A stretch of 63,081 nt of DNA, the filler included, from Hausera hauseri (taxonomy: Eukaryota): assembly GCA_046269625.1 (NCBI GenBank). It is 10 parts of 10 records of this genome, joined end to end, with 100 filler letters (N's around TTAATTAATTAA, not from the genome) between each part and the next. Parts side by side here need not be neighbours in the genome. Positions count along the whole stretch, not along the records: positions 20,382 to 24,774 come from JBJURY010604221.1; positions 24,875 to 34,998 come from JBJURY010234406.1; 8 more parts are not named here. One strand, given 5' to 3'. Positions within the stretch are counted from its first letter, which is position 1. Every line of letters starts with the position of its first letter. Of the stretch, positions 1 to 63,081 are shown piece after piece. Below the pieces are notes generated by a model. It saw only the letters and a list, made by a program, of their open reading frames with translations. It was not told the DNA's origin and searched no databases. The translations under genes were made by a program, and so were the position numbers.

Positions 1-445
1 ATTTTTGTCCTTAAATAATTTATATGGAGGTTTCATGTCAGTTTCCCATCAATAACCACACTAAAAAACTTTACCTCACTAACTCTACTAATTTCTACAC
101 CATCAACTCGAAATGGAACATATACCGTTCTTTGTCTCTTTGTAAATATCATATAATTGGTTTTATCCAAATTCAGTGATAATTTATTAAGTTTAAACCA
201 GTTTTTTATTTGCAAAAATTCTGTCTGCATTTTCTCTAACATCCGTTCTGTCTTTACCCAAACAAAAAAAGTGGTATCATCTGCAAATAGAATACTTTTG
301 AAAAACCCTGACACATTAACCAAGTCATTAACATATAAGATAAACAACTTCGGTCCAAGTATAGAACCCTGAGGAACTCCACACGAGATTTCACAGAGTT
401 CAGATCTTATATCATATACAAACTGTTTCCTATTTTCTAAAATAA
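1..445 (-). mobile_element. Non-LTR retrotransposon (CR1/L2/Jockey-like) reverse transcriptase fragment
   Basis: Minus-strand translation GVPQGSILGPKLFILYVNDL...ILFADDT...WFKLNKLSLNLDKT matches LINE RT motifs. Confidence 0.92.
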
Positions 446-696
446 CTACATACCCACAATGTCAGAGTAAACTGAGTTCGTAGAAATGAGAAAATTTTAG
501 AAGCAAGCTTACTGTTACTGAGACAAAGGCTTCAAGAGTAAGTAAAAATTCTTGTCAAAAATGTTCCTGAAAATGAACACACAAACCAAACCATATACAT
601 GTAGAAGTTATGGTGTCATGTTTAAGTTTGAATTGAAAGTAATACAGTCCAATAATCAATAAATTATTGTATCTCATTTTTGTCCATATTTTAGCG

Positions 697-3480
697 ATGG
701 ATCGAAATTTCACTTTGTCGAAACAGAATTTGATAATTCATGAAATTGATCTGTATAATGCACGTGTTAAAGGAATTACTGAATTGTTTTTCAATAATTT
801 ATCGCACCAACTCAGTTGTATCACAATCGACTGTTGCGGACCAACGGTAACTCATGTTACGATAGAACACATTTCTGATTGTTTGTTTCAAATTGTTGAC
901 GGCTGTAAATTGCAAATAAACGTTCCTGTCGAATTGATTAATAGGAAAAATATTCGCGTAAGGATCATATTTGAAAGCACCGGTAGTCGATGTGGTATTA
1001 CATCAATGATGAGCACATTACCTTGCACCAGTGCAGACTACCTCTATTGTGCACCATATAATAACACAGCCGCGTCTCTCTTTCCTTGCATCGAATTTGG
1101 TAAAGCCTGCGTTTGGGATATTTCAGTTGTATCACCGCAACGCGACATGGTTGTACTTTGCAGTGGGGAATGTTTAGGATTTGAAGACAATATCTATCAA
1201 TTTAGTGTATCTCATCCCATGACTGCCCGATGTATCAATTTTGCTGTTGGTCATTTCTCATTCTTTGTTCATAACGATGATAGCCGATTGGAATTTTTCG
1301 CTCCGGTTGAATTTGTTGATCAAACTCGACTGATAGCAGATGTCGCCGTAAGGTTTGCCCGATTTGTGGACAATAAACTCCATCGATTTCCTAAGTTGCG
1401 CGTTCTTTTCGTCGAACATTTGCTGGATGATTATTATTCATCGTCGAATTTGCTACTGCTGGACGTTCGTCTGCTCCAGTCCGGTTTAACAGACGCAAAT
1501 CAAATGACGATCGTCACAAGATCAGTTGCTACAGCAATGTTCGAGCAACTGATCGGAGTCTGTGTCGAACCACTGCGTTGGGCAGATTCATGGATCTGTT
1601 GGGGGTTTTCATCGTATTTTGCGATGAAATTTCTCCGAGACGAGATTATCCGGAACGATGAGGTATTATTGCAACTCGTACGTCACGATATGGACGTTGT
1701 TGTGCGATACGAGGACGAATGTGGTGGCATTGCATTGGATTCCACTGATGAACCGCAGCCGTTGTTTAACGCAAACGAACCTCGTCAAACGTTGCAGAGA
1801 TACACGGAAATGTTACGCCGAAAATCCGGATTGGTCATTCGTAGCTGGGCATTGGCCATATCGCACAGAGAGTTGGAGAATCTTACGAAGGAATTACTCC
1901 AATGCGACAAGTTCGTCGGTGAATCTCTACTACAGAAGCGTCCTTTGGGTCCGTGGAAGGGTGCTCTACAAACAATGATTCGAAAACGTGGGCACGTGAA
2001 GATAGTCGGTACTGCGCATTTCAATGCCAAATCAAAATCCGTCCAAGTGCGAATCGTACAGTTGCCCTCCAAAGGATCTTTTATGTACGATGGTCCGTTG
2101 CCAATTGAAGTACAGGAACCGGAAGGTGTTTGCGTCAATATTTTACGAATTCCGGCTTTACGGAAGGCTACAATCGAGTTCCACATGCGGTCCCGTCGTT
2201 CACGTATACGTCAGACGAATCGTAAGGTCGTCAATCGGATGATGGAGTTAGTCGACGGTCCGACAATTGGCTATGCTGTATTAGATCCGTCATTAGCGCT
2301 TATTGGATCGGTGTGCAGCCAATTGGATGAGGAACAAACACGTTTCATGATAGACAACACGACATCGTATTCGGTCATGCTGCAGGGGCTTGTGTCGTTA
2401 CGTGGCAACCAAACATCCGATCACGGTGATCGGTTATTGGATATGGCACGTTCTCGTCAAATACCGCTTTGTTTACGATTGGAATCCATATCGCAAATGG
2501 AATCGTTACTCCGATTACCGGACTGTTCATTGCCTCACGATACGATTAAAGCGTTGCTTGTCAGAGTCTGCTTTGATGAGGATGGGAACGGCATTCGATG
2601 TCCACATTTCCATTGGAAATACATCGACGATATTCTCGTTCAACAGGCTCTCATTGCAGCAGCTGGCCGGTCTTTCGTTGCTCGTACTCGTTGCGAATGG
2701 GCGGATTTCATTGAAATGCTGACGGACATTTTACGCGCGTCATCAGTAGCGGATGGTTATTGGGACAGTCATTGCAGAATACGTGCAACTGTTATCCGTG
2801 CAATGGCTGACTCAATAAACGATACATCGAGACAATTCATACGTGATGATGACGTTTGTAACATATGCGACATAGTACTTGACCAATGGATATCGGATTT
2901 TGCAATTCCGGCATCCGATCTCTGCGTAACGGCAGCCTGTATGCGTTTATACGCACGGCTAGAACAAATGGGCTTATTGACAGGAACGTTGTCCATTTAT
3001 CTTAGTCAGGATTCTGATGATAATGAACTTGTACGGATTGCAGGAATTCGTGCGTTGTTGACGTTTCTTGTCGGATTTTCTGATCCGACTGAACCCGTAC
3101 AACAGATTGTGTCGTTTATCGGCCGTCGAACGGTGCCGCTTTCTCTACGGGTACGAGTAATCCACATTGTCACTGAGACCCTTTGGCCAATGGCATCGTT
3201 TGAATTGTTTAAAACGTTCATGCAACACCGGCAGGAATTGGAAAATATGTTTGCCAATGAGCCGGTCCCTCCATTGAATTTGGCATTATGTGAAATGGCA
3301 CGAGCAATCAAAAATTTGAAACGGACAATAACCAGTACACAAAATGCAAAAACCAAACAATTATTAGATTATTTAAAACCGAACGAAACATGTGATGCAA
3401 TCGACGGGAATGTTTGCGAAACGATCAAATCTTATAACACTGGCGAACAATTTAATCTCAGTGATGATTCCGATGGGTAA
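697..3480 (+). CDS. TAF2: TFIID subunit 2 (TAF2)-like protein, M1 aminopeptidase fold, non-catalytic, intronless and divergent
   Basis: Uninterrupted ORF (first ATG at 697; ORF track starts at TTG 667). Segments FTLSKQNLIIHEIDL..VKGITEL, LFPCIE...VWDI...MVVLCSG, INFAVGHF and FEQLIGVCVEPLRWADSWICWGFSSY parallel TAF2 motifs; no HEXXH. Confidence 0.8.
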   Translation: MDRNFTLSKQNLIIHEIDLYNARVKGITELFFNNLSHQLSCITIDCCGPTVTHVTIEHISDCLFQIVDGCKLQINVPVELINRKNIRVRIIFESTGSRCGITSMMSTLPCTSADYLYCAPYNNTAASLFPCIEFGKACVWDISVVSPQRDMVVLCSGECLGFEDNIYQFSVSHPMTARCINFAVGHFSFFVHNDDSRLEFFAPVEFVDQTRLIADVAVRFARFVDNKLHRFPKLRVLFVEHLLDDYYSSSNLLLLDVRLLQSGLTDANQMTIVTRSVATAMFEQLIGVCVEPLRWADSWICWGFSSYFAMKFLRDEIIRNDEVLLQLVRHDMDVVVRYEDECGGIALDSTDEPQPLFNANEPRQTLQRYTEMLRRKSGLVIRSWALAISHRELENLTKELLQCDKFVGESLLQKRPLGPWKGALQTMIRKRGHVKIVGTAHFNAKSKSVQVRIVQLPSKGSFMYDGPLPIEVQEPEGVCVNILRIPALRKATIEFHMRSRRSRIRQTNRKVVNRMMELVDGPTIGYAVLDPSLALIGSVCSQLDEEQTRFMIDNTTSYSVMLQGLVSLRGNQTSDHGDRLLDMARSRQIPLCLRLESISQMESLLRLPDCSLPHDTIKALLVRVCFDEDGNGIRCPHFHWKYIDDILVQQALIAAAGRSFVARTRCEWADFIEMLTDILRASSVADGYWDSHCRIRATVIRAMADSINDTSRQFIRDDDVCNICDIVLDQWISDFAIPASDLCVTAACMRLYARLEQMGLLTGTLSIYLSQDSDDNELVRIAGIRALLTFLVGFSDPTEPVQQIVSFIGRRTVPLSLRVRVIHIVTETLWPMASFELFKTFMQHRQELENMFANEPVPPLNLALCEMARAIKNLKRTITSTQNAKTKQLLDYLKPNETCDAIDGNVCETIKSYNTGEQFNLSDDSDG

Positions 3481-6400
3481 TTGTGCAGAACATCGGATAA
3501 TTGACGTTCGTAAAGCTAAAGTATCAATTAGAAATTCATAAGAATGTAGATGAAAAAAAAAATAATTTAATAAATATCCTACCTTTTTGTTAGTCCATCT
3601 GAGGCGAACTGAACTTATAAAGACTTTGTATATCTATGCACCTCCTAAATATACAGTTTTGAGCGCGACTCAAGGTAATGGGATTCATGAGATAGTGACA
3701 CTTATTGCTGGAGGAATGTAACCATTCGAAATGCAGAAGTAATAAGGGATTTCTTGGTTAACATTAATGAGATTATTGATTTTTATCTGTTTACCCCTTT
3801 ATCGGGTATCCGATATCCAATCTCCTTAGGTGATTCTCATTTACCATTGCGAATGTTCCAATACAATACAGTCGTTAATGTATCCCTGATGGTTAACCTA
3901 GACGCTATGAACTTCTGAGCAATGTGGCGACCGAGGCCTATCTGTGCCCATGATTCTTACGGTTTTACCTTACCATACCCATGATACTGAAGTTCGATGA
4001 AAATTACACACCCATACTAATCCGTATTTCTTAATTTAATTAATTCTAATGTGTATCTTGTTACAGTAATTTAAGCCCCAATCTGAAGAATGTCGTATAT
4101 CTCCGCATATTAAACATCATACATTACAATACTAGTGTCGCACATCCCAATATCAAATAACATAGAATAGATACTGGTGTTGTCACTGCTCCACAGAAGA
4201 CAACAATGACGTCTAACAAACTTCAAAAATATATTGACAATTTCGTGAACTATGAATCCACATCCTTTGACCTTCTGCTAATGCTTCAATCTATTTCGGT
4301 AGGAATCATATGTGTGCGTGTAGAAATCTGTTTATCTGCCAATAAGAACTATCTCGTTCTTCTTTCAGAGGCGAGAAAATTAGTTTTCACCACATGAGTG
4401 TTGGCCAGTACTGTTAGGGTTTGTTAATCATGAACTCACGCTAATCATGAACTCAACAAAACCCCAAAGTAACCGGTAGGATTCGTTATCAGGAATTGAA
4501 TTCGCCGTTATCAGTTATCAATATGACTGTCCCTAAAACGTCAATTCCACCACAAATGCCAAAACACTGATTAACTCTGACTTTATTTGATTCTTCGACT
4601 TAAATTTGACTTCATTTGATCATTTGATTTGAAGATTACAGTTCAGATATAATAGACTATGACAATGTGAATACTGGTGTTATAATTAATAGACCCTGTG
4701 TATATAAATGTTTTATCTTGTCGTTCTATTGTTAAACCCTGATGAGTATCTTTGCCACACTGTTTTATGTACAAGTGTTGTTAACCAACCAAAGCGGCGA
4801 CTAATTAATAATTAAGTTAAAACAGATTAATACAGTTAGAAACCTGTTAAAAGAAATTGAGCTGACAATAATAAATCACTACGTTATGGCTAGTATATAA
4901 ACTCGTCGCAGTCACACAATACCAACCATTATAAACGCAACACAAAATTTTACTGCACGAACTAGCTTCTCACGTTCAAATTTGACTTCGAGGATTTACT
5001 AATTACTGTCGCTAATCTATAGGTAAATCCCAGTTGTGTAGAAATTTAAATTGTTTCTAATCCATAGTCAACTGTACTATCAATTAGAGAAAATTTTGGC
5101 AATATAAAGGAAGTGTCAGACGTCCAATCAACAGAATTAAAAATTTTATTCCAATTTGTCCAAATTCCAGTATTACCAGTTTGGAGAATGGCGGATCAAC
5201 GAGTAAATTGTTATTATTTTCATTAAATTTTATTGTTCCTAAATTATAAATTTCAATCATAGTTAGAAACATTAATTCAGACAGTTTATTAAGTAATTCG
5301 GCGCCGTATTTCGTGTATTGACATTTATTTAATAAATGATTTTCTTTGTCGAAATTCAGTTTCTTACTGTATTCATTCAATTAGAATGATTATTTGTAAA
5401 TATTAAAGTGAATTGCGTTTAGGAAACCGTGTTACCATGAATGAGAAACGAAACGAGATTGTAAATGATGTACATAGAAAATCGAAATTATTGGAATAGA
5501 TTTATAATAAAAATTTTCTTTTAGTTTAACGAAAATTACACCAGTGCTGGGAAATGACGTTTGTAATTGGATGATCGCTGTGAAGAGATATATTATGACT
5601 CAATGTGGAAGAGGATGTACTGACGAATGTGGACTGGTAAATCTCCTGAATTGTTGTCATGCCAAATATAGTCTACTTAACCGCAAAAAACTGGCTGATG
5701 TTTATATTGATTATCTCAGTCTGATAGAAGCGTCAATTGGTCATTACAAAACTCGCAATCATATTGCTATGAGAATGAAATAAGTAGCGATCTAATTATT
5801 GATGCTCAGGTCGTAAGGGCATATGAATTTTAAACTGCGAATTCTGTAATGATAATGAAAAATGTAACACTAGACTATTGGGGACAATGGTATTTAAGAT
5901 ATGAATATGCATGTGAGATGATACTACAGTTAGGGAGAATTTTTGAATCAATACGGTAATGTAATGTATGTTGATTTAATTATAATATTTAAAGACAATT
6001 ATGAGTAAATGATAAATTTAAAGTTAAGGAATATATATAAAATCGTCCAACACATTTAACGCCTATTGTAGAAGGCTATAGCAATAGTAATACTCATGAG
6101 TGGATATTATAATTAATATTAAAATGAACATCATACCTCGTAGATGAACAGTTCAAACTTGTTAGTTTAGGTGTGGAATAGAAATTAATAAAACATCGAT
6201 CTGTCGGAGTTTGTTGGATATTTGACAAAATATAGATGCTAGGTATAGTTTCAGTCCGTTTGAATAATTTAACAGAAGACCTTATTAGATTGAGATATCA
6301 TTTCCATTAGAAATTATTTGGAATAGTTTAATGCAGATAAGGATTACGGATAAGTGGAAATTATTCATTTAATACAAATCATCTACAGGGCGCAGACGAT

Positions 6401-6652
6401 TTCATGTTGTCGAACCGCCATCGGACCCATAACTTCAGGTTAGCCTTTATTACACGAATACACAATTTTATGTTGGAATGCCTGAACAGATCATTAGCTG
6501 GGTTGAAAATTCCTTAGTGATAGTGATAGACTTAAATTACCAAACATATAAACTGGTGCCCCGAGTAAGGATCAGCCTCCATCACTTAATACTAATAATG
6601 ATACTGTTTTATTGAATATACGGGTGGTTAATTTGATTTTATAAAATTTAAT

Positions 6653-6907
6653 GTGGCGGAATGTGGCATTTGTTTTTGTCCAATCAACTTCAGATATGCA
6701 TTATTCTCCAGATGCACGCATTTCACATGCATCAAGTGTGCAGACGCCTGGATCAGTAAGAAACAGAGCTGCCCCTTCTGCCGAAGAAAGGTCACAAGTT
6801 ATAACTGCCTAGGAACTACTGTAGTGGTAATCTCGGATGATGAGGAAGATACAGAAGATCATGACCATGCATACGTGCTTGGATCTAATGGGATGTCGTG
6901 GGTGTGA
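6653..6907 (+). CDS. Small C3HC4 RING-finger protein with SIM-like acidic tail
   Basis: CGIC...CTHFTCIKC...W...CPFCR followed by VVVISDDEED; start uncertain (GTG, possibly spliced). Confidence 0.75.
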   Translation: MAECGICFCPINFRYALFSRCTHFTCIKCADAWISKKQSCPFCRRKVTSYNCLGTTVVVISDDEEDTEDHDHAYVLGSNGMSWV

Positions 6908-7136
6908 AGAAATCATCACGCTGAATATCGCCACTTTAGGCGAGAATTACCTCCTCGTGTGTACAATTTGTGTATTGACTTTAATGGATATTGAAGAGAT
7001 AAATATATTGTTAGAATCAAACAATATATAAATAGAATTTTAATATTTAATAAGTGTTTGAAATTATAATTATTGAAGTTATATTAGACAGTAAGAGTTA
7101 CTGTTTAACATAGAACTTGAAAATTTGTATTTTGCA

Positions 7137-7499
7137 GAAATCGGTCCTATACATCTGGAGAATTCGACCTTGGATAAATTGACACTGCCGTGTAATCATC
7201 AATATTGTCGAAGTTGTATATACACCTGGTTATCTGAAGAGCCAACTTGCCCATGTTGAAGAAGAGTGTGTGCATTCTGTTCAGCATGTTCCAATGTAGT
7301 GGTTGACTTCATAGCAACTTTTCTTCGTCGACACACCTTCTGTCATTACTGTATAATTGAACATCTAAAAGTCTATCAGTTATGCCCTTCCTGTCCCGAG
7401 TATACTGACTTTTATTTTTTGGAAGGATTGGTCATCTATATGAACATTGACAAACGAATATCAGTGAGCCTTAAAATAGATGAAGACGAGGATGACTGA
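7137..7499 (+). pseudogene. Tandem double-RING ORF with acidic tail (degraded)
   Basis: In frame: LPCNHQYCRSCIYTWLSEEPTCPC*RR then CSAC...HTFCHYCI...CPSC...DEDEDD; TGA at 7257; candidate 47-nt intron GTAAGA...TTTTGCAG at 7091-7137; AATAAA at 7579. Confidence 0.7.
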
Positions 7500-7629
7500 C
7501 CCGATGAATGGAGAAATCCTAGGCCGTTCATGATCATCACATGATGGATAACAAATTATTGTATGTATATGAATTATTAATAAATTAGATGAAAACTGTT
7601 TTGTTCTTAAATAGAAGTAATATAAATAT

Positions 7630-7729
7630 NNNNNNNNNNNNNNNNNNNNNNNNNNNNNNNNNNNNNNNNNNNNTTAATTAATTAANNNNNNNNNNNNNNN
7701 NNNNNNNNNNNNNNNNNNNNNNNNNNNNN
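7630..7729. other. Artificial contig spacer
   Basis: N44-TTAATTAATTAA-N44, stop codons in all six frames. Confidence 0.98.
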
Positions 7730-7922
7730 TCAAATTTTACCCCGAGGGGGGTGAATTTTTATCCCGAGGGGCCAATTTTTATTTCGAGTGGGTCAATTTT
7801 ATCTCGAGGGGTAAATTTTTATCTCGATGGGGTTGATTTTATTTCGAGGGGGTCTAATTTTATCCCGAGAGGTAAATTTTTATCTTAAGGGGGTCTATTT
7901 TTATCCAAAAGGGGATCAATTG
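7730..7922. repeat. Degenerate ~20-bp tandem repeat (AATTTTTATCTCGAGGGGT), probably Polinton subterminal
   Basis: About nine imperfect units visible, directly beyond the integrase 3' end. Confidence 0.8.
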
Positions 7923-8076
7923 TGGAATTCTTTGTTCTAATGTCTTTTTTCGGAAGTGGGAATAATGAAACCCAAGTGAGGTCACAAATGTCTTTGTTCT
8001 CGGGTGGGTCTCTGATTGGCCAGTTTCCCTAACCCCGAAGACGTGTCCAAATGTGATTCGCTGAATCCCGGGCGGT

Positions 8077-9114
8077 GTCTAATCTCAAGTCCTCACATCT
8101 AACTACTTGTATCCGTGTCACTTGAACAGATATTGTTTAATCGAACCTTTGTCGCGTGAAAGTATAATTTTCTGAATACGATACACATGTAGTTTCTGAG
8201 GCAATACCTGCAGTTCCAGTTCGTAAAATTTATCACCTATTTCCTCGTTGGTTGCATTATGCTCTAAAACGTACATAACGGTCGCTTGTTTTGTGTTGGC
8301 TGCAGAAATTCGAAAAACGGCATCTCTCCCGCTTTTATTCAACTTCTTGATGAATGGCGTTGTACTCAGCTTTGAAATATGTATATAATCACCAATTTTA
8401 TATTTTGGACGTTTAATTGTCTCTCGTTGGCGGTTTTGATAAAGCCACTTGCCCAAATTACCTGTTACATCAACTGGCCGTAATCCATTGATTCTACAAT
8501 ATGTCTAATGATTGTATGCATGGATAATATCCGGCAGTACATCTACCCAGCGTTTATTGTCTTGCTTGGTAAAGAATTTGTTCAGTCAACTGCGTAGGAT
8601 TCGATTGAATAGTTTAACCAGTGCAGCCTTTTATTGAGACAACACAGAGCAGTGGTTTACACGGAACTGGTTCAAGACCGAAGCAACATGGGAGTTGTAA
8701 AATTCTTTACCAAATCCGTTTATATGTGCTTCGGCCGTGGTTGTTTTATTAATTTTTGAACAGCGTCGGCAATTTCTTTACCAGATTTAGATTTTACAGC
8801 AACTGCACATGCAAAACGACTAAACCCATCAACATACGTAAACACGTAGCGTTATCTGTCGTTATTGCTATAGTACGGGATCATTTCAATCAGATTCATT
8901 TGCCTGCAGCACTGTACGCACTAGATGGAAACAGTTTTCTTATCAGTTTGTCCAGGCTATATGCTAACTGTTTCTAGAGCCAATGTTAAGTTTGTCGTCG
9001 ACTCCATTTTGCAATCTCTGTCAGTTTATCTACGCCAGTATACCCAACGGGATGACGTGGATTGAACCATACGTCCATCGTTGTCAGTGTTGTACCTGTC
9101 GTTTTTGTTTGCAT
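8077..9114 (-). pseudogene. Polinton-type retroviral-like integrase with C-terminal chromodomain
   Basis: WFNPRHPVGYTGVDKL, RWVDVLPDIIHAYN, PKYKIGDYIHIS, FYELELQ, YRIQKII...QYLFK*HGY; several stops and frameshifts. Confidence 0.88.
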
Positions 9115-9209
9115 TGCAACATTAAAAACGGAAAGTGAATGTAAAATTTGGTAAAGTGGGACAAAATGATGAAAACCATGTACCTATACAACCAAAACAT
9201 AATATACTT

Positions 9210-9557
9210 ACATTCATTGTTTATACCACCCATTAATGATATGAAAACCGGAATAATTGTGCCAATAATCCACCGTCTTGCTGTTACATGACTTCGAGTT
9301 TTAGTCGTTTACTACGGGCGTTGGCAAGGTTAATGAATCGTTTTCGATATTTTAATAAATTCCGTTTTCCACTATCAATGACAACGTGACCCACAACAAT
9401 ACTGTACAAAACTTCCATTAAGTCGTTCATTACAAATTACGGGAATGATCGTAGCATGATTCGTTTATGTCACGACGGTGCTTTAAGGAAAGCAATAAAG
9501 TACGGTTAAGTACTTTTCAAACGTATGTTTCGCCAGTTTATATTCATGCGTCGACAT
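9210..9557 (-). pseudogene. Small Polinton-type protein with basic core and C-terminal GG-amphipathic helix
   Basis: DLMEVLYSIVVGHV...LLKYRKRFINLA...QQDGG[frameshift]IGTIIPVFISLMGG. Confidence 0.6.
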
Positions 9558-9563
9558 AGTTGT

Positions 9564-9743
9564 TTATAATCGCTGCCACTTTGAGGGTAATTTGCGTCTC
9601 ATTGCTGATGTTGTGCGAAGCACTGGTTTGATTAATCGCTTAACTGTATCGTTACGATGTGCTGCAATTGTTGATGCACGTTTCTTTTTGGACACGTGTT
9701 TTGTGTCATTATGTTTAACAACTGTTTTTCGGAAATTTTTCAT
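9564..9743 (-). CDS. Small very basic protein (59 aa), candidate DNA-condensing core protein
   Basis: MKNFRKTVVKHNDTKHVSKKKRAS...MRRKLPSKWQRL*; tightly packed between the ATPase and the next ORF. Confidence 0.4.
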   Translation of the reverse strand: MKNFRKTVVKHNDTKHVSKKKRASTIAAHRNDTVKRLIKPVLRTTSAMRRKLPSKWQRL

Positions 9744-9773
9744 TTTGTTTCACAACTACCATCATGTCGATTT

Positions 9774-10415
9774 TCAAATTTGTTTATTGACATACACACC
9801 TTTCGGATTGAAAATGTATGTTTGTACACATATACTATCTAGACACTGTAGTGTAATGTCGATGAACAGATATCCGTCTGGCTTGGTCGTAGCCCAAATG
9901 TATGCGTCGATTAACTAGACCCGGTTGTGAGGAAATGCTTGTCGTGCAACACAATCTGTGACAGTCTGATCACGGTAATTTTTAAACAGTACCAAATATT
10001 ACACGTTTAGATTTTATGTTTGATGCTGGCCGCCCTGATGGAACAAGTTTTGCGTAATGAAAATAACCGTCACACCACGGAGTTGTGCAATCTTCATGAA
10101 CAGGTTTTTGAAGTCCAATTGTTTCGCGGCTTCTAGGAATAAATCGTCAATGGCAATAACATCACCGTTGCGTAATCTCTCAGACCAGTTCTCATCAAAT
10201 CCATCAATTACCGTTATCGATTTTAATTTACAAAATTCCCGTTGTGTCAAACCGGATTTACCATCATCACCAACACCCTGATGCTAGTATATGTGATTGT
10301 ACCGCGGTGAATGGAACATATCACGGTAGTTCTGTAATATTTTACATAAAAAGTGCGTTTTGCCACTTTCACTGGGACCTACAGTCTGGAAAATTTAATT
10401 ATTCTGCAGCTTCAT
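9774..10415 (-). pseudogene. A32/FtsK-like DNA packaging ATPase
   Basis: Walker A GPSESGKT, Walker B VIAIDD, IFITQNLF, YLVLFKNYRD, GYLFID; several in-frame stops. Confidence 0.9.
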
Positions 10416-10487
10416 GTAAATAATAATATACATTTCCGCAGACGTTTTTGTTTATATTCACGCCGCACACATAAATACTGCTACAGT

Positions 10488-10966
10488 ATGAACACTGTTT
10501 TCATAATGTTAGCCAATATTAACTATCGTGGAAATGTTTTAGATTGTATTGACGCATTACCGTTTAATCAATGGAAGCTGAGGCAGTATGTCCATAAATG
10601 TCCACCAGATTTTACATGCATCATATTTCAATCGGTCAAGTGTCGTATTATGGGTTGTCGCAAAATAGTCACAAATAATAACAGTAAACTACCATTCGAA
10701 ATTGTCATTGACCAAATTCAATCAATAATGGTAACGACTCAGTTAGATTTCCATCAGTCAATCAATCTGTACAAATTAGCAATGGCTACCGAATGTATTT
10801 ATGAGCCAGAACTATTTCCCACACTGATATTAACATTGCTTCGTCCACTTTGTGTTAACGTGTTTAGTAGTTGAAAAACTGTCGTACTCGGTATTCCGAC
10901 AATGGACTATGAAGCGACTGTTAATCAAATTAAAAACCATATAAATATTTTAGTGAATCAAAATAA
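10488..10966 (+). pseudogene. TATA-binding-protein (TBP)-like gene inside the Polinton
   Basis: Two TBP-like half repeats: CIIFQSVKCRIMG and INLYKLA...YEPELFPTLIL...VNVFSS*KTVVLG (TGA at 10872 replaces the conserved Gly). Confidence 0.8.
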
Positions 10967-11559
10967 TGTACTCTGCACAATCAACTATAAATATCACTCA
11001 TGTTCGTTCAGACATTTCTACTATGAAAGACAACGATAAAACGATACTACTCAATGGTGACAATGATAAAAGTTCAGATCGGTCGTGGTTGTTTGGTGGC
11101 GAGAAAGACAATTCCAACGTAGAAACGAAAACAGAACCTGTCCAACAATCAGCAAAACCGTTACTAAAACGGCAAGTGGTTGATAGTGGAATACTAAAAC
11201 GACAATTAAAGCCAGCGTCTCGTCAAGCACCGGCACTTTTACCGAAACGACTTTTTCGAAAGTATGAAATGCATTGTCTGCAGACGTCTGTACAGGTTTC
11301 GTTGAATGATCCGGTGTCGTTGAAGGCAACCACCTACAGTTATCATGTAAAACGGCTGCCGGGTAAAAATTTGGATAAACGCACTGATACTTCACATAAA
11401 TTAAACGTCGATTTAAAGTTGAATGAAACGGCCCTACAACAGCAATCTGTCGTTTTACCAGCCGTAAAAACTAAATTGCTTGATTTTATCGGTCGAGAAA
11501 TGTCTAATGTGCCTTGTGGTGCTCACTTTAGCCCACATAATATTTTTTGCATGTCTTGA
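10966..11559 (+). CDS. Hypothetical Polinton accessory protein
   Basis: 197-aa ORF directly after the TBP-like gene; no recognised motif. Confidence 0.4.
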   Translation: MYSAQSTINITHVRSDISTMKDNDKTILLNGDNDKSSDRSWLFGGEKDNSNVETKTEPVQQSAKPLLKRQVVDSGILKRQLKPASRQAPALLPKRLFRKYEMHCLQTSVQVSLNDPVSLKATTYSYHVKRLPGKNLDKRTDTSHKLNVDLKLNETALQQQSVVLPAVKTKLLDFIGREMSNVPCGAHFSPHNIFCMS

Positions 11560-11633
11560 CTGCACTTTTCTGAACGTTCGTCATTTAAAAAATAGTTGAT
11601 CAAAAAGACCAAATGCCAGAATTCTGTGTCATA

Positions 11634-11882
11634 TCAAAAAGCATCGATTTCATCCAGCATTTCTTTGCGGCAATGAAGAAAAGGAAAAAATACTCCATTG
11701 AATGTCGAATAGAACGAGTCTACTAATTCCTTGTTCGGTGTATCGTTGTCACTGAGGTTTGTATCATAACCCTTTATAACCAAAATAACATAGCCGTCGG
11801 TAGTAAAAACTCTAATATCCTCGGAAATAAAACCGTAGACTTTTAAACGCACGATATTTATCAGAAGTTGAATAATATCCAT
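11634..11882 (-). CDS. Hypothetical protein
   Basis: 82-aa ATG-initiated ORF convergent with the previous ORF. Confidence 0.3.
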   Translation of the reverse strand: MDIIQLLINIVRLKVYGFISEDIRVFTTDGYVILVIKGYDTNLSDNDTPNKELVDSFYSTFNGVFFPFLHCRKEMLDEIDAF

Positions 11883-12351
11883 TAATGGAGATCAAATGTT
11901 ATCATGAAACACGAATTACGACAAGAAATAAAGTCAAAATTGTATGTACATCAAATATCAAAAATGGAGAATATAGAAAATTCAAGTCTGTCTTTTTATT
12001 GATTATTTAAACAAAACTTTATTATTATTTTTTGACATGCACACAATTTGTTGTACACACAAAACTCAATGATATAATTCCAGGGAACAGAAATCTTTGT
12101 AGTCAGTCTAATATGCTGCTTCAACTGCTGTTGAAAGCTGAGTCTTTCAGGCTACTTCCATCCTAGTTGAAATTTTTATGCTTGTGAATGGTTGAAAAAA
12201 TCCACTGACTGAATGGATTGTTCAGCGTTTGATCCAGTGAATTCTTTTTTTATAAAAATATCTTGTTCCGGCCATACTCTGTTGCAATGATAATTTTCTT
12301 GTGAAACTGTGGGTCTTTGATTAATGAAATGATGGATAATGTAGCTTTCTC

Positions 12352-12451
12352 NNNNNNNNNNNNNNNNNNNNNNNNNNNNNNNNNNNNNNNNNNNNTTAAT
12401 TAATTAANNNNNNNNNNNNNNNNNNNNNNNNNNNNNNNNNNNNNNNNNNNN
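12352..12451. other. Artificial contig spacer
   Basis: N44-TTAATTAATTAA-N44. Confidence 0.98.
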
Positions 12452-12460
12452 TCGGATAAG

Positions 12461-13077
12461 TTGGAACCGAGGGAATTAGCTATCGAAATGAATAAACCGC
12501 TCGCCAGAATGACTGAAAATGTGTTCAACATACTACCACTACTATTGACACATTCAATCGACATTTTTAAACCACCTCCATTGTTGTCGGATATTTCCCA
12601 CAATATCCCATCAACTTTTTCATTTTCGTTGCGAAATACAAACGTGCCTCCACCGTTTGTCGGAGGGAATTTCCCTTATTCCATTTCTCCACTGGACATT
12701 TCCAAACCTCCGCCATTGTTGAGCAGCGGTCATGCAAATTTACACATTGACAATTTGCAAAACGTAACGGAATCTGTCCCACAAAACAATGGAAGAAGTT
12801 TTTGGTTTATTTGAATAAAAGTACAAAGAAAGTCGTTGAAACCAGATCGATGAAGGATTTGGAGGATGAGTTTGAAAGGAATATTTTACAAAGACGAACA
12901 GATGCTGTTAGTATGGTCAAGATAAATTGGACTCCACTAGATCGGACAAAAATACTGTCTGAAAATGATATTGAACAAAGCGATGAAGAATATTCAGTTA
13001 ATGGTAATGAAGAAGTGCCTGAAACTGATTGTTATATTGGACCTTCATTATACAAGCGAAATCAAAACGTAATCTAG
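12461..13077 (+). pseudogene. Proline-rich hypothetical gene (frameshifted) with an internal DIxKPPPLLS duplication
   Basis: Overlapping ORFs 12461-12814 and 12802-13077; AATAAA downstream. Confidence 0.35.
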
Positions 13078-13499
13078 TTCCCAATAAATATGCCCAAATT
13101 TCTGTTATTGCGCAAATTGACTTGTAACAAACGAATCGAATAAATAAAGCCCGAGGAATAGTCAAAATATGATCTCGCAAGTAACCTTTATTAAAAGCGA
13201 AACCACAATTTTCAAAATTGAGAGAAATTAAAATTGACAATTGCAAAATCAAATCAAAGCAAAATTTTTTACATTAAAAAATGGCTTAAAAATTCAAATT
13301 CGTAAATTCAACAGTTTATTATTTATTTAAAAAACTTTAATTTTTTGTCACTTGACAATGTTAAAATACGACACACACAAAAGGGTCGGTAAATCCGGCA
13401 TGGCTAAGAATTGTTTGTTATTTCCACGATACTGACGATCATCTCGAAAAATCGAACAACATTAAGAGAACTTTACGAAATGTTATCAAATCGATCAGC

Positions 13500-14950
13500 C
13501 AGATTATTGAACTCACAGAAACAAATATCCACCGACTGACAACAATATAAAACAAGCAATTTTATCGCTGATACTGATATTTCACTGTCCTCCTGAAAAC
13601 TGAGATTAAACAGAATTTCGATTAGAGCCGGTGTGAAAATCATCCGCTCTTGAATCCTCGTGTTTGTTTTAATGAAATCGACAATTTCTATCAGTAGAAT
13701 CTTGGTTAAAACGCGATTCTGAACTGATAAAATTGATTCAAGAATATCCGATGACTGTTGAATAAAATTTGTTGGTAATTATCTAAATAAAAACTTGGTT
13801 ATATTGTCATAAACGAGAGACATTTCAATATCATTGTCGGCAAAATCCAGAATTGAAATCATTTTAACAATATCAATAGGACTAATATTATCCTTTAAAA
13901 GTTGAATAGGTGTATTGGATAAAAAATATATAAAGAGCTCGATATTCATCAGGATTAAATTTTCGGATTACTGCTTAGTGTAACAAATCATTTTCAATCC
14001 TCATTTTCCTATAAATATTTCGGTAGAACGTTTCAAAATTCTCATCAATATCCATCTTGCAATCGGCATTGGACACAACATCAGCCAACAATTCCATTGT
14101 CTGCAATTGCGATACTTTATTACCATCGACAAATACATTCTTCAATATGTCGAGAAACATTGGATAATTTTGAGAAACCAGTTTAGGACTTCTTCTATAG
14201 ACTTCAAAGTAAATCGATGAGTAACTTGACAACAAAATTGATCGAAATGGATTTTCGTTGATATCTTTCAGGCCGACATAAACGTTATCCAACAAATGAC
14301 TATTCTCAAGCTGTTCAAAACCGGCATTAGATTTAATCAGTCGTTTAATTATTTTCAAAATGTTCATTGTTACTAGAACGTCATGGCTGCTAACCATTTC
14401 GTTCATTTTGAAAACGATTGTTGTTGGAAACAAATAAGAAGCCGAATTCGAATTTGAGCAAAACAATTTTCGCATAATCAAAATGTAAGGTAGTGTAATG
14501 AAAAACATTGGCAGGATAAAACGTTGTGGCAATTACCACAAGTAGAGTTCCAAAATGCTTTTTCTGTAGATTAGGATAACGCCCAAGATTGAGGAATTGG
14601 TTTACCGGGTAGAAATCAATAAGGCATGTCTGAATTATGTTCCTGAGAACAACGTATTGTGTAATCCGACAGATTTTGCATGAGCAGTTTTGTCGTATGG
14701 TATACATCCAGTAATATTCTGCTACCGTATTGAGAGAATAGTCAATTCCACTAGAAAGCGTTGTAATTGAAACATTTTTGATCGTGCATCTGAGGATCAG
14801 TACTACCGTTTTGTTGTGTAAGTTGAGTCTGTAGTCTGTGTAATCGGTAGTTATTACTCGTTTCTCATTGTGCGTAACCGCGTCCAATCGAATAAGTAAC
14901 TCGGATATTTGATAAACTGAAAAACAATTCACTGATAATTTTCTCGTCTA
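13500..14950 (-). pseudogene. Large intronless orphan gene, frameshifted and 5'-truncated near the Gypsy insertion
   Basis: ORFs 14390-14932 and 13975-14532 overlap, and protein-like sequence continues past the stop at 13975. Confidence 0.4.
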
Positions 14951-14952
14951 AG

Positions 14953-17245
14953 TCGACGGATTAAATTCTTAAAGCAGGGAGTTGGACGCAACTATTGATC
15001 CGACAAGGCGATAAGGAACGCCCGACCGTGCCCGACCAAAATGGGCCAAAGGGCACCGGCCGCAGTGGACACCACATCATTCCCTCGTGGCAAGGTTAAA
15101 ACTATAAAGAGTAAAAGAGACAGAAAGAAAAAACGCTAAACGAAGAGTGTCTGTGTCAGTTGATCTTAGTGTGAACAAGCCGTTGGGTGCCTTCTACTGA
15201 TTTTTCCCTGCTATACATGCAAAATAGGACTCTGCGTGGTTTGTCTGTATGCGGTGTATTTGCTTGTAGAGTTTGAAGTTGGGGAAAAAGATTGTCGGAT
15301 TTTGGTGTAAGTATTGTGTCGTGCAAAGAGGAGTTTGAATGAAGGAAAAAAGAAGGTGAAGGAGGAAGAGAAATTGTTGGCTGCGAATGATTAAAGGTAT
15401 TCAAGAGTGTTAGAAAACAATGGACTGACAAAATGTGTAGTGGCAGATGTAGGAGGAGAGACGAACATTGGGAAGGAAATTGGAATTGTGTTAGGCGAGA
15501 GAGTAGAAGTAGAAGACGAAACGAGGTAGTGGTAGAGATAGGATGATAGATGGGAATAGAAGTAGAAGGTGTGGAAAATGATGAAGCGGAACTAGGAGCA
15601 GAAGGAGGAGATGAAACTGGTGTAGCAACAAATATAGGAACAGTAGAAAGTGTAGGTGTGTAAAAAGAGGTTGACGTGTCGATTGGTGAAGTGTCGTCGA
15701 CAAAGAAGGCGGGCTTTAAGTTGGTAATATGCACTGCAAGTTCGTTGCCGTCTTTAGAAATAATTGCGTTGTGTGAATGCAGCTGTACCAGTTTATAGAG
15801 CCCCAGATACCGCGGTTGGAAACCGCACGGCGTTTGATTTTTTAGCCATACGAATTTTGCCGAATACAAGTCTTTGGGTAAATATGTTTTGTCTTTGTAA
15901 AGTAACCTGCAGAACGAATCTTTGCTGACCGTAAAAAAGTGATTTTGCGCCACCCGTATCGTTTCATCTGTAGGAGCGTCGTCTAGGGCAGTTAGTACGA
16001 ATAAGGATCATACAGGAGCTCCGAATAAGGCTTCAGTAGGTGAGCATCCCGTAGAAGTAAACGTCTAGTGTTGGACTCTGCCAGAATTCTTAGTGACGTT
16101 TTCAATATTCGGTGGAAACGTTCTAAAAGGCCATTCGACTGCGGTGATAAGGTGTAGTATGTATGTGATGGATCCCCAATCAGTTTTCAAGGGATTTGAA
16201 CAGGTTGGATTCAAACTGTGGACCCTGGTCCGTGGTGAGGAAACGAGGTGATCCACACCTGCTAGTCCATGTACGAATGAAAACGTCAGCTATAGTATCA
16301 GTGTTTGTGCTCCGCAGAGTGATGGCTTCTGGCCATCGAGAGGAACGGTCCATCATGGCGAGACTGAATTGATGACCGTTGTCTGGAGGAAGAGAGTTAG
16401 CGACGTCGATATGCGCGGATTCGAAACGCGATGTGCAGGAAAAGTGGAATAGTAGTGGCTTCAAATGCTTAGTTGTTTTGTATTTTTGGCAAACCACACA
16501 CTCCTTAACCCATGCGTGCACATCAGAACGCATTGACTTCCAAACTACTTGTCGATGGAGTAAACGAAAAGTGGCTTTAGCACCGGGGTGGTGCAGCGAA
16601 TGTACTCTGTTAAACGCTTGCTTTTGCTGAAGTCGTGCAAAAACTATTACGTAATGACCTGGTTTGGAAGTGTCTAAAGCCGCGCCGTCAACAATTGTGC
16701 AAGACTTGAAAGAACTAAGCATGTCCTGAGATGGCTGAATCTGTTGAAGTTGGGATTGAGTAAAAATCGTCGAAAAATGAATCGAACTAACCGACCTAGA
16801 TAAAATGTCGGCAACTAATTTATTAACTCCGTTAATGTGTTTTGTGTCGAAGTTAAATGTCGACAAGTATGATATCTGTCGTTCTTGGCATGTGGAAGGA
16901 TATTTCATAGCTATGATGTTAAGTAAGGGTTTGTGATCGGTCTGTATGGTAAAATGGCGAGCGACAAGTAGGTGGGAGAAATGCTTTAAAGTGAGAACAA
17001 TGGTCAATAATTCTCGATCGAATGTTGAATATCTAGTTTCATGGATGTTAGCTTGCAAGAGAAAAATTTTTGATTTTCTCCTTTGTGGATATGGTGAAGC
17101 ACAGCACCTATTGAAGTGGTTGAAGCCTCTATATTAAGGATAAGTTCCGCATCAGGCTTGTGGAAAGCGAGAATGTCGACGGTCTTAATTCCTTCGCGTA
17201 GCTTATCAAACTTATCAAGCAACTCAGGTGTCCACTGGATTGTGT
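14953..17245 (-). mobile_element. Gypsy (CsRn1/Kabuki-like) copy: RNase H, integrase, Ser/Pro-rich tail, probable PPT and partial 3' LTR
   Basis: YSTFDRELL, TDHKPL, HSLHHPG...CVVCQ, DRSSRWPEA, TDQGPQFES; purine tract at about 15201-15210. Confidence 0.9.
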
Positions 17246-17268
17246 AAAAAATAAATCCAATGTAATAA

Positions 17269-20200
17269 GTGAATCGAATGATAAATGATAAATTCCGCCG
17301 TTATTTCTTGTCACCGCTGCCCACCTCAAACAAAGCCTTACTAACCGTTGTCGACGAGTCCACTGCTATCGAAATACTGGCAATAATGGCTGACAAATAC
17401 TTTGAGATTCTGCATATTAACAGTTCTCTCCCTATTGCGGCTTCAACCACATGTGCTCCAACTACAGACACAACATTTTTACTCAACAATTGCAAATGAT
17501 GCAGTAACAGTTTGAGAAGTTACAGCAGTCGATTTTGGCCATTACTATCTTCTAAATAATCTTCATGGGCCTCGACGAAGTGAAACCAGACCTTTAAGGG
17601 AGAGAAGCATTTCCAGACACACTGCTCGATCCATTTCACCTGGCGGATGCATTACTTGCTTCTATCACACACGATTTCGAAGGGATGCTAGGAAATGCTT
17701 TTTGAGTTGTCCGTTCTACAGCGAACGGTACGCTGTAGACAACCCTATTTGTGTCTACCACAATAAGTTCCAGTCACAGGCTAGATCATGCGTGCCTGAT
17801 TAGAAGCATTACAATGATAAATCTCTTCGCTTTTCTTCCTCTTCTTCCTTTTCTCCAAAACCTTCAAAAAAACTAATAGTGCCGCCAGATTTTTCGGCAC
17901 ATTCTGGCGCAGGCAATATCGCTCAATCTTCTGGCCGTTTCAACACCGCCTCTGCAGTCTTTCTGTTGAAAGCTGTACTGTTATGCAGATATATTTCACA
18001 TATCGACTTCCTTATAGACGCAGGAGCTGCCTTTTTGCTCCTTCCCTTGTCCTTTGTTCCTACATCGATTATGATTTCCTGTCCACCGTTTTTCAATGCC
18101 AGCGGTCAACCGTTGCACTTTACAGGAATCACGGAATTGACTTTCACATTCGCCAACTTGCCAGATAAATTTATATGGAAGTTTCACGTGGCCAACATTA
18201 AATCTCCCATAATAGGCTCAGATTTTCTTGCCGCATATGATCTATTGGTCGATTGAAAATACAGCTGTCTTTTAAGCAGGAACTCGATTGCAACTCCAGA
18301 CATGTGTCTCGTAGACAACTTAGCGAGCAATTCATTGCACTCATCTGTGAACATGTTGAACGCTTCTCCATCTATAAAAAACTTCCGATAAAGTCGGTAA
18401 TATTTCAGTTATGAACGACAATCATAAATCTATTCTCAAACAAAAATCCAAATTAGGCGTCGACAGTAGCGATGCAAGTTGCTTTTCGTCAATCACTGGA
18501 GCTGTTTTTTCTAATGATATACCTCATTCATTCTTGTCTCTAGACTCCAATCTTAAATCATACGTCACAACGCATTGCTTTCGCATAGTTAAAAAGGACG
18601 TCAACTTCAAGCCTCCATCCACAACTTATGATCACATATTAACAGAGCATCAGAAGCCGATCAAACAAAAGGTCAGACTTTTGTCGCCACGCAGACGTAA
18701 AGCTGTGGAACAGGAATTTAATGAACTGGAAAGGTCTGGCATCATTCGGAGATCGAATTCACTGTGGGCTTCTCCTCTTCATGTAGTGGTAAAGAAAGAT
18801 GGTACCTATATGCCATGTGACGACTATCGACAATTAAACAATCTAACTATTACAGATGCCTATTCACTGCCACTCATTAAAGATATTCTTCATAGCCTCA
18901 ACAACACCAATACCTATTCTACCATTGATCTGCACAAGGCCTACAATTAAATTCTTGTTGCCCCTGATGACATTCCAAAAACTGCTGCCATTACACCAGT
19001 TGGACTTTACGAGTATATTTTTATGCCTTTCGGTCTACGTAGTGCATCTCAGACTTTTCAGCGCTACATTGACACCGTTCTTTCTGGTCTTGACTTTGCA
19101 CACCCATACATAGATGACATATTAGTCTCTTCCAGCTCCAGCAAACAACATTATGAGCACCTTAGAATTATTTTCCAAAGAATGCATCAAAGCAACCTGC
19201 AAATTAATTTCGCCAAATGCAATTTCTTCCAGAAATGCGTCAACTTCCTAGGTCACATAATTACTCCCAAAGGTCATTCGCCTCAGCCTGATCGCTTACC
19301 ACAATTGAAAAATGTGACATTACCAATTACCACTACCGACATGAAGAATTTTTTAGAGACACTGCACTTCGTACATAAGTACGTGCCACACTGCTCCGAA
19401 CTAATCGCACCTTTTGCACACCTCTCATCTAAGAAGAAAAGACAACTAATCTATTGAACTCCCGATCTAGTTAATCAATTTGACAGCCTTTATGATGGTT
19501 TGAAATCCGTTTAAATCTTGGCTTTTCCAAAACCGAACGCAAAACCAATATTAACTACCGATGCCTCAACCACAGCCACTGGTGCGATATTACACCAAAT
19601 ATACAACTGTGTTGACGAGTCATTGGAATTTTATTCCCGAAAGCTCACACAACCGGAAAGCCAATACCCAACATTCGATCGTGAACTCCTGGCCATAGTT
19701 TTAGCGGTAAAGCATTTTAAGTATTTGCTCCTATCCCGTCAGTTCGTCATCCAAACTGATTATAAACCTCGATATCTTATCATGACGTTAAAACAGCCAT
19801 CACCCAGGCACGAACGTCAGATATCATATCTGTCGACATTTAGTTTTTCCATGAAATATATTTCTGGCACCGAAAACTTAGTAGCAGATATTCTGTCGCC
19901 GTAAACTCAATTACAGTTCAACCAATTTTTGCCTCTGAAGTCCTAAAAAGTAATCAGTCATCATCTGATATTCTCCAAGTCTTTAAATCGGTTGAGGTCA
20001 TCGATGGCATCGCCTACGACACATCCAACTCGACTAATAAAAAATCATTCTTGCTACATCACTACAAAAGACAACTTTCACGCATTTTCACTCTCTTCAT
20101 CATCCGGGTTCAAAAACCACATTTCGTCTACTGCAACGCCACGTTGTATGGCCAACTATGCGTACAGATGTACAGGTCTGGATCAAGGAATGTGCAGCAT

Positions 20201-20281
20201 GCCGGCAATACAAGGTCCACAAACACCTAAAACCACCACTTTACCACTTCCCTTGTACGTCCCGTTTTGACACTGTGCATT
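17269..20281 (+). mobile_element. Gypsy (CsRn1/Kabuki-like) copy: partial gag, PR, RT, RNase H, start of IN
   Basis: CHCC-type boxes CFYHTRF...ARKC...C; FLIDAGA; WASPLHVVVKKDG; YIDDIL; TTDAST; FDRELLA; many stops. Confidence 0.93.
17866..17908 (+). promoter_or_regulatory. Gag-pol -1 ribosomal frameshift signal (slippery AAAAAAC plus downstream stem)
   Basis: A7C then TAA; 5-nt spacer; stem GTGCCG (17879-84) / CGGCAC (17895-900); loop CCAGA complementary to TCTGG (17903-07). Confidence 0.65.
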
Positions 20282-20381
20282 NNNNNNNNNNNNNNNNNNN
20301 NNNNNNNNNNNNNNNNNNNNNNNNNTTAATTAATTAANNNNNNNNNNNNNNNNNNNNNNNNNNNNNNNNNNNNNNNNNNNN
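20282..20381. other. Artificial contig spacer
   Basis: N44-TTAATTAATTAA-N44. Confidence 0.98.
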
Positions 20382-21426
20382 GAAAAACTGCCTCAAAAGT
20401 TTTTAATAGATCCCTCTGGAAAGGGGAGAATCGAAGAATTTATAAGAAGGAGGCAACGTAAGTCTGTGCATTAAAAAAGTTGGCAGCCAGAGCATACCCT
20501 GACGTTACTACAAGGAATAACGCATTGTTAGCTCACTTCCAGTATGGATTGGAAGAGAAGTTGAGGACAATAATCTCTCAGGCAGATTCTCCTACGTTTC
20601 AAGAGGCCGTAAGGAAGGCGCGAAAAGCCGAACGAGACGCGGAGCTATATAGGTGGAATAAGTCTAAAAGTAGCAGTAGTAACTGCGATAAAAGAAGAAA
20701 CAATAGTACACAAAAGTACCAAAGTTACGACAGAAATAGAAGCCCTTTACAAACGTCAGCCACAGAAGCTGAATCAAACGTAGAAAAAAAGTAAGATTTA
20801 AGTTACGAAACGATGGAGAAAAGTTAAGTTATAAAAAGAAATCCAAAAAGGATGGAAGAGCGTTACCCAACATATAGTCTGAAGGAAGATTGAAATGTTT
20901 CAACTGTAATAAATACGGATACATAGCAAAATCATGCAGATCTCGTAGAGAAGACTCTTCGAAATCCAAGAGTAAACAAAAGAAGAAGGATTACACATCA
21001 GCCATGTCAGATGAATCATACGACAAGGAATATGAAACGGAGGTTAGTGCTAGCGAACATGAAGTTAAGAAAAAGGACAAGAAGAAAGAAAGTATCAATT
21101 ATATAAACGATGTACTATCCCACTGCATGAAGAAACAATTAGAAATCGAACTGAAAGATTTTCAAACACGACAAAGAATACTGAAAGAAAACAGCATTTA
21201 TATGATAGGGGATCAACCAGAGAAAAAGGTATCCCACCAAGGAAGAAAGAAAGGTAATAAGAAAATAATCGACACGGACGTTGGATTAAGAGAAACATCA
21301 ACAGAGCGGGAAGAGGTAGGAAAGAAAAAGAAGAGAGGGCGAAAGAAAAGTAACCTCAATACACCCTCATTAGATCAAGACGATGCTCAAACCACACAAA
21401 TATTTGACAAAGAAATATTAGAATAG
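20382..21426 (+). pseudogene. Gag (capsid C-terminal part and zinc knuckle)
   Basis: HFQYGLEEKLR...TFQEAVRKARKAE; CFNCNKYGYIAKSC (CCHC with H>Y). Confidence 0.85.
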
Positions 21427-21429
21427 GTA

Positions 21430-22618
21430 ATAAAGGATACAGGTATTATAGATCTGGATGAGGAAGACGATATCATTCAAGCAATAAAGACTATCGATCC
21501 CGATAACATAATCGATGTAGATAAAAAAAACCACCACGATACTAAAGATAATCACTAATAAAGAAACAGTAGAAAGGATGGATGAAATTTTGTCTTAATT
21601 AGTGTTATTGGCCCAAGATACCAGCCCGGTGAGGGAAATACCACGAACAATACTGGCCAAGGCCGCTGAAGATGAGAAAGGAGGAAATGAAACCATAAGA
21701 ATAACAGTAAGAGAAGGAAATCGAAATATGAGAGTTATTCGAATGAACGAAATACACGACGTACCAGCTTTATGAGAGAAGATAGAAGAGTTGGAACCAT
21801 TCTATCAAGGAAATCCTTATGAACTGAATTATTACGGAAGAACGTTATATAGTTATGATAAATTATTGAGAATTGGATGTAAAAGTAAGAACTATAATTC
21901 AATAATAATAACCGAAATACATGCAGAGGCGAGAGCTCAAGTAACGATTGATAATATCCTAAGGGAAATGAAACCGCAGGAAGTAGAAGGACCTCTCGTA
22001 GGTGATACGCAAGATGTTACGGTCCAAACAGAGGCTAAGAGACGAGGTAGACCAAAAGGAACAAAGATAAGTGATATTCGTAATAGGAAAGACAGAAATA
22101 AGGAAATGGTGAGACGTCTGTTGTTAGCAGGAACAAACGTTATGCCCGAATCGGTGGACATAGACCCGTTATTAAGAACTCTACTGGCTAAGTTACACAC
22201 ATCATTCGCTTCCTTTGATATGGAAGTAATAAATCCAGATGAACTATTCCAAACATTACATAACAGTATGTTGCGAATAAGTAGGCAATTCTATGACAAT
22301 CTCGACGAAGAACGGATAAACGAATTACACGAATTAGATGTTTTGGAAACGATGTACGCAACAGGGATCACACGGGCGAAAGCACAAACTGCTATATCTT
22401 ACCTATTATATAAAATAATAGTAATCAACCATCAAACTCAAAACTTAGAAGAAATTGAACGAAATATAAAGACAGGCTTCAAAATTCTGAAGGATACGTT
22501 AGGCAACTGGGTCCAATGTAGAGGTGGATGGTTGACTAGCTTAATGACTGACATAACAAGGTTAGAAAAACGTGGAAGACTAGTAGATACGCAAAATGAC
22601 TCAATCAAATACTCCTAG
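21430..22618 (+). pseudogene. Unknown helical domain X with AT-hook-like motif, apparently continuing the gag reading frame
   Basis: ORF 21791-22618 plus upstream decayed frame; KRRGRPKG; conserved in copy B. Confidence 0.7.
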
Positions 22619-24349
22619 ACAATGTGTCGCCGGTATGTCAATCATGGAAATCTTTCAGGTACTTTTAATATCGTCATTATTGATGCCAAGAGCTGTAGGT
22701 ATAGTGGCTTTCGATTGCTCAAAGCCTAGTGAAGGACAGAAGTACTCTTTAGCTGACTTAGAGAAGTGTCCAGAAGCCGACCCAGAACAACTATCAACGA
22801 CAAGTGGACTTACATATTGGATTTATCAAGAGTCTGAATTTATAAAAGTGAAAGTTACGGAATGTTACTTAAAGAAATCATTCTTTCTTTTCAACTGTGC
22901 ATATTCCGGAAATTCTGCCATTATCGAGCCCACAACACATTTTGAACCGATGATAATATCACGAGCAGAATGTCAGGATGCTTTTAAGATCGGCATAATA
23001 ACCATTCATTATGCACACATACCTGCAGTTCGGAACAGAATACAATACACCAGAATTTTTAGAGAAGGAAGAATTGATAAGACGATGGAAGGTACTTTTA
23101 TTGGAGAATATTATGATGCGGGAGGTACTATCGCATCAAGAACGATGGCAATTGAAGACTACCAGGTTCAATTGAAAGAATACGAAGTACTATTTGACTC
23201 ACAAACGAAATTACTGACAACTATGAGTGAATGCGAATACGATAATGGCGAATGCGACACCGGAGAGTCAAAAATGACATGGGAAACATCAGCAAATAAG
23301 TGTCAGTTAACGCTGTTGAAAGAAGGAAGACTTAACAAGACAGTAGGAAAAACGGCTGAGAAAATGGCGATGTATAAAGAATGAACGAAGGAAGTTAAGA
23401 TGACGGAAGTAGCTACAACGTGTATTCGGAACACCCATAGTAAATGATGCGATTTAAAGTCAATGGAGTGATAAATAAATGTAATGAAGAAATATCTAGA
23501 ACTAATTATAAAGGGATTTTTTTGTCATCAAAAGAAATACCTGGTGCTAAGACAAAGATAGATAAAAAGGACATAAAATTAACACAATATTTTAATAATG
23601 AGATTGATTTCTTAATCAACCATGTAAGGAAAGAGATTAGAGGTTTATAGAGAAATAATAATGAACGAGTGTAAATTAAACTATGAAATAATACAATACA
23701 AAATGGCCTTGGTAATTACGAATCTAGATATGGTAGCTCCGGTGATGTCCTTTGGCGATGGAGTAATCGGAGGAGTAATGGGCGAGGTATTAATAACCAT
23801 AGAGTGTAAAAAGATAGAGGTGTCAATTAGACCAACTGAAGAATGTACGGCAAAACTACCCGTAGTTTATCACTGAGAACCAAGGTATGTGATGCATGTG
23901 ACAAGAATATTGTTAGAATCTAACGGTAAGCCGACCTTATTGGAGAACTGCACGTTTAACATGTCACTTATGTTTAAACTGGATCACAAAACATGGATTA
24001 GAATGCCAAAAAGAGAACCGGTATCTAAACCAGCTACATTAAGCGTGATCAACCTGCAAAGAAAGAAGAGATTTGAACCGTTAACAGGAATATCGCAAGG
24101 GGGAATTTATACGCAACAGAATCTAGAAGATTATCGACCAATGTTGCTGTTTCCCCTACAGAGACAGAGTTATAACAGAACTAATCAGGAGAGTAATGTG
24201 GGATGGTGAAGGATCACCATAATGGAAACTGTAATGGGCAAAAATTATTTAAATAAAGTAACAAGGAATATTATGGAGAAAACGTGGGGAAGTTCTTATA
24301 TTTCGGCCAAGCAGCTTCTGGTTTCCTAGCGATATATTTCATTATTAGC
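22596..24349 (+). pseudogene. Chuvirus/herpes gB-like class III fusion glycoprotein (env)
   Basis: Signal peptide then AFDC...YSL...C, IYQ...V.ECY...NC, ISRAECQ, CEYDNGEC, GEVLITIECKKIEV...EECT.KLPV, VTRIL, GIYT, TM FGQAASGFLAIYFII. Confidence 0.85.
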
Positions 24350-24774
24350 AGTAGGGGGAAGGGAGGACACTGCACCAAGCTTATTTTCCTATCTCGAGAC
24401 CCCCCCATCCCCCAGGATCGATAATCAATAATTGTATATGGGGAAGATGAGGAAATCGATATTATCGATTGGTGCGGTCGGGGTTTCACTATTCCCACCC
24501 AAAAAAAATTTTCAAATATCGATTTTTCGAAAATTGTTCGAAAATTTTTTCAAAGGTGAAAAATGTGTATTTTTGAATTCTGTATTTGATGGTATTAATA
24601 GAAAATTTTTTTCGAAAAAATTTTTTTCGAACTCGAATATCTTTTCACCGAGTTTTCGAATAATTTTGGTTGGAAGGTCAAAAATGTTCAGTTTTTTGAG
24701 CTCTTTCGAATGGTATAGGTCGCAAGTCTGTACGACCTTTGGAACCGAATATATATCGATTCGAATATTTCGAA
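24350..24774 (+). repeat. Polinton-type terminus (AGTAG...GAGGACACTG) and subterminal AT-rich repeats
   Basis: Starts abruptly inside the env TM region; shares GAGGACACTG, AGGATCG.TAATCAATA and GGGGTTTCACTATTCCCACCC with 34589-34760. Confidence 0.65.
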
Positions 24775-24874
24775 NNNNNNNNNNNNNNNNNNNNNNNNNN
24801 NNNNNNNNNNNNNNNNNNTTAATTAATTAANNNNNNNNNNNNNNNNNNNNNNNNNNNNNNNNNNNNNNNNNNNN
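24775..24874. other. Artificial contig spacer
   Basis: N44-TTAATTAATTAA-N44. Confidence 0.98.
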
Positions 24875-24997
24875 CCCTATTAATCGTGCGTGCGTGTATC
24901 ATTTTTTCTACCCCATGACTCATCCGTGAACCAGGAAAAATTTTCTTCCCCCGAGGGTGGGGGGGTGTCTGATCCAGTGCGCTCACATCTACCTACT
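24875..24997 (-). repeat. Polinton-type terminus (reverse: AGTAGGTAGATGTGAGCGCACTG)
   Basis: Matches the termini at 34589, 37198 and 47914; interrupts the exonuclease-like ORF. Confidence 0.65.
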
Positions 24998-25420
24998 CGC
25001 GCATTTTATAAAACTTGCTAGCCAGCTCCTTATATGTCGTCCTTTCCAGTTTGTACTTTTGAATCACCTCTTCGTGATACACCAAATCACGAACTCCGAT
25101 GATTTGTCGTAACGGACATAAGATGTGTTTTTGCAACATCTCAAGAACTCCGGCTCCGACTACCAACTTATCCGTTAATATGCCAGAAATCTTCTGATAG
25201 AAAACGTTTAAATCCATTTGATTATTGATATTTGACTCCGTTATTCCGGTTATATGTGAATCAAAGTTATTTATTCTTTGTCTTGGCGTTATCATGGTGT
25301 ATAATAACGTGTTACCCTGTAAATCAATGACTGAACATTCCTATGGTGTAAGTTGATTATTCTGGTCGTAGGCCAAGTTCACGGCTGCGACTATGATAAC
25401 TCCATTGCGGACTTGCGATA
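24998..25420 (-). pseudogene. DEDD (REX4/ISG20-like) exonuclease-like domain
   Basis: ECSVIDLQGNTLLYTMITPRQRINNFDSHITGITESNI...KISGILTDKLVVGAG; ExoI acidic residues not evident. Confidence 0.7.
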
Positions 25421-25737
25421 ATCGTTTGTTAGGTTTACCAACTTAGTTTAGGTAATCCGGTTCGATCATGTCAAAGCATGTTCCGCGGGGGGGGGGTGAT
25501 CCACGTGGGTTCTGATTTTATTAATTCGATTCCTATCATTATTCTGTTAGTCATCGTATGAATTTTGAGGGTATTTCTTTTGATCAAGTTGAATTGGATT
25601 GTTATCCCATGATTCGGGTCCAAGTTGAACAAATCTCCTGTTTGATTTGTATTATTGTCTTTAGTTTTAATCTGGAATTTTCCTATGATGTCGTAGATAT
25701 TAAGACTGTGGAATTTTTCTGAGAGATTAATTAGGTC

Positions 25738-27570
25738 TTAAAGAAGAAATAATGTAGCCTTGATTATTTGGACTAGAGCCAATGATCGATTACTTTGGGA
25801 ATATCCCTTAAAATTGTTGCGTATCTGCTGTACCAAAGGAAAGTTATGACTATAGGTGTTGTCGTTTATCACCATGTGATACTGATTTGAAGGATTGGCT
25901 TTGATTAAATAATTTTTGGCATTTTCATACCAATTTTTAATGCGCTGTACTTTGTGCATGTCCACCATCTTGACTGGTACTGTAAAAAAACTGATAAATA
26001 ATGTAACGGTTATCATAATAATTTCGATAATCGTTATTATTTTAGATTTATCATTATTTTTCATGGTAACTGAATAATATTCAGTCATCTTAATTCTTCG
26101 GATTGCATCAACTACAATCCGCTGAAGTTGTTGGCAGCTTGGATTGTCTGTATCCAGGATATTTGGTATACGTCGCATATTTATCCTAACCCAATTTGGT
26201 CTGCGACGTTTTCGTATAAAAGCGATTATCTTTAATGCGAATGCTAACATAATTAATAATATTATGGGACATACAGTACTTATTATTATTAGAATGAATA
26301 TAACTTGCTTTTGGTAGCAGTACACTTTTACTTGAGTTTGTGCTCATTTTCTTATTTTTTACTTTTTGCTGTATTTTGGCTTTTGTCGACGCTGCCAGTA
26401 ATTTCATGGAAATTATCGTATTATCATCCTCGTATAGTTACAGTGTAACCGTATATTTCTTATTGGGATTTAGGTCGGCACACGGTACTATTGTGTCATC
26501 TGGCGTGATTGTGCCTTTTGCTATTATTTTTGACCTAGCTTACAGATGAATTTAATTTTATAGAAATTTAAATCAGGTTGGATAGCTAAGACTAAGGAAG
26601 TGAGCGTGGGAGATATTGTAACATTTTCTAAGACAGAATGTTTTTGACTATAGTGTAAAGCGTGAGGTCGAATAAAAACAGTCATTTCTCCGATGTTTAT
26701 CTTTGTTTTATTAGACAGTAAGGAGTTTGCGAAAGGTGTCGTGACACTTGGATGCTGATCGTAGTGATATTCAATGACATTTTTGAGTGGAACATGTGTT
26801 CTGGGCCCTTGGTGAGTTAAAGTCTTGATGATCTCTGGATCCTTTCATACTAACATAAATTCTAAATCATAGGTTCTTCTTCGTAGGGCATTACAGCAAA
26901 CTTGGAGGTACCTATCGTTTAATTAACATTTTGTCGGTATCCTCTGCTTCTTCTGCACGTCCGTAAGTTTTATACTTATTGCTCTGTTCTATTCAAGCTC
27001 TATCATTGTTCTAATCTCGATGCAATTTCGTCCACTTTTAAAACCTGTCGGCTCTACAGTAAATAGAGTTATTATTATCTCGTCTAATTTGGTTGCATTC
27101 ATTATTCGTCTATTAGGAACCTGTATGATACCTTGGCACTTGGTGTATTGCCACTGATAGCGATTCTTATGTCTTTTGATTAGAGTATAGTATATGAGAT
27201 ATTGGCCAGAGTCATCTACTATACACTCCATTGTGTTCTTCAAATAAGTAAGACCGCAATCATATATTCGTTGTTTCGGACTCCGCTCGTAATCATGCTC
27301 GTGGATTGTTTGAATTCGTATCATATACTGGTTGGGTAACCTGTCAAATATCATGAATCTTATACATTTTTGACCTTTTCTTGTATAAGTTATCTCATGA
27401 TAAATACTTTCCATCAGACTGCTTTCTAACGTTTCGTTTGAAGGGATTGTTTTCATCCATGGATCAAGCGGTTTTGTCGTTTGAGCTAGTAGGCCCGGTA
27501 TCCCTATAAGAACCAGTAGGCAGAGGTATCTGAATACTTCACAATTTGGAGTTTTATTACTTCTCTTTTT
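25738..27570 (-). pseudogene. Post-integrase membrane protein: signal peptide, beta-rich ectodomain with FN3-like repeat, TM helix
   Basis: FRYLCLLVLIGIPGLLA|QTT; LENVTISPTLTSLVL...YKI...DLNPNKKYTVTL; VIFILIIISTVCPIILLIMLAFALKIIAFI-RKRRR. Confidence 0.65.
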
Positions 27571-27573
27571 CTA

Positions 27574-28720
27574 GTCGATGGCTCGTACAAGTTCTTGTTC
27601 ATAGTTTCTTAATTCTTTCTCCTTAGATGCAAGTTTACACCTGTTGACATGTACTTTAATTATAGTGTTATTCTTCTTTAAATATATATTAGGTAGATCC
27701 ACTTTTTCTACTTCATACGGTCCCTTGTATGGTCTATCTAACTTGAATGTTTTACCTTTCTTACAACATCATCTTATCTCCTACTTTAACCGTTGGTTGC
27801 TTGGTATTTTTATCATAATACTTTTGTATTTCAATTTATAATCCTTTTGATTGTTCTTTATTACTTTATACGCTAATTGAAAACATTCCTGCATTAATTG
27901 TTTATATTCTTGTACCGCCATTAACTGAGATATAAGACGCACATTGAAATCCAAATCAATTGGTAATCTAGCATCTCTTAAATACATCATATAAAAAGGT
28001 GTTTCTTTGGTATGTTCATGTACAGACGTTCGATTCACAAAAACACACGCATTAATACACTCATCCCAGTCATCTTGTCTTACATTAACTACCGTTTGTA
28101 GCTTTTCTTTCAGATCTCCTATGTACCTTTCAACCATTCCGTTGTTCTTTGGGTGTCCCGGAGTTGATCGCAATTTCAATATCTTCATAATATCGTATAT
28201 TGCCTGTATTACCTTACCAGTTAAGTCAGATGCTTGGTCTGTTAACACAATTCGAGGAGCTCCATAATTAAATATGATGTTTTCTACAAATTTTTCGGCT
28301 ATCGTTTCAGCTTTCATATCTGGCATGGGTAGTGCAATGACTCATCGGGTGAAATAATCTATAAATACTAAGATATATTTGTTCCCGTTTCTTGTCAATG
28401 GTAAGGGTCCTGTTATATCCATTGCTGTGAATTCAAACGGGGTAGGTGGATTGCCCCATACTTTCAGGTGACCTTTAAATTTGCATCCCGTATTCTTTCT
28501 TGTGGCACAGAGTTTGCAGCTATCACACCAATCTTGGACATCCTTGGCTATGGTTGACCAGAAGTATTTCCTTTTTAGTTTGTTTATCATTTTTCTTACT
28601 CATTGATGTCCACCTAGTAATCCGCCATGATATTGGGTCAATAATACTGCCATATTCCTTTTTGAAATTACTAGTGGGGTCCATTTTCATGATAATATAG
28701 AAATCCATCTTTTTCTTCCT
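27574..28720 (-). pseudogene. Gypsy integrase
   Basis: YFWSTIAKDV...CKLC, MDITGPLP, DYFTR, LTDQAS, NGMVER, KLDRPYKGPY, VHVNRCK. Confidence 0.93.
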
Positions 28721-30200
28721 ACGCATCCCTAAATCGGGTTAAATGACGAGCCAGTTTTCTATCCTTTGGTACAATTTTATTTTGTATATAATTTCTAATG
28801 GCTTTTATTTCTTCATCTTTTCGTTGATTCTCTTTTATCCACTCTACGGATCCATCCATGCTCCATACCGCTGAAATTACTTCTTTCTTTTCTACCTCTT
28901 TCTGTGGCATTCTCGATAAATAATCCACGTTTGCATTTCGTGTGCCTGACTTATACTGAAAATCTAGCGTATAAGGTTGGAGTTTTAAAGCCCATCGTAG
29001 TAATCTACTATTTGGGTTCTCCTGCTTTTTTAGCCATTGCAGTGGTTTATGGTCTGTGTAGATTGTCAATGGTTTATTCTCACTAATATACGGTAAGAAT
29101 ACTTATAAGGCGAATATCACCGCTAATAATTCCTTTTCAACAACGGCATATTTCTTTTGGTGTTTATTTAATTTTCTTGACGTATAAGCAACTGGATGTT
29201 TCTTGTCATCTTCGCCCTTTTGTGATAATACCGCTCCTACTCCATAATCGCTTGCGTCCGTTGCCAGTACGAATGGTTTAGTCATATCTGGATAAGTCAG
29301 GATAGGGGCGTTCAATAATCATTCCTTCAGGTTCTAGAAGGCCTTTTTACACTCACTTGTCCATATTTTCTTTTCTAAATTTTCACGTAATAATTTATAT
29401 AGTGGTTTGGCTATTTTACTAAAATTCTTTACGAATATTCGATAATAATTTGCCAATCCTAAAAATTGGCCTAATTCATTGACAGTAGTGGGTTTTGGGA
29501 AATCTTTAATTTTATTTAATAATCTATCTTGAGGTTTTACACCATACCTATCAACTCGATGTCCGAGAAAATCAACTTCGGTTTGAGCAAATGAACATTT
29601 CTTCGGGTTTATTTTTAAACCCATTACTTCACATTTATCAAAGAGATCTTGTAAGTTCTTCAAATGCTGTTGGAAATTCGAAGATGCTATGATTACTTCA
29701 TCGATATATACCATAGCATGTGGTGCATCTAGAAGTAATAATTCTGTTCCTCTTTGAAAAGTCGGGGGTCCATTTTTTAATCAAAATGGCATTCCATTGA
29801 ATTTCCACAACCCTTCTCCTATTGAGAAGGCCGTTTTCGGCTTATCCTCCGCCTTTACTTCTACTTGCCAATATCCTTTCTGTAGATCAATTGTAGTGAA
29901 TATGGTTGAGCCGTGCAACTTGCGAGTATTTCGTCAATCCTTGGTAGTGGGTACGTGTCTGTTTCCGTTATTTTGTTTAACGCTCTATAATCTACACAGA
30001 ATCTCAGCTCCAACTTTCTTTTTTACCATCACTACTGGAGCCGTCCATGCGAAACAGCTGGGTCGTATTATTTTGTTTTCCCTCATTTCATTCATAAATT
30101 TACTAGCTTCTTCCTTTTTATTATATGCCAGTCTGTATGGTCGTTTTTTTATAGGTTTGTTTTGACCCTCCTTCAACTTGATCGCATGTTATATTACATT
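28719..30200 (-). pseudogene. Gypsy reverse transcriptase and RNase H
   Basis: [54 protein letters not shown]. Confidence 0.95.
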
Positions 30201-30250
30201 CATCGTTCCTAAATTATAATCATTTTTAGCCAATCGATTATTATTTTTCT

Positions 30251-31198
30251 CTAATTATTCTTTACATAAGATATATTACAATTCTGTAATTTTTCTTTCC
30301 AGTTGAAGTTGGTAGCTTCCTGCTCTTTATTTATATTTACATTTCCTTTCAATTTCTTCTTTATTAATTTGTCGATCTCATCTACTTCTGAGATTACTGA
30401 ATTAATTGCTTCTTTCAATACTTCTTTAACATCTGTTGCTTTCCCAAGTCTCATATTCCTTTTCAACCATTTCTCCTTTGCTGCCGTATTACAAATTCTC
30501 AGATGAATTCTTCCCTTCCTTATCCTGTCTATATGTGGTGCAACAATAATATTATGCTTCTCCATTATTTGTGGAAACGGTTCAAAGTGCACGCAGCTTG
30601 TCAATAATCCATACTCTATTTTACCGGGCATTACTATCTCTGATTGTTGTGGAATTATGACGTCTTTAATTAGTGAAATTGATCCTTCATATTGATATTC
30701 AAACCTTCTTAGTTATCCAGTTTTGACATCTATATACACATTATCCAACTGATATAATACATCACATTCGATTAGTATTTCGTTTGTTAAGTTTTTGGCC
30801 ACACTTATGATATGGCTTATTATTTGGCCACAGATTTTAATTTTTGCATCTAAAACTGTCTTTATCTCTTCCTCCATACCAAATGCTCCCACATTAATCA
30901 ATGTTTTTTCTGGTTTTCGTAATCTACTCACCAACGCCTTGGGTAATTGACTTTCCCCCATTATAGTGGTAGTGGATCCCGTATTTATTGGGGCCGTTAG
31001 CGTGTGTCCGTCTATCTCGATATCTATTTCTGGTTTCAACACCGACTGGGCCTCGTTCTTCTTCTCACTCGTTTTGCACGTAGGCTCACGATCATATGAT
31101 GCGTGTTTTTCTTCGTAATCCTGTTTTAGGCGCAATACTTGATATGTGGGATACATTCCTCCATGTTTTACATATTGAGGGGCTGAAGGACTTAACAT
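30251..31198 (-). pseudogene. Aspartic protease plus PR-RT spacer, preceded in frame by a PSAP-containing segment
   Basis: IEIDGHTLTAPINTGSTTTIM (DTG>NTG) and EILIECDVL (ILGxD motif). Confidence 0.8.
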
Positions 31199-31439
31199 TC
31201 GCTCGTTATATATTTGTCCGTGATATTTACCTGCCTGGTCTAACTGAGGTAAATCAGTAACCAGTTTCCGTTTATACTTCTGTCTTCGTAATTTTAACGA
31301 AAATCTTCTAAGTTTTGTTAAGTATCTGTCACTTCTCTGTTTGATATTTAATCATATTCTTCATCATCATTTTGGTATTTAGAGTACTATATGGCAAATT
31401 TTTCTCAATATCTTTAGTCCTTCCTTTTCATTTTGCATC

Positions 31440-32888
31440 ATGATTTGCTAAAAAACAAGTAAAAACCGCTGGTATTACCGCTATTAAGATTTCCTATGAG
31501 CATCATACTGTTGCATGTATTCCATAAGCCTTAGTGAGTGTAATGAATATTGTTCGTAGAGTACTAATGGTAAAATATATTGCTAAAATCCCTGAGGCAG
31601 CTTGACCAAAATATAAAAATTCGGTGTCTAGTAATATTCTAGTTACTGGTATTACGTACCAAGGATCCATATTATAAACTACTGGTAATTTTGCAGTACA
31701 TTCCTCCGTTGGCCTAATGGCTACTTCTATCTTTCTACACTCAATAGTTATAAACACTTCACCCATCACTCTTCCGATCACCCCATCGCACAATGGCATA
31801 ACTGGAGCTACTATGTCGTTGTTGGTTATTACTAACGCCATCTTATTCCGTATTATTTCATAATTTAATTTACATTCGTTCAGTAAAATTTCCCTATATA
31901 AACTTCTGATCTCTTTACTGACATAATTGATTAGAAAGTCGATTTTATCCTTCTTACCTATTTTTGTTTTAGCTTGAGCTACCTCTTTAGTCGAGAGGTA
32001 TATGCTTTTATAGTTAATTTTAAACATTTCTTCATCACAATTATTAATCGTTCCCACGATTTTAAATCGCATCATCCCTTCGGAGGTTTCTGAATATGCT
32101 ACCGTTGCTACTTCCGTCATCTACACTTCTCTGATTCCTTCTTTATATGTTGTCGATTCTCTTTCGGCTGTTTTTCCTACCGTCTTATTAAATTTCCCTT
32201 CCTTTAATAACGTAAGATGGCACCGATTCGCACCAACTTCCCAAGTCATTTTAGATTCTCCAATATAACATTCTCCGTTATCGTATTCGCATTCATTTAT
32301 AGTTGTCATGAGCCTGGTTTGCGAGTCAAATAGTCCTTCATCTTTTAATTGAACTTGATAATCTTCGATGGCAACTGTTCTTGGCGCGATAGTACCTCCC
32401 ACGTCGTAATCCACTCCTTTCAAAATACCTTCCTTCGTCTTATCTATTCTTCATGCTCGAAAGATTCGAGTATATTTTATTTTACTTCGTACTGTCAGTC
32501 TTTGTGCATTTGGTATCGTTATTAGTCCGATTTTAAAAGTGTCTTGGCATTCGGCTCGTAATATTATTATTGGTTCGAAAGGTGTTGTTGGTTCGATAAT
32601 AGCAGAATTCCCGGAGTAATATGCGCAATTAAATAGAAAGAAGGATTTCTTTTCGTAACATTCTCGAATTTTAACTTTTATAAATTCCGATTCCTGGTAA
32701 ACCCAATACCTATAGCCACTAGTTGTTAGTAATTGTTCTGGGTGCGCTTCGGTACACTTTTCTAGATTAACCAATGAGTACTTCTGTCCTTCTTTAGGCT
32801 TTGAACAATCATATGCCACCACGCCCATGGCCTTAGGCATCTATATGGATTCTATCAGTAGTAACTGTAATATTTTCATGAATGTCAT
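31440..32888 (-). pseudogene. Class III fusion glycoprotein, copy B (internal deletion of about 370 bp)
   Basis: VVAYDCSKP...; GRVMGEVFITIECRKIEV...EECTAKLPV; TM FGQAASGILAIYFTI and EILIAVIPAVFTCFL. Confidence 0.85.
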
Positions 32889-32899
32889 CCCGTCTAAGC

Positions 32900-33870
32900 C
32901 TTGTTTTGTATAATACTTGGTTATTTCGTGGCTGCTGTTTCATGTGATCCTCCTTCAGGTCTTATTCTACTATTCATTAGACTTGGTATCCATCCACCTC
33001 TACATTGCACTCAGTTTTCCAAAGTATCGCGTAAAATTTTAACTGTTAATTTTATATTTCTTTTGATTTCCTCCAGATTTTGTGTCTATTAATTAATAAC
33101 AATTACTTTATATAATAAATAAGCAACAATTGTTACTTCTTTTTCTCTAGTGATACCTGCCACAAACATCTTTTCCAATATATCTTGTTCCTGTAATTCG
33201 TTAATTCTATGTTCACTGATATTCTCGTAAAATTTTCTGCTAATCCTCAGCATATTGTTATGCAACGTTTGGAACAGTTCATCGGGAATAGACACTTGCA
33301 TATCGAACGATGCAAATGATGTGTGTAATTTTGCTAACAGCGTTCTCAACAATGGGTCTAAATCTATAGCCTCTGGAATCGTATCAGTTCCTGCCAATAA
33401 CAGTCGTCGCACAGTCTCTTCATTCCTATCTCTTTTGTTTCGAATATGGTTTATTTGAGTTCCTTTTAGTCGTATTCTTATTTTAGTCTCAGTTTGTACC
33501 GTAATATCCTGTGTGTCGCTGATTGGTGGCTCCTCTACTTCCGGTGGTTGTAATTCCCTTATTATATTTTCTATCGTTTCCTCGGCTCTTGCGTCGGGGT
33601 GTATTTCGGTTATCGTGATTGGGTTATAATTTTCACTTCTACATCCAATTCGAAAGGAGTTTATCGTAACCATACAATGTTCTTCTATAGAAATTTAATC
33701 CATATACTTTTTCCTTATAAAATGGTTCTAATTCTTCGATTCTTTCTCGCAATGTTAATATATCATCAGTCTTATTCATCCTGATAACTCTTATATCCTG
33801 ATTCCCTTCTTTCAGTGTTATTCTTACAGCTTCATTTCTTCCTTTTTCATCTTCAGCTACTTTAGGCAAG
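32900..33870 (-). pseudogene. Domain X, copy B
   Basis: DPLLRTLLAKLHTSFASFDM is identical to copy A. Confidence 0.75.
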
Positions 33871-34588
33871 AATAATAATGCATACCTTTTAGCTTCAAAT
33901 TCTGAATATTTGGAATATGTAATGTAACATCAATGTTATTTAAAGTTAAAGTATCATCAGTACCTGAGATATCAAAACAAAATATTAAATATAAATTTTT
34001 ATAATTTTTAAAATTTAATGGAGCTTCTACTTTATATTTTTTACATAAATTAACATAAGATTGATTACGTAATATTACATCATTTTTACTTTTATCAAAT
34101 GCATTTCTATTAATTGAATAATAATTATCATTTAATAGAATTTGTAAAGAATATATTTGTTTATTATCTTTATTTTCTTGTATAAATAAAGAAGAATTTT
34201 TATTCAATTTAATTTCGCTACCTTTAAATCCTATAATTACACATATTAGTAAATAAGCTTAATTTGGTAATTTTGTTGAAACATTTAAACCTTGTTTATT
34301 ATGTAAATTAGTACAAATTATTCTTAAATAATCTACGAATATTAGTTTATTAATATTCAATCAATTTATTAATTTTACTTCTGCTTGCCGATTTAATGTT
34401 AATTTTGGTATATGGAATTCTAATTTCTTTAAAGTCAAAGATCCTTTAGTATCTTTATCCCCCAAAAATATTAATTCATTTGCAATTTGTCTATTTAAAG
34501 TTGGTAATATGTGAATACATAATACTCTATTATAATTTTGTAAAAATCCATATAAATATGGTGAAATATTCCTGTAAACTTTAATTTG
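33870..34588 (-). pseudogene. Polinton major capsid protein (double jelly-roll) fragment
   Basis: LYGFLQNYNRVL...LNR, LKKLEFHIPKL, NYKNLYLIFCFDIS; extremely AT-rich. Confidence 0.65.
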
Positions 34589-34760
34589 AGTAGCAAGATG
34601 TGAGGACACTGAGCGTATATAAATTTCCTAACTCGAGGACCCCTCTAGGATCGCTAATCAATATTTTACTTAGGAAAATCAGGCTCAGCCGTGGTTTTAC
34701 TATTCCCATCCCCAGAAAATCAATTGGCCCAGACGGGGTTTCACTATTCCCACCCCCAAT
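34589..34760 (+). repeat. Polinton-type terminus (AGTAGCAAGATGTGAGGACACTG)
   Basis: Interrupts the capsid frame; homologous to 24350-24500. Confidence 0.65.
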
Positions 34761-34998
34761 TTGTTTAAATTTTATTAAGTTGATATAAATACGCCTGTGT
34801 AAGTGTCACTTGCGAAAAAAGTCAACATTTAAATGTACACTATGACAAAACATAAGACAAAGAATTCTGTACAAAATATTTATTAATATAACATATACAA
34901 ACAATCAAATATTTATGCATTCAATACAATAATGTCCATATGCGACACTTTTGTTTTTATCAACCCAGTGTCGTTTGTCGTCGAAGGGATCTAGAGCT

Positions 34999-35098
34999 NN
35001 NNNNNNNNNNNNNNNNNNNNNNNNNNNNNNNNNNNNNNNNNNTTAATTAATTAANNNNNNNNNNNNNNNNNNNNNNNNNNNNNNNNNNNNNNNNNNNN
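34999..35098. other. Artificial contig spacer
   Basis: N44-TTAATTAATTAA-N44. Confidence 0.98.
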
Positions 35099-35179
35099 TA
35101 TGTAATTGAGAATATAAATAAAATAATAAATCATACAATAAAACTGCATTTATCGAAACGAAACAGAACTGACAGTCAG

Positions 35180-36400
35180 ATGGAAAATGTTTGTTTTTTG
35201 TAGACTTCCATTTCATTTTATATTTGTCAAACAGACATAAAGGTGTATGCCATTATTATTTTGGCTACCAAATTGGAGGCAAGTATAAAAACGTGGACAT
35301 CTCACGTGTATAGCACCGTCTCCAATTCCAATGTGACTGAATGGTAAACGGAAGATGTCTTTTGCTGCATCCATGGTGTGGAGTGAATCATAATTTATAC
35401 TGTTACTTTTGAAAGATAAAAATTAATGGATTCAAAAAGAGGAATAAATCAAAAATTCTGTATTTGATTGCCTATCAGAAATGAAAGCCGTTCCTCGTGA
35501 CTTAGAAAATTCGGTTTCATTCGTCCGTTAACATCTGCATCGCAATGTACCGAAAGTTCAAATGTTGAACGTGAGCCTGCTGTTGTGGATGAGTTGTATA
35601 AACCTGAAGTGGATGGAAAAGACTAACTTTCTTACTCAGGAAGTTCTTAATGACCTTCTCAGAGATTTGGCATTGTAAAAGGCGAAAGCCAAATTACTGA
35701 GTTCAAGTATGAAAAAATGGAATCTGTTAAGGCATTATACCAAAATATCCTGTTTCCGTGATTGTCGAACCATCCTGTCTTACTTTTGGCAAATAAAATG
35801 GGGTATTTGTTTCTGTACTGATACTAATAGTCTAATGCGCGAACTAGGAAACGCAAACGTTTCGGTCAAATGGTGATTACGCATTAAACCAAGCAAAGCA
35901 AATCTTAAAGCGGTACTTCTACGCAATGGAAACCACAGGCAATCTAATCCCCTTGAATATGCACTTAGTCTGAAAGAAAGGTACGAGTCGATGGACACAC
36001 AGTTAAAGCTCACATGTTCAGCCGATCACTGTGGAACTTCTGTGGTAATCTCAATGTTGTCTCTCCTCATGGGTTTGCAACCGGGGTACATCAAATACAT
36101 GCTTCGTATCTTTGGAACTGTCGTGATGATGCCAATCACTACAGTTAAAATAATGGCCTAACCGAAATTTATCTACTCCATTTCATATCAAATTTGATCT
36201 TAAAAATTTTTGTCAAGGCGATAAATACGATGGCGATGCGTTTCAGCACCGGAGAAGATTAGTTTCCAAAAAATGAAGCAAAAATAAAATGTTTTTTGTG
36301 TGTGTAGGTTAGAAGGAATTTTCTTGGTAATCACAGATCCGAGAATTATGCCCATTTCGGAAGAATAATAATTACTGCCTGAACATTGATTTAGGCATGT
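35180..36400 (+). mobile_element. Chapaev-3 (CMC)-like DNA transposase fossil
   Basis: YYFGYQIG..KTW..H, MVW...CYF, LTQEVLNDLLRDLAL.KAKAKLLSS, SKANLKAVLLRNGN. Confidence 0.7.
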
Positions 36401-36559
36401 CGCCCAAAACGCGTTCTGTACCTTTGCGCTGTTGCCGATGCTGATTCACCGCATCGAATTTACTGTTCTACGATGAAAATTCGTTGTTCTGTTGAGTATC
36501 TTGGCATTTTCGCAAAAAATTAGCAAATTTCCAAACTCGATAAAAAAATTAAAAAATGT

Positions 36560-37197
36560 CACTAAAAATAACCACGAGCTTTACTTTAATAAAACAATCA
36601 AAATACTGGAAAAGGAAACATTTCAATTTGAGGAACGTTTTTAAAAATTTTAAATGGGCCTATTTGGAGAGCATCTGGGACGATTTTGGATCTACCAAGG
36701 AAGAGAAAGCAAACTGTTGTGATGCCGGAAAACGTTGGGAATGAGAGATTATTGAACAACAACCAAAATCATCGCAAAGAAGAATATCGGCGGAAACTGG
36801 AATGACTAGGACATCAGTTCAAAGAATAATACACGATGAACTTCGTTTGCGTCCCATAAAATCCAGCTGACTCAACAATTGGAACAAAGGGACATCAGCT
36901 GATGATTTGATTTTGCAAATTTAATGTTGGAAAAGATTGAGAGGAATGAAATTGATGCCAACAAAATCTGGTTTAGCGATAATGCACACTTCGATCTGAC
37001 TGGCAACGTGAACAAGCAAAATTATAGATTTTGGGGTTCTCAAATGCCAGATTTTTCTACAGTTAGGGTAATTAAACCAATAAGAGTGACAGTTTGGGCA
37101 GCGATGACAGTTGATGGAATAATTGGGCTATACTTCATTGAAGGGACGGTGACAAGTGCCAAGTATTCAACATTATTGAGCGAAAGGATTGTTGGTT
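36560..37197 (+). mobile_element. Tc1/mariner (rosa/DD41D-like) transposase fossil, truncated by a Polinton terminus
   Basis: SQRRISAETGMTRTSVQRII, IWFSDNAHFDLTGNVNKQNYRFWG, VTVWAA...GIIGLYF. Confidence 0.85.
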
Positions 37198-40100
37198 AGT
37201 AGGTAGAAGTGCGGGCTCCACCCAACTTTCCCAAAAGTGCTCAGATCGACCTCGGACCTAGTTTTCCCACCTATGTCACAATTCTGAGCATTTCATGTCT
37301 CGAGGTCAGAGACCCCTTCAGGGAAAGAAGGTCGAGCAATGGACTTTGAACCGAGACCAATCGGTCGAGCCGGATAAGACGAACAAAAGTTATCGGCGCC
37401 GCGGAGCCGGAAAATGTAACCCGGCGGCACAGGAGGTGGAAGAAGAAAAACGGGCAATGTGCAACTGTCAATGCAACACATTTTTATTTGTTTTTAGTTT
37501 AACAATTACTTTAATTTGTTTATCACTCCGAAATGTTCGCAATATCCAATGTATTGCATCTCCCACATACATGATGGTGGATAATGTCACAATGAAATGG
37601 CCAAATATTATTCAGTGGCCGAGGACACGTACCTGTGTCTCGTGTGTTTTATTCAAGACACATTCCCGTACGCCGACTTTTGAGATACACAAGCATCATC
37701 TCGGTCCGTTCACGCGGTCCAAGATGGCTGTGCATTGCCCCACATCCGCGATACTGTAGTAGTAGTAGAGTGCATGACGTTGATGGTTGCCATAGTTTAA
37801 TGGAGCAGTACTATGGCGCCACAACGGTGCACGGTAAACGGGCCTACGTTTGTTCCGGTTGTTCTATAGTTGATGAAATCAACTATGAACAATTTTATAA
37901 CCAGCACAAGGACCACTTAAACCAGTTTCAGAGGTCCAAAACGGATATAGTGATGTCGACAAGAAAAACCAGTATCCCTTCAACAAGTAGAGAACGTCAG
38001 GCCTCAACAAGTCTTGACGAGTGCATCCGAAATAGTACCGAACAGTAGCAGCAGCAGGAGGAACCTTCCATAACTATCAAGTACGATCTAAACAAATCGT
38101 ACGTGGACCTGAAAGTAAACATGTCTTGGACAACAACACTACAGCTGGGGCCTGTTCCGTCAAGTGTGCGCAGCCGGTTGGAATTAGAGGTGGAGAAATT
38201 CAAACTCAACAACTGCAAAGTGGAATATTATTCACTTGCAGAATTTGAAAACGTTGAAGGTGACAGGAATCAAAGGTATATGTCACATCGAGCCGTACCG
38301 TATTAGGAAGATTTTATTGCCGATGTAGGCGAAAAATTGGATGATAAAATCGACAACTACACGGAAAAGGGTAGTGGATGGCGAATTATACGAATTGTCA
38401 CACTCGGCTTTATCATAACAAAGTCGAGTGACGTGGTATACTTGTCTGGACGATCATTCATACCGACACCTGCATCTCTAAAGCAGTCTCTGGTGGTAGT
38501 GAGTGTACAAAATACTGACGACGACGACGAATACTGTTTTCTGTACAGTATACTGGCTGTATTGAAGTACAGCGAAGTGAACAGATATCATGTAATCGTC
38601 GAAATCAGTATCGGCAGTATTTTTCCGAATTGTAATTTGATGAATGCTGCATGCCGATGAAACTGAAAACTATTCCGGCTTTTGAACGGCATAATCCGAC
38701 GCTGTCAATCAACGTTTTCCGGTACAACACAATAGTTGAGATACTGGAAGATGAAGATATTTATAAGAACCGCCATGTGGACATAATTTATCGCAGTTGG
38801 AACCCCATTGGACGCTCGGTAAATTTGTTGCTGTTGGAGCAGGCCGAAAAATTTTATTACGTGACAGTGACAAACCTGGATAGACTGTTGAACATGCAGC
38901 ATGACCAGTTCATCAAAAAGCGAATACGATTCAAGTGGTGTCTTGTATGTCTGCATGGATTCAGATCGGAAACAACGTGGGAAAAACATGTTACGCTATG
39001 CAGACAAAACGGATCAGGGACAACAATGTACGTCATGCCCGTCATAAGGGAACTCAGATTCATTGATTGCTTTTAAACGGACAGTCCGGCATATGTGGTG
39101 TATGCCGATATCAAAGCAATTCTACCACGGCACAATGTATACGACCAAAAGCACGTTCCAATTGCCGTCGGTATGTTGCTAGTACCAATAAAAGCCCCGG
39201 ACAACCGCAGTATTACATTTTTTGTGGTTGGAACTGTGTGCGTAATTTCCTGCTGCAGTCGGAAACCATAGTGGAAACGGAAATTGCGCCGTGTTATTGC
39301 AACAATTGCAATAAGCCATTCATTTTGGCAGACAAATATCAACCGTTGCTTTTCGCAGTCACCGATGAATGCTATATGTGCCACAAAATAATATCGTTTG
39401 ATGCACAAGAACGGCTCCTACCGGATCCCGACCATTTGACCGGTTAATATTTGGGAGCAGCATGTAATTATGCAATTTAGCAAGGCGAGTGCGACCATTC
39501 CTGCCGGTGATCTTTCATAATTTCCGAGGTTATGACTGTCACCATATTCTCAAATGGGCCATTAGCGTCTTTCCGCACTGTGAACTGTCCATAATCCAAA
39601 CGACAATGGAGAAATACCTATCACTGTTGGCACGAGTAAACCGATTCCAGGTACGCTTCCATGATTCATTGCAATCTCTCAATGAATCATTGGCAAAGCT
39701 GGTAAATGCCTTGCCAGATGTGCGAATAGCACTGATACATATTTCCATATGACTTTGCAACATAATATAAGCGACTCCGGACAACAGAGGAATTACTGCC
39801 GACAGGTATCACACAGGATGAATGCCGGAAAGCAGAGGTGTTGGACAAAACTCGGATGTAGAAACATGTTGGATTACATGTTCGTGTATCTTAAACTAGA
39901 CGTGTACTTATTCGCCGATGTGTTCGAAGCATTTCGGGCCGAAGCGCTGGCGGAAGATAGGTTTTATCCACTCAACTTTTATTCCATACCCGGAATAAGT
40001 TTGGCGTCAGCCCTAATGTGACTGGATAGAGACATTCAGCTGCTGCAAGACCAGGAAATTTACCTAATGTTTGATGTTGGTATTCGCGGCGGTCAGTGCT

Positions 40101-41659
40101 ACCAATATCACATCACTGCTGTATATTGATATTAATAACCTGTATGGCTGGGCGCTTTCGCAACCTTTGCCGTAAGGTTAATTCTAATGGGTAGTCGACA
40201 GACAAGATCTGGACGACATAACGTTCCATCTAACACGGGCATACATGGCAGGCTCAGTCGAATACCTGATGGAGGTCAATCTAGTGGTATCAGATGAGCT
40301 GCATGACGTTTGGGCCGATTTACCGGTCACACCATTTAACCAATGTCCGCCAGGCTCAAAAGTGAAGAAACTGCTTATGACGCATGAACCGAAGCTGAAT
40401 TACGTGGTCCATTGGCGTCTGCTACAGTTCTACATGCAGCTCGGTGTACGCATCACACGGCTGCATCGGGCAATCCAATTTGCTCAGGCTACCATGTTGA
40501 AGGCGTACATAGATGGAAATTCGAAGAAACGAGCCGCATCTTGTACAAAGTTCGAAAAGGACTACTACAAGCCGAAAAACAATTCGCTGTACGGAAAAAT
40601 AGTGCAGAATCTGAAAAAACGGCTCAATGTACGCCTATGCAATAGTGAAAAGCGGTCGGTCACATACATGAGTAAGGCGAAGTTTCGATGGTCAATGCAC
40701 ATTGCCAATGGATTGTTTGCTGTGCTGTTAAACAGAGAAGAAATCGTTCTGGACCGGCCAAATGACATCGGACAAGTGGTATTGGACCTGAGCAAGTTGC
40801 GAATGTATGAGCTACAGTATCGCGATTTGGCACGTTATCGGCAAATGTTTGTCGGCTGTGACATTAGTATAATTGCCGGTGATACAGACAGTTTTTTTCT
40901 GCGGCTGAAAAAAACAATCGCGAACAGATACTGCAACAAATGTAGTCAGATGGATTATTGAACACGTCCAACTATCCACTGAATCACTCGTTGTACAGCA
41001 CCGCGATCACCAACAAAATCGGCTACTTCAAGGATGAATGTGAAGGTCGGGTTCAGTATCGGGAATGGATATTTCTACGCTGAAAATTTTATAGCCTTTT
41101 AACTTTCGGCGGACGGGAAATGCGAGCGGACGGAAATAAACCACGGTGATTGTGGCCGTATCTACGAAGAAGAAGAATGACAATCAAAGGCTGCTGTGTC
41201 ACATACGATCATCCGATCGATTGAGCACAGGCTGTATACGGTGACCAATACAAAAGTCGCTTTATGATGCAATGATGATAAGCGTAAGTGAGTGGGGCGA
41301 AATAAGAGTTAGGCGTACGGACATTGACGTTTGGAATAAAACACGCAAGCATGAATGCGATGCAGACAGATAAAATTACTGTAACAATTCATTGTGATCT
41401 GTTTGTTTTGTATAAATAATGTGCATTAATCGTTGTATTTGTCTTTTGTTTTATTATCATTTTGTTTACCTATTTAACTTAATGTGACGAGAAAATATAT
41501 GAAAAACAAACAAAATCCATAAAATTTATTAATCATCATAAGCTAAAATCAAGAAGAACGTAAGTCAAATCAGGATAAAATTTCCCAGCTTTAATATTGG
41601 TGATTTAACGCCGTGCAGTTCCTTGTATCCTTTCAACTTTAATGTTATATAGTCTTTAG
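37198..41659 (+). mobile_element. Polinton/Maverick left end with PolB
   Basis: AGTAGGTAGAAGTG terminus followed within about 350 bp by the PolB coding region. Confidence 0.85.
37550..41339 (+). pseudogene. Protein-primed family B DNA polymerase (group-2 type) with N-terminal Cys/His module and EndoVII/HNH insert
   Basis: GSGW, CFLYSILA, DHLTG.YLGAAC, IFHNFRGYD, YIDINNLYGWALSQPLP, KNNSLYGK, GDTDS, AYGH; many frameshifts. Confidence 0.92.
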
Positions 41660-41759
41660 NNNNNNNNNNNNNNNNNNNNNNNNNNNNNNNNNNNNNNNNN
41701 NNNTTAATTAATTAANNNNNNNNNNNNNNNNNNNNNNNNNNNNNNNNNNNNNNNNNNNN
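41660..41759. other. Artificial contig spacer
   Basis: N44-TTAATTAATTAA-N44. Confidence 0.98.
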
Positions 41760-44277
41760 TCCAGTGACATTAGAGCTGACGCCCAACTCATTCCCGGTAT
41801 GGAATAAAAGTTGAGTGGCTCCAGCCTATCTTCAGCCAACGCTTTTGCTCAAAATGTCTGAAACACATCGGCTAATAAGTACACGTTCAGTTTCAGATAC
41901 TGAAGCATGTACTCCAACATGTTTCTGCAGCTGAGTTCTGTCCAACATCTCTGTGCCTTCCGGTATTCATCCTCTGCAATACCTGTCCATCGCGACGGTA
42001 ATTCCTCTGCTGTTCGGAGTCTCTTATATGATGCTACAAAGTCATACAGGAATATGCCTTTGCTACGTGCAATGCGTGGAAAATTGCGTCAATGTTATCG
42101 GCACATCCGGCAACGCATTTATGAGCTTTGCTAGAGAACATTGAGAAATTGCAATGAATCGAGGAAACGTACTTGGAATCGTTTTATGCGCGCTGACAGG
42201 GACATGTATTTCTCCATTGTTTTTAGGATTACTGACAGTTCTCAATGGGGAAATCCATTAATGGCCAATTTCAGTATATGGTGACAATCATAACCTGGGG
42301 AATTATGAAAGATCACCGATAAGAATGGCCGCACATGCATTGACAAATTGCATGAATTACATGCTGCTCCGAGATATCGACCTGTAAAATGATCGTGATC
42401 CAGTACGAGCCGTTCAAGTGCGTCAAACGGTAATATTTTGTGGCAGAGGTAACATTCATCTGTGACTGCAAACGTCAGGCATTCATCTTCATCTGTCCAC
42501 ATCAAGGGTTTATTGCTCTTTCTACTGTACCATGGTACGATTTCAGTTTCCACTATGGTTTGCAACTGCTACAGGAAATCATGTATACTGTTCCAGCCGT
42601 GAAAGGCGTAATACTGCGGCTGATCGACCGCTTTTATTGGGATAACCAACATACCAACAGCGATTGGAACGTCTTTTTGATAATACACGTTGTGCAGTAG
42701 TAGAATTGCCTCAATATCGGCATATACCACATATGCCGAACTGTCCGTTTTCGACCAGTCACTGAATCGGAGCTCCTTTTTGAGTGGCATGACGTACATG
42801 GTTGTTCCCGTTGAATTCTGCGTGCACAGCGTAACATGTTTCTCCCATGTTGTTTTTGACCTGAATCCATGCAGACATACAGGACACCATTTGCATCGTA
42901 TTCGCTTTTTGATGAACTGGTCATGCTCCAAGTTAAACAGTCTATTCAGATTTGTTATTGTCACGTAATGAAATTTTTCGGATTGCTCCAACAGCAACAA
43001 ATTTACCTAGCGTCCATTCCGGGTCCGACTGCAACAAATTATGTCCACATGGGGTTCTTATAAACTTCTTCGTCTTCCGGTATTTCAGTTATTATGTTGT
43101 ACCGGAAAACGTTGATTGACAGCGTCAGATTACGCCGTTCAAAAGCCGGAATGGTTTTCAGTTTCATCGGCATCCAGCATTCATCAAATTGCAATTCGGA
43201 AAAATACTGTCGATACTGATTTGGACAATTTGCATGATATCTGTTCACTTCGCTGTACTTCAATACAGCCAGAATACTGTACAGAAAACAGTATTCGTTG
43301 TCAGTATTTTGTATATTCACTACCACCAGAGGCTGCTTTAGAGATGCAGGTGTCGGTATGAATGACCATCCAGACAAATATACCACGTCACTTGACCTAG
43401 TTATGGTAAAACCGAGGGTCACAATTCGTATAATTCGCAATTCAGTATCCTTTTCGGTATAGTTGTCGATTTTCTCATCCAACTTTTTGCCTACATCGGC
43501 AATAAAAGCTTCGGAATACGGTACAGCTCGACGTGACAGGTACCATTTTTTCCTCTCACCTTCAACGTTTTCAAATTCTGCAAGTGCATAATATTGCACT
43601 TTGCAGTTGTTGCGTTTGAATTTCTCTACCTATAATTCCAACCGCTGCGCGCACCTGACGGAACATGTCTCAGCTGTAGTGTTGTCCCCGACATGTTTAC
43701 TTTCATGTCCTCGTACGCTTTGTTTAGATCGTACTTGACAGTAATGGAAGAATCGTGCTGTTGCATCTGCTGCTGTTCGGTTCTGTTTCGGATGTATTGG
43801 TCAAGATTTGTTGATGTCTGACATTTTGTGCTTGTTGAGGGGATACTGGTTTTTCTTGACATAATCACTATTTCCTTTTTGGACCGCTGAAACTGGTTCA
43901 AGTTGTCCCTGTGCTGGTTATAAAATTGTTCATAGTTGATTTCATAAACTATCGAACAACCGAGACAAACGTAGGCCTGTTTACCGTGCACCGTTGTGGC
44001 GCTATAGTACTGCTCAATTACACTGGCAACCATCAACGTCATGCACTCTACTACTACAGTATCGCGGGTATGTGGGGCAATGCACAACCATCATCTTAGA
44101 CCGCGTAAACGGCCCAAGATGATATTTGTGCATCGCATAAAAGTCGGGGTATGGACAAGGGGCCGAAATACTACCACACGTTGGGCACAAATATGAGTCC
44201 GTGCCAACGGTGTAATATTTAGCTATCTGCTGATGGCACTGCTCCTTTTCCACACGTATGCGCGAGACGCAATACAT
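41760..44277 (-). pseudogene. Second Polinton pPolB copy (N-terminal half)
   Basis: Collinear with 37550-40030; VYADIE, DHDHFTGRYLGAACNSCNL, IFHNSPGYD. Confidence 0.92.
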
Positions 44278-44463
44278 GGGATAATTAGTACACTTCTGAT
44301 TGGAAATTAAAATAAAATAAATGTTTCATATTAAGTTATATATACTATAAATTGAAATATGACAACTTATTTGTCGGTCTTGAGAAAAAAGTGAAGTCTC
44401 CTTACTCCCTTATAAAGAAGTATTCTAAACGCTACAACAACAACAACAACAACTATAAATCAC

Positions 44464-44724
44464 ATGGAACAGTACATTGAAAGCGAGATTAAGAAATTGG
44501 CCGATGACATTTTGACTGGACATGTGTTTAATCTTCAGTTTTTGTATGAGCTCGCAGAAACCAGAATAATTAGTCGACGGGAATATATTGAATTATTTGT
44601 CAGATCTCTATTGGTACAACGTATCAAAGATAAAATGAGACGAAAACAGCAACAACAACGACGGATTAATTTCCTCATTGGACTTGTTTTTACTGCTTCG
44701 CTTTGTATTGTAATTAAAAATTGA
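44464..44724 (+). CDS. Small hypothetical protein with C-terminal hydrophobic anchor
   Basis: 86-aa ATG ORF; TATAAA motifs upstream; tail RRINFLIGLVFTASLCIVI. Confidence 0.45.
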   Translation: MEQYIESEIKKLADDILTGHVFNLQFLYELAETRIISRREYIELFVRSLLVQRIKDKMRRKQQQQRRINFLIGLVFTASLCIVIKN

Positions 44725-45399
44725 TTGGCCGTATTTAATCATACATTTGTACATATTTTGTTGCGTTTGATTTCGTGAATATAATTTATTTCGCGTGTCT
44801 TTGTTGTTGTTTTTTACATTTCAGTATAAATACTTGTGCTTCGTTACGGTATGACATTACGACATGTCCCATTTATCAAAACTCATTCGTTAGTATCACT
44901 CCTTCGAAAGTTTCCGTAGTCACCTTTACAATCTTGATCGACCTTTACATGATGCACGATACTGATCTCCCGAAGAGATACTCCGGCGTGCTGAGGAGAA
45001 TTGGAGGGCACGGGAACCTTATCTACGACGTATGAATTAGGTTGTTGGTGACATGGACATGATATTCGGTCAGATTTTTTGCATATGGCAGAAATTGGCG
45101 GATACTTATGCACTATGCCAACAGTCCACGCCAAATGCAGTTTGTGGATGATTTTGTCCAAAGCGACCAGATGATGGTGGATTACATTCCCATGTGGCAG
45201 TCGGCGGATCAGATTTGCTTTAAGCAACATTTGAATGTAACTAATTCTAATGGACTCGTTCATTCTCCTACGGAATTGATTAACCCACGTGGTTTGTGTA
45301 CTCCTAGCATTCATTAGAAAAGATTTAATTGTTGTTGTTGTACGAAAAAAGGGAAATAAATGTTCGATTCAGACTTGACTTAGCAACAGGTGTGGTCCG

Positions 45400-45615
45400 A
45401 CCAAATACTAGGTTACCGAAAAATTAAAATAATCCTTATAGTCAGATAGGTGGGAAAATATGGTTGTCCAAAACTAGATCAAAAATTTTTTTCAAATGTT
45501 TGTTATAGTCAGATAGATGGGGAAATGCAGATGTCCGAAACAGGGTTAGTCCAAAATTTTTCCGACTCAACTCATTGCGGTGAGTCCGAATATGCAGGTG
45601 TCCGAAACTGGGTCA
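45400..45615. repeat. Degenerate tandem repeats (TATAGTCAGATAG.TGGG.AAAT...GTCC.AAAC)
   Basis: Two or three imperfect units of about 65-70 bp; probably subterminal to the element. Confidence 0.55.
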
Positions 45616-46236
45616 TTAATAAAATTTAATATTGAAAAGGTACAATATATATTTGTGAACATATTAAATTGGTGGTATTGCTGAAACTGCATTTCAGTTT
45701 ATCAATATGAATAATCCCTGAGAATCATTCGAAGTAATTTTTCGAAATTCAGTACAGAAAAGGTCAATTAATGTCCCATTGAAGTCATTGGCTATATAGG
45801 TCTGACTATTGTTTTTACTTTCGAAAAGACGTTTTCAATGGGGGTTATTTTAGAAATATCATCCAGTTCTCAGCAGTTCATCCATTCTAACTGATCTTCT
45901 TGTTAATTTAGTCAAAAAAAGGATCATAAGTCTCATATTCGTTCTGAAAAACACTATAAAAGATCTGAGCAGATTGTGAAATGTAAATTACTTGCGGTGC
46001 ATTCAGAGCTTTGTGAGCCTATATTCCAGTTAAGTCCAAGCTTGTATATTTGCACAGTGATTTGCCAGGGATATTTATTGCCTCTGGAATTGGCCACACA
46101 CAGTGGCTATCCCGCTGCAGTGAAAATATCAATAATTATTCTGATGAGATGAAATAAAAGGTTAAATAATAGTGTTCCGACTAGCTCTTTGTTCCTCAGT
46201 CCTGTCAGACATTTTTCTCCAAGCAGGCTACTCAAA

Positions 46237-46336
46237 NNNNNNNNNNNNNNNNNNNNNNNNNNNNNNNNNNNNNNNNNNNNTTAATTAATTAANNNNNNNN
46301 NNNNNNNNNNNNNNNNNNNNNNNNNNNNNNNNNNNN
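46237..46336. other. Artificial contig spacer
   Basis: N44-TTAATTAATTAA-N44. Confidence 0.98.
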
Positions 46337-47200
46337 GATGCAGGTGTCGGTATGAATGAACGTCCGGGTAGGTAAATCATGTCACTCGTCTTGGTCAGAA
46401 TAAAGCCGAGAGTCACAATCTTTACAATTCGTCAATCACTGCTCTTTTTTGTGTAGTTGGTGATTTTTTCGTCAAGCTTTTCGTCTACATCGACAATAAA
46501 ATCCTCAGAGTATGGTACGGCTCGATGTGACAGGTACCATTGTAGTGGTGTTGTTGGAATTTGTCCACCTCTGATTCCAACCGGTTACGCACATTAGCGG
46601 GAACATCCTTCATTTGCGCTGCTGTTTTCACTGACATGTCCACCTTCATGTCCACGTACGATCTGTTCAGGTCGTACTTGACAGTAATGGGCGGTTCTCG
46701 TTCCTGCTGCTGCTGTTGTTTTGAAAGTGTTCTACAAGACTTGCTGATGATTGCCCTTTGCTGCTGCTTCTTGCTGCGTCCATTAATATTTCCTTTTTTA
46801 ACCTCTGAAACTGATTCAAGTGGTCCTTGTGGTTGTTTTATAATTGCTCATAGTTGACTTGCGTCTAACTATAGAACAATCGGGACATACATAGGCCCGT
46901 TTACCGTGCACCGTTGTGGTACCATAGTACTGCTTTACTGCACTATGGCAACCATCAATGTTATGCACCTTACATGTGCAATAACGTGGATATGTGGGGC
47001 AATGCGCATGCATCATCTTCTTGGACCGCGTGAACGGACCGAGATGATGCTTGTGCATTTCATAAAAGTTGGCGTACGGACATGTGTTTTGAATAAAAGA
47101 CACGGGACACAGGTACGTGTCCTTGGCCACTGAATAATACTTGTCCCTTTCCTTGTGGCATTATCCGCCCTCATGTATGCGGGAGATGCAATACATGGGA
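46337..47200 (-). pseudogene. Third Polinton pPolB copy (N-terminus only)
   Basis: HKHHLGPFTRSK, YYGTTTVHGKRAYVC, KYDLNRSYVD, SFIPTPA. Confidence 0.88.
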
Positions 47201-47363
47201 TACTACAAACATTTTTGAATGATAAACAAATTAAAGTAAAAACAAATATTAATGTATTAATTATAAATAATTAAATTTAACTACAATAAACCATAACTTA
47301 TTCACCTTACTGCAGTCTCAGATGTTGCCTAAATCGCCTATGAACGTTTATCAACATTACTAC

Positions 47364-47900
47364 AGTACGTAGAAGTGAGCTCTCCACCTCACTTCTCTGA
47401 TTGAACCGCCGACCACTTTTCCCAACGTGATTGGCTATTCTGAACATTTCACTAAAATTTTCTCACAACCGCTCCCCTCATAAATTGAGGTCGAGCAAAG
47501 ATATTCGGATCAGGTGATATCAATAGCGCCTGACGAGGTGAGGCAAAGTTAACAGAGGAGCGGCTTACAAAAGTGTAAAGGAGAGTCGCTAGAAGAGGAC
47601 GAAGCAAAACAGGAAATGCTTTACGTGTAACGTGAAACATGCTGCTGGCACTGAGAAAATGTGTACAATGGGTAAATCCATATTGGCGATTGCAATGGAC
47701 ATTGGTAAAATTACCCCATGTTCTAGTCTGCAGGTGATGGAAATTGGTCTAATACATTGTCCATAAGCTGGAGAAAATTTCATATTATAGCCGCCTCACG
47801 ATCAAACCATTGTATCGGGGTGAAAAATGCAAACAAACGAACGAACAAACGAATGAACCAAAAATGCGCAATGTTAAAGTGAAAATCATTATATGTTAAA
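47364..47900 (+). repeat. Polinton-type terminus copy (AGTACGTAGAAGTG)
   Basis: Shares GAAGCAAAACAGGAAATG and ATTATAGCCGCCT.ACGATCA with 47914-48365. Confidence 0.65.
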
Positions 47901-47913
47901 GTCAAAATCGTAT

Positions 47914-48365
47914 AGTAGGTAGAAGTGTCCGCTCCAACCTTGATCCAATAAAGTGATTAGATGGACCTGAAACCTAGTTTTCTCCACTTATCTCAGAATT
48001 GTGAGCATTTCATGTTTTGTGATCAAAGACCTCCAAAGCCGGAAGCACATGTCACCGATTGAAATCGGTAAAGCTTGATGAGTCGAGTAAATTTTTATAG
48101 CGCAGCGACAGACCAAAATTTTACTGGACTGCGCTAGAAGCAAAAGAAGCAAAACAGGAAATGTTTTATAAGAAACAAGACACGAGTTACGAATTGCAAA
48201 ATGTTTGGTTCAAATGTAAAATCAACGTCGGGGAATCGAATGCACATTTCACATTATAGCCGCCTTACGATCAGACCAATGGATACCGGTGAAACATGCA
48301 ATAACGAAACCGAACGACAAAAACGCAATGTCAAAAAGTCAAAATCATCATCATATAACCATCAT
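47914..48365 (+). repeat. Polinton-type terminus copy (AGTAGGTAGAAGTG)
   Basis: Homologous to 37198-37460 (ACCTAGTTTT, TGAGCATTTCATG) and to 47364-47900. Confidence 0.7.
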
Positions 48366-51300
48366 CGTCGTTCGTTCGTTTGATCCTTCGTTCGTTCGTT
48401 CTTTCGTCCGTTCTTTCGTTCGTTCAATCGGTCATTCCTGCTATGGTTCGATCCTTCCTTCGTTCATCCGTAACTTCCTTCGTTCGATGGTTCGTTCACT
48501 CATTCTTTCTACCGCTCGTCCGTTCGTTCGTTCGTTCGTTCCTTCGTTCGTTCTTTCTTTCGTAGGCTCATTCGTTTGTTCTTTCGTTCTTTCATTCGCT
48601 CGTTCGTTCCCTCATTCAATCGCGCCTTTGTTCGTTTCTTCGTTCTTTCCTTCGTCCGTTAGGTTGGCCATTCCTTCGGTCGTTCGTTCGTTCCTTCATT
48701 CGTACTTTCTTTCGTAGGCTCATTCGTTCGTTCTTTCGTTCTTTCATTTGCTCGTTCGTTCACTCATTCGATGGCTCCTTCGTTCGTTTCTTCATTTTTT
48801 CGTTCGTCCGGTCCTTTGTTCGTTCTTTCATTCCTTTGATCGTTTGTTCGTCCGTTCGGTTGGCCATTCCTTCGGTCGTTCGTTCGTTCCATCGTTCGGT
48901 TTTTCTTTCGTAGGCTCATTTGTTTGTTCTTTCGATCGTTCATTCGTTCGTTCGTTCCTTCGTTCTTTAGTTCCTTCGGTCTTTCCTAGGCTCATTGGTT
49001 CACTCATTCGATGGCTCCTTCGTTCGTTTCTCCGTTCTTTCGTTCGTCCGGTCCTTTGTTCGTTTGTTCATTCGTTCGCTCATTCTATCGCTCGTTCGTT
49101 TACTCGTACGTTTGTTCGATCTTTCGTTCGTTTTTTCTTTCGTAGGCTCATTTGTTCGTTCTTTCGATCGTTCCTTCGTTCTTTAGTTCGTTCGGTCCTT
49201 GTTCGTTCGTTCATTCGTTCGATTGTTCGTTTGCTCGTTCGTTCGACCATTCGTTCATTTGTTCATTTGTTCGTTCTTTGAATTGTTCGTTCATTCGTTC
49301 GTTCGTTCATTTGTTTATTCTTTCGATCGTTCATTCGTTCTGTCTTTCGTACTTTCTTTCGTTTGATCATTCGTTCATTTGTTCATTCGTTCGTTCTTTG
49401 GATTGTTCGTTCATTTGTTCGTTCTTTCGTTTTTTCTTTCGTTCGTTCGTTTCTTCGTTCTTTAATTCATTTGTTCGCTCGTTCTTTCGGCAATTCCTTC
49501 GGTCATTCTTTCTTTCCGTCGTTCTTCCGTACATTCTGTCGTTCGATGGTGTGTTCGTTCGTTTCTTCGTTGGCTCGGTCAATTGCTCGTTCGTTCTCTC
49601 GCTCGATTGATCATTCATTCGTTTCTTCTTCGTTCGTTCTTTGGTTCGTTCGATCATTCGTTTGTTCTTTCGTTCGTTCATTTTTTCGTTCCTTCCTTCG
49701 TTCGTCCGTAACTTCTTTCGTTACATCCTGCGTTTGCTCATTCTTTTATCCATCGTTCGTTCGTTCTTTCGATCCTTCATTTGTTCCTTCGTTCGATCGA
49801 TCGGCCTTTCGTTCGTTTGCTCGATCATTCGTTCGTTCGTTCGGTCTTTTGTAGGCCAATTGGTTCGCTCATTCGTTCGCTTTTTCGGTCGTTCCTTTGT
49901 TCTTTCGTTCGTTCGTTTGCTCGTTCAATCGCTCGTTCGTTCGTTTGTTCGTTCACTCGTTCGTTCCTTTGATCATTCGTTTGTTCGCTCATTAGTTCGC
50001 TCGTTTATTCCTTCGTTCATTCGTTCGTTCATTCGTTTGTTCGTTCGTTCGTTCTTTCTTTCTTTTGTTCGTTCGTTCGTTCTTTTATTCGATTCTTCAT
50101 TTGTTCATTTGTTCGATCATTCGTTCGTTCGTTCGGTCTTCCGTAGGCCCATTGGTTCGCTCATTCGTTTGCTTCTTCGTTCGTTTCTTTGTTCGTTTGT
50201 TCATTCGTTCGATCGTTCTTTTGCTCCTTCAATTGCTCGTTCGTTCGATCATTCGTTCTTTTAATCGTTCGTTCGTTTGTTTTTTCGTTCTCTCGTTCGT
50301 TCGGTCTTTTCTACTTTCTTTCGTTCGCCAATTCCTACGTTCGTTTGTTTGTTCGTTCGTTCGTTTGTTCATTCGTTTGTTCGTTCTTCCATTCGTTCCT
50401 TCATTCGTTCATTCATTCTTTTGTTCGTTCGTTCCTTCCTTTGTTCCTTTTTTCGTACTTTCTTTCGTTCGCTCATTCATTCGTTCGTTTGTTCGTTCGT
50501 TCGTCCGGTTGCTCATTCCATCGGTGGTACGTTTCTTCTTTCGTTCTTCCGTTACTTCTTTCGATCCATCGTTCGTTCGCTCATTCTTTTTATCGTTCGT
50601 TTATTCGTTCGTTCTTTCGTTCGTTCGTTCTGTCGTAGGCTCATTTCTTCTCTCGTTTGTTTGTTCGTTCTTTCCATCGTTCTTTCGTTCATTCGTTCGT
50701 TCTTTCTTTCGTTCGTTCGTTTTTTCGTTCTTTAGTTCATTCATTCGTTCGTTCTTTCGGCAATTCCTTCGGTCGTTCGTTCTTTCCGCCGTTCTTCCGT
50801 ACATTCTGTCGTTCGATGGTGTGTTCGTTCGTTCCTTCGTTGGCTCGTTCAATTGCTCGTTCGTTCGTTCGTTCGATCGATTATTCTTTCGTTGATTTGT
50901 TTGTTCGTTCGTTTGTTCATTCCTTCTTTCGTCCGTAACTTCTTTCGATTCATCGTTCGTTCGCTCATTCCTTCTATCGTTCGTTCTTTCGTTCGTTCGT
51001 TCTTTCGCTCAATCGTTCTTTCGTATGCTCATTCCTTTGTTCTTTCGTTCGTTCGTTGTTTAGTTCGTTCGGTCTTTCGTAGGCTTATTGCTTCACTCAT
51101 TCGATGGCTCCTTCGTTCGCTTCTTCGTTCTTTCCTTCGTTCTTTCCTTTGTTCGTTCGTTCATTCTTTCGATCGTTGGTTCGCTCGTTCTTTTGTTTGT
51201 TCATTCTTTTTTTCGTTCGTTCGGTCGGTCTTTCGTACTTTCTTTCGTTCGCTCATTCGTTCGTTTGTTTGTTCGTTCGTTCGATCGATCGACCGTGCGT

Positions 51301-52255
51301 TCATTCGACCGTTTGTTCGTTCTTTCATTCGTTTGTTCGTTCGTCCGTTCGGTTGGTCATTCCTTCGTTCGTTCGTTCCTTCCTTCGTTTTTCTGTAACT
51401 TTTTTCGTTCCATCATGCGTTCGCTCATTCTTTCTATCGTTCATTTGTTCGTTCGTTCCTGCGTTCATTCATTCGTTTATTTGTTCGTTCGTTCGATTCA
51501 TTGGCCGTTTGTTCTTTCGATCGTTCGTTCGTTCTTTCGTTTGTTCGTTCGTTCGTGTTTTCGTATTTCCTTTTATTCGATCATTCGTTCATTTGTTCGT
51601 TCGTTCCTTCCTTTGTTCGTTCTTTCGTTCGTTCGGTCCTTCGTTCGTCCGTAAATTCTTTCGTTCCATCGTGCGTTCGCTCGTTCTTTTATAGTTCGTT
51701 CGTTCGTTCTTTCAATCATTCATTCGTTCATTCGTTCGTTTGTTTGTTCGTTTTTTTTGGTTCGGTCTTTCGTAGGCTCACTGGTTTGCTCCTTCGTTTG
51801 TTCGTTCGTTCCTTCTTTCGTTCGTTCTTTCATTCCTTCGTTCGTACTTTCTTTCATTCTCTCATTCGTTCGTTCGTTTGTTCGTTCGTTCTATCGATAG
51901 GCCGTTCGTTCGTTCTTTCCTTTGGTCATTTGTTCCTTCGTACTTTCTTTCGTTCGCTCATTCGTTCGTTCGTTTGCTCGATCGTTAGTTCCTTCGTTCG
52001 TTCTTTCTTTATTTCGTTCGTTCGTTCATTCTTTTTTTCTTTCCTTCGTTCTTTCCTTTATTATTTCCTTTGTTCCTTCGTTCGTTCGATCGTTTTTTTC
52101 ATTCGTTCTTTCTTCCCGTTGTTCCTTTGTTTGAACCTTCGTTTTTTCCTTCGTTCTTTCCTTTGTGCGTTCTTTCGTTCGTTCTTTCGTTCTTTTTTTA
52201 TTCGTTCGTTCGTTTGTTCGTTCTTTCGTTTGTTCGTTCGTTCATTCATTCCTTC
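48366..52255 (+). repeat. (TTCG)n-derived degenerate satellite, about 3.9 kb
   Basis: Continuous TTCG/TTCA/TTTG/TTCT variants with a recurring CGTAGGCTCATT landmark. Confidence 0.97.
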
Positions 52256-52262
52256 TAGCAAC

Positions 52263-52760
52263 ATGAATGAGATACAATACAAAGAAATATCACAAGAGAG
52301 GGAAATGGTAGAAAGAAAATATTTGAACTGCAGTTACCTTGCTCAATCTCAAGAGCAAAAGCAAGTTGAAGTGAGGGTCAGTTTAAGGAAAATTAGCAGA
52401 CAATTTTCTGTGCCGTTGGAAACTCTACGACGAAGAGCATGAGGAAAAGTTTATAAGAGTGGACTAGCATATGGTACACGGCCCACACTCAGCACTGTAT
52501 AAGAAGAAAATTTAAGAGAAATAATCTGGAGACATGCTGCTAATGGTACACCTATATCTAAAACTGAATTTGCCGAATGGTTGGAATATATAAAAGTAAG
52601 AAAACTGAATAAAGCAAGCACAATTGTTGTCAGAAAATAGTGGCTGCGGTTTGTGAGATGGTATATACAGGTTGTTATGAAAAGTGCAGGAGTGTTGTCA
52701 TTTTAAAGAGCTGTTTCCAGTTCACAAACCCGAGTTAATCAACTTAAGCCTTGTTCTTCT
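52263..52760 (+). mobile_element. pogo/Tigger-like transposase N-terminal fossil (psq and CENP-B HTH)
   Basis: SLRKISRQFSVPLETLRRR, G.RPTLS..EENL...I...A..G.PISK. Confidence 0.7.
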
Positions 52761-53199
52761 ACAGCAATTGAAGTAAAATCTGGGAATCAGAAGCCTTCTC
52801 TGCGTTTTGTGGATATTCCAGAAAGTGCATTTAATTATGCATTTGGTAGTTTGGTGCTTCCTCAAAAGAAAGAAAGAAAATTGAATATGACGTATGTTAA
52901 AGATTGACAATATTGTTATTTTCTGTCAGTCATTTTACGTTGAACTTCTACTGCCTCGTACAAAGTGCTAGTGACTCATACCAGGTGGCATTGTATTATC
53001 AAATTTACTGTAATGTGTTTGTATGATTTTTGTATATTTTTAATATGTTCTGCCATATGATGAATATGGTATTCTCCATCATTTATAAATATATTTCATC
53101 TTAATATGCACCAATGCATAATATTTCTACGCTTAATCAAATGCATAGTATCCCTTAATGCATACGGTGCCTTAACTCAATCAAAATAAGAAAGTCATA

Positions 53200-53545
53200 C
53201 AGGCATTATTTCTCAAAATAATTATAATGCACATCGAAAAACTTTTCCGACGAGTTCTTTGAATGCGTTTTTTAAAACACTCCGGCGGTTTTTCCTTCAA
53301 AAAACTCACCACAGCGGCTTTCAAATTCTCCTTATTGTCAAAGTTACAACTCCGCAGAATCTATTCACGTGGTTCTACCACTCCGAAAATGGTTGAACCA
53401 ACGGTAAACTGTTGCTCTGGGTGGGCACTCAGGACAATAAACGGTGTTTAGTTCAGAAAGAACCTCTTTTCGATTTATGCCCTTCGGAAAATGAAAGCAA
53501 ATAACGCTGCGTCATTGCACACTTTCGAGTGTCATTTTGAAATAT
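53200..53545 (-). mobile_element. Internally deleted mariner element
   Basis: N-terminal ELNTVY...P.RATVYRWFNHFRSGR joined to C-terminal FDNKENLKAAVVSFL. Confidence 0.7.
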
Positions 53546-53888
53546 GCGCAAAAAATTACATTTCCATAGACTATATATTCTAAAGTTTAAATGTTATGTA
53601 TCACATTATTTTACCGTAATTATTTCTATAATAGCCTCACTACGTATTGAGCTCATGGTTGGGTGTGATTACCGCCATTGTCTAAACTGTTTTGTTGATT
53701 GGGGAAAGTAAAACAGATATTCCCAGTGTGTAGAAACCAGAGTAGCAAAGTGTCAGTATTCAATGGCGAAGGAAAACACATCAGATTGTCTGATAGTGAA
53801 TTTGAAGAAGATAAAATAAAATGGATGCTTAATTTGAATGGAAGATTACACTTCATTTACTATACGCCTGATAGGTTGCTATCACCAT

Positions 53889-53988
53889 NNNNNNNNNNNN
53901 NNNNNNNNNNNNNNNNNNNNNNNNNNNNNNNNTTAATTAATTAANNNNNNNNNNNNNNNNNNNNNNNNNNNNNNNNNNNNNNNNNNNN
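53889..53988. other. Artificial contig spacer
   Basis: N44-TTAATTAATTAA-N44. Confidence 0.98.
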
Positions 53989-54599
53989 TGAATACTTGTT
54001 AAAAATTAATTTATGAAATTATTATTATTATTATTATTATTTATTTTTCATTAATATTAATGTTTCATTTATTTCTGAGCATTTCGCAATATCAATCCAA
54101 TTATTATTATCTTAGAGTACCAATATTATATATTCTGTTTTATAAGCATACGCTATCACTAGCTTTTATGAGTCAATGATTTTCTTATTTATTATGGAAA
54201 AACAGTTTTCGAGACATTTTATTTTTCTTTAATATAAAAGAAATAAACAATTATGGGAAACACTTTTTAGTAAGCATTGATGCTACAATATTCACAATTT
54301 CAAATGATGTTTATATATATATATAGCCGCCTAAATTTTGACATTTGTTGCAATTGTTTTTGTAGTGAACAGAATCGTTGAACTCACTACGGTTGTATAT
54401 GAAGCATTGGACAGAATAACCGCTTACTCGGCAAACATGATCATGAATTGATCATAATTCATAAAGTGGGCAACAGTTACACTTCCTTGCATGAGCAAGG
54501 ACAAACTGCGTTTGCAGTGAACATTACTAGGAAATGTAATTTGTTCCAAATCTGCGGTTCAAGTAGCACGTCAGGAACTTGCCCATTTATACGTATGTT

Positions 54600-55100
54600 A
54601 CTCGTAAGTCATAATTGAGCTTTTGCATCCATGACAATCAAATTCGTATACAAGGTTAGACTGAACATCAAGTGACGTGGCAGATTTATTACTAAATAGA
54701 TCAATGATTCGCTTAGTAGTAAACACAACATTTAAATTGACTTCTTTAGGCAGTAATTTTAAAATTTTTTTGACTTTAATTCCTCAGAACCCTCTGAGAA
54801 CGACAATTTTAAAATTGATCGATATTTTAAATTTATGTTTATTGTCTTTATCGTTTTCTATGCCGAAGGTTTCTGGAATGTTTTTTATTAAACCACTTGG
54901 ATCGAAGTTATGCAAATCATTTGCGGTTTGATTAGAGTTCATCAAATTATTGTTTTCTGTATTTGTTTTCAGTGAACGGAATTTGTCCAACACTTTTCTA
55001 ATGGCATTGTAAATTAAATAATTCGGATAACCATTATTGTTTAAAATGTTTTTTAAATTTTCAAATGCTTTGTTCATACTTTGAAAATCCAAACACAGTC
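54600..55100 (-). mobile_element. Penelope-like element fragment (RT thumb to start of GIY-YIG)
   Basis: LKNILNNNGYPNYLI and, in frame after one stop, SNLVYEFDCHGC. Confidence 0.8.
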
Positions 55101-58100
55101 TCTTTGTTTAAAAAAATTTCTACTTTTGCAGTAATTTGGTTTGTCGACATTATTACCAGTGGGAAATATGTGAAGGGTTTTTAAGTATAAAGTTTCTGTT
55201 CATTGCCCTAAAAGTGACCATGAACTAATTCAGGTCATTAAGAAAGTCTGGGTTAGTGAAATCACCCATGCTTACTGTCAAAAGTTGATATGATCAATGC
55301 CCACAAGATTGGAGAAAGTTATGAGAAATCATGGATTTGTGACAAAATACTGATATACTATAGTTAATAAGAACACTATAATAACAATTGAATGATATTT
55401 TTATGTTAATTTGTATGTAATGCTCTGTTTGAACATCTATTTTTGAACAAATCTAATTTTTCATATTTTTACTTCACAGTCCATATACTTTTGGTCACGA
55501 CGGTGTTTATTTAATTTTCGATTAGAGTAGGCTAGTGTTCATTCGATATTTAATTGCTTTGTATGTGGCAGTGATTCATCATGGTGAATTCATAGCAATT
55601 AGCAGAAGAGTAGCGACAGTGTGTAAGTCATTTAATTTTAGAACATGTTTCTATGAAATTTTAGTTGTAACTTGAAATTCTGGTTTTTGTAAAATAATTC
55701 ACGGAAAAATTTTATAATTGAAGTTCGTTACATTATTTTTAGAAAGAATGAATTTGAACTCAAATTACCTAAATGCATATCACTTTGCATAAAATTTTGA
55801 AAATCTGATTTATGAATTTTTGTTTAAGTTGATTATCATTGTTTACATACATCGATTTCATGATTTTCCTTTCATAATTATTACGCCATTGACTTTATTA
55901 TTAATTGTCTATAACACTAGATTATCAAAGGAAAAGATATTGTGACGACTAATTTTCTTGTATTTTACAATAATTACTAGATGGTGACATATGCAGCAAA
56001 GTGTATCATTTCGTATGATTATGGTTGATGATTAATGCCACATTTGTATTGCCATTTGACCAGAAAGGTGATTGCACTATAATTCGGTAGATACGAAAAT
56101 TTTGTTCCAAAATACCTCTGATTGTTATGCGAAATTAAAGACGTAAAAATGACATTACATTTAGAAGTCCCTATAGCACCATCTTAGTATTTTTTTAATT
56201 TTTTTCATACGATAAATCAGCATAAAATTTTGTGTATGCAAAACCAGTAGAACTTGTAAAACTCTGATTAACACTCGTTAGTATTGTTCTTTCGTTCTGC
56301 ATAAATTATTGAATTGTAAATAATGTAACTCACCTGAAAATAATGTAGGAAATTTTGTATAAATGAAAAATAAGATGTATTAAATCATTCATAAAATTTG
56401 AAATACAAAAAATTTACCGTTATTAGAGGTAAGAAGAAAAATGTTGCTACTACTTACATATAAAATAATATAACTTAATTCTGAACACAACAAAAATGCA
56501 TTCAATACTGTTGACGCATGGAAAACACTTAATCATAAAATTATGAGGATGCTCTCAACAGACATCGGCGATCATCATAAATTCTATGTAACACACACAC
56601 ACAAGAACAACAATATTGTCGTTCAGTCTACCTCAAATTGATTTGTTTAAAAATCGCACACGAACAAACACACAAAATCTATGCACTATTGAGCCTGCTT
56701 TGATTTTCAGTGAAAATGGTAGGGAATTACGTAACATTTGAACTAATAGGAGAAAAATTCTCTTGTTATTTTTTCTATCATAAAAACGATTTTGTTCTTG
56801 CTTGATAATGTGCATGGTATTTGACAAGCATGACTAGAGAAACAAATATTCACAATTCTTAGTCGCTGTTGAGTGCATACCCATACATGCATACCCATAA
56901 AAGCTGAGATTGTACATACATACTTTATTTCATACTTTGCTTATTCTCTGAAGGACAATTAATGCCTAGTAATACATAGAAGGATTGAAATGTCTTTAGA
57001 TTTGGCTACATTTATAAAAACAGTCTACAATTTTCCATGGCCTTTGTAACAATGTACATAGATGCATGATAGATGCATGAATTAAGAAACGAAACAGTAG
57101 CAGTCAAAGTAATGAGTCAAAGTAATCCGATATAATTTTGTTTTATTTTCTGTTTTCGGGATATGCAATTATTTAAGAGTTCGTGACTTCATGCAATTAT
57201 AAAAGAAATAATTTTTTACCAAATTGTTTTGTATAAACATAATAGCATAAAAATATAATTTAAAATAAATAATAAACAGAATTTTATTAAACGTTTCCAC
57301 TATCTATTATTCACTATTTATTGTTTTTAAATTTAATTATTTTTATTATCTAATAGCATAAATATAAAAAATTCTTAAAGCACCTTCATAAATTGTAATA
57401 AAGTTTAAATAATGTTTCAATAAATCAGTAGTATTATATAAGAATAAAAAATGCCTCATAAATTAAAAAACAATAACAATGAGAAAACTTACACTTGATT
57501 GTGCATTTTCCATTAAAATCTAAATAATATTGAATAATAATAAAAAATATAAAAACTTATACTTGTAGAGACACTTTTGAAATGTGCCTTATCATGACAC
57601 TACCTGAAACTTATATAAAGAATTTAATACGAGAATTTGTCCGAAAAATGGACATTAAAGATTATCTCTGTTGACATTTCAAATTTATGGTCAACATTTA
57701 GTCTATTGTCCAACGATTGTTTTTCAAACTAGCCTAATATTTTGATAAATTAATAGGTTCATTTCATCGACAGTTGTGTTTTCATGTCATGAATTTAGTA
57801 TGGCACCATTTCATGGTAATTAATTGTTTATCAACCTTGATACTTAAATAATGAATAAAATACGGCTGATTTTGTTCATGCCACCGATTTTTCAGTATGA
57901 ATGTCGATGAATTCGTTATTGAGAATACATTATGTATTTTGCTTACAGACATTTCTGTTTTTGGTACATTTAATATAAGTCTACAAAATTGTTTTTAAGA
58001 TTTCCAGTTTGTCATTCATGTTATGTCAAAGTACAATGTATTCATCTAACTATCAGTTACATCACTAATATTTCTTCCTATATAAATATTAACTTTACAC

Positions 58101-58288
58101 ATGAATGATGACGTGTTTTAAGGCTGACAAAACATCAAGAAAACAATTAGTCAAATATTAGATGGTAGAAAAGCCAATTGATTGATGAATGCAGCAATAT
58201 CACAACACCTTCGTGAAAGCGTTCAGTTTTAACATATAACGTAATAAACATGTAAGTGTTTAAGAAGACATACGTTATGTACCAAAAT

Positions 58289-58675
58289 TTATTTACAGGA
58301 CAAATAGTGCTGACACAACACTAAACATTTCTTATAGGCACATTTCGATCCATGGTCGGTATATGGACACAAAATATTGTCTGGAACTGTCCTCAGATTA
58401 TGTGCAGAGTAGTTCACAATTCGTAATGAAGGAAAATATGATTTAAGAGCGTTGCTTTTCTGTCCATTGACGTGGTCTTTCACATAAAATAATGTTTTCT
58501 TTATATTAATAAAATACGACAAATCGTCCAATATAGATTTTGGACAAAATGGTCGATATCCTTCTGCCCAAGCTAATTTAACCCGATGATTCATTAGGTA
58601 CAAATTTATATTTTGTGCTTTTTTCACCAAATTGTTCCATTTCAATGTCGGTTTGAAAACATAATGCAGTGGATA
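58289..58675 (-). CDS. Polinton-associated small Cys-rich protein (5' end cut by the spacer)
   Basis: HYVFKP..KW..L....N.YL..H...L.W.EG...FYVK...K...L...C...H...CA pattern, recalled from Polinton accessory genes. Confidence 0.5.
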   Translation of the reverse strand, partial: YPLHYVFKPTLKWNNLVKKAQNINLYLMNHRVKLAWAEGYRPFCPKSILDDLSYFINIKKTLFYVKDHVNGQKSNALKSYFPSLRIVNYSAHNLRTVPDNILCPYTDHGSKCAYKKCLVLCQHYLSCK

Positions 58676-58775
58676 NNNNNNNNNNNNNNNNNNNNNNNNN
58701 NNNNNNNNNNNNNNNNNNNTTAATTAATTAANNNNNNNNNNNNNNNNNNNNNNNNNNNNNNNNNNNNNNNNNNNN
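58676..58775. other. Artificial contig spacer
   Basis: N44-TTAATTAATTAA-N44. Confidence 0.98.
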
Positions 58776-58815
58776 CTTCTCAGTACTAGCCACATGTGTG
58801 ATTGGTACTAAGGGC

Positions 58816-58844
58816 AGAGAGAGAGAGGGAGAGAGAGAGAGAGA
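58816..58844. repeat. (GA)n microsatellite
   Basis: Read directly from the sequence. Confidence 0.9.
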
Positions 58845-61470
58845 AAAAGATTTCATGAAATATGTGAACATACTGAAACTTGAAAAATTGAAACTGCACT
58901 GAAAAGATTAAAGAATATCCTGAAATTACGAGCTAGACCAACATCATTGCACTGTGGATAGTACTCCAGAAACTTTAATTATGTCGAGATATGTGGTTTT
59001 AGGATTAGATATTTTAATGACTTGAAAAGGTGCTATGATCATTACCATAGATGGCATCTGTTTTAGATGAAGTCTCTAGTACTCCCTTACATTGTGGTGT
59101 GATGGAGTAAGCTGGTCTGTTACTCAAAACCATAATATTAGTACTAAATAGCTTGCACTCAACCAGTAATCATCTGCTATGAGCATGGTGTGATGAGCCA
59201 TTCTGGAAAAACATAAATAGTCTTCGGTTTCATACTCCAGAGACATTGAAATAATCAGTATTTAGCCATATTACCATGGCAACATCTTGTTACTGTATAT
59301 TTAATGGAGTTAGAATGAAACAAAAATAAGTCAGAAAACGAAAGGCCTTGAAGAGTCTTAACATCAGATCTCATAAATTGAAACTTGCCCCACACTTTTA
59401 AAATAACATTAACACTTTGAGACCCAGCATTGTTTTGAGAAAATGTCAAAATAATCGATATTCGACATTTATGATACAATAAAACAATGTAACATTTATT
59501 GTGCCTGAGTTTCTTTGAGTTTTCTTGTCTTTTTTACCGATTGAACAGAATTCCATCATCACGTACATTATGCGATATAATGTACCTGGTAAGGAGACCA
59601 TATCGATTCAAATTTGTACCGTAAAACAATTTGGCTCCATTATCCGACACAATAAACTCTGAGCGAAATAAAATTCGCCGCCACCCAACTTCAACCGATT
59701 ATACCGGAAGTAAACACGGCAGATATATTATTTTTAGGGGATGCAGTGGTTCCCTGAATGTGTGTAAGTGACGATAAATCAACAGCGCGTTATTGCGCGC
59801 TCGGGTCTCAAAGGGTTAAATGGCGGATAATTGAATGAAATTTGCAGAAAAATATTAATATAATAATGGGAAAATTATGCATGATTAATCGCTTACGACT
59901 GCCAACTATATAAGGCAGTACAAAATTAGTTAACACGAACACGTTTAGAAGATTAAGTTAGAATTGATCGAGCTGTTGGAAAGGCTCAAATTATCCAGTT
60001 GATATAGAAGATTTTGAAACGATTCTGCAGTTGCCGACCTATTGGAGAAGCTCCAAGATAACAGATCTACATTGAAGAAAATTTGCGGTTGACGCATCGA
60101 ACTTGAAAACGATTGTTGAAATTTTCTGACGACTATATCGTCTGGTATTATTATTTATTGTTAATAAATTTGTGTTTTAAATTCTTCTGATAGTTTTTCG
60201 TCGCTCCTTACGAGGGACTTATGCTACATTAAGGCATAAAATCTTTTCTAAACTATATAGCTAGGTCTAGACCTTTTTAATTCGCAAAGGATATACACGC
60301 AGTACAAGCATTTTAAAATCAGTGCAAACATTCTAACGAGAACGTTAGGAATTACCTGCTTATACAATATTTCAAATTTGAGTTTCATTCATTGTTATAG
60401 TTGGGTGTTGGATAGGGCCCACCTTCAACTTCTAACACATGTACCAGCATAATAAAAAATGTGAATTTCATATGAACGTAACGTTATTGAACGAAAAAGA
60501 TGTGAAACTGCCCAAGTAATGAAGATATTTCATTTTTCCAGTCAAATAAGTCAATGTACGAAAATAACTACTGTCTTCGGCCATCTCCAATCCAATAATA
60601 CAATAAATATCTTTACTGTTGTAATAGCTAAATTTAAATAGTCCATATATCACATCTGAAAGTAATTGTACACGGTAATTATAAAATCTCTCACGAGTAA
60701 TAAACTTAACGAATAAGAGGAGTGGACTAAAATTTTTAGAGAGGATGCCGATCGCATTATTTGATTTTTGTAATTGGCAGGAATCGGTTGAGAATGTTTT
60801 ATCTCATGCCTTATTTCTGTTACGACTACTGGTTTCTGGAGAGATCTCTTCATTTGGAATAGTCAATACTCGACGAGATAAGCGGTTTTGAAGATTCTAG
60901 GTCTTCGCTTTATGGAATTTCGAGTGAACTTGATTTATCGCCGGCATATAGCATATTGTCATAGTTTTGCTTTATTGATCATTTGACACCTTCGAATGTT
61001 AGTCTGATGATTATACCATTTTTTGATTATTTTTTTCAAAATGTGACCAATCGACCGCCAACAAAACAAGATTTGTCAGGCAGAAGCCAGGGCGAACGGC
61101 ACGCAGATCCAGCAGTACCAAATAATGAGCCAGCTACCGAAGCGATGATGAAGTCAGCAACAGCGGCACAACAACCATATTCAAATATTAGCCTTTATTA
61201 TAGCTAATAAAATAAATTGTTATGTTGCGGAAAGCATCAAGACATTGCCGAAAAGACATTTGACATGAAATTCCTTCTGTGTATCAAATGAAAGATACAC
61301 TACAATTGAAAAGAATAAAGGAACAAAACCAAAATCGTCGAAATTCTAACATTAAACAACATTTCACAATCATATGGATTAGTTGTTGAAATCGGATTCG
61401 AAATTTAAATTACGGAAAGCAACATAAACAACATGAAGTTTGTTTATAAATATTTATTATTCACAATCTG

Positions 61471-61872
61471 ATGACTTTTTTAAAAGAAGAAAGTTTGACA
61501 AAATCTGCGGAAATTGAAAATACAGGATATGAATTTCGGGATTCAAATGTTCTAAGTCAAAAAGAATGTACATCCGATAGAAGTTCATTGAAAAGAGAAG
61601 CAACAACAGAATCATTTAATTTCTCTGATATGGATAAAGAAAATACAAATGGTCCAAACATTAAGAAAGTAAAAACCGAGGAAAACATTTCAATAATTCA
61701 GGAACCCATTTCCAAATTGTTGATGAAAATCGAATTTCCGGATTCAGATTTTGACAATTTCTTCAACAATTTGTCTATAAATGAGCGTCACGAATTAAGA
61801 AAAAAAGTTATCGACTTGGAAAAATGCATTGTTCTAGCTTATAAGAATGGATCAACCAGTGTCTCTGTCTAA
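61471..61872 (+). CDS. Hypothetical acidic/low-complexity protein
   Basis: 133-aa ATG ORF; TATAAA about 25 bp upstream; IKKVKTE motif. Confidence 0.4.
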   Translation: MTFLKEESLTKSAEIENTGYEFRDSNVLSQKECTSDRSSLKREATTESFNFSDMDKENTNGPNIKKVKTEENISIIQEPISKLLMKIEFPDSDFDNFFNNLSINERHELRKKVIDLEKCIVLAYKNGSTSVSV

Positions 61873-62149
61873 AATGCAGCTATTCGTGTAAGGGACATTA
61901 CGACATTCGAAAACATTTGCTAGGCAAACATTTCAGAACACCGAGAAAGATTCTCGTTCCATTGACGAAATTTCTGACTCCCCATAACAATTTGTTATAT
62001 TAATATGAAAATGAAACATCATCATTAGGCCACGAGTCTATTGAAAAATCATCTGTAGAAACTCTTCCAGTAACAGCTTCAAATGCATGCATACAGTAAT
62101 TCAAAGATGTTGAAATCACTTATATCCAATGACAAATTGGATAATTCAC

Positions 62150-62744
62150 ATTCCTCAGACTTACTAATATGCAAGTCCCAAACGGCCAATATTGACTACT
62201 TTAATCCGTGGGGCATAATCAACACAAGAAAAACCATCCATTTTTCACAAATGGACATTTAAAGCAACATAAAAGACCCATCAGTCAAGTGTTCCGACAC
62301 TTCTGTGTTCGTGTTGACATAAATGAAGATCAAATCCATTTTCACAAACAATCTGACTCATTTCCTTATACTGTACCATGTTGCATATGGACGTATTAAT
62401 AACCAGCCAATTAAGGTTTCCGACATCAACTTTTGATACGAAATGAGTTCGAGATTTGCCAGTAATGAATTTATTGATGGTATCAGAGACTTCTGGTATT
62501 ACGACAGTCCAGTTGTCGTTGAGAACTCCAATGTAATATGCATTTCCGTAATACAGTCTTTAATTTCATAGTACTCATCTGGATTGAGAAATACGAATGA
62601 ACGTGTTTCACACTTCAGATGATTTCGACACAGACCTAGTCTTTGCTTTTCTTTTCTATACGTGTTGACGCCATTCATGTCAAATGGCACAATGAATACA
62701 ACAGTGATCATTGCTACAATTGATAACAATTCAATTTCCTTCAT
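62150..62744 (-). pseudogene. Decayed secreted Cys-containing protein
   Basis: Signal-like MKEIELLSIVAMITVVFIV; protein-like reading continues past the stop at 62499. Confidence 0.3.
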
Positions 62745-63081
62745 TTAGTACTCAATTGGTTGATGACGATTATTCAAATGACTGACTCTTTAGTAATCTG
62801 ATATTCTGTGGATTTTTCGGTTTTTGTCTTGTTCGATTAACGAGGATGAACTAGAATTCACATTTTTATTAAGCGAAACTAATCCAACAGAAATTACTGA
62901 AACACGTGTTACGGGTGACACAAAAAAAGAGATTCAGGTGATGCGAGTTCTCCTTAAAATGAAAGAGTTTCGTGCTGATTGCTTAACGGTACTGTCGAGT
63001 ATGGTAGAACCGACGGAACTTAATGCGGCAGATAATGTTAAAAAAACTCATGTTGGCTGCTGTATTTCATGAAGGTCTGCA

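Follow-up and report, generated by a model that had tools for sequence, protein, structure and literature searches.

The window, as we use the term here, is the whole stretch of DNA that was analysed, 63,081 nucleotides from Hausera hauseri. It joins unrelated contigs by ten artificial linkers (N44-TTAATTAATTAA-N44), and genes on either side of a linker are unlinked. A TBP-like gene is located on one 4,622-bp contig (7730-12351) with a linker at each end (Table 1). An integrase and a packaging ATPase, both hallmarks of Polintons, are found on the same contig, and both are broken. The contig carries a decayed, truncated copy of a Polinton/adintovirus-type element. A preliminary description of this DNA had placed the TBP-like gene inside a virus-like gene array. 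An array consisting of integrase, basic ORF, ATPase, TBP and SSB-like ORF is present, but it extends no further than the 4,622-bp contig.

Table 1. Features of the contig bearing the TBP-like gene, in window coordinates
Feature	Position	Strand	Evidence
20-bp tandem repeat array, left end of contig	7730..7906	.	TRF: period 20, 7.8 copies, 76% matches
Polinton-type retroviral-like integrase, broken	8109..9072	-	tblastn with L039 integrase, E 2e-72
Small basic conserved Polinton ORF ("PZ/basic"), broken, 4 stops	9254..9559	-	tblastn with L011 ORF, E 9e-21
A32/FtsK-type packaging ATPase, broken, 5 stops	9780..10433	-	tblastn with L002 ATPase, E 3e-78, 61% identity
TATAAAC box upstream of ATPase; predicted late core-promoter element	10450..10456	-	41 nt before ATG 10415
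Compact two-lobe TBP-like pseudogene	10506..10967	+	Pfam, PDB, homologue search, tree; fold from intact relative
X3 ORF, of a family often adjoining the TBP gene	10966..11559	+	tblastn to L027 over 11251-11424, E 1e-6
Right flank	11760..12351	.	Summed contig depth, run X1

The 20-bp tandem array is likely the terminal region of the element. It is the one end-like repeat array on the contig, from which the opposite end of the element is missing, and the element appears to be truncated near 11,600-11,750. The right flank likely lies outside the repeated element. Here the summed contig depth in run X1, a measure that does not equal copy number, drops from thousands or more to 19-50. The integrase is spread over three frames with 8 stops. 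Pfam rve was found in two integrase relatives, one of which also has a weak Chromo match. Candidate starts of the ATPase are 10433 and 10415, and an ATPase relative from locus L013 matches Pfam Pox_A32 (E 1.8e-6). The basic ORF family is found in 20 of the 80 TBP-bearing loci described below.

The C-terminus of the X3 ORF is degenerate in the window copy. The model of an X3 relative (pLDDT 91.4) was compared by Foldseek, and the top nine rows are gp2.5/Enc34 SSBs or phage-related, all of them weak (E 0.08-0.7). Judged from this model, X3 is likely a single-strand DNA-binding protein of the T7 gp2.5/Enc34 type. The X3 gene adjoins the TBP gene in 22 of the 80 loci. GT...AG intron-like sequence located just before the X3 ORFs of L003, L007, L012, L013, L018 and L027 suggests that the gene may be spliced.

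A tblastn search of the 4,622-bp contig with the proteins of relatives found no capsid, protease or PolB gene. Decayed pieces of Polinton PolB are present on three other contigs of the window, at 38181-41336 (+), 41762-43638 (-) and 46342-46623 (-), and are therefore unlinked to the TBP gene. Also elsewhere in the window are a DEDDh-like piece (58298-58675), a piece of the c17 family (44467-44631) and broken ORF pieces on the minus strand (33857-34627). The latter resemble the C-terminus of a Polinton capsid protein by eye, with support from neither Pfam nor tblastn.

Inspection of the TBP gene confirmed the motifs YEPELFP and FSS-x-KTVVLG reported earlier, in the plus-strand frame starting at 10488. 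The start of the family aligns with ATG 10506, and the upstream ATG at 10488 lengthens the frame. From 10488 the open frame encodes 128 aa and is ended by a TGA at 10872-10874. The compact TBP-like ORF of the preliminary description is thus correct as to homology but not as to intactness, and the position that had been bracketed in the second motif is this in-frame TGA. Besides the stop, the window protein differs from the family at five further near-invariant columns. The window copy cannot be functional; it is a dead copy. Read with X at the stop, the frame matches Pfam TBP, the test proposed for the repaired ORF, with E 3.7e-10 and 40 bits against a cut-off of 22.9. All 35 PDB sequence matches are TBPs. 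As for the two repeats proposed, Pfam detects the C-terminal one alone, but both lobes of TBP are covered by the model of P0001, an intact relative.

The gene starts divergently near the ATPase, as had been stated: the two are head to head, and their ATGs (10415 and 10488) are separated by 72 nt. A TBP/ATPase promoter conserved in this arrangement was considered and rejected, because most relatives are co-oriented: the two genes are on the same strand in 25 of the 27 related loci holding both. In one public run (X1), 2,125 contigs fall on the 651-bp TBP stretch with a spread of identities. At the position of the stop, 28 contigs representing 533.5 of 571.3 depth units read another letter. The TBP family thus has multiple copies in this run, and the stop is atypical of it.

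A protein search covering lengths of 88-280 aa revealed 65 homologues among 70 candidates, with 31-74% identity. They span 107-275 aa, and most have 144-190 aa. The window protein is 74% identical to intact database proteins. A profile made from 59 homologues found 61 clusters at E < 1e-30 in a 50%-identity library, and among the best 150 profile matches 145 are shorter than 270 aa, the longest having 388 aa. P0001 is only 27% identical to a canonical TBP. Its AlphaFold2 model (pLDDT 94.6) aligns over residues 1-148 with human and yeast TBP (Z 12.8, rmsd 2.5-2.6 Å, 146-147 residues, both lobes). The TBP fold, whose absence had been named as grounds for discarding the assignment, is thereby confirmed in the P0001 model.

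A tree was built from 52 chosen rows. A 100/100 branch separates the 33 rows of the family from 19 cellular, archaeal and other viral-type rows. The family clade has a long stem. Within it, the window protein belongs to the most reduced subclade, together with P0001 and P0002 (99/97). The data do not support a recent capture from this host, since the family forms a deep, long-stemmed clade with rewired DNA-contact residues. For the 19 closest pairs, with dS up to 0.63, dN/dS ranges from 0.06 to 0.49, and its median is 0.43 over all 238 pairs, saturated pairs included. As far as such ratios can tell, this shows that the family is under purifying selection.

Linkage was counted in 80 loci out of 134 metagenome matches. 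The integrase, protease, PolB, ATPase and PLA2X labels are based on Pfam matches of representatives. The MCP and mCP labels are putative. They were assigned by size and gene order, and no library supported them: the likely MCP matches nothing in Pfam, PDB sequence or PHROG, and the likely mCP has no more than a weak match to Pfam WWE. At least one of ATPase, INT, PolB, protease and likely capsid genes is located beside TBP in 37 of the 80 loci. Among loci of at least 3 kb a Polinton core gene is found beside TBP in 25 of 35, and among those of at least 8 kb in six of six. PolB is present in 8 of the 80 loci, protease in 6, likely MCP in 10 and likely mCP in 13. With core genes beside TBP in many independent loci, the proposal of an element-borne TBP gene of Polinton/adintovirus type is borne out.

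Several of the ORFs neighbouring TBP have no known family. Accessory genes of the TBP-bearing elements include a ubiquitin-conjugating enzyme (L024:225-719), a dual-specificity phosphatase (L007:4008-4316) and an LRR protein (L034:1918-3327). No TFIIB or RNA-polymerase Pfam match was found among 33 ORFs from the 80 loci, most of which are incomplete, or among 73 further ORFs (72 of the 122 listed non-core ORFs and one X3 ORF). A scan of IMG/VR with the TBP alignment gave one locus only, L001, with an unrelated, more canonical TBP, and scans with the ATPase, likely-MCP and PolB alignments gave no matches there. L001 is a contig of a large virus; its TBP is near-canonical and has ribonucleotide reductase subunits, a split PolB and a heliorhodopsin as neighbours. 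In the tree this TBP falls outside the Polinton TBP clade.

For the anatomy of the protein, positions were mapped through the canonical TBP P0177, using the yeast names given in Table 1 of PMC12529657. The alignment (A1) holds 59 of the 65 homologues, with P0020, P0037, P0042, P0044, P0053 and P0054 left out. The DNA-intercalating Phe residues, to which the preliminary description had drawn attention, are retained in part: 58-59 of 59 sequences have the equivalents of F116, F190 and F207, but F99 is lost, and no conserved aromatic is found at its position in the family. V71 is replaced by Asn, V122 by Arg, T124 by Met, N159 by Ser and L205 by Asn in 59 of 59 each, an invariance that is inflated since the homologues were collected by shared words, and V161 is replaced by Thr in 56 of 59. 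Only N69 and V213 are kept from the canonical base-facing set (N69, V71, V122, T124, N159, V161, L205, V213, T215), and the equivalents of N69, L189, P191 and V213 are mostly kept. The classic altered-specificity mutant of TBP is changed at I194, V203 and L205, and the family differs at all three positions.

The N-lobe of TBP reads the 3' half of the TATA box. In the window subclade this lobe is ~25 residues shorter than canonical and helix H2 is deleted; the helix is likewise missing between the lobes in the P0001 model, and N-lobe helix H2 is shortened in the L061/L066/L073 group. A less reduced subclade, comprising the L061-L074 group and P0192, keeps more of both N-lobe helices. This suggests that the N-lobe shrank stepwise within the family. 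Helix H2 carries a patch bound by TFIIA, TAF1, Brf1 and Mot1 (PMC7221094, section 12). The glutamates of the EPE stirrup (the C-lobe pair), which contact TFIIB (PMC7221094), are kept in 59 of 59 and 58 of 59 homologues.

The Polinton TBP has the two-lobe saddle in common with cellular TBPs (PF00352; eukaryotic TBP and its paralogues, and archaeal TBP), as well as the equivalents of F116, F190, F207, N69, L189 and P191 and the EPE stirrup. It differs from them in its length, ~150 aa against ~180, in the lack of an F99 equivalent and of helix H2, in the replacement of V71, V122, T124, N159, V161 and L205, and in forming a separate long-stemmed clade. The TBP fold is also encoded by large dsDNA viruses (Nucleocytoviricota, mirusviruses), and Foldseek gave viral matches with E 1e-7 to 1e-3. 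However, most TBP-bearing large dsDNA viruses also encode their own TFIIB (PMC7221094), whereas no TFIIB Pfam match was found among the Polinton TBP neighbours scanned, and the six viral-type TBPs in the tree group with cellular TBPs, apart from the Polinton family.

Beta- and gammaherpesviruses encode a viral TBP mimic (vTBP) that serves late genes with a variant TATA box, TATT (PMC12529657). KSHV ORF24 has a polar-rewired saddle and drives late genes via host Pol II (PMC12529657); EBV BcRF1 and HCMV UL87 are further herpesvirus vTBPs. The Polinton TBP resembles these proteins in a polar-rewired DNA face. YATAAAC, a box analogous to TATT but different from it, is strongly enriched before genes of its elements that may be late. 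ORF24 has 752 aa with Pol II-binding and extra DNA-binding domains and is part of a six-protein complex (PMC12529657). The Polinton TBP does not have this large multidomain layout, but is a bare core. Furthermore, ORF24 keeps four Phe and is without the TFIIB glutamates, whereas the Polinton TBP has three Phe and keeps the glutamates. The Polinton TBP is not a member of the herpesvirus vTBP family, and that it works like ORF24 we infer by analogy only.

Integrase, FtsK/A32 ATPase, adenain-type protease, protein-primed PolB and PLA2X are found in TBP-bearing loci, as they are in Alpha adintoviruses, Polintons and MELD viruses (Starrett et al. 2021, PMC8502044), and PLA2X marks Alpha-class virion modules (PMC8502044). 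The Polinton TBP gene is not wholly absent from print. The label "TBP" occurs once in the text of PMC8502044 available to us, in the legend of Fig. 5 (MELD virus), with no family analysis or promoter box in that text, and in two figure legends of the preprint. In the literature on Polintons, adintoviruses or Mavericks with TBP or a promoter motif, represented mostly by listings and with subscription papers outside the scope, no family-level description or box was found.

The motif YATAAAC was counted within 120 nt upstream of genes after removal of near-identical upstream regions, with the expectation taken from shuffles. It precedes 22 of 23 ATPase genes (0.88 expected), and is similarly found before the basic ORF (15/16), the likely MCP (9/10), the likely mCP (9/12), PLA2X (10/12), INT (10/14), a gene that we take to be DEDDh-like (11/15) and LRR family genes (5/5). 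The counts are 1/55 before TBP (2.2 expected), 2/16 before the SSB-like gene and 1/3 before PolB. No reverse-strand box occurs in the ATPase, basic ORF, likely MCP, likely mCP, PLA2X and INT groups. The distance from box to ATG has its mode at ~35 nt, and the C after YATAAA is strongly fixed, in 84 of 97 sites.

In most loci the ATPase box is located ~35 nt from the ATG, whatever the distance to the ORF upstream, which varies from overlap to 1,099 nt. Downstream of TBP the box is present in 14 of 14 cases when the ATPase is the next gene and in 1 of 17 when c17, c20 or c21 is next. The box thus tracks the downstream gene and not the upstream stop, and a poly(A)-signal reading is for that reason disfavoured relative to a promoter. 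Six YATAAAC matches are located on the window contig, all on the minus strand (~1.2 expected, P ~0.001), one of them directly before the ATPase. This box faces away from TBP, and no co-oriented upstream gene was detected. An ordinary TATA pattern is found upstream of 25 of 55 TBP genes, but also before 8 of 23 ATPase genes, both counted without shuffle control, and a normal TATA box before TBP is therefore not established. Based on these upstream regions, YATAAAC is a well-supported candidate promoter box of the Polinton family.

Four Polinton contigs picked by integrase alignment in IMG/VR were used as controls; three are independent, and L084 is the most complete. No TBP was seen in the stretches fetched from them (best 5.1 bits). 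The box precedes none of the four control ATPases and 1 of 49 ORFs, and the control ATPases have an ordinary TATAAAT or TATATAA upstream. Control L085 has 12 minus-strand motif matches, 7 of which are in a repeat array. The contrast between TBP-bearing loci and controls gives a Fisher P of 0.0015, a value that overstates the contrast, as it is in effect one between two clades, and the control is weak because the contigs are incomplete, few and from a distant lineage.

We consider it fairly probable that the Polinton TBP is a late-promoter factor that binds YATAAAC, likely acting via host TFIIB and Pol II in analogy to the herpesvirus vTBPs. TBP and SSB would be made early by the host machinery from ordinary promoters. 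The element TBP would then bind YATAAAC and bend the DNA with its three Phe, and the kept stirrup may recruit host TFIIB and then RNA polymerase II, so that packaging, virion and integration genes would be switched on as late genes. The element TBP would presumably escape control by TFIIA, TAF1 and Mot1. The role suggested in the preliminary description, directing host Pol II to element promoters, finds indirect support in the YATAAAC box. In favour of a late factor, the box is at a fixed distance before the ATPase, virion-type and integrase genes and not before TBP or the SSB-like gene. Speaking against it, integrase, DEDDh-like and LRR genes, none of them plainly late, have the box too. Another point against it is the missing F99 equivalent, as KSHV ORF24 requires all four Phe (PMC12529657).

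More tentatively, a large animal-associated Polinton clade may run a one-protein late switch, in which a bare TBP of 150 aa would be reprogrammed to YATAAAC and use host TFIIB and Pol II, its host-regulatory surfaces having been shed. The AdMLP C(-25) variant in PDB entry 1qn3 presumably reads TATAAAC. By its title, this entry holds wild-type TBP on that variant, and Hoogsteen pairs have been described for TBP on it (PMC4402545). The box therefore need not require the element TBP, and host TBP may read it, which is the chief result against the late-factor reading. No passage on TATAAAC was found in PMC2396422.

This bears on a rival reading that we regard as rather unlikely, in which host TBP/TFIID reads YATAAAC as a weak TATA variant and the element TBP is a decoy or repressor that ties up TFIIB or blocks promoters, resulting in host shut-off or self-silencing. 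The crystal of wild-type TBP on the C(-25) variant is consistent with it, as are the TFIIB-contacting glutamates, which are the best-kept surface, and the loss of one intercalating Phe and of N-lobe helix H2. However, a pure TFIIB decoy needs no five or more invariant new DNA-facing residues, a C fixed in 84 of 97 sites is hard to explain if the reader is a host factor preferring A/T, and elements in which no TBP was seen have an ordinary TATA before the ATPase. Alternatively, the box could be the site of another element or host factor, or a poly(A) signal variant, with TBP co-occurring by shared ancestry of one Polinton clade. TATAAA and CATAAA are poly(A) signal variants, the genes are in tandem, several neighbouring ORFs are without a known family, and all TBP-bearing elements may be one clade. 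We nevertheless find this improbable, given that the box keeps ~35 nt from the ATPase ATG while the upstream gap varies from overlap to 1,099 nt, and that it follows TBP in 14/14 cases with the ATPase next as opposed to 1/17 with c17, c20 or c21. The window box, moreover, points away from TBP, no upstream gene in the orientation of the box was detected, and a TATA-like box fits a protein of TBP fold.

The element TBP could also have left initiation altogether, its saddle bending or binding DNA in replication, integration or packaging, like some TBP-fold relatives. An SSB-like gene adjoining TBP in 22 of 80 loci and the strong reduction of the protein speak for such a role, which we judge very improbable in view of the kept TFIIB stirrup and of a TATA-like box at core-promoter distance before many genes. 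A further alternative, a retrocopy of host TBP or a passenger fragment that decays in a Polinton, agrees with the decayed state of the window copy. A single-copy retrocopy had been raised in the preliminary description, but this alternative has so little probability left that we consider it refuted. The window protein is 74% identical to intact database proteins and P0001 only 27% to canonical TBP. The family forms its own clade, is element-linked in many independent loci and is under apparent purifying selection, and run X1 has 2,125 contigs on the 651-bp TBP stretch, with a spread of identities.

If such a one-protein switch exists, it would form with its box a natural, orthogonal pair of TBP and promoter that arose independently of the herpesvirus system, and would be evidence for a staged, virus-like expression cycle in these elements. 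The Polinton TBP would also be a natural case of a TBP shifting its DNA specificity while keeping the TFIIB contact, unlike the herpesvirus vTBP, which is without the TFIIB glutamates, and the giant-virus TBPs, which mostly come with a TFIIB of their own. For the question of whether Polintons run a regulated, virus-like expression cycle, a dedicated TBP and a box to match it ahead of packaging and virion-type genes allow an early/late programme to be tested directly, with one small protein and short DNA fragments. The interest is in the TBP family, the window copy being only a fossil.

The window contains several further features on other contigs. An intact intronless ORF of 927 aa at 697-3480 (+), with 45% GC, has TAF2 Ig-like and weak peptidase M1 matches. 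It is TAF2-like (a TFIID subunit), and its proximity to the TBP gene is an accident of the assembly. Two short RING-finger ORFs are located at 6632-6907 and 7260-7499 (+), of which the first exceeds the Pfam cut-off; they may be part of a further virus-like fragment. Decayed pieces of a Ty3/gypsy-type retrotransposon are located on both strands at 15156-20337 (RNase H and integrase matches). Two related decayed copies, 70-77% alike, of a region carrying a Monjiviricetes-type fusion glycoprotein (Pfam E 1e-20) were found at 21968-24209 (+) and 31503-33694 (-), the latter adjoining Ty3/gypsy-like pol pieces at 27781-31351. A degenerate (TCGT)n satellite of 3.9 kb occupies 48368-52255.

Follow-up and report, generated by a model that had tools for sequence, protein, structure and literature searches.

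The window analysed here is a 63,081-nucleotide stretch of Hausera hauseri DNA (assembly GCA_046269625.1), a chain of short contigs with N44-TTAATTAATTAA-N44 linkers between them. It holds two retroelement copies, copy A on contig 20382-24774 and copy B on contig 24875-34998 (Table 1); since the contigs are joined by N linkers, their order does not show the two copies to be neighbours. Copy A, on the plus strand, reads Gag, domain X and envelope glycoprotein (Env), and is colinear with the single ORF of a relative, P0002 (tblastn blocks at 20382-20644, 21572-22546, 22641-23348, and 23378-23659). Copy B, on the minus strand and uninterrupted by any N gap, carries X, Env, PR, RT, RH, and IN in series, as judged by Pfam matches. 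Both layouts are those proposed in the first-pass annotation. The copies share 71% nucleotide identity (A 21665-23917 against B 33857-31627). P0002 holds Gag(CCHC)-X-Env within one 1130-aa ORF that ends inside Env; along it follow PF00098, a weak ubiquitin match, a weak Bcl-2 match and PF24664.

Copies A and B are dead and truncated. Stops and frameshifts are found in both, and Gag is absent from the 5′ end of copy B, which is joined instead to a double-jelly-roll capsid fragment. No LTR, PBS or TSD was identified for these truncated copies, nor any terminal repeat or clear PPT. There are no tRNA genes in the window, and no RNA record carrying the sequence was listed.

Table 1. Features of copies A and B, with positions in the window.
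Feature	Position	Strand	Evidence
Copy A, Gag capsid region (cut by contig start)	20382..20794	+	tblastn to P0002 88-182, 52-67% identity
Copy A, degenerate zinc knuckle and charged low-complexity linker	20878..21426	+	sequence; no Pfam match
Copy A, X first half, possibly ubiquitin-like	21695..21922	+	homologous P0002 473-522 matches PF00240, E 0.031
Copy A, second half of X, a likely helical Bcl-2-like domain	22094..22555	+	PF00452, PDB matches
Copy A, Env: hydrophobic signal-like segment (22623-22718), ectodomain and beginning of TM region	22587..24349	+	PF24664, hydropathy
Copy B, X, ubiquitin-like and Bcl-2-like parts, 5′ truncated	32960..33857	-	71% nt identity to A; tblastn to P0002 518-758
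Copy B, Env: ~370 bp internal deletion, C-terminal hydrophobic segments (31592-31533, 31520-31434)	31374..32912	-	Pfam, hydropathy
Copy B, linker of 105 aa, then aspartic protease (domain ~31036-30746)	30716..31351	-	PF09668 E 2.4e-5, PF00077 E 5.8e-4
Copy B, PR-RT spacer, 153 aa, at the place of the Burro dUTPase-like domain	30254..30712	-	position only
Copy B, RT and RNase H, 7 stops in main frame	28722..30239	-	PF00078, PF17917, PF17919
Copy B, integrase (H2C2 and core), 5 stops	27571..28680	-	PF17921 E 1e-15, PF00665 E 4.9e-12
Copy B, second membrane-protein ORF, integrase frame, 11 stops	25741..27570	-	hydropathy
Copy B, DEDD 3′-5′ exonuclease-like ORF (ISG20/PolC type), degenerate	24996..25370	-	PDB matches

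The Gag of copy A had been described as a CCHC gag. Its identity as a P0002-like Gag stands, but its own knuckle is degenerate, and the intact one is that of P0002, where residues 197-212 match PF00098 (E 2.5e-4; one zinc knuckle). A retrotransposon Gag with zinc knuckle, as in Ty3/Gypsy elements, is thus found through P0002, with which copy A is colinear. At its N-terminus P0002 also weakly matches 6taq, the capsid of Arc, a protein derived from Gypsy (E 0.039).

Domain X is likely a ubiquitin-like plus Bcl-2-like module, on matches that are weak but consistent, with BOK the best. PF00452 is found in all three aligned X members (best E 0.017, short of the cut-off), and both PDB matches are Bcl-2-family chains (6ckv BOK, E 0.17; 5vmn, E 0.61), the BH1- and BH2-like stretches of X aligning with BOK. 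The ubiquitin match, likewise short of the cut-off, was seen in P0002, and in the X of neither copy A nor copy B. A HMMER search with X over 1.84 billion representatives gave two matches, P0002 and P0003, the latter rejected as an unrelated repeat protein; an Atlas search with the X of copy A gave no usable match. An AlphaFold model of X built from a three-row alignment reached a pLDDT of 41.7, and with it Foldseek returned nothing at E 0.001; BOK at rank 4 was not counted (E 1.3, TM 0.19). An NLR match for the ubiquitin-like part was dismissed as chance.

The sequence of Env places it in the chuvirus/gB family, a supported assignment that agrees with the chuvirus-type glycoprotein of the first-pass annotation. 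Copy A matches the Monjiviricetes fusion glycoprotein profile PF24664 over positions 4-543 of 653 (E 8.4e-49, with stops read as X); it is broken by stops and frameshifts and ends inside the transmembrane region at 24348. Copy B matches PF24664 in pieces (E 4e-8 and 3e-22) and BDV_G (E 0.0014), and its tail, down to 31374, covers PF24664 positions 544-625 of 653 (E 1.8e-7). No PDB sequence match was found for Env, and the AlphaFold model of its N-terminal part, from a three-row alignment, had a pLDDT of 30.7. A search of long proteins for Env found none among 2308 candidates, but as it also missed P0002 this is weak evidence. Locus scans with P0002 and with the Env alignment turned up no relatives among metagenome or viral contigs.

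Comparison of the two copies shows that X and Env evolved under purifying selection: A-B dN lies between 0.15 and 0.19 and dN/dS is at most 0.12 in all four in-frame segments (a fifth, in the middle of Env, was left out, having only 9 codons aligned and being out of frame). For the second half of X, pN is 0.15 against a saturated pS of 0.84.

Downstream of Env, the Pol of copy B has the order PR-RT-RH-IN, with a Gypsy-type RNase H (PF17917 E 3e-39), an H2C2 integrase and an RT matching PF00078 (E 5e-26), as in Ty3/Gypsy elements. The active-site motif of the protease is degenerate and its frame differs from that of the Env tail. The PR-RT spacer gave no dUTPase match, and matches to WDHD1 were dismissed as chance. 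This Pol bears on two other origins of Gag-X-Env, both without relation to the Gypsy Pol: an Anakin-like BEL/Pao element that captured a chuvirus glycoprotein, and a non-autonomous element of Gag and Env. Mosquito BEL/Pao elements do carry chuvirus-like glycoproteins, according to the portions of PMC13524379 consulted, but the Pol adjoining Env here is of Ty3/Gypsy type, no BEL/Pao-specific Pfam family was matched in A, B or P0002, and Gag has its weak resemblance to Arc, which together make either origin extremely improbable.

The junction between Env and protease is tight. The first-pass annotation had put about 450 bp between TM and protease and judged this too short for a gag; the judgement holds but the distance does not. 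The Env profile match continues beyond the first hydrophobic segment and ends at 31374, so that only 22 nt separate it from the protease frame, which opens at 31351, leaving no room for an LTR or a gag. Neither LTR nor TSD, proposed earlier as the mark of two nested elements, was seen at the junction, and apart from one 14-mer the rest of the window holds no repeat of the junction sequence.

We also weighed whether copy B is a chimera, in which a deletion or recombination fused the Env terminus of one element with Pol from a gag-pol Gypsy element of another, unrelated family. Copy B is indeed rearranged, with its Env deletion and its 5′ join to the capsid fragment; Env tail and protease lie in different frames; and no listed contig of another copy spans the junction (of 30,446 pieces, the 16 listed include none that spans from Env into PR, and the closest divergent contig among them covers 30716-31227 only). 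A search of long proteins for the linker and protease found none among 1108 candidates, which is weak evidence. Against a chimera, the breakpoint would need to lie in the 22 nt that follow the Env match, and a 105-aa open linker would have to remain in front of PR with no trace of gag or LTR. Coverage by contigs of run X1 (80% likeness) is continuous across the junction, without an empty bin between 26228 and 34001; the summed depths of 1334 to 25926 give no copy number, and X1 is possibly the source sample. The two Env-PR bins (4201 and 7192) are within the range of the Pol bins, without a spike like those of repeat bins (44206 and 132244); the flank at 34002-34339 has a depth of 19.6. The product of such an accident would moreover copy the order published for planarian Burro exactly (as outlined in PMC6431247). 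Finally, Gag runs on into Env without an intervening Pol in both copy A and P0002, which means that this family does not place Env 3′ of Pol. We therefore consider a chimera improbable.

Dead and truncated as they are, copies A and B very probably belong to a single compact, Burro-like Ty3/Gypsy family, its likely order being Gag-Ubl/Bcl-2-like X-chuvirus-type Env-PR-RT-RH-IN. The Gag-X-Env-Pol layout, first proposed from the overlap of the two copies, is supported: A and P0002 give Gag-X-Env and B gives X-Env-Pol, no one molecule holding Gag, Env and Pol together. The description as potentially infectious can concern the family only, as copies A and B are dead. The Gag-Env-Pol layout is not new and has already been published (PMC6431247, PMC13524379).

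The closest comparison is with Burro (GYPSM1), the giant Gypsy elements that Schmidtea mediterranea carries, with a relative in Dugesia tigrina, in which, in the passages of PMC6431247 that describe them, env lies in frame between gag and pol in the order Gag...Ubi-BCL2-Env-PR-RT-RH-IN. Common to both are a CCHC Gag in first place, an Env resembling mononegavirus fusion proteins, and then PR, spacer, RT, RH, and IN; the Ubi2/SUMO-like and then BCL2-like domains of Burro just before Env have likely counterparts in X, on weak matches. By the same description, from Gag to the Env signal P0002 measures ~780 aa, against an ORF1 of 4873-5140 aa in Burro, and unlike Burro it has no BIR, MATH, ankyrin, Smc or AAA Pfam match; because this giant ORF1 block is absent, the element is compact and Burro-like, but not Burro. 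It has one zinc knuckle where Burro has two or three, and its 153-aa spacer, where Burro has a dUTPase-like domain, gave no dUTPase match. In Burro Gag, Env and Pol share one frame; here Gag-X-Env share one ORF in P0002, and Env and PR differ in frame in the decayed copy B. A literature search on Bcl-2 or Burro found nothing beyond PMC6431247 and the other papers cited.

GAG-ENV-POL errantiviruses with HSV/gB-type ENV are reported in Nematoda, Bryozoa, and Platyhelminthes, the flatworm rows seen in PMC13524379 being ENV_HSV in nine of nine cases, with 1 to 215 copies. Compared by description, they share a Ty3/Gypsy Pol and a gB/chuvirus-type Env between Gag and Pol with the present family, but they are intact whereas copies A and B are decayed and truncated. 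In the non-canonical nematode endogenous retroviruses of Sacco et al. 2022, as cited in PMC13524379, Env likewise precedes Pol and comes from a captured RNA-virus glycoprotein, again a likeness by description. Our results add one decayed family to this published group and indicate that X likely corresponds to the Ubl plus Bcl-2 module seen in Burro. They suggest a conserved core of Gag-Ubl-Bcl2-Env in Burro-like elements, with the giant domain block as an addition to it.

An intact member of the family might work as follows. A single polyprotein would thread its way through the membrane of the ER, with the hydrophobic stretch downstream of X as the Env signal peptide. After cleavage, the same stretch could serve as a tail anchor of Gag-Ubl-Bcl-2, keeping capsids at the Env-bearing membrane. 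The C-terminal hydrophobic segments of Env would bring the chain back to the cytosol, where Pol would then be made in frame or through a frameshift. Enveloped particles may pass between cells through class III fusion, while the Bcl-2-like domain may delay the death of the producing cell.

Two further ORFs, absent from the first-pass annotation, lie 3′ of the integrase in copy B. The second membrane-protein ORF has a signal-like segment (27543-27478), a Cys-containing region with N-glycosylation sequons and hydrophobic segments at 26325-26206 and 26049-25963. It has no significant Pfam or PDB match, and its first 190 aa are possibly lipocalin-like (ESM Atlas feature matches of 0.85-0.89). The exonuclease-like ORF has no Pfam match, and three of its four PDB matches are DEDD exonucleases (2p1j, E 0.0047; 7yw5, E 0.063; 1wlj, E 0.078).

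The link of these ORFs to the integrase, like the other junctions of copy B, would be artefactual if the contig were a short-read misassembly of diverged family copies. The contigs are short and the family very large (27056 X1 records, only 1512 of them at least 99% alike), but mixing copies of one family would preserve its domain order. Furthermore, identical X1 contigs of single-copy depth match 25055-26580, and four joints with a common depth of 12.1 step colinearly from 25178 to 27689. These joints suggest one diverged copy linking integrase to 3′ ORFs, their belonging to a single record being what we infer. Misassembly is hence very improbable. The two ORFs probably represent accessory cargo that this family carries.

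Neither ORF is mentioned for Burro in the passages of PMC6431247 on this element. The bdelloid rotifer LTR elements Juno and Vesta, as described in part of PMC5408684, share an exonuclease ORF captured behind pol (a DEDDy ORF3), but theirs replaces env and is RNase D-like, while that of copy B accompanies Env and is closest to ISG20/PolC. Beyond this kind of comparison, we found no description in the literature of an exonuclease or lipocalin in such elements; the word 'exonuclease' does not occur in the text of PMC13524379 (one of its seven supplementary files was searched, and its figures may show 3′ ORFs).

A more ambitious reading, which we hold to be doubtful, is that the family is a compact, retrovirus-like two-glycoprotein element with a class III fusogen between Gag and Pol, a post-integrase membrane-anchored protein of lipocalin fold for attachment or lipid binding, and an ISG20-like exonuclease. 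A gB-like fusogen would then work together with a distinct receptor-binding protein, as in herpes- and paramyxoviruses, a pairing for which we found no description in an LTR element in the literature. Target-cell choice is called elusive outside Drosophila in the sections of PMC13524379 that touch on it, and a real lipocalin-like attachment protein would open that choice to experimental test in these elements.

The window is made of short contigs chained by N44-TTAATTAATTAA-N44 linkers, and copies A (plus strand) and B (minus strand) of the Ty3/Gypsy-type enveloped retroelement are therefore separate pieces. The first-pass annotation had read A as Gag-X-Env and B as X-Env-Pol, X being the domain between Gag and the chuvirus/gB-like glycoprotein Env, and this is borne out by Pfam matches and by the alignment of both copies. 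PF24664 (Monjiviricetes fusion glycoprotein) matches the Env pieces of A and of B: in A it covers profile positions 4-543 of 653 (E 8.4e-49, stops read as X), and in B the match extends to 31374 (positions 544-625). Behind Env, on the same strand of B, come protease, RT, RNase H and H2C2/rve integrase, in Ty3/Gypsy order. A 21665-23917 and B 33857-31627 share 71% nucleotide identity, and the alignment resumes for 56 nt within the transmembrane region; B Env misses ~370 bp relative to A, and A stops at 24348.

With X as query, P0002 was the sole match among 3114 candidates (42% identity, E 2e-46), and a full HMMER scan found no further genuine relatives. In this ENA entry, a single ORF of 1130 aa runs from Gag and its CCHC knuckle through X and a hydrophobic stretch into the beginning of Env. 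Copy A is colinear with it, and hence Env follows Gag, with no Pol in between, in two independent sequences. In B, the reading frame of the protease opens at 31351, with the domain itself beginning at ~31036. Neither an LTR nor a gag would fit between Env and protease, and no LTR of the kind that would have spoken against the proposed layout was seen there. The Env-protease junction has nothing longer than one 14-mer in common with the rest of the window. Together, the P0002 ORF and the B junction support the earlier claim, obtained by overlapping A and B, that the family is organized as Gag-X-Env-Pol, and we consider this layout very probable.

We also compared the window with contigs of X1, a sequencing run that may be the source sample. 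At 80% likeness, every bin of 26228-34001 was covered, with a summed depth (which is not copy number) of 1334-25926, against 19.6 in the flank (34002-34339). The two junction bins (4201 and 7192, again summed depth and not copy number) fall inside the range of the Pol bins and far under the repeat-like bins at both ends of the B contig. This pattern weakly supports the link from Env to Pol. Among the pieces listed, of 30,446, none of 16 bridged Env to protease.

Both copies are dead. Main-frame stops number 12 in A Env (a count that takes in out-of-frame stretches), 5 in B Env, 7 in B RT-RH and 5 in B integrase, and there are frameshifts in addition. Copy B has no Gag: its truncated 5' end is joined straight to a double-jelly-roll capsid fragment, which we take to be Polinton/Maverick-like. 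X1 contig depth is low across 34002-34339, inside this fragment, and very high at the ends of the B contig. A short repeat in the 3' flank of A recurs 5' on the B contig, in its flank.

The C-terminal half of X matched Bcl-2 (PF00452) in all three aligned members, short of the cut-off (best E 0.017), and its only two PDB matches at E up to 10 were both Bcl-2-family chains, human BOK being the best. A three-row X profile matched BOK alone (E 1.7), with AGITWGK of BOK paired with TGITRAK of X, and W-x-x-x-R-G-G-W aligned with an identical pattern; we presume these stretches to be BH1 and BH2. The N-terminal half gave a weak ubiquitin match in P0002, and none in A or B. Since A, B and P0002 are homologous, their matches are not independent, and they weakly suggest a Bcl-2-like C-terminal and a ubiquitin-like N-terminal half. 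Differences between A and B lie mostly at third codon positions and dN/dS is ≤0.12 in all four in-frame segments (a fifth, mis-framed, was left out), arguing that X was once a working part of the family; synonymous sites are saturated in the Bcl-2-like part.

The polyprotein might be threaded through the membrane, the Env signal doubling as anchor for Gag-Ubl-Bcl-2 while Pol would be kept cytosolic. Env would mediate class III fusion, a putative assignment that rests on Pfam membership and PMC13524379, and the Bcl-2-like domain may curb death of the producing cell. In PMC13524379, errantiviruses of Nematoda, Bryozoa and Platyhelminthes have solely HSV/gB-type ENV in GAG-ENV-POL order, and all 9 flatworm elements of its supplementary file 1 are ENV_HSV. 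The present family works like the elements described there, and with the layout already known from them, novelty is low. Unlike Burro, the planarian giant Gypsy elements, it lacks the giant domain block, and we therefore provisionally assign it, pending an RT tree, to the GAG-ENV-POL group as a compact Burro-like form.

Right behind the B integrase, in the same frame, lies a 610-codon stretch (11 stops) that starts with a signal-like segment, contains 15 cysteines and 7 sequons and has two hydrophobic segments further on. The language-model features of its first 193 aa resemble those of lipocalins (scores 0.85-0.89, recognition 1983), the ten best family matches all belonging to one clan, as happens with a third of shuffled proteins; Pfam and PDB gave no lipocalin support. 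The next ORF is DEDD-exonuclease-like (3/4 PDB matches, best E 0.0047). Diverged X1 contigs cover this region with four colinear joints, suggesting that both the second membrane protein and the exonuclease-like ORF are part of the family. Rotifer LTR elements carry exonuclease cargo, according to PMC5408684. In the literature text searched, we found no description of these two ORFs in Burro-like elements. Of the whole element, only the second membrane protein merits a closer look.

Positions of features in the window
Feature	Position	Strand	Match
Copy A contig	20382-24774		
Copy B contig	24875-34998		
Capsid fragment	33860-34600	-	PF21738, E 3.5e-5
Short repeat	24350-24500; 34589-34755		
Partial repeat copies	37200-47240		
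Protein-primed DNA polymerase B remnant	40188-40958		PF03175, E 1.6e-4
TAF2-like ORF	643-3480	+	PF25316
TBP-like fragment	10350-10874	+	PF00352, E 1e-7
Proteasome PSMD5-like fragment	13975-14532	-	PF10508, E 2.7e-12
Gypsy pol remnant	16180-17133	-	
Gypsy pol remnant	17804-19904	+	
Simple repeat	48344-52300		

Two more decayed Gypsy pol remnants stand back to back in one contig, neither with an Env, and the PSMD5-like fragment is close to a Gypsy remnant. The TAF2-like ORF, uninterrupted over 945 aa and only distantly similar to human TAF2 (E 2e-17), is either an intronless gene or a retrocopy. The polymerase remnant sits among three partial copies of one repeat (two inverted, 75-91%), possibly Polinton-like relics. 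The simple repeat spans ~4 kb of 4-base units with extreme AT skew.

Follow-up and report, generated by a model that had tools for sequence, protein, structure and literature searches.

A decayed membrane-protein gene behind the integrase of a dead, Burro-like Ty3/gypsy copy in Hausera hauseri

Introduction

What does a Ty3/gypsy element of Hausera hauseri (assembly GCA_046269625.1) encode behind its integrase (IN), and by which route would such a product be made? Infectivity and binding targets of env-carrying gypsy elements outside Drosophila are an open question. The window, i.e. the whole stretch of DNA analysed (63,081 nucleotides, filler included), consists of ten contigs joined by N linkers, and the contig at positions 24875-34998 carries the retroelement on its minus strand. 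A reading of the sequence alone had proposed that the IN frame leads, behind a single TAG, into a second membrane protein with a signal peptide, an FN3-like segment and a transmembrane (TM) helix, giving a fusogen plus a receptor binder expressed by polyprotein fusion or stop readthrough.

Burro is a single ORF of 4873-5140 aa in which gag, env and pol follow one another in the same frame, in the order Gag, ubiquitin-like, Bcl-2, Env, PR, dUTPase-like and RT, and Burro/GYPSM1 are giant elements of over 30 kb (PMC6431247). BURRO1 is transcribed upon smedwi-2 knockdown (PMC8532177). GAG-ENV-POL elements with a gB-type Env are known in Nematoda, Bryozoa and Platyhelminthes, for example Smed_errantivirus_1-6 (PMC13524379).

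Results

Domain searches of the contig reveal, from 5' to 3', a Polinton capsid remnant, a ubiquitin-like (UBL)/Bcl-2-like region, a class III Env, protease (PR), reverse transcriptase (RT), RNase H (RH) and IN (Table 1). The Pol order PR-RT-RH-IN is that of Ty3/gypsy (Metaviridae), and the class III Env sits 5' of PR as in the GAG-ENV-POL errantiviruses of gB type (PF24664, E 6.8e-33). We are thus dealing with a Ty3/gypsy copy that is dead and truncated and whose layout corresponds to that published for Burro/GAG-ENV-POL elements; from this layout a flatworm host is likely. The UBL and Bcl-2-like domains follow the Burro order between Gag and Env, every match to them lying below the curated cut-off (E 0.031-0.084). 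Between PR and RT there is a 150-residue insert, but it gave no dUTPase match in Pfam or PDB. No long direct repeat, and therefore no LTR pair, was found in the contig, which holds a copy cut at both ends. The tail of IN is presumably of the GPY/F type. In what we take to be the catalytic-Asp motif of PR (~30985-31000, minus strand) an Asn stands where the catalytic Asp is expected.

Table 1. Parts of the retroelement copy and of the gene behind its integrase, in window positions
Feature	Position	Strand	Evidence
UBL + Bcl-2-like polyprotein region, Gag missing	32960..33929	-	36% identity to P0006 residues 518-758; Bcl-2 PF00452 E 0.039 here, below cut-off
Class III (chuvirus/gB-type) Env, signal-peptide-like start, C-terminal TM, 5 stops	31446..32912	-	PF24664, profile 4-421 of 653
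Aspartic protease domain	30749..31027	-	PF09668 E 3.8e-5; RVP E 0.001
Reverse transcriptase + RNase H, broken	28722..30188	-	RVT_1 E 1.8e-12; RT_RNaseH E 2.8e-40; 4 stops/393 codons
Integrase: H2C2 finger, core, GPY-type tail (presumed), 4 stops	27574..28686	-	Integrase_H2C2 E 1e-15; rve E 4.9e-12
Hydrophilic linker, ~35 codons, from integrase to next gene, holding the TAG	27571..27573 (TAG)	-	Frame reading
Signal-peptide-like stretch	27484..27543	-	Kyte-Doolittle 2.69 over 12 residues, preceded by basic residues
Orphan ectodomain, 8 Cys + N-glycosylation sequons, 3 stops	26640..27483	-	No homologue in the libraries searched
Membrane-proximal FN3-like segment, split by frameshift near 26530, stop 26438-26440	26380..26640	-	Weak profile match
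30-residue TM helix (26304-26215), then RKRRR (26214-26200), beyond second frameshift near 26340-26300	26200..26304	-	Hydropathy 3.15 over 19 residues
Tail: second hydrophobic stretch 26040-25984, third, weaker, 25785-25729, stop 25738-25740	25474..26199	-	Hydropathy; codon usage still favours frame
DEDDh-exonuclease-like remnant, end of coding run	24996..25442	-	Weak PDB matches

Gag is missing in the studied copy and is found both in a sister copy, where 20382-20644 matches the Gag of the relative P0006, and in P0006 itself (zf-CCHC). The sister copy (20382-24300, plus strand) comprises Gag, a CCHC finger, the UBL/Bcl-2 region and Env, and is 71% identical to the studied copy over 2273 bases. 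The Env of the studied copy is shorter near the C-terminus than that of the sister copy (22587-24300), which retains ~120 codons there that the studied copy lacks. Where Gag would be expected, a remnant of a Polinton/Maverick double-jelly-roll capsid gene (33860-34627, minus strand; PF21738, E 0.025) adjoins the retroelement, in a junction that looks like a deletion or a nested insertion.

Other features lie elsewhere in the window. Three related Polinton-like relics on separate contigs (37500-47283) are 68-81% identical and include a fragment of a protein-primed polymerase B (40188-40961; PF03175, E 1.6e-4). An open frame of 945 codons at 643-3480 (plus strand) encodes TAF2 in highly diverged form (E 2e-17 against the human protein). 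Like the fragments of TBP (10350-10874, plus strand) and PSMD5 (13975-14532, minus strand), it may be a host gene, a retrocopy or a sequence from some other organism sampled along with the host. Gypsy elements of other families have left pieces of RT, RNase H and integrase at 15156-17133 (minus strand) and 18378-19457 (plus strand), which show no nucleotide match to the studied element. Tandem repeats with units of 8 and 12 bases, strongly skewed, occupy ~48300-52500 and yield long spurious open frames.

We then consider the stretch behind IN. The words GPYEV, VHVNRCK and RAID, the TAG at 27571-27573, KKRSNK and FRYLCLLVLIGIPGLLA-QTT share one minus-strand frame, as the sequence-only reading had it, and this frame is open for 65 codons ahead of the TAG and for 193 codons beyond. 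The notion of a single TAG as the one break does not hold: the IN frame has four further stops, among them 27781-27783 and 27769-27771 just ahead of GPYEV, and the downstream gene has five stops as well as two frameshifts, near 26530 and near 26340-26300.

Several lines of evidence show that this stretch is coding. Its off-frames contain 133 stops in 1454 codons (~9 per 100), whereas the coding path has 5 in 727. The first 348 codons have 3 stops, whereas each of 5000 shuffles has at least 10, and the open run of 193 codons recurs in 0 of 5000 shuffles of these codons. This is further supported by codon usage trained on env and pol, which traces coding sequence uninterruptedly from IN to ~25000 and changes frame at both frameshifts and near 25500; another frame is favoured in 2 of the 24 windows, by less than 2 bits. 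Stop density, shuffles and codon usage together rule out a chance ORF.

Decay of the gene has kept pace with that of pol and env. Its 5 stops in 727 codons (3/348, 1/89 and 1/290 along the three segments) lie at 26989-26991, 26923-26925, 26845-26847, 26438-26440 and 25738-25740. The other frames carry 17 stops in 1809 codons when the UBL/Bcl-2 region (3/257), env (5/485), the PR region (1/303), RT-RH (4/393) and IN (4/371) are combined. Together with the TAG at 27571-27573 these 22 make 23 stops in the frames examined. Given these stops and the two frameshifts of the downstream gene, the TAG is far from being the sole interruption.

To place the gene in its family, related contigs from three runs (X1, which may be where the window itself comes from, X2 and X3) were aligned to the stretch at 80% likeness. 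In X1 the summed depth, which is not a copy number, reaches 1388-6112 in bins 25894-27583, compared with ~30 for contigs identical to the studied copy; pieces from X2 and X3 over 27167-27540 differ from it at ~16% of letters. Among the 40 of 2777 differences listed, most of the aligned depth departs from the studied copy at the internal stop 26989-26991, and at the first frameshift one related contig has a different length. Over 25218-25893 cover falls to 231-354, which may mean that the tail varies, or has diverged further, among copies. The element is multi-copy and, because many diverged contigs carry the downstream gene, the gene belongs to the element family. Copies in which a PPT/LTR follows IN immediately would have spoken against the earlier proposal; related contigs in all three runs cover the gene instead, and this cover, together with the coding signal, rules out a PPT/LTR right after IN. 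Thus, the second gene proposed behind IN is supported by its coding signal, its decay in step with pol and env and its cover by related contigs in three runs: the stretch is a real, decayed membrane-protein gene.

Its parts are collected in Table 1. The signal-peptide call rests on hydropathy and pattern, and an ATG scan of the sequence leading from the TAG to this stretch found none in frame. The ectodomain as a whole comprises ~390 residues. The long TM helix, the RKRRR following it and the further hydrophobic segment lie where they had been described. The DEDDh-like remnant that closes the coding run has three matches in PDB at E <= 1, to PolC exonuclease (E 0.0059), ISG20L2 (0.076) and ISG20 (0.078), and none in Pfam; its first acidic motif is unrecognisable and a single-sequence AlphaFold2 model reaches a pLDDT of 32. 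The remnant stops where a very high-depth repeat starts.

Homologues of the downstream gene were found neither in a 5.8-billion word search nor among 1.84 billion representatives searched with phmmer (0 at E <= 0.001), nor in viral or metagenome contigs, PDB sequences or Pfam, and the TM/tail piece gave no usable Atlas match. Pfam rows below the cut-off (DUF4364, HAT_PRP39_C, ZSWIM3_N and others) were taken as chance. Likewise, viral, metagenome and genome contigs yielded no whole related element when queried with integrase, Env or an alignment of Env. These blanks do not indicate novelty, because the libraries are poor in animal transposon ORFs (one relative of the sister-copy region was present). 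As the libraries searched hold no homologue, no host FN3 donor can be named.

The proposal of an FN3-like segment at ~26630-26385 fared less well: the words on which it was based are present there, while sequence searches of Pfam and PDB show no FN3 in any piece of the downstream gene, Pfam having been searched piece by piece on either side of the frameshift. Two custom profiles were built, one from 30 and one from 48 bacterial FN3 domains, and the gene was read with X at the breaks. The best scores, 3.1 bits with the first profile and 0.9 bits with the second, come from the motif L-x-P-x-x-x-Y alone, and a match above the cut-off across the whole FN3 domain was not reached. Shuffles score as high as the segment in 14 of 2000 cases with the first profile and 57 of 2000 with the second, and six-frame chunks of the window in 0 of 582 and 10 of 582, respectively; with the first profile the two top-scoring chunks are those containing the segment. 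HHalign gives an FN3 probability of 1.4%, equalled by 3 of 300 shuffles. A single-sequence AlphaFold2 model of the ectodomain, which leaves out the C-terminal half of the segment, has a pLDDT of 31. The likeness of the membrane-proximal segment to FN3 (p ~0.01, one motif, a segment picked by eye) is a hint at such a domain.

How the gene would be expressed depends on the meaning of the TAG. The relative that bears on this is P0006, which is 42% identical to the sister copy and was the sole relative among 3114 candidates when the middle region of that copy served as query. It has an open frame of 1130 residues without a stop, comprising Gag, CCHC, UBL, Bcl-2-like, a signal-peptide-like stretch and Env, and its Pfam matches to Bcl-2 (PF00452, E 0.055) and ubiquitin (PF00240, E 0.031) are below the cut-off. 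Ahead of Env, a hydrophilic linker of 33 residues leads into an internal signal-peptide-like stretch without a Met. P0006 ends within Env, short of the IN junction, and the IN junction of the studied copy is built like this pre-Env junction, with a linker of ~35 codons, a hydrophobic stretch and no in-frame ATG after the TAG. Because the intact relative has the same layout before Env as is seen at the IN junction, polyprotein fusion is the likelier route, and we consider it quite probable. Of the two routes proposed earlier it is also the one that fits the family, given the single Gag-to-Env frame of P0006 with its internal signal peptide and the single Burro ORF of ~5000 aa (PMC6431247).

From stop density and family layout, the TAG is likely a decay stop. 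At ~0.9 stops per 100 codons, the 35-codon linker would acquire one or more decay stops with a probability of ~0.27, an estimate from the rate of the studied copy itself. Counting against fusion, the TAG sits ~20 residues past the HVNR motif, at what we take to be the usual end of gypsy pol and of a GPY/F integrase. It might thus be the natural end of pol. The membrane protein would then have an ORF3 of its own, like errantivirus env, and be translated from a spliced or subgenomic RNA or begin at a start codon that the studied copy has lost. In Drosophila gypsy, env is spliced and has no ATG of its own. Moreover, env is its own ORF in other gypsy-like elements, and accessory ORFs of Burro may be separate or fused (PMC6431247). 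A separate ORF3 requires, however, a chance frame match to IN (1 in 3) and a start that is lost or given by splicing, there being no in-frame ATG, and P0006 fuses the equivalent junction ahead of Env; we judge this route unlikely.

Programmed readthrough of a conserved TAG, which would keep the second glycoprotein low relative to Pol, would explain why the frame continues past the TAG and does so without a Met. Against it, the TAG is one of the 23 stops of a dead copy, and the 100 nt that follow show no stable hairpin, their folding energy of -13.8 kcal/mol being that of shuffles (-13.8 +/- 3.0; z ~0). We also know of no readthrough context that matches the bases 3' of the TAG. Readthrough, the second route of the earlier proposal, is therefore very improbable.

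Discussion

Taken together, our analysis favours, with somewhat better than even confidence, a dead, truncated Burro-like GAG-ENV-POL Ty3/gypsy copy in which the membrane-protein gene is likely the C-terminal part of a giant polyprotein and the TAG likely a decay stop. The kind of element is already known, while the post-integrase membrane protein appears undescribed in the literature searched: no published description of a second membrane protein behind IN in such elements was found there, and annotation in Repbase is possible.

Among the closest known systems are Burro/GYPSM1 of planarians, with which the element shares a Gag with CCHC, candidate ubiquitin/SUMO-like and Bcl-2-like domains, a mononegavirus-type Env between Bcl-2 and PR, PR-RT-RH-IN and a high copy number, as well as the single-ORF build, shown here for P0006 from Gag to Env (PMC6431247). 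In contrast, the MATH, BIR, ankyrin, Smc and midasin-like parts named for Burro/GYPSM1 are not seen in this 10-kb contig, and the part of that text available mentions neither fibronectin nor a membrane protein behind IN (PMC6431247). The HSV/gB-type errantiviruses likewise combine a Ty3/gypsy pol with a class III Env ahead of it, but three ORFs only are annotated for them, other arrangements were not searched there, and the words 'exonuclease' and 'accessory' are absent from the available text (PMC13524379). 'Fibronectin' is absent from the available parts of PMC13524379, PMC5408684 and PMC6431247.

Two further systems carry membrane proteins behind pol. Atlas virus (Belpaoviridae) has its envelope in frame behind integrase in one polyprotein of 2828 residues, with two glycoproteins of which the phlebovirus GN binds and GC fuses; unlike the element studied here it combines a BEL/Pao pol with a class II fusogen, and both glycoproteins derive from one captured phlebovirus-like precursor behind IN (PMC9094657). 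Here, the two surface proteins would flank Pol and be unrelated. The bdelloid LTR elements Vesta and Juno also encode additional TM proteins, as well as 3'-5' exonucleases, behind pol, but as separate short ORF3s (TM-only or DEDDy), usually of one type per family, and with no upstream class III Env in the part of the text available (PMC5408684). The exonuclease-like remnant of the present element leans, by its weak matches, to DEDDh, in contrast to the DEDDy ORF3 of Vesta/Juno (PMC5408684). Troyka was considered and rejected; it is described, in the part available, as having no envelope and no GPY/F motif (PMC12440569).

If fusion is the route, a single chain would comprise Gag, UBL, Bcl-2-like, Env, PR-RT-RH-IN and the second membrane protein. 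An internal signal peptide without Met would route each surface protein to the ER, host signal peptidase would free it, and the TM of Env would bring PR-IN back to the cytosol. Held in the membrane by its TM helix and the adjoining RKRRR, the second ectodomain would belong to a type I glycoprotein produced one-to-one with the fusogen, and, more speculatively, the second and third hydrophobic stretches could return the chain to the cytosol for its nuclease-like end.

The second protein would most likely serve in attachment or adhesion, alongside the class III fusogen, a guess from its topology and the weak FN3 likeness. Of the two-glycoprotein entry system suggested by the sequence-only reading, the class III fusogen upstream of pol and the second membrane-protein gene are supported, the FN3 fold and receptor binding being conjectural. 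In its full form, the idea is that a Burro-like Ty3/gypsy element produces two unrelated surface glycoproteins in one polyprotein that crosses the ER membrane several times, the class III fusogen lying ahead of Pol and an attachment protein of FN3 type behind IN, so that a metavirus would split binding and fusion as herpesviruses or paramyxoviruses do; we regard it as rather doubtful.

Alternatively, the downstream gene might encode host-modulating cargo, such as a decoy receptor or an adhesion or signalling surface protein, instead of a particle entry protein, which we take seriously as a possibility that falls short of an even chance. Some class III fusogens, rhabdovirus G among them, manage both binding and fusion by themselves, and the tail of the second protein continues into more hydrophobic stretches and the nuclease-like remnant. 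Moreover, Burro bears many apoptosis and ubiquitin domains, including Bcl-2, ubiquitin, BIR and ankyrin (PMC6431247), and an ORF with a TM is not thereby env (PMC5408684). Counting against cargo of this kind are the signal-peptide/TM build, which is the same as that of Env, and the finding of no likeness to host proteins in Pfam, PDB or the 1.84 billion representatives, in searches whose sensitivity is lowered by decay.

Because the studied copy is dead, it is a poor object for study and only points to the feature. If the second surface protein is conserved and made together with the fusogen, it would be a testable attachment factor. If the polyprotein is built as proposed, it would represent a new topology among retroelements, with the enzymes held between two membrane anchors, and surveys restricted to gag, pol and env would overlook part of such elements.

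Follow-up and report, generated by a model that had tools for sequence, protein, structure and literature searches.

The window, by which I mean the whole 63,081-nucleotide stretch of Hausera hauseri DNA that was analysed (assembly GCA_046269625.1), consists of several contigs strung together via N-TTAATTAATTAA-N linkers, and two of these contigs bear pieces of a single LTR-retrotransposon family (Table 1). The plus copy, named for its strand, carries the end of gag, a region that I call X, and an envelope gene (env); the minus copy carries X, env, an env tail, pol and extra regions. When gag-X-env of the plus copy is joined with X-env-pol of the minus copy, env falls between gag and pol. The order within Pol is protease, reverse transcriptase (RT), RNase H and integrase, as in Ty3/gypsy elements (Metaviridae), both by Pfam matches and by motifs, among them a GPY motif at 27723. 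The match to PF24664 makes the envelope protein a class III (gB-type) fusion protein; no solved structure matched it by sequence. Judged from these assignments, both copies are decayed remains of a Ty3/gypsy element whose env, of the class III fusion type, is placed between gag and pol.

Table 1. Features of the two copies; positions count along the whole window, KD denotes hydropathy and E the E-value of a match.
Feature	Position	Strand	Evidence or remark
Plus copy	20382 to about 24350	+	Gag end, X, env
Gag C-terminal part, plus copy	20396..20937	+	label by eye; no Pfam match; start off contig
Degenerate zinc knuckle, Gag end	20896-20937	+	
A8 run	21523..21530	+	near it the reading leaves the Gag frame for that of X (+1)
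Likely ubiquitin-like domain, X first half	21671..21916	+	weak RAD23A matches
Likely BCL-2-like domain, X second half	22103..22555	+	BH1/BH2-like motifs; sub-threshold matches
Class III fusion-type env, plus copy	22635..24350	+	PF24664 E 1.1e-20 and 6.4e-26; hydropathy
Minus copy	about 33860 to 25000	-	X, env with its tail, Pol, then the extra regions
Counterpart of ubiquitin-like domain, minus copy	about 33851-33600	-	
Counterpart of BCL-2-like domain, minus copy	33421-32980	-	
Minus-copy env: signal sequence, ectodomain	31620..32888	-	PF24664 E 5e-35
First C-terminal hydrophobic segment	31540..31619	-	either TM or membrane-proximal region; KD reaches 1.66, partly amphipathic
Second hydrophobic segment	31446..31502	-	KD 2.05; then basic residues, stop at 31430
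Env tail / linker to protease	31037..31445	-	interrupted in minus copy by one stop and a net change of frame
PSAP, candidate Tsg101-binding late domain	31178..31189	-	
MYPTY motif	31142..31156	-	not canonical YPX(1-3)L
Retropepsin	30746..31036	-	Pfam E 2.4e-5; active-site motif degenerate
Protease-RT spacer, about 170 codons	30254..30712	-	open frame; place of Burro dUTPase-like region, likeness by eye
RT and RNase H, decayed	28970..30188	-	RVT_1 E 1.8e-12, RT_RNaseH E 2.2e-10
Integrase: zinc finger, core, GPY motif	27650..28650	-	Integrase_H2C2 E 6.5e-17, rve E 0.0017
Second membrane-protein-like region	26239..27570	-	signal-like segment 27543, beta-rich part, TM 26295
DEDD exonuclease-like piece, element 3' end, behind second membrane-protein region	25000..25409	-	PolC exonuclease E 0.0053, ISG20 E 0.07, NCBIfam E 8.7e-4

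The two copies are 71% identical over 2273 alignment columns, and their mismatches are enriched at third codon positions, which argues for divergence during the active period of the family and for later decay. That decay has left 26 stops in the 2580 codons of the minus copy. Contig depth in run X1 reaches thousands over most of the element, versus about 30 for exact-match pieces; this is consistent with a high-copy family, although depth is not the same as copy number. No LTR pair was found among the repeats listed in the window, both copies being cut by contig ends or by other repeats. At its 5' break the minus copy adjoins an unrelated AT-rich frame (33857-34400, minus strand), which has no Pfam match and low run X1 depth.

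Neither env is complete. In the plus copy a signal sequence and ectodomain are followed by a cut inside the first hydrophobic segment, which leaves the window with a single copy of the env tail. In the minus copy the PF24664 match stops at position 421 of the 653 in the profile, and about 120 ectodomain codons are missing near 31625, just ahead of the hydrophobic segments.

Gag, X and the start of env

The initial annotation held that Gag runs into X with only scattered stops and a shift at an A-run, and this description was sound. Counting as a break any stop or frame change, and taking the fewest possible for each stretch, I found three breaks in the 760 nt from Gag to X of the plus copy, where shuffled sequence has 9.9 and none of 300 shuffles is as unbroken; the change of frame lies near a run of eight A's. 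The Gag-to-X stretch is coding-like. About 250 codons separate the zinc knuckle from the ubiquitin-like domain, and they have no Pfam match; the available part of Gag, from which the start is missing, contains no P(S/T)AP. A programmed -1 frameshift at gag/X was considered and is unsupported, as X lies at +1 relative to the Gag frame, to which the heptamer at 21525 belongs.

X itself is likely a ubiquitin-like domain followed by a BCL-2-like domain; the matches that point to this are all sub-significant and mutually dependent, yet concordant. For the first half, RAD23A chains make up four of the 11 PDB matches (best E 0.14) and are aligned at the RAD23A N-terminus, the site of its own ubiquitin-like domain. 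The single plus-copy ubiquitin-like piece searched alone gave no match. The second half matches Pfam Bcl-2 at E 0.012. BOK (E 0.097) and a Bak protein are the best two of its three PDB matches, with BH1- and BH2-like motifs aligned, and all nine profile matches are to BAX or BOK. Foldseek with a model of the BCL-2-like domain returned BCL-2 family members in each of its top 10 rows, none of them significant; the AlphaFold model is poor (pLDDT 42) and these ranks serve as a consistency check only. The ESM Atlas held nothing for the BCL-2-like part.

The passage from X into env is more equivocal. As had been noted at the outset, the X/env frame offset differs between the copies: the plus copy has +1, the minus copy -1. 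Continuity across the junction is non-significant (P 0.41 and 0.13), there is no slippery heptamer at X/env, and a Met stands ahead of the env signal sequence in both copies (GMxxM). The opposite offsets lie within about 115 nt, so that a fused ancestor would need two independent lesions. The offsets, the Met and the lack of significant continuity are what one would expect if the element had two ORFs, one for Gag-UBL-BCL2 and another for env-tail-Pol that began at its own Met and was expressed by splicing, leaky scanning or re-initiation, with Pol still tethered through env: copies that diverged under selection, as their third-position bias attests, have different offsets yet retain GMxxM. However, the stops in the X frame occupy non-homologous places in the two copies, X and env are in register in one X1 contig (depth 43.8 of 61.6), and in Burro the BCL2-like domain and env share a single ORF according to PMC6431247. 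I consider the two-ORF arrangement unlikely, and by analogy with Burro it is moderately probable that Gag and X were in frame with env.

From env into the protease

The initial annotation also had the decayed env frame running on past the transmembrane (TM) segments and into the protease. In the minus copy it does not: the env hydrophobic segments and the PSAP-protease region lie in different frames with a stop between them, the env-frame stop at 31430 comes five codons past the second hydrophobic segment, and stops interrupt all three frames from 31505 to 31352. The placement of PSAP and MYPTY in the open frame of the protease was correct, since one stop-to-stop ORF of 212 aa (31351-30713, minus strand) contains both motifs and the retropepsin. 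The Pfam matches of the latter, to Asp_protease (E 2.4e-5) and RVP (E 5.8e-4), both fall just short of the curated cut-offs.

Despite the interruptions in this copy, the stretch between TM and protease resembles decayed coding sequence. From the TM end to the protease core there are two breaks in 472 nt, versus 7.2 +/- 1.4 in 300 dinucleotide shuffles (P=0.003), and among overlapping control stretches from elsewhere in the window 1 of 98 is equally unbroken (mean 5.8). The break rate of the link is 1.3 per 100 codons, compared with 0.7 for env, 1.6 for RT-RNase H and 1.0 for integrase. Variation within the family was read from 36 rows of a family-site table, drawn from 40 of 76 after four rows in the frame-change stretch had been dropped; the rows were split with 0.92 as the dividing X1 share, a value chosen once the table had been viewed, and codon positions follow the env frame over the TM stretch and the protease frame over the PSAP stretch. 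Among the rows listed, 12 of 19 family-variable sites are at third positions (p=0.007) versus 1 of 17 near-fixed differences, which are likely private to the minus copy.

Contigs from other runs bear on the stop itself. Record 11 of X2 spans 31205-31427, and its length differences bring both frames into register. Its alignment and that of X1 record 7 both end at 31427, beside the stop codon at 31430, which suggests that this stop is absent from both contigs and leaves the TM link unbridged. No listed contig piece spans the TM-to-protease stretch, and none of the copies covered has an uninterrupted frame from env to the protease.

If, instead, env ended at a genuine stop behind the TM, with the tail, PSAP, protease and the rest of Pol reached by readthrough, by frameshift or from a separate start, then env would be made in excess of Pol, whose N-terminus would include the PSAP. 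The stop at 31430 and the net frame change in the minus copy are as this would have them, no contig among the rows listed surely bridges the stop, and a slippery-type T-rich heptamer is present in the env frame at 31455. But the -1 frame into which that heptamer leads is shut by four stops, the heptamer varies among contigs, and most of the contig depth differs from the minus copy within it. Moreover, one stop per 100 codons is background for this element, identity breaks off right at this stop in two contigs, each from a different run, and one contig is in register downstream. A genuine env stop is improbable. That env, tail and Pol once shared one frame is, I think, very probable, and this is supported by the coding-like continuity, the third-position variation, the X2 contig in register and the layout of Burro.

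As to the single polyprotein that had been proposed, then, its env tail-Pol part is supported, and its Gag-X-env part is plausible, although both copies are out of frame there. Taken whole, the reading that I favour is a compact Burro-like element in which Gag-UBL-BCL2-env-tail-Pol would be one polyprotein, and I regard it as fairly probable.

Relatives and the regions flanking RT and integrase

Burro and GYPSM1 are planarian gypsy-like LTR retrotransposons, presented in PMC6431247 as the first whose env stands in frame with the gag and pol on either side of it. By that account, Burro encodes Gag, a ubiquitin/SUMO-like domain, a BCL2-like domain, env, protease, a dUTPase-like region, RT, RNase H and integrase in one ORF of 4,873 aa. 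Compared by this published description, and with X read as proposed above, Burro and the window element have their order in common, including the zinc knuckle and a mononegavirus-fusion-like env (PMC6431247), and in both a BCL2-like domain stands directly ahead of env, with the caveat that the window matches are sub-threshold. Where Burro has its dUTPase-like region the window element has the protease-RT spacer, which has no family match in profile searches. The differences are also considerable: Burro has MATH, BIR and ankyrin cargo, whereas the window element is compact ahead of the ubiquitin-like domain, with no room seen for such cargo in the part present. Furthermore, the window element is decayed, and its second membrane-protein region, its DEDD piece and its env-tail PSAP go unmentioned for Burro in the available parts of PMC6431247. 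Lacking giant size and cargo, the element is Burro-like and I have not filed it as Burro. The layout and the BCL-2 module are already in print, and what the minus and plus copies mostly add is a divergent compact relative.

Env ahead of pol has also been reported in nematodes, where the endogenous retroviruses of Sacco et al. (2022) are said to have a continuous gag-env-pro-pol ORF and a nyamivirus-like glycoprotein. On that description they resemble the window element in having env before pol and differ in having nematode hosts; they are not known to have a UBL/BCL-2 module.

Chary and Hayashi describe GAG-ENV-POL errantiviruses with an HSV/gB-type env from Platyhelminthes, Nematoda and Bryozoa (PMC13524379), which have the same gene order as the window element. 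By eye, the window env shares motifs of domain I-II and the cysteine spacing with Smed_errantivirus_1-6 (C1a) of that paper, and this likeness makes a flatworm host likely for the family. Those elements are intact, the window copies are decayed, and ORF fusion is not discussed in the portion of that text available. Anakin elements of mosquitoes (PMC7642597) likewise represent the capture of a related class III glycoprotein, from chuviruses, by an LTR element, but they are BEL/Pao and not Ty3/gypsy. Troyka was considered as a relative and rejected, as it is without env in the available text of PMC12440569. Searches for intact relatives found none in a set of 5.8 billion proteins, nor among viral contigs and metagenome contigs, and the tail-protease ORF had no relative among 1.84 billion representatives; such blanks are weak evidence.

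Behind the integrase, the initial annotation had placed a fibronectin type III (FN3) domain with its own signal peptide and TM. No Pfam or NCBIfam match bears out the FN3, and the AlphaFold model of the post-integrase region is poor (pLDDT 32). The integrase and the second membrane-protein-like region do share a frame, which is split by a single stop at 27573, and there is no in-frame ATG ahead of the signal-like segment of the second region; continuity between the two has a P of 0.15. Whether the integrase was fused to this second protein is, on these figures, evenly balanced. The first domain of the region (26992-27570, minus strand) has an ESM Atlas score of 0.89 to lipocalin-like clusters, which is a lead only. 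Past the TM at 26295 there are two further hydrophobic segments (26040 and 25785), within 25741-26343 on the minus strand, so that the post-integrase region may be multi-pass or comprise more than one protein.

Membrane topology and a candidate late domain

How might such a polyprotein thread the membrane? The hydrophobic segment behind the BCL-2-like domain has the position of a BCL-2 tail anchor, and it would serve the polyprotein as an internal signal anchor. Gag-UBL-BCL2 would then remain cytosolic and env would enter the ER, where signal peptidase would release the env N-terminus. A single true TM would send the chain back to the cytosol, and the first hydrophobic segment would rest on the membrane, much like the membrane-proximal region of herpesvirus gB. 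The tail with its PSAP, and protease-RT-RNase H-integrase after it, would hang off env until cut by the retropepsin, and Pol would be brought to the budding site via env. At that site, or in the sorting of env into multivesicular bodies, PSAP would bind Tsg101 (ESCRT-I).

The topological consistency claimed for the polyprotein at first is conditional. Since two hydrophobic segments end env, Pol would be luminal if both crossed; judging by hydropathy, a cytosolic Pol is inferred to require that only one C-terminal segment cross the membrane and that the other stay uncrossed.

P(S/T)AP is the consensus of one class of ESCRT late domain, and PSAP satisfies it. Of the two late-domain motifs originally put forward, this one stands and MYPTY does not, as neither the YPxL nor the YPX(1-3)L pattern matches at 31153. 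The chance of a P[ST]AP is 0.085% in shuffles of the 105 residues ahead of the protease and about 3% across the whole element of 3300 aa, and the six frames of the window contain three. Among the rows listed, two family differences fall inside PSAP, both at third codon positions. Could the layout be right and PSAP be an incidental part of a proline-rich linker with no ESCRT role? The figure for the whole element, the failure of the companion MYPTY, and the presence of another PSAP in the low-complexity ORF of an unrelated element (15605) would all be in keeping with that, whereas the much lower figure for its own 105 residues, the confinement of both differences to third positions and the predicted cytosolic side of the motif speak against it. 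I hold an incidental PSAP to be plausible, if somewhat short of probable, and a functional PSAP to have about an even chance.

As a candidate late domain, the PSAP in the env tail is possibly a new point, as paper searches, at the level of titles and abstract openings, brought up no description of a PSAP in the env tail of such a retrotransposon. Its position between the env TM and the protease makes env-driven budding directly testable, which would matter if the tail motif is real. The portions of the literature covered do not address budding or Pol packaging by elements with env inside the polyprotein. More tentatively, and with doubt prevailing, Gag and Env may have swapped roles in flatworm-type elements: the env tail would supply both an ESCRT late domain and the delivery of Pol, Gag would be kept at the membrane by a BCL-2 tail anchor, which would also be the env signal, and a second surface protein fused behind the integrase would give a reverse-transcribing virus with the build of a flavivirus polyprotein.

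The other PSAP, at 15605, belongs to a gypsy-type element at 15156-17133 (minus strand), where it lies in a Ser/Pro-rich frame behind the integrase, and a further gypsy-type element occupies 18378-19904 (plus strand). Near a gypsy element there is also a piece of a proteasome non-ATPase subunit (13975-14532, minus strand; PF10508, E 2.7e-12). An intron-free frame of 945 aa at 643-3480 (plus strand) matches human TAF2 at E 2e-17 and is strongly divergent. Three related copies of another repeat fill 37200-47300. A match to protein-primed DNA polymerase B at 40188-40958 (E 1.6e-4) is possibly Maverick/Polinton-like. Finally, 48300-52450 is about 4 kb of a simple 8/12-nt tandem repeat.
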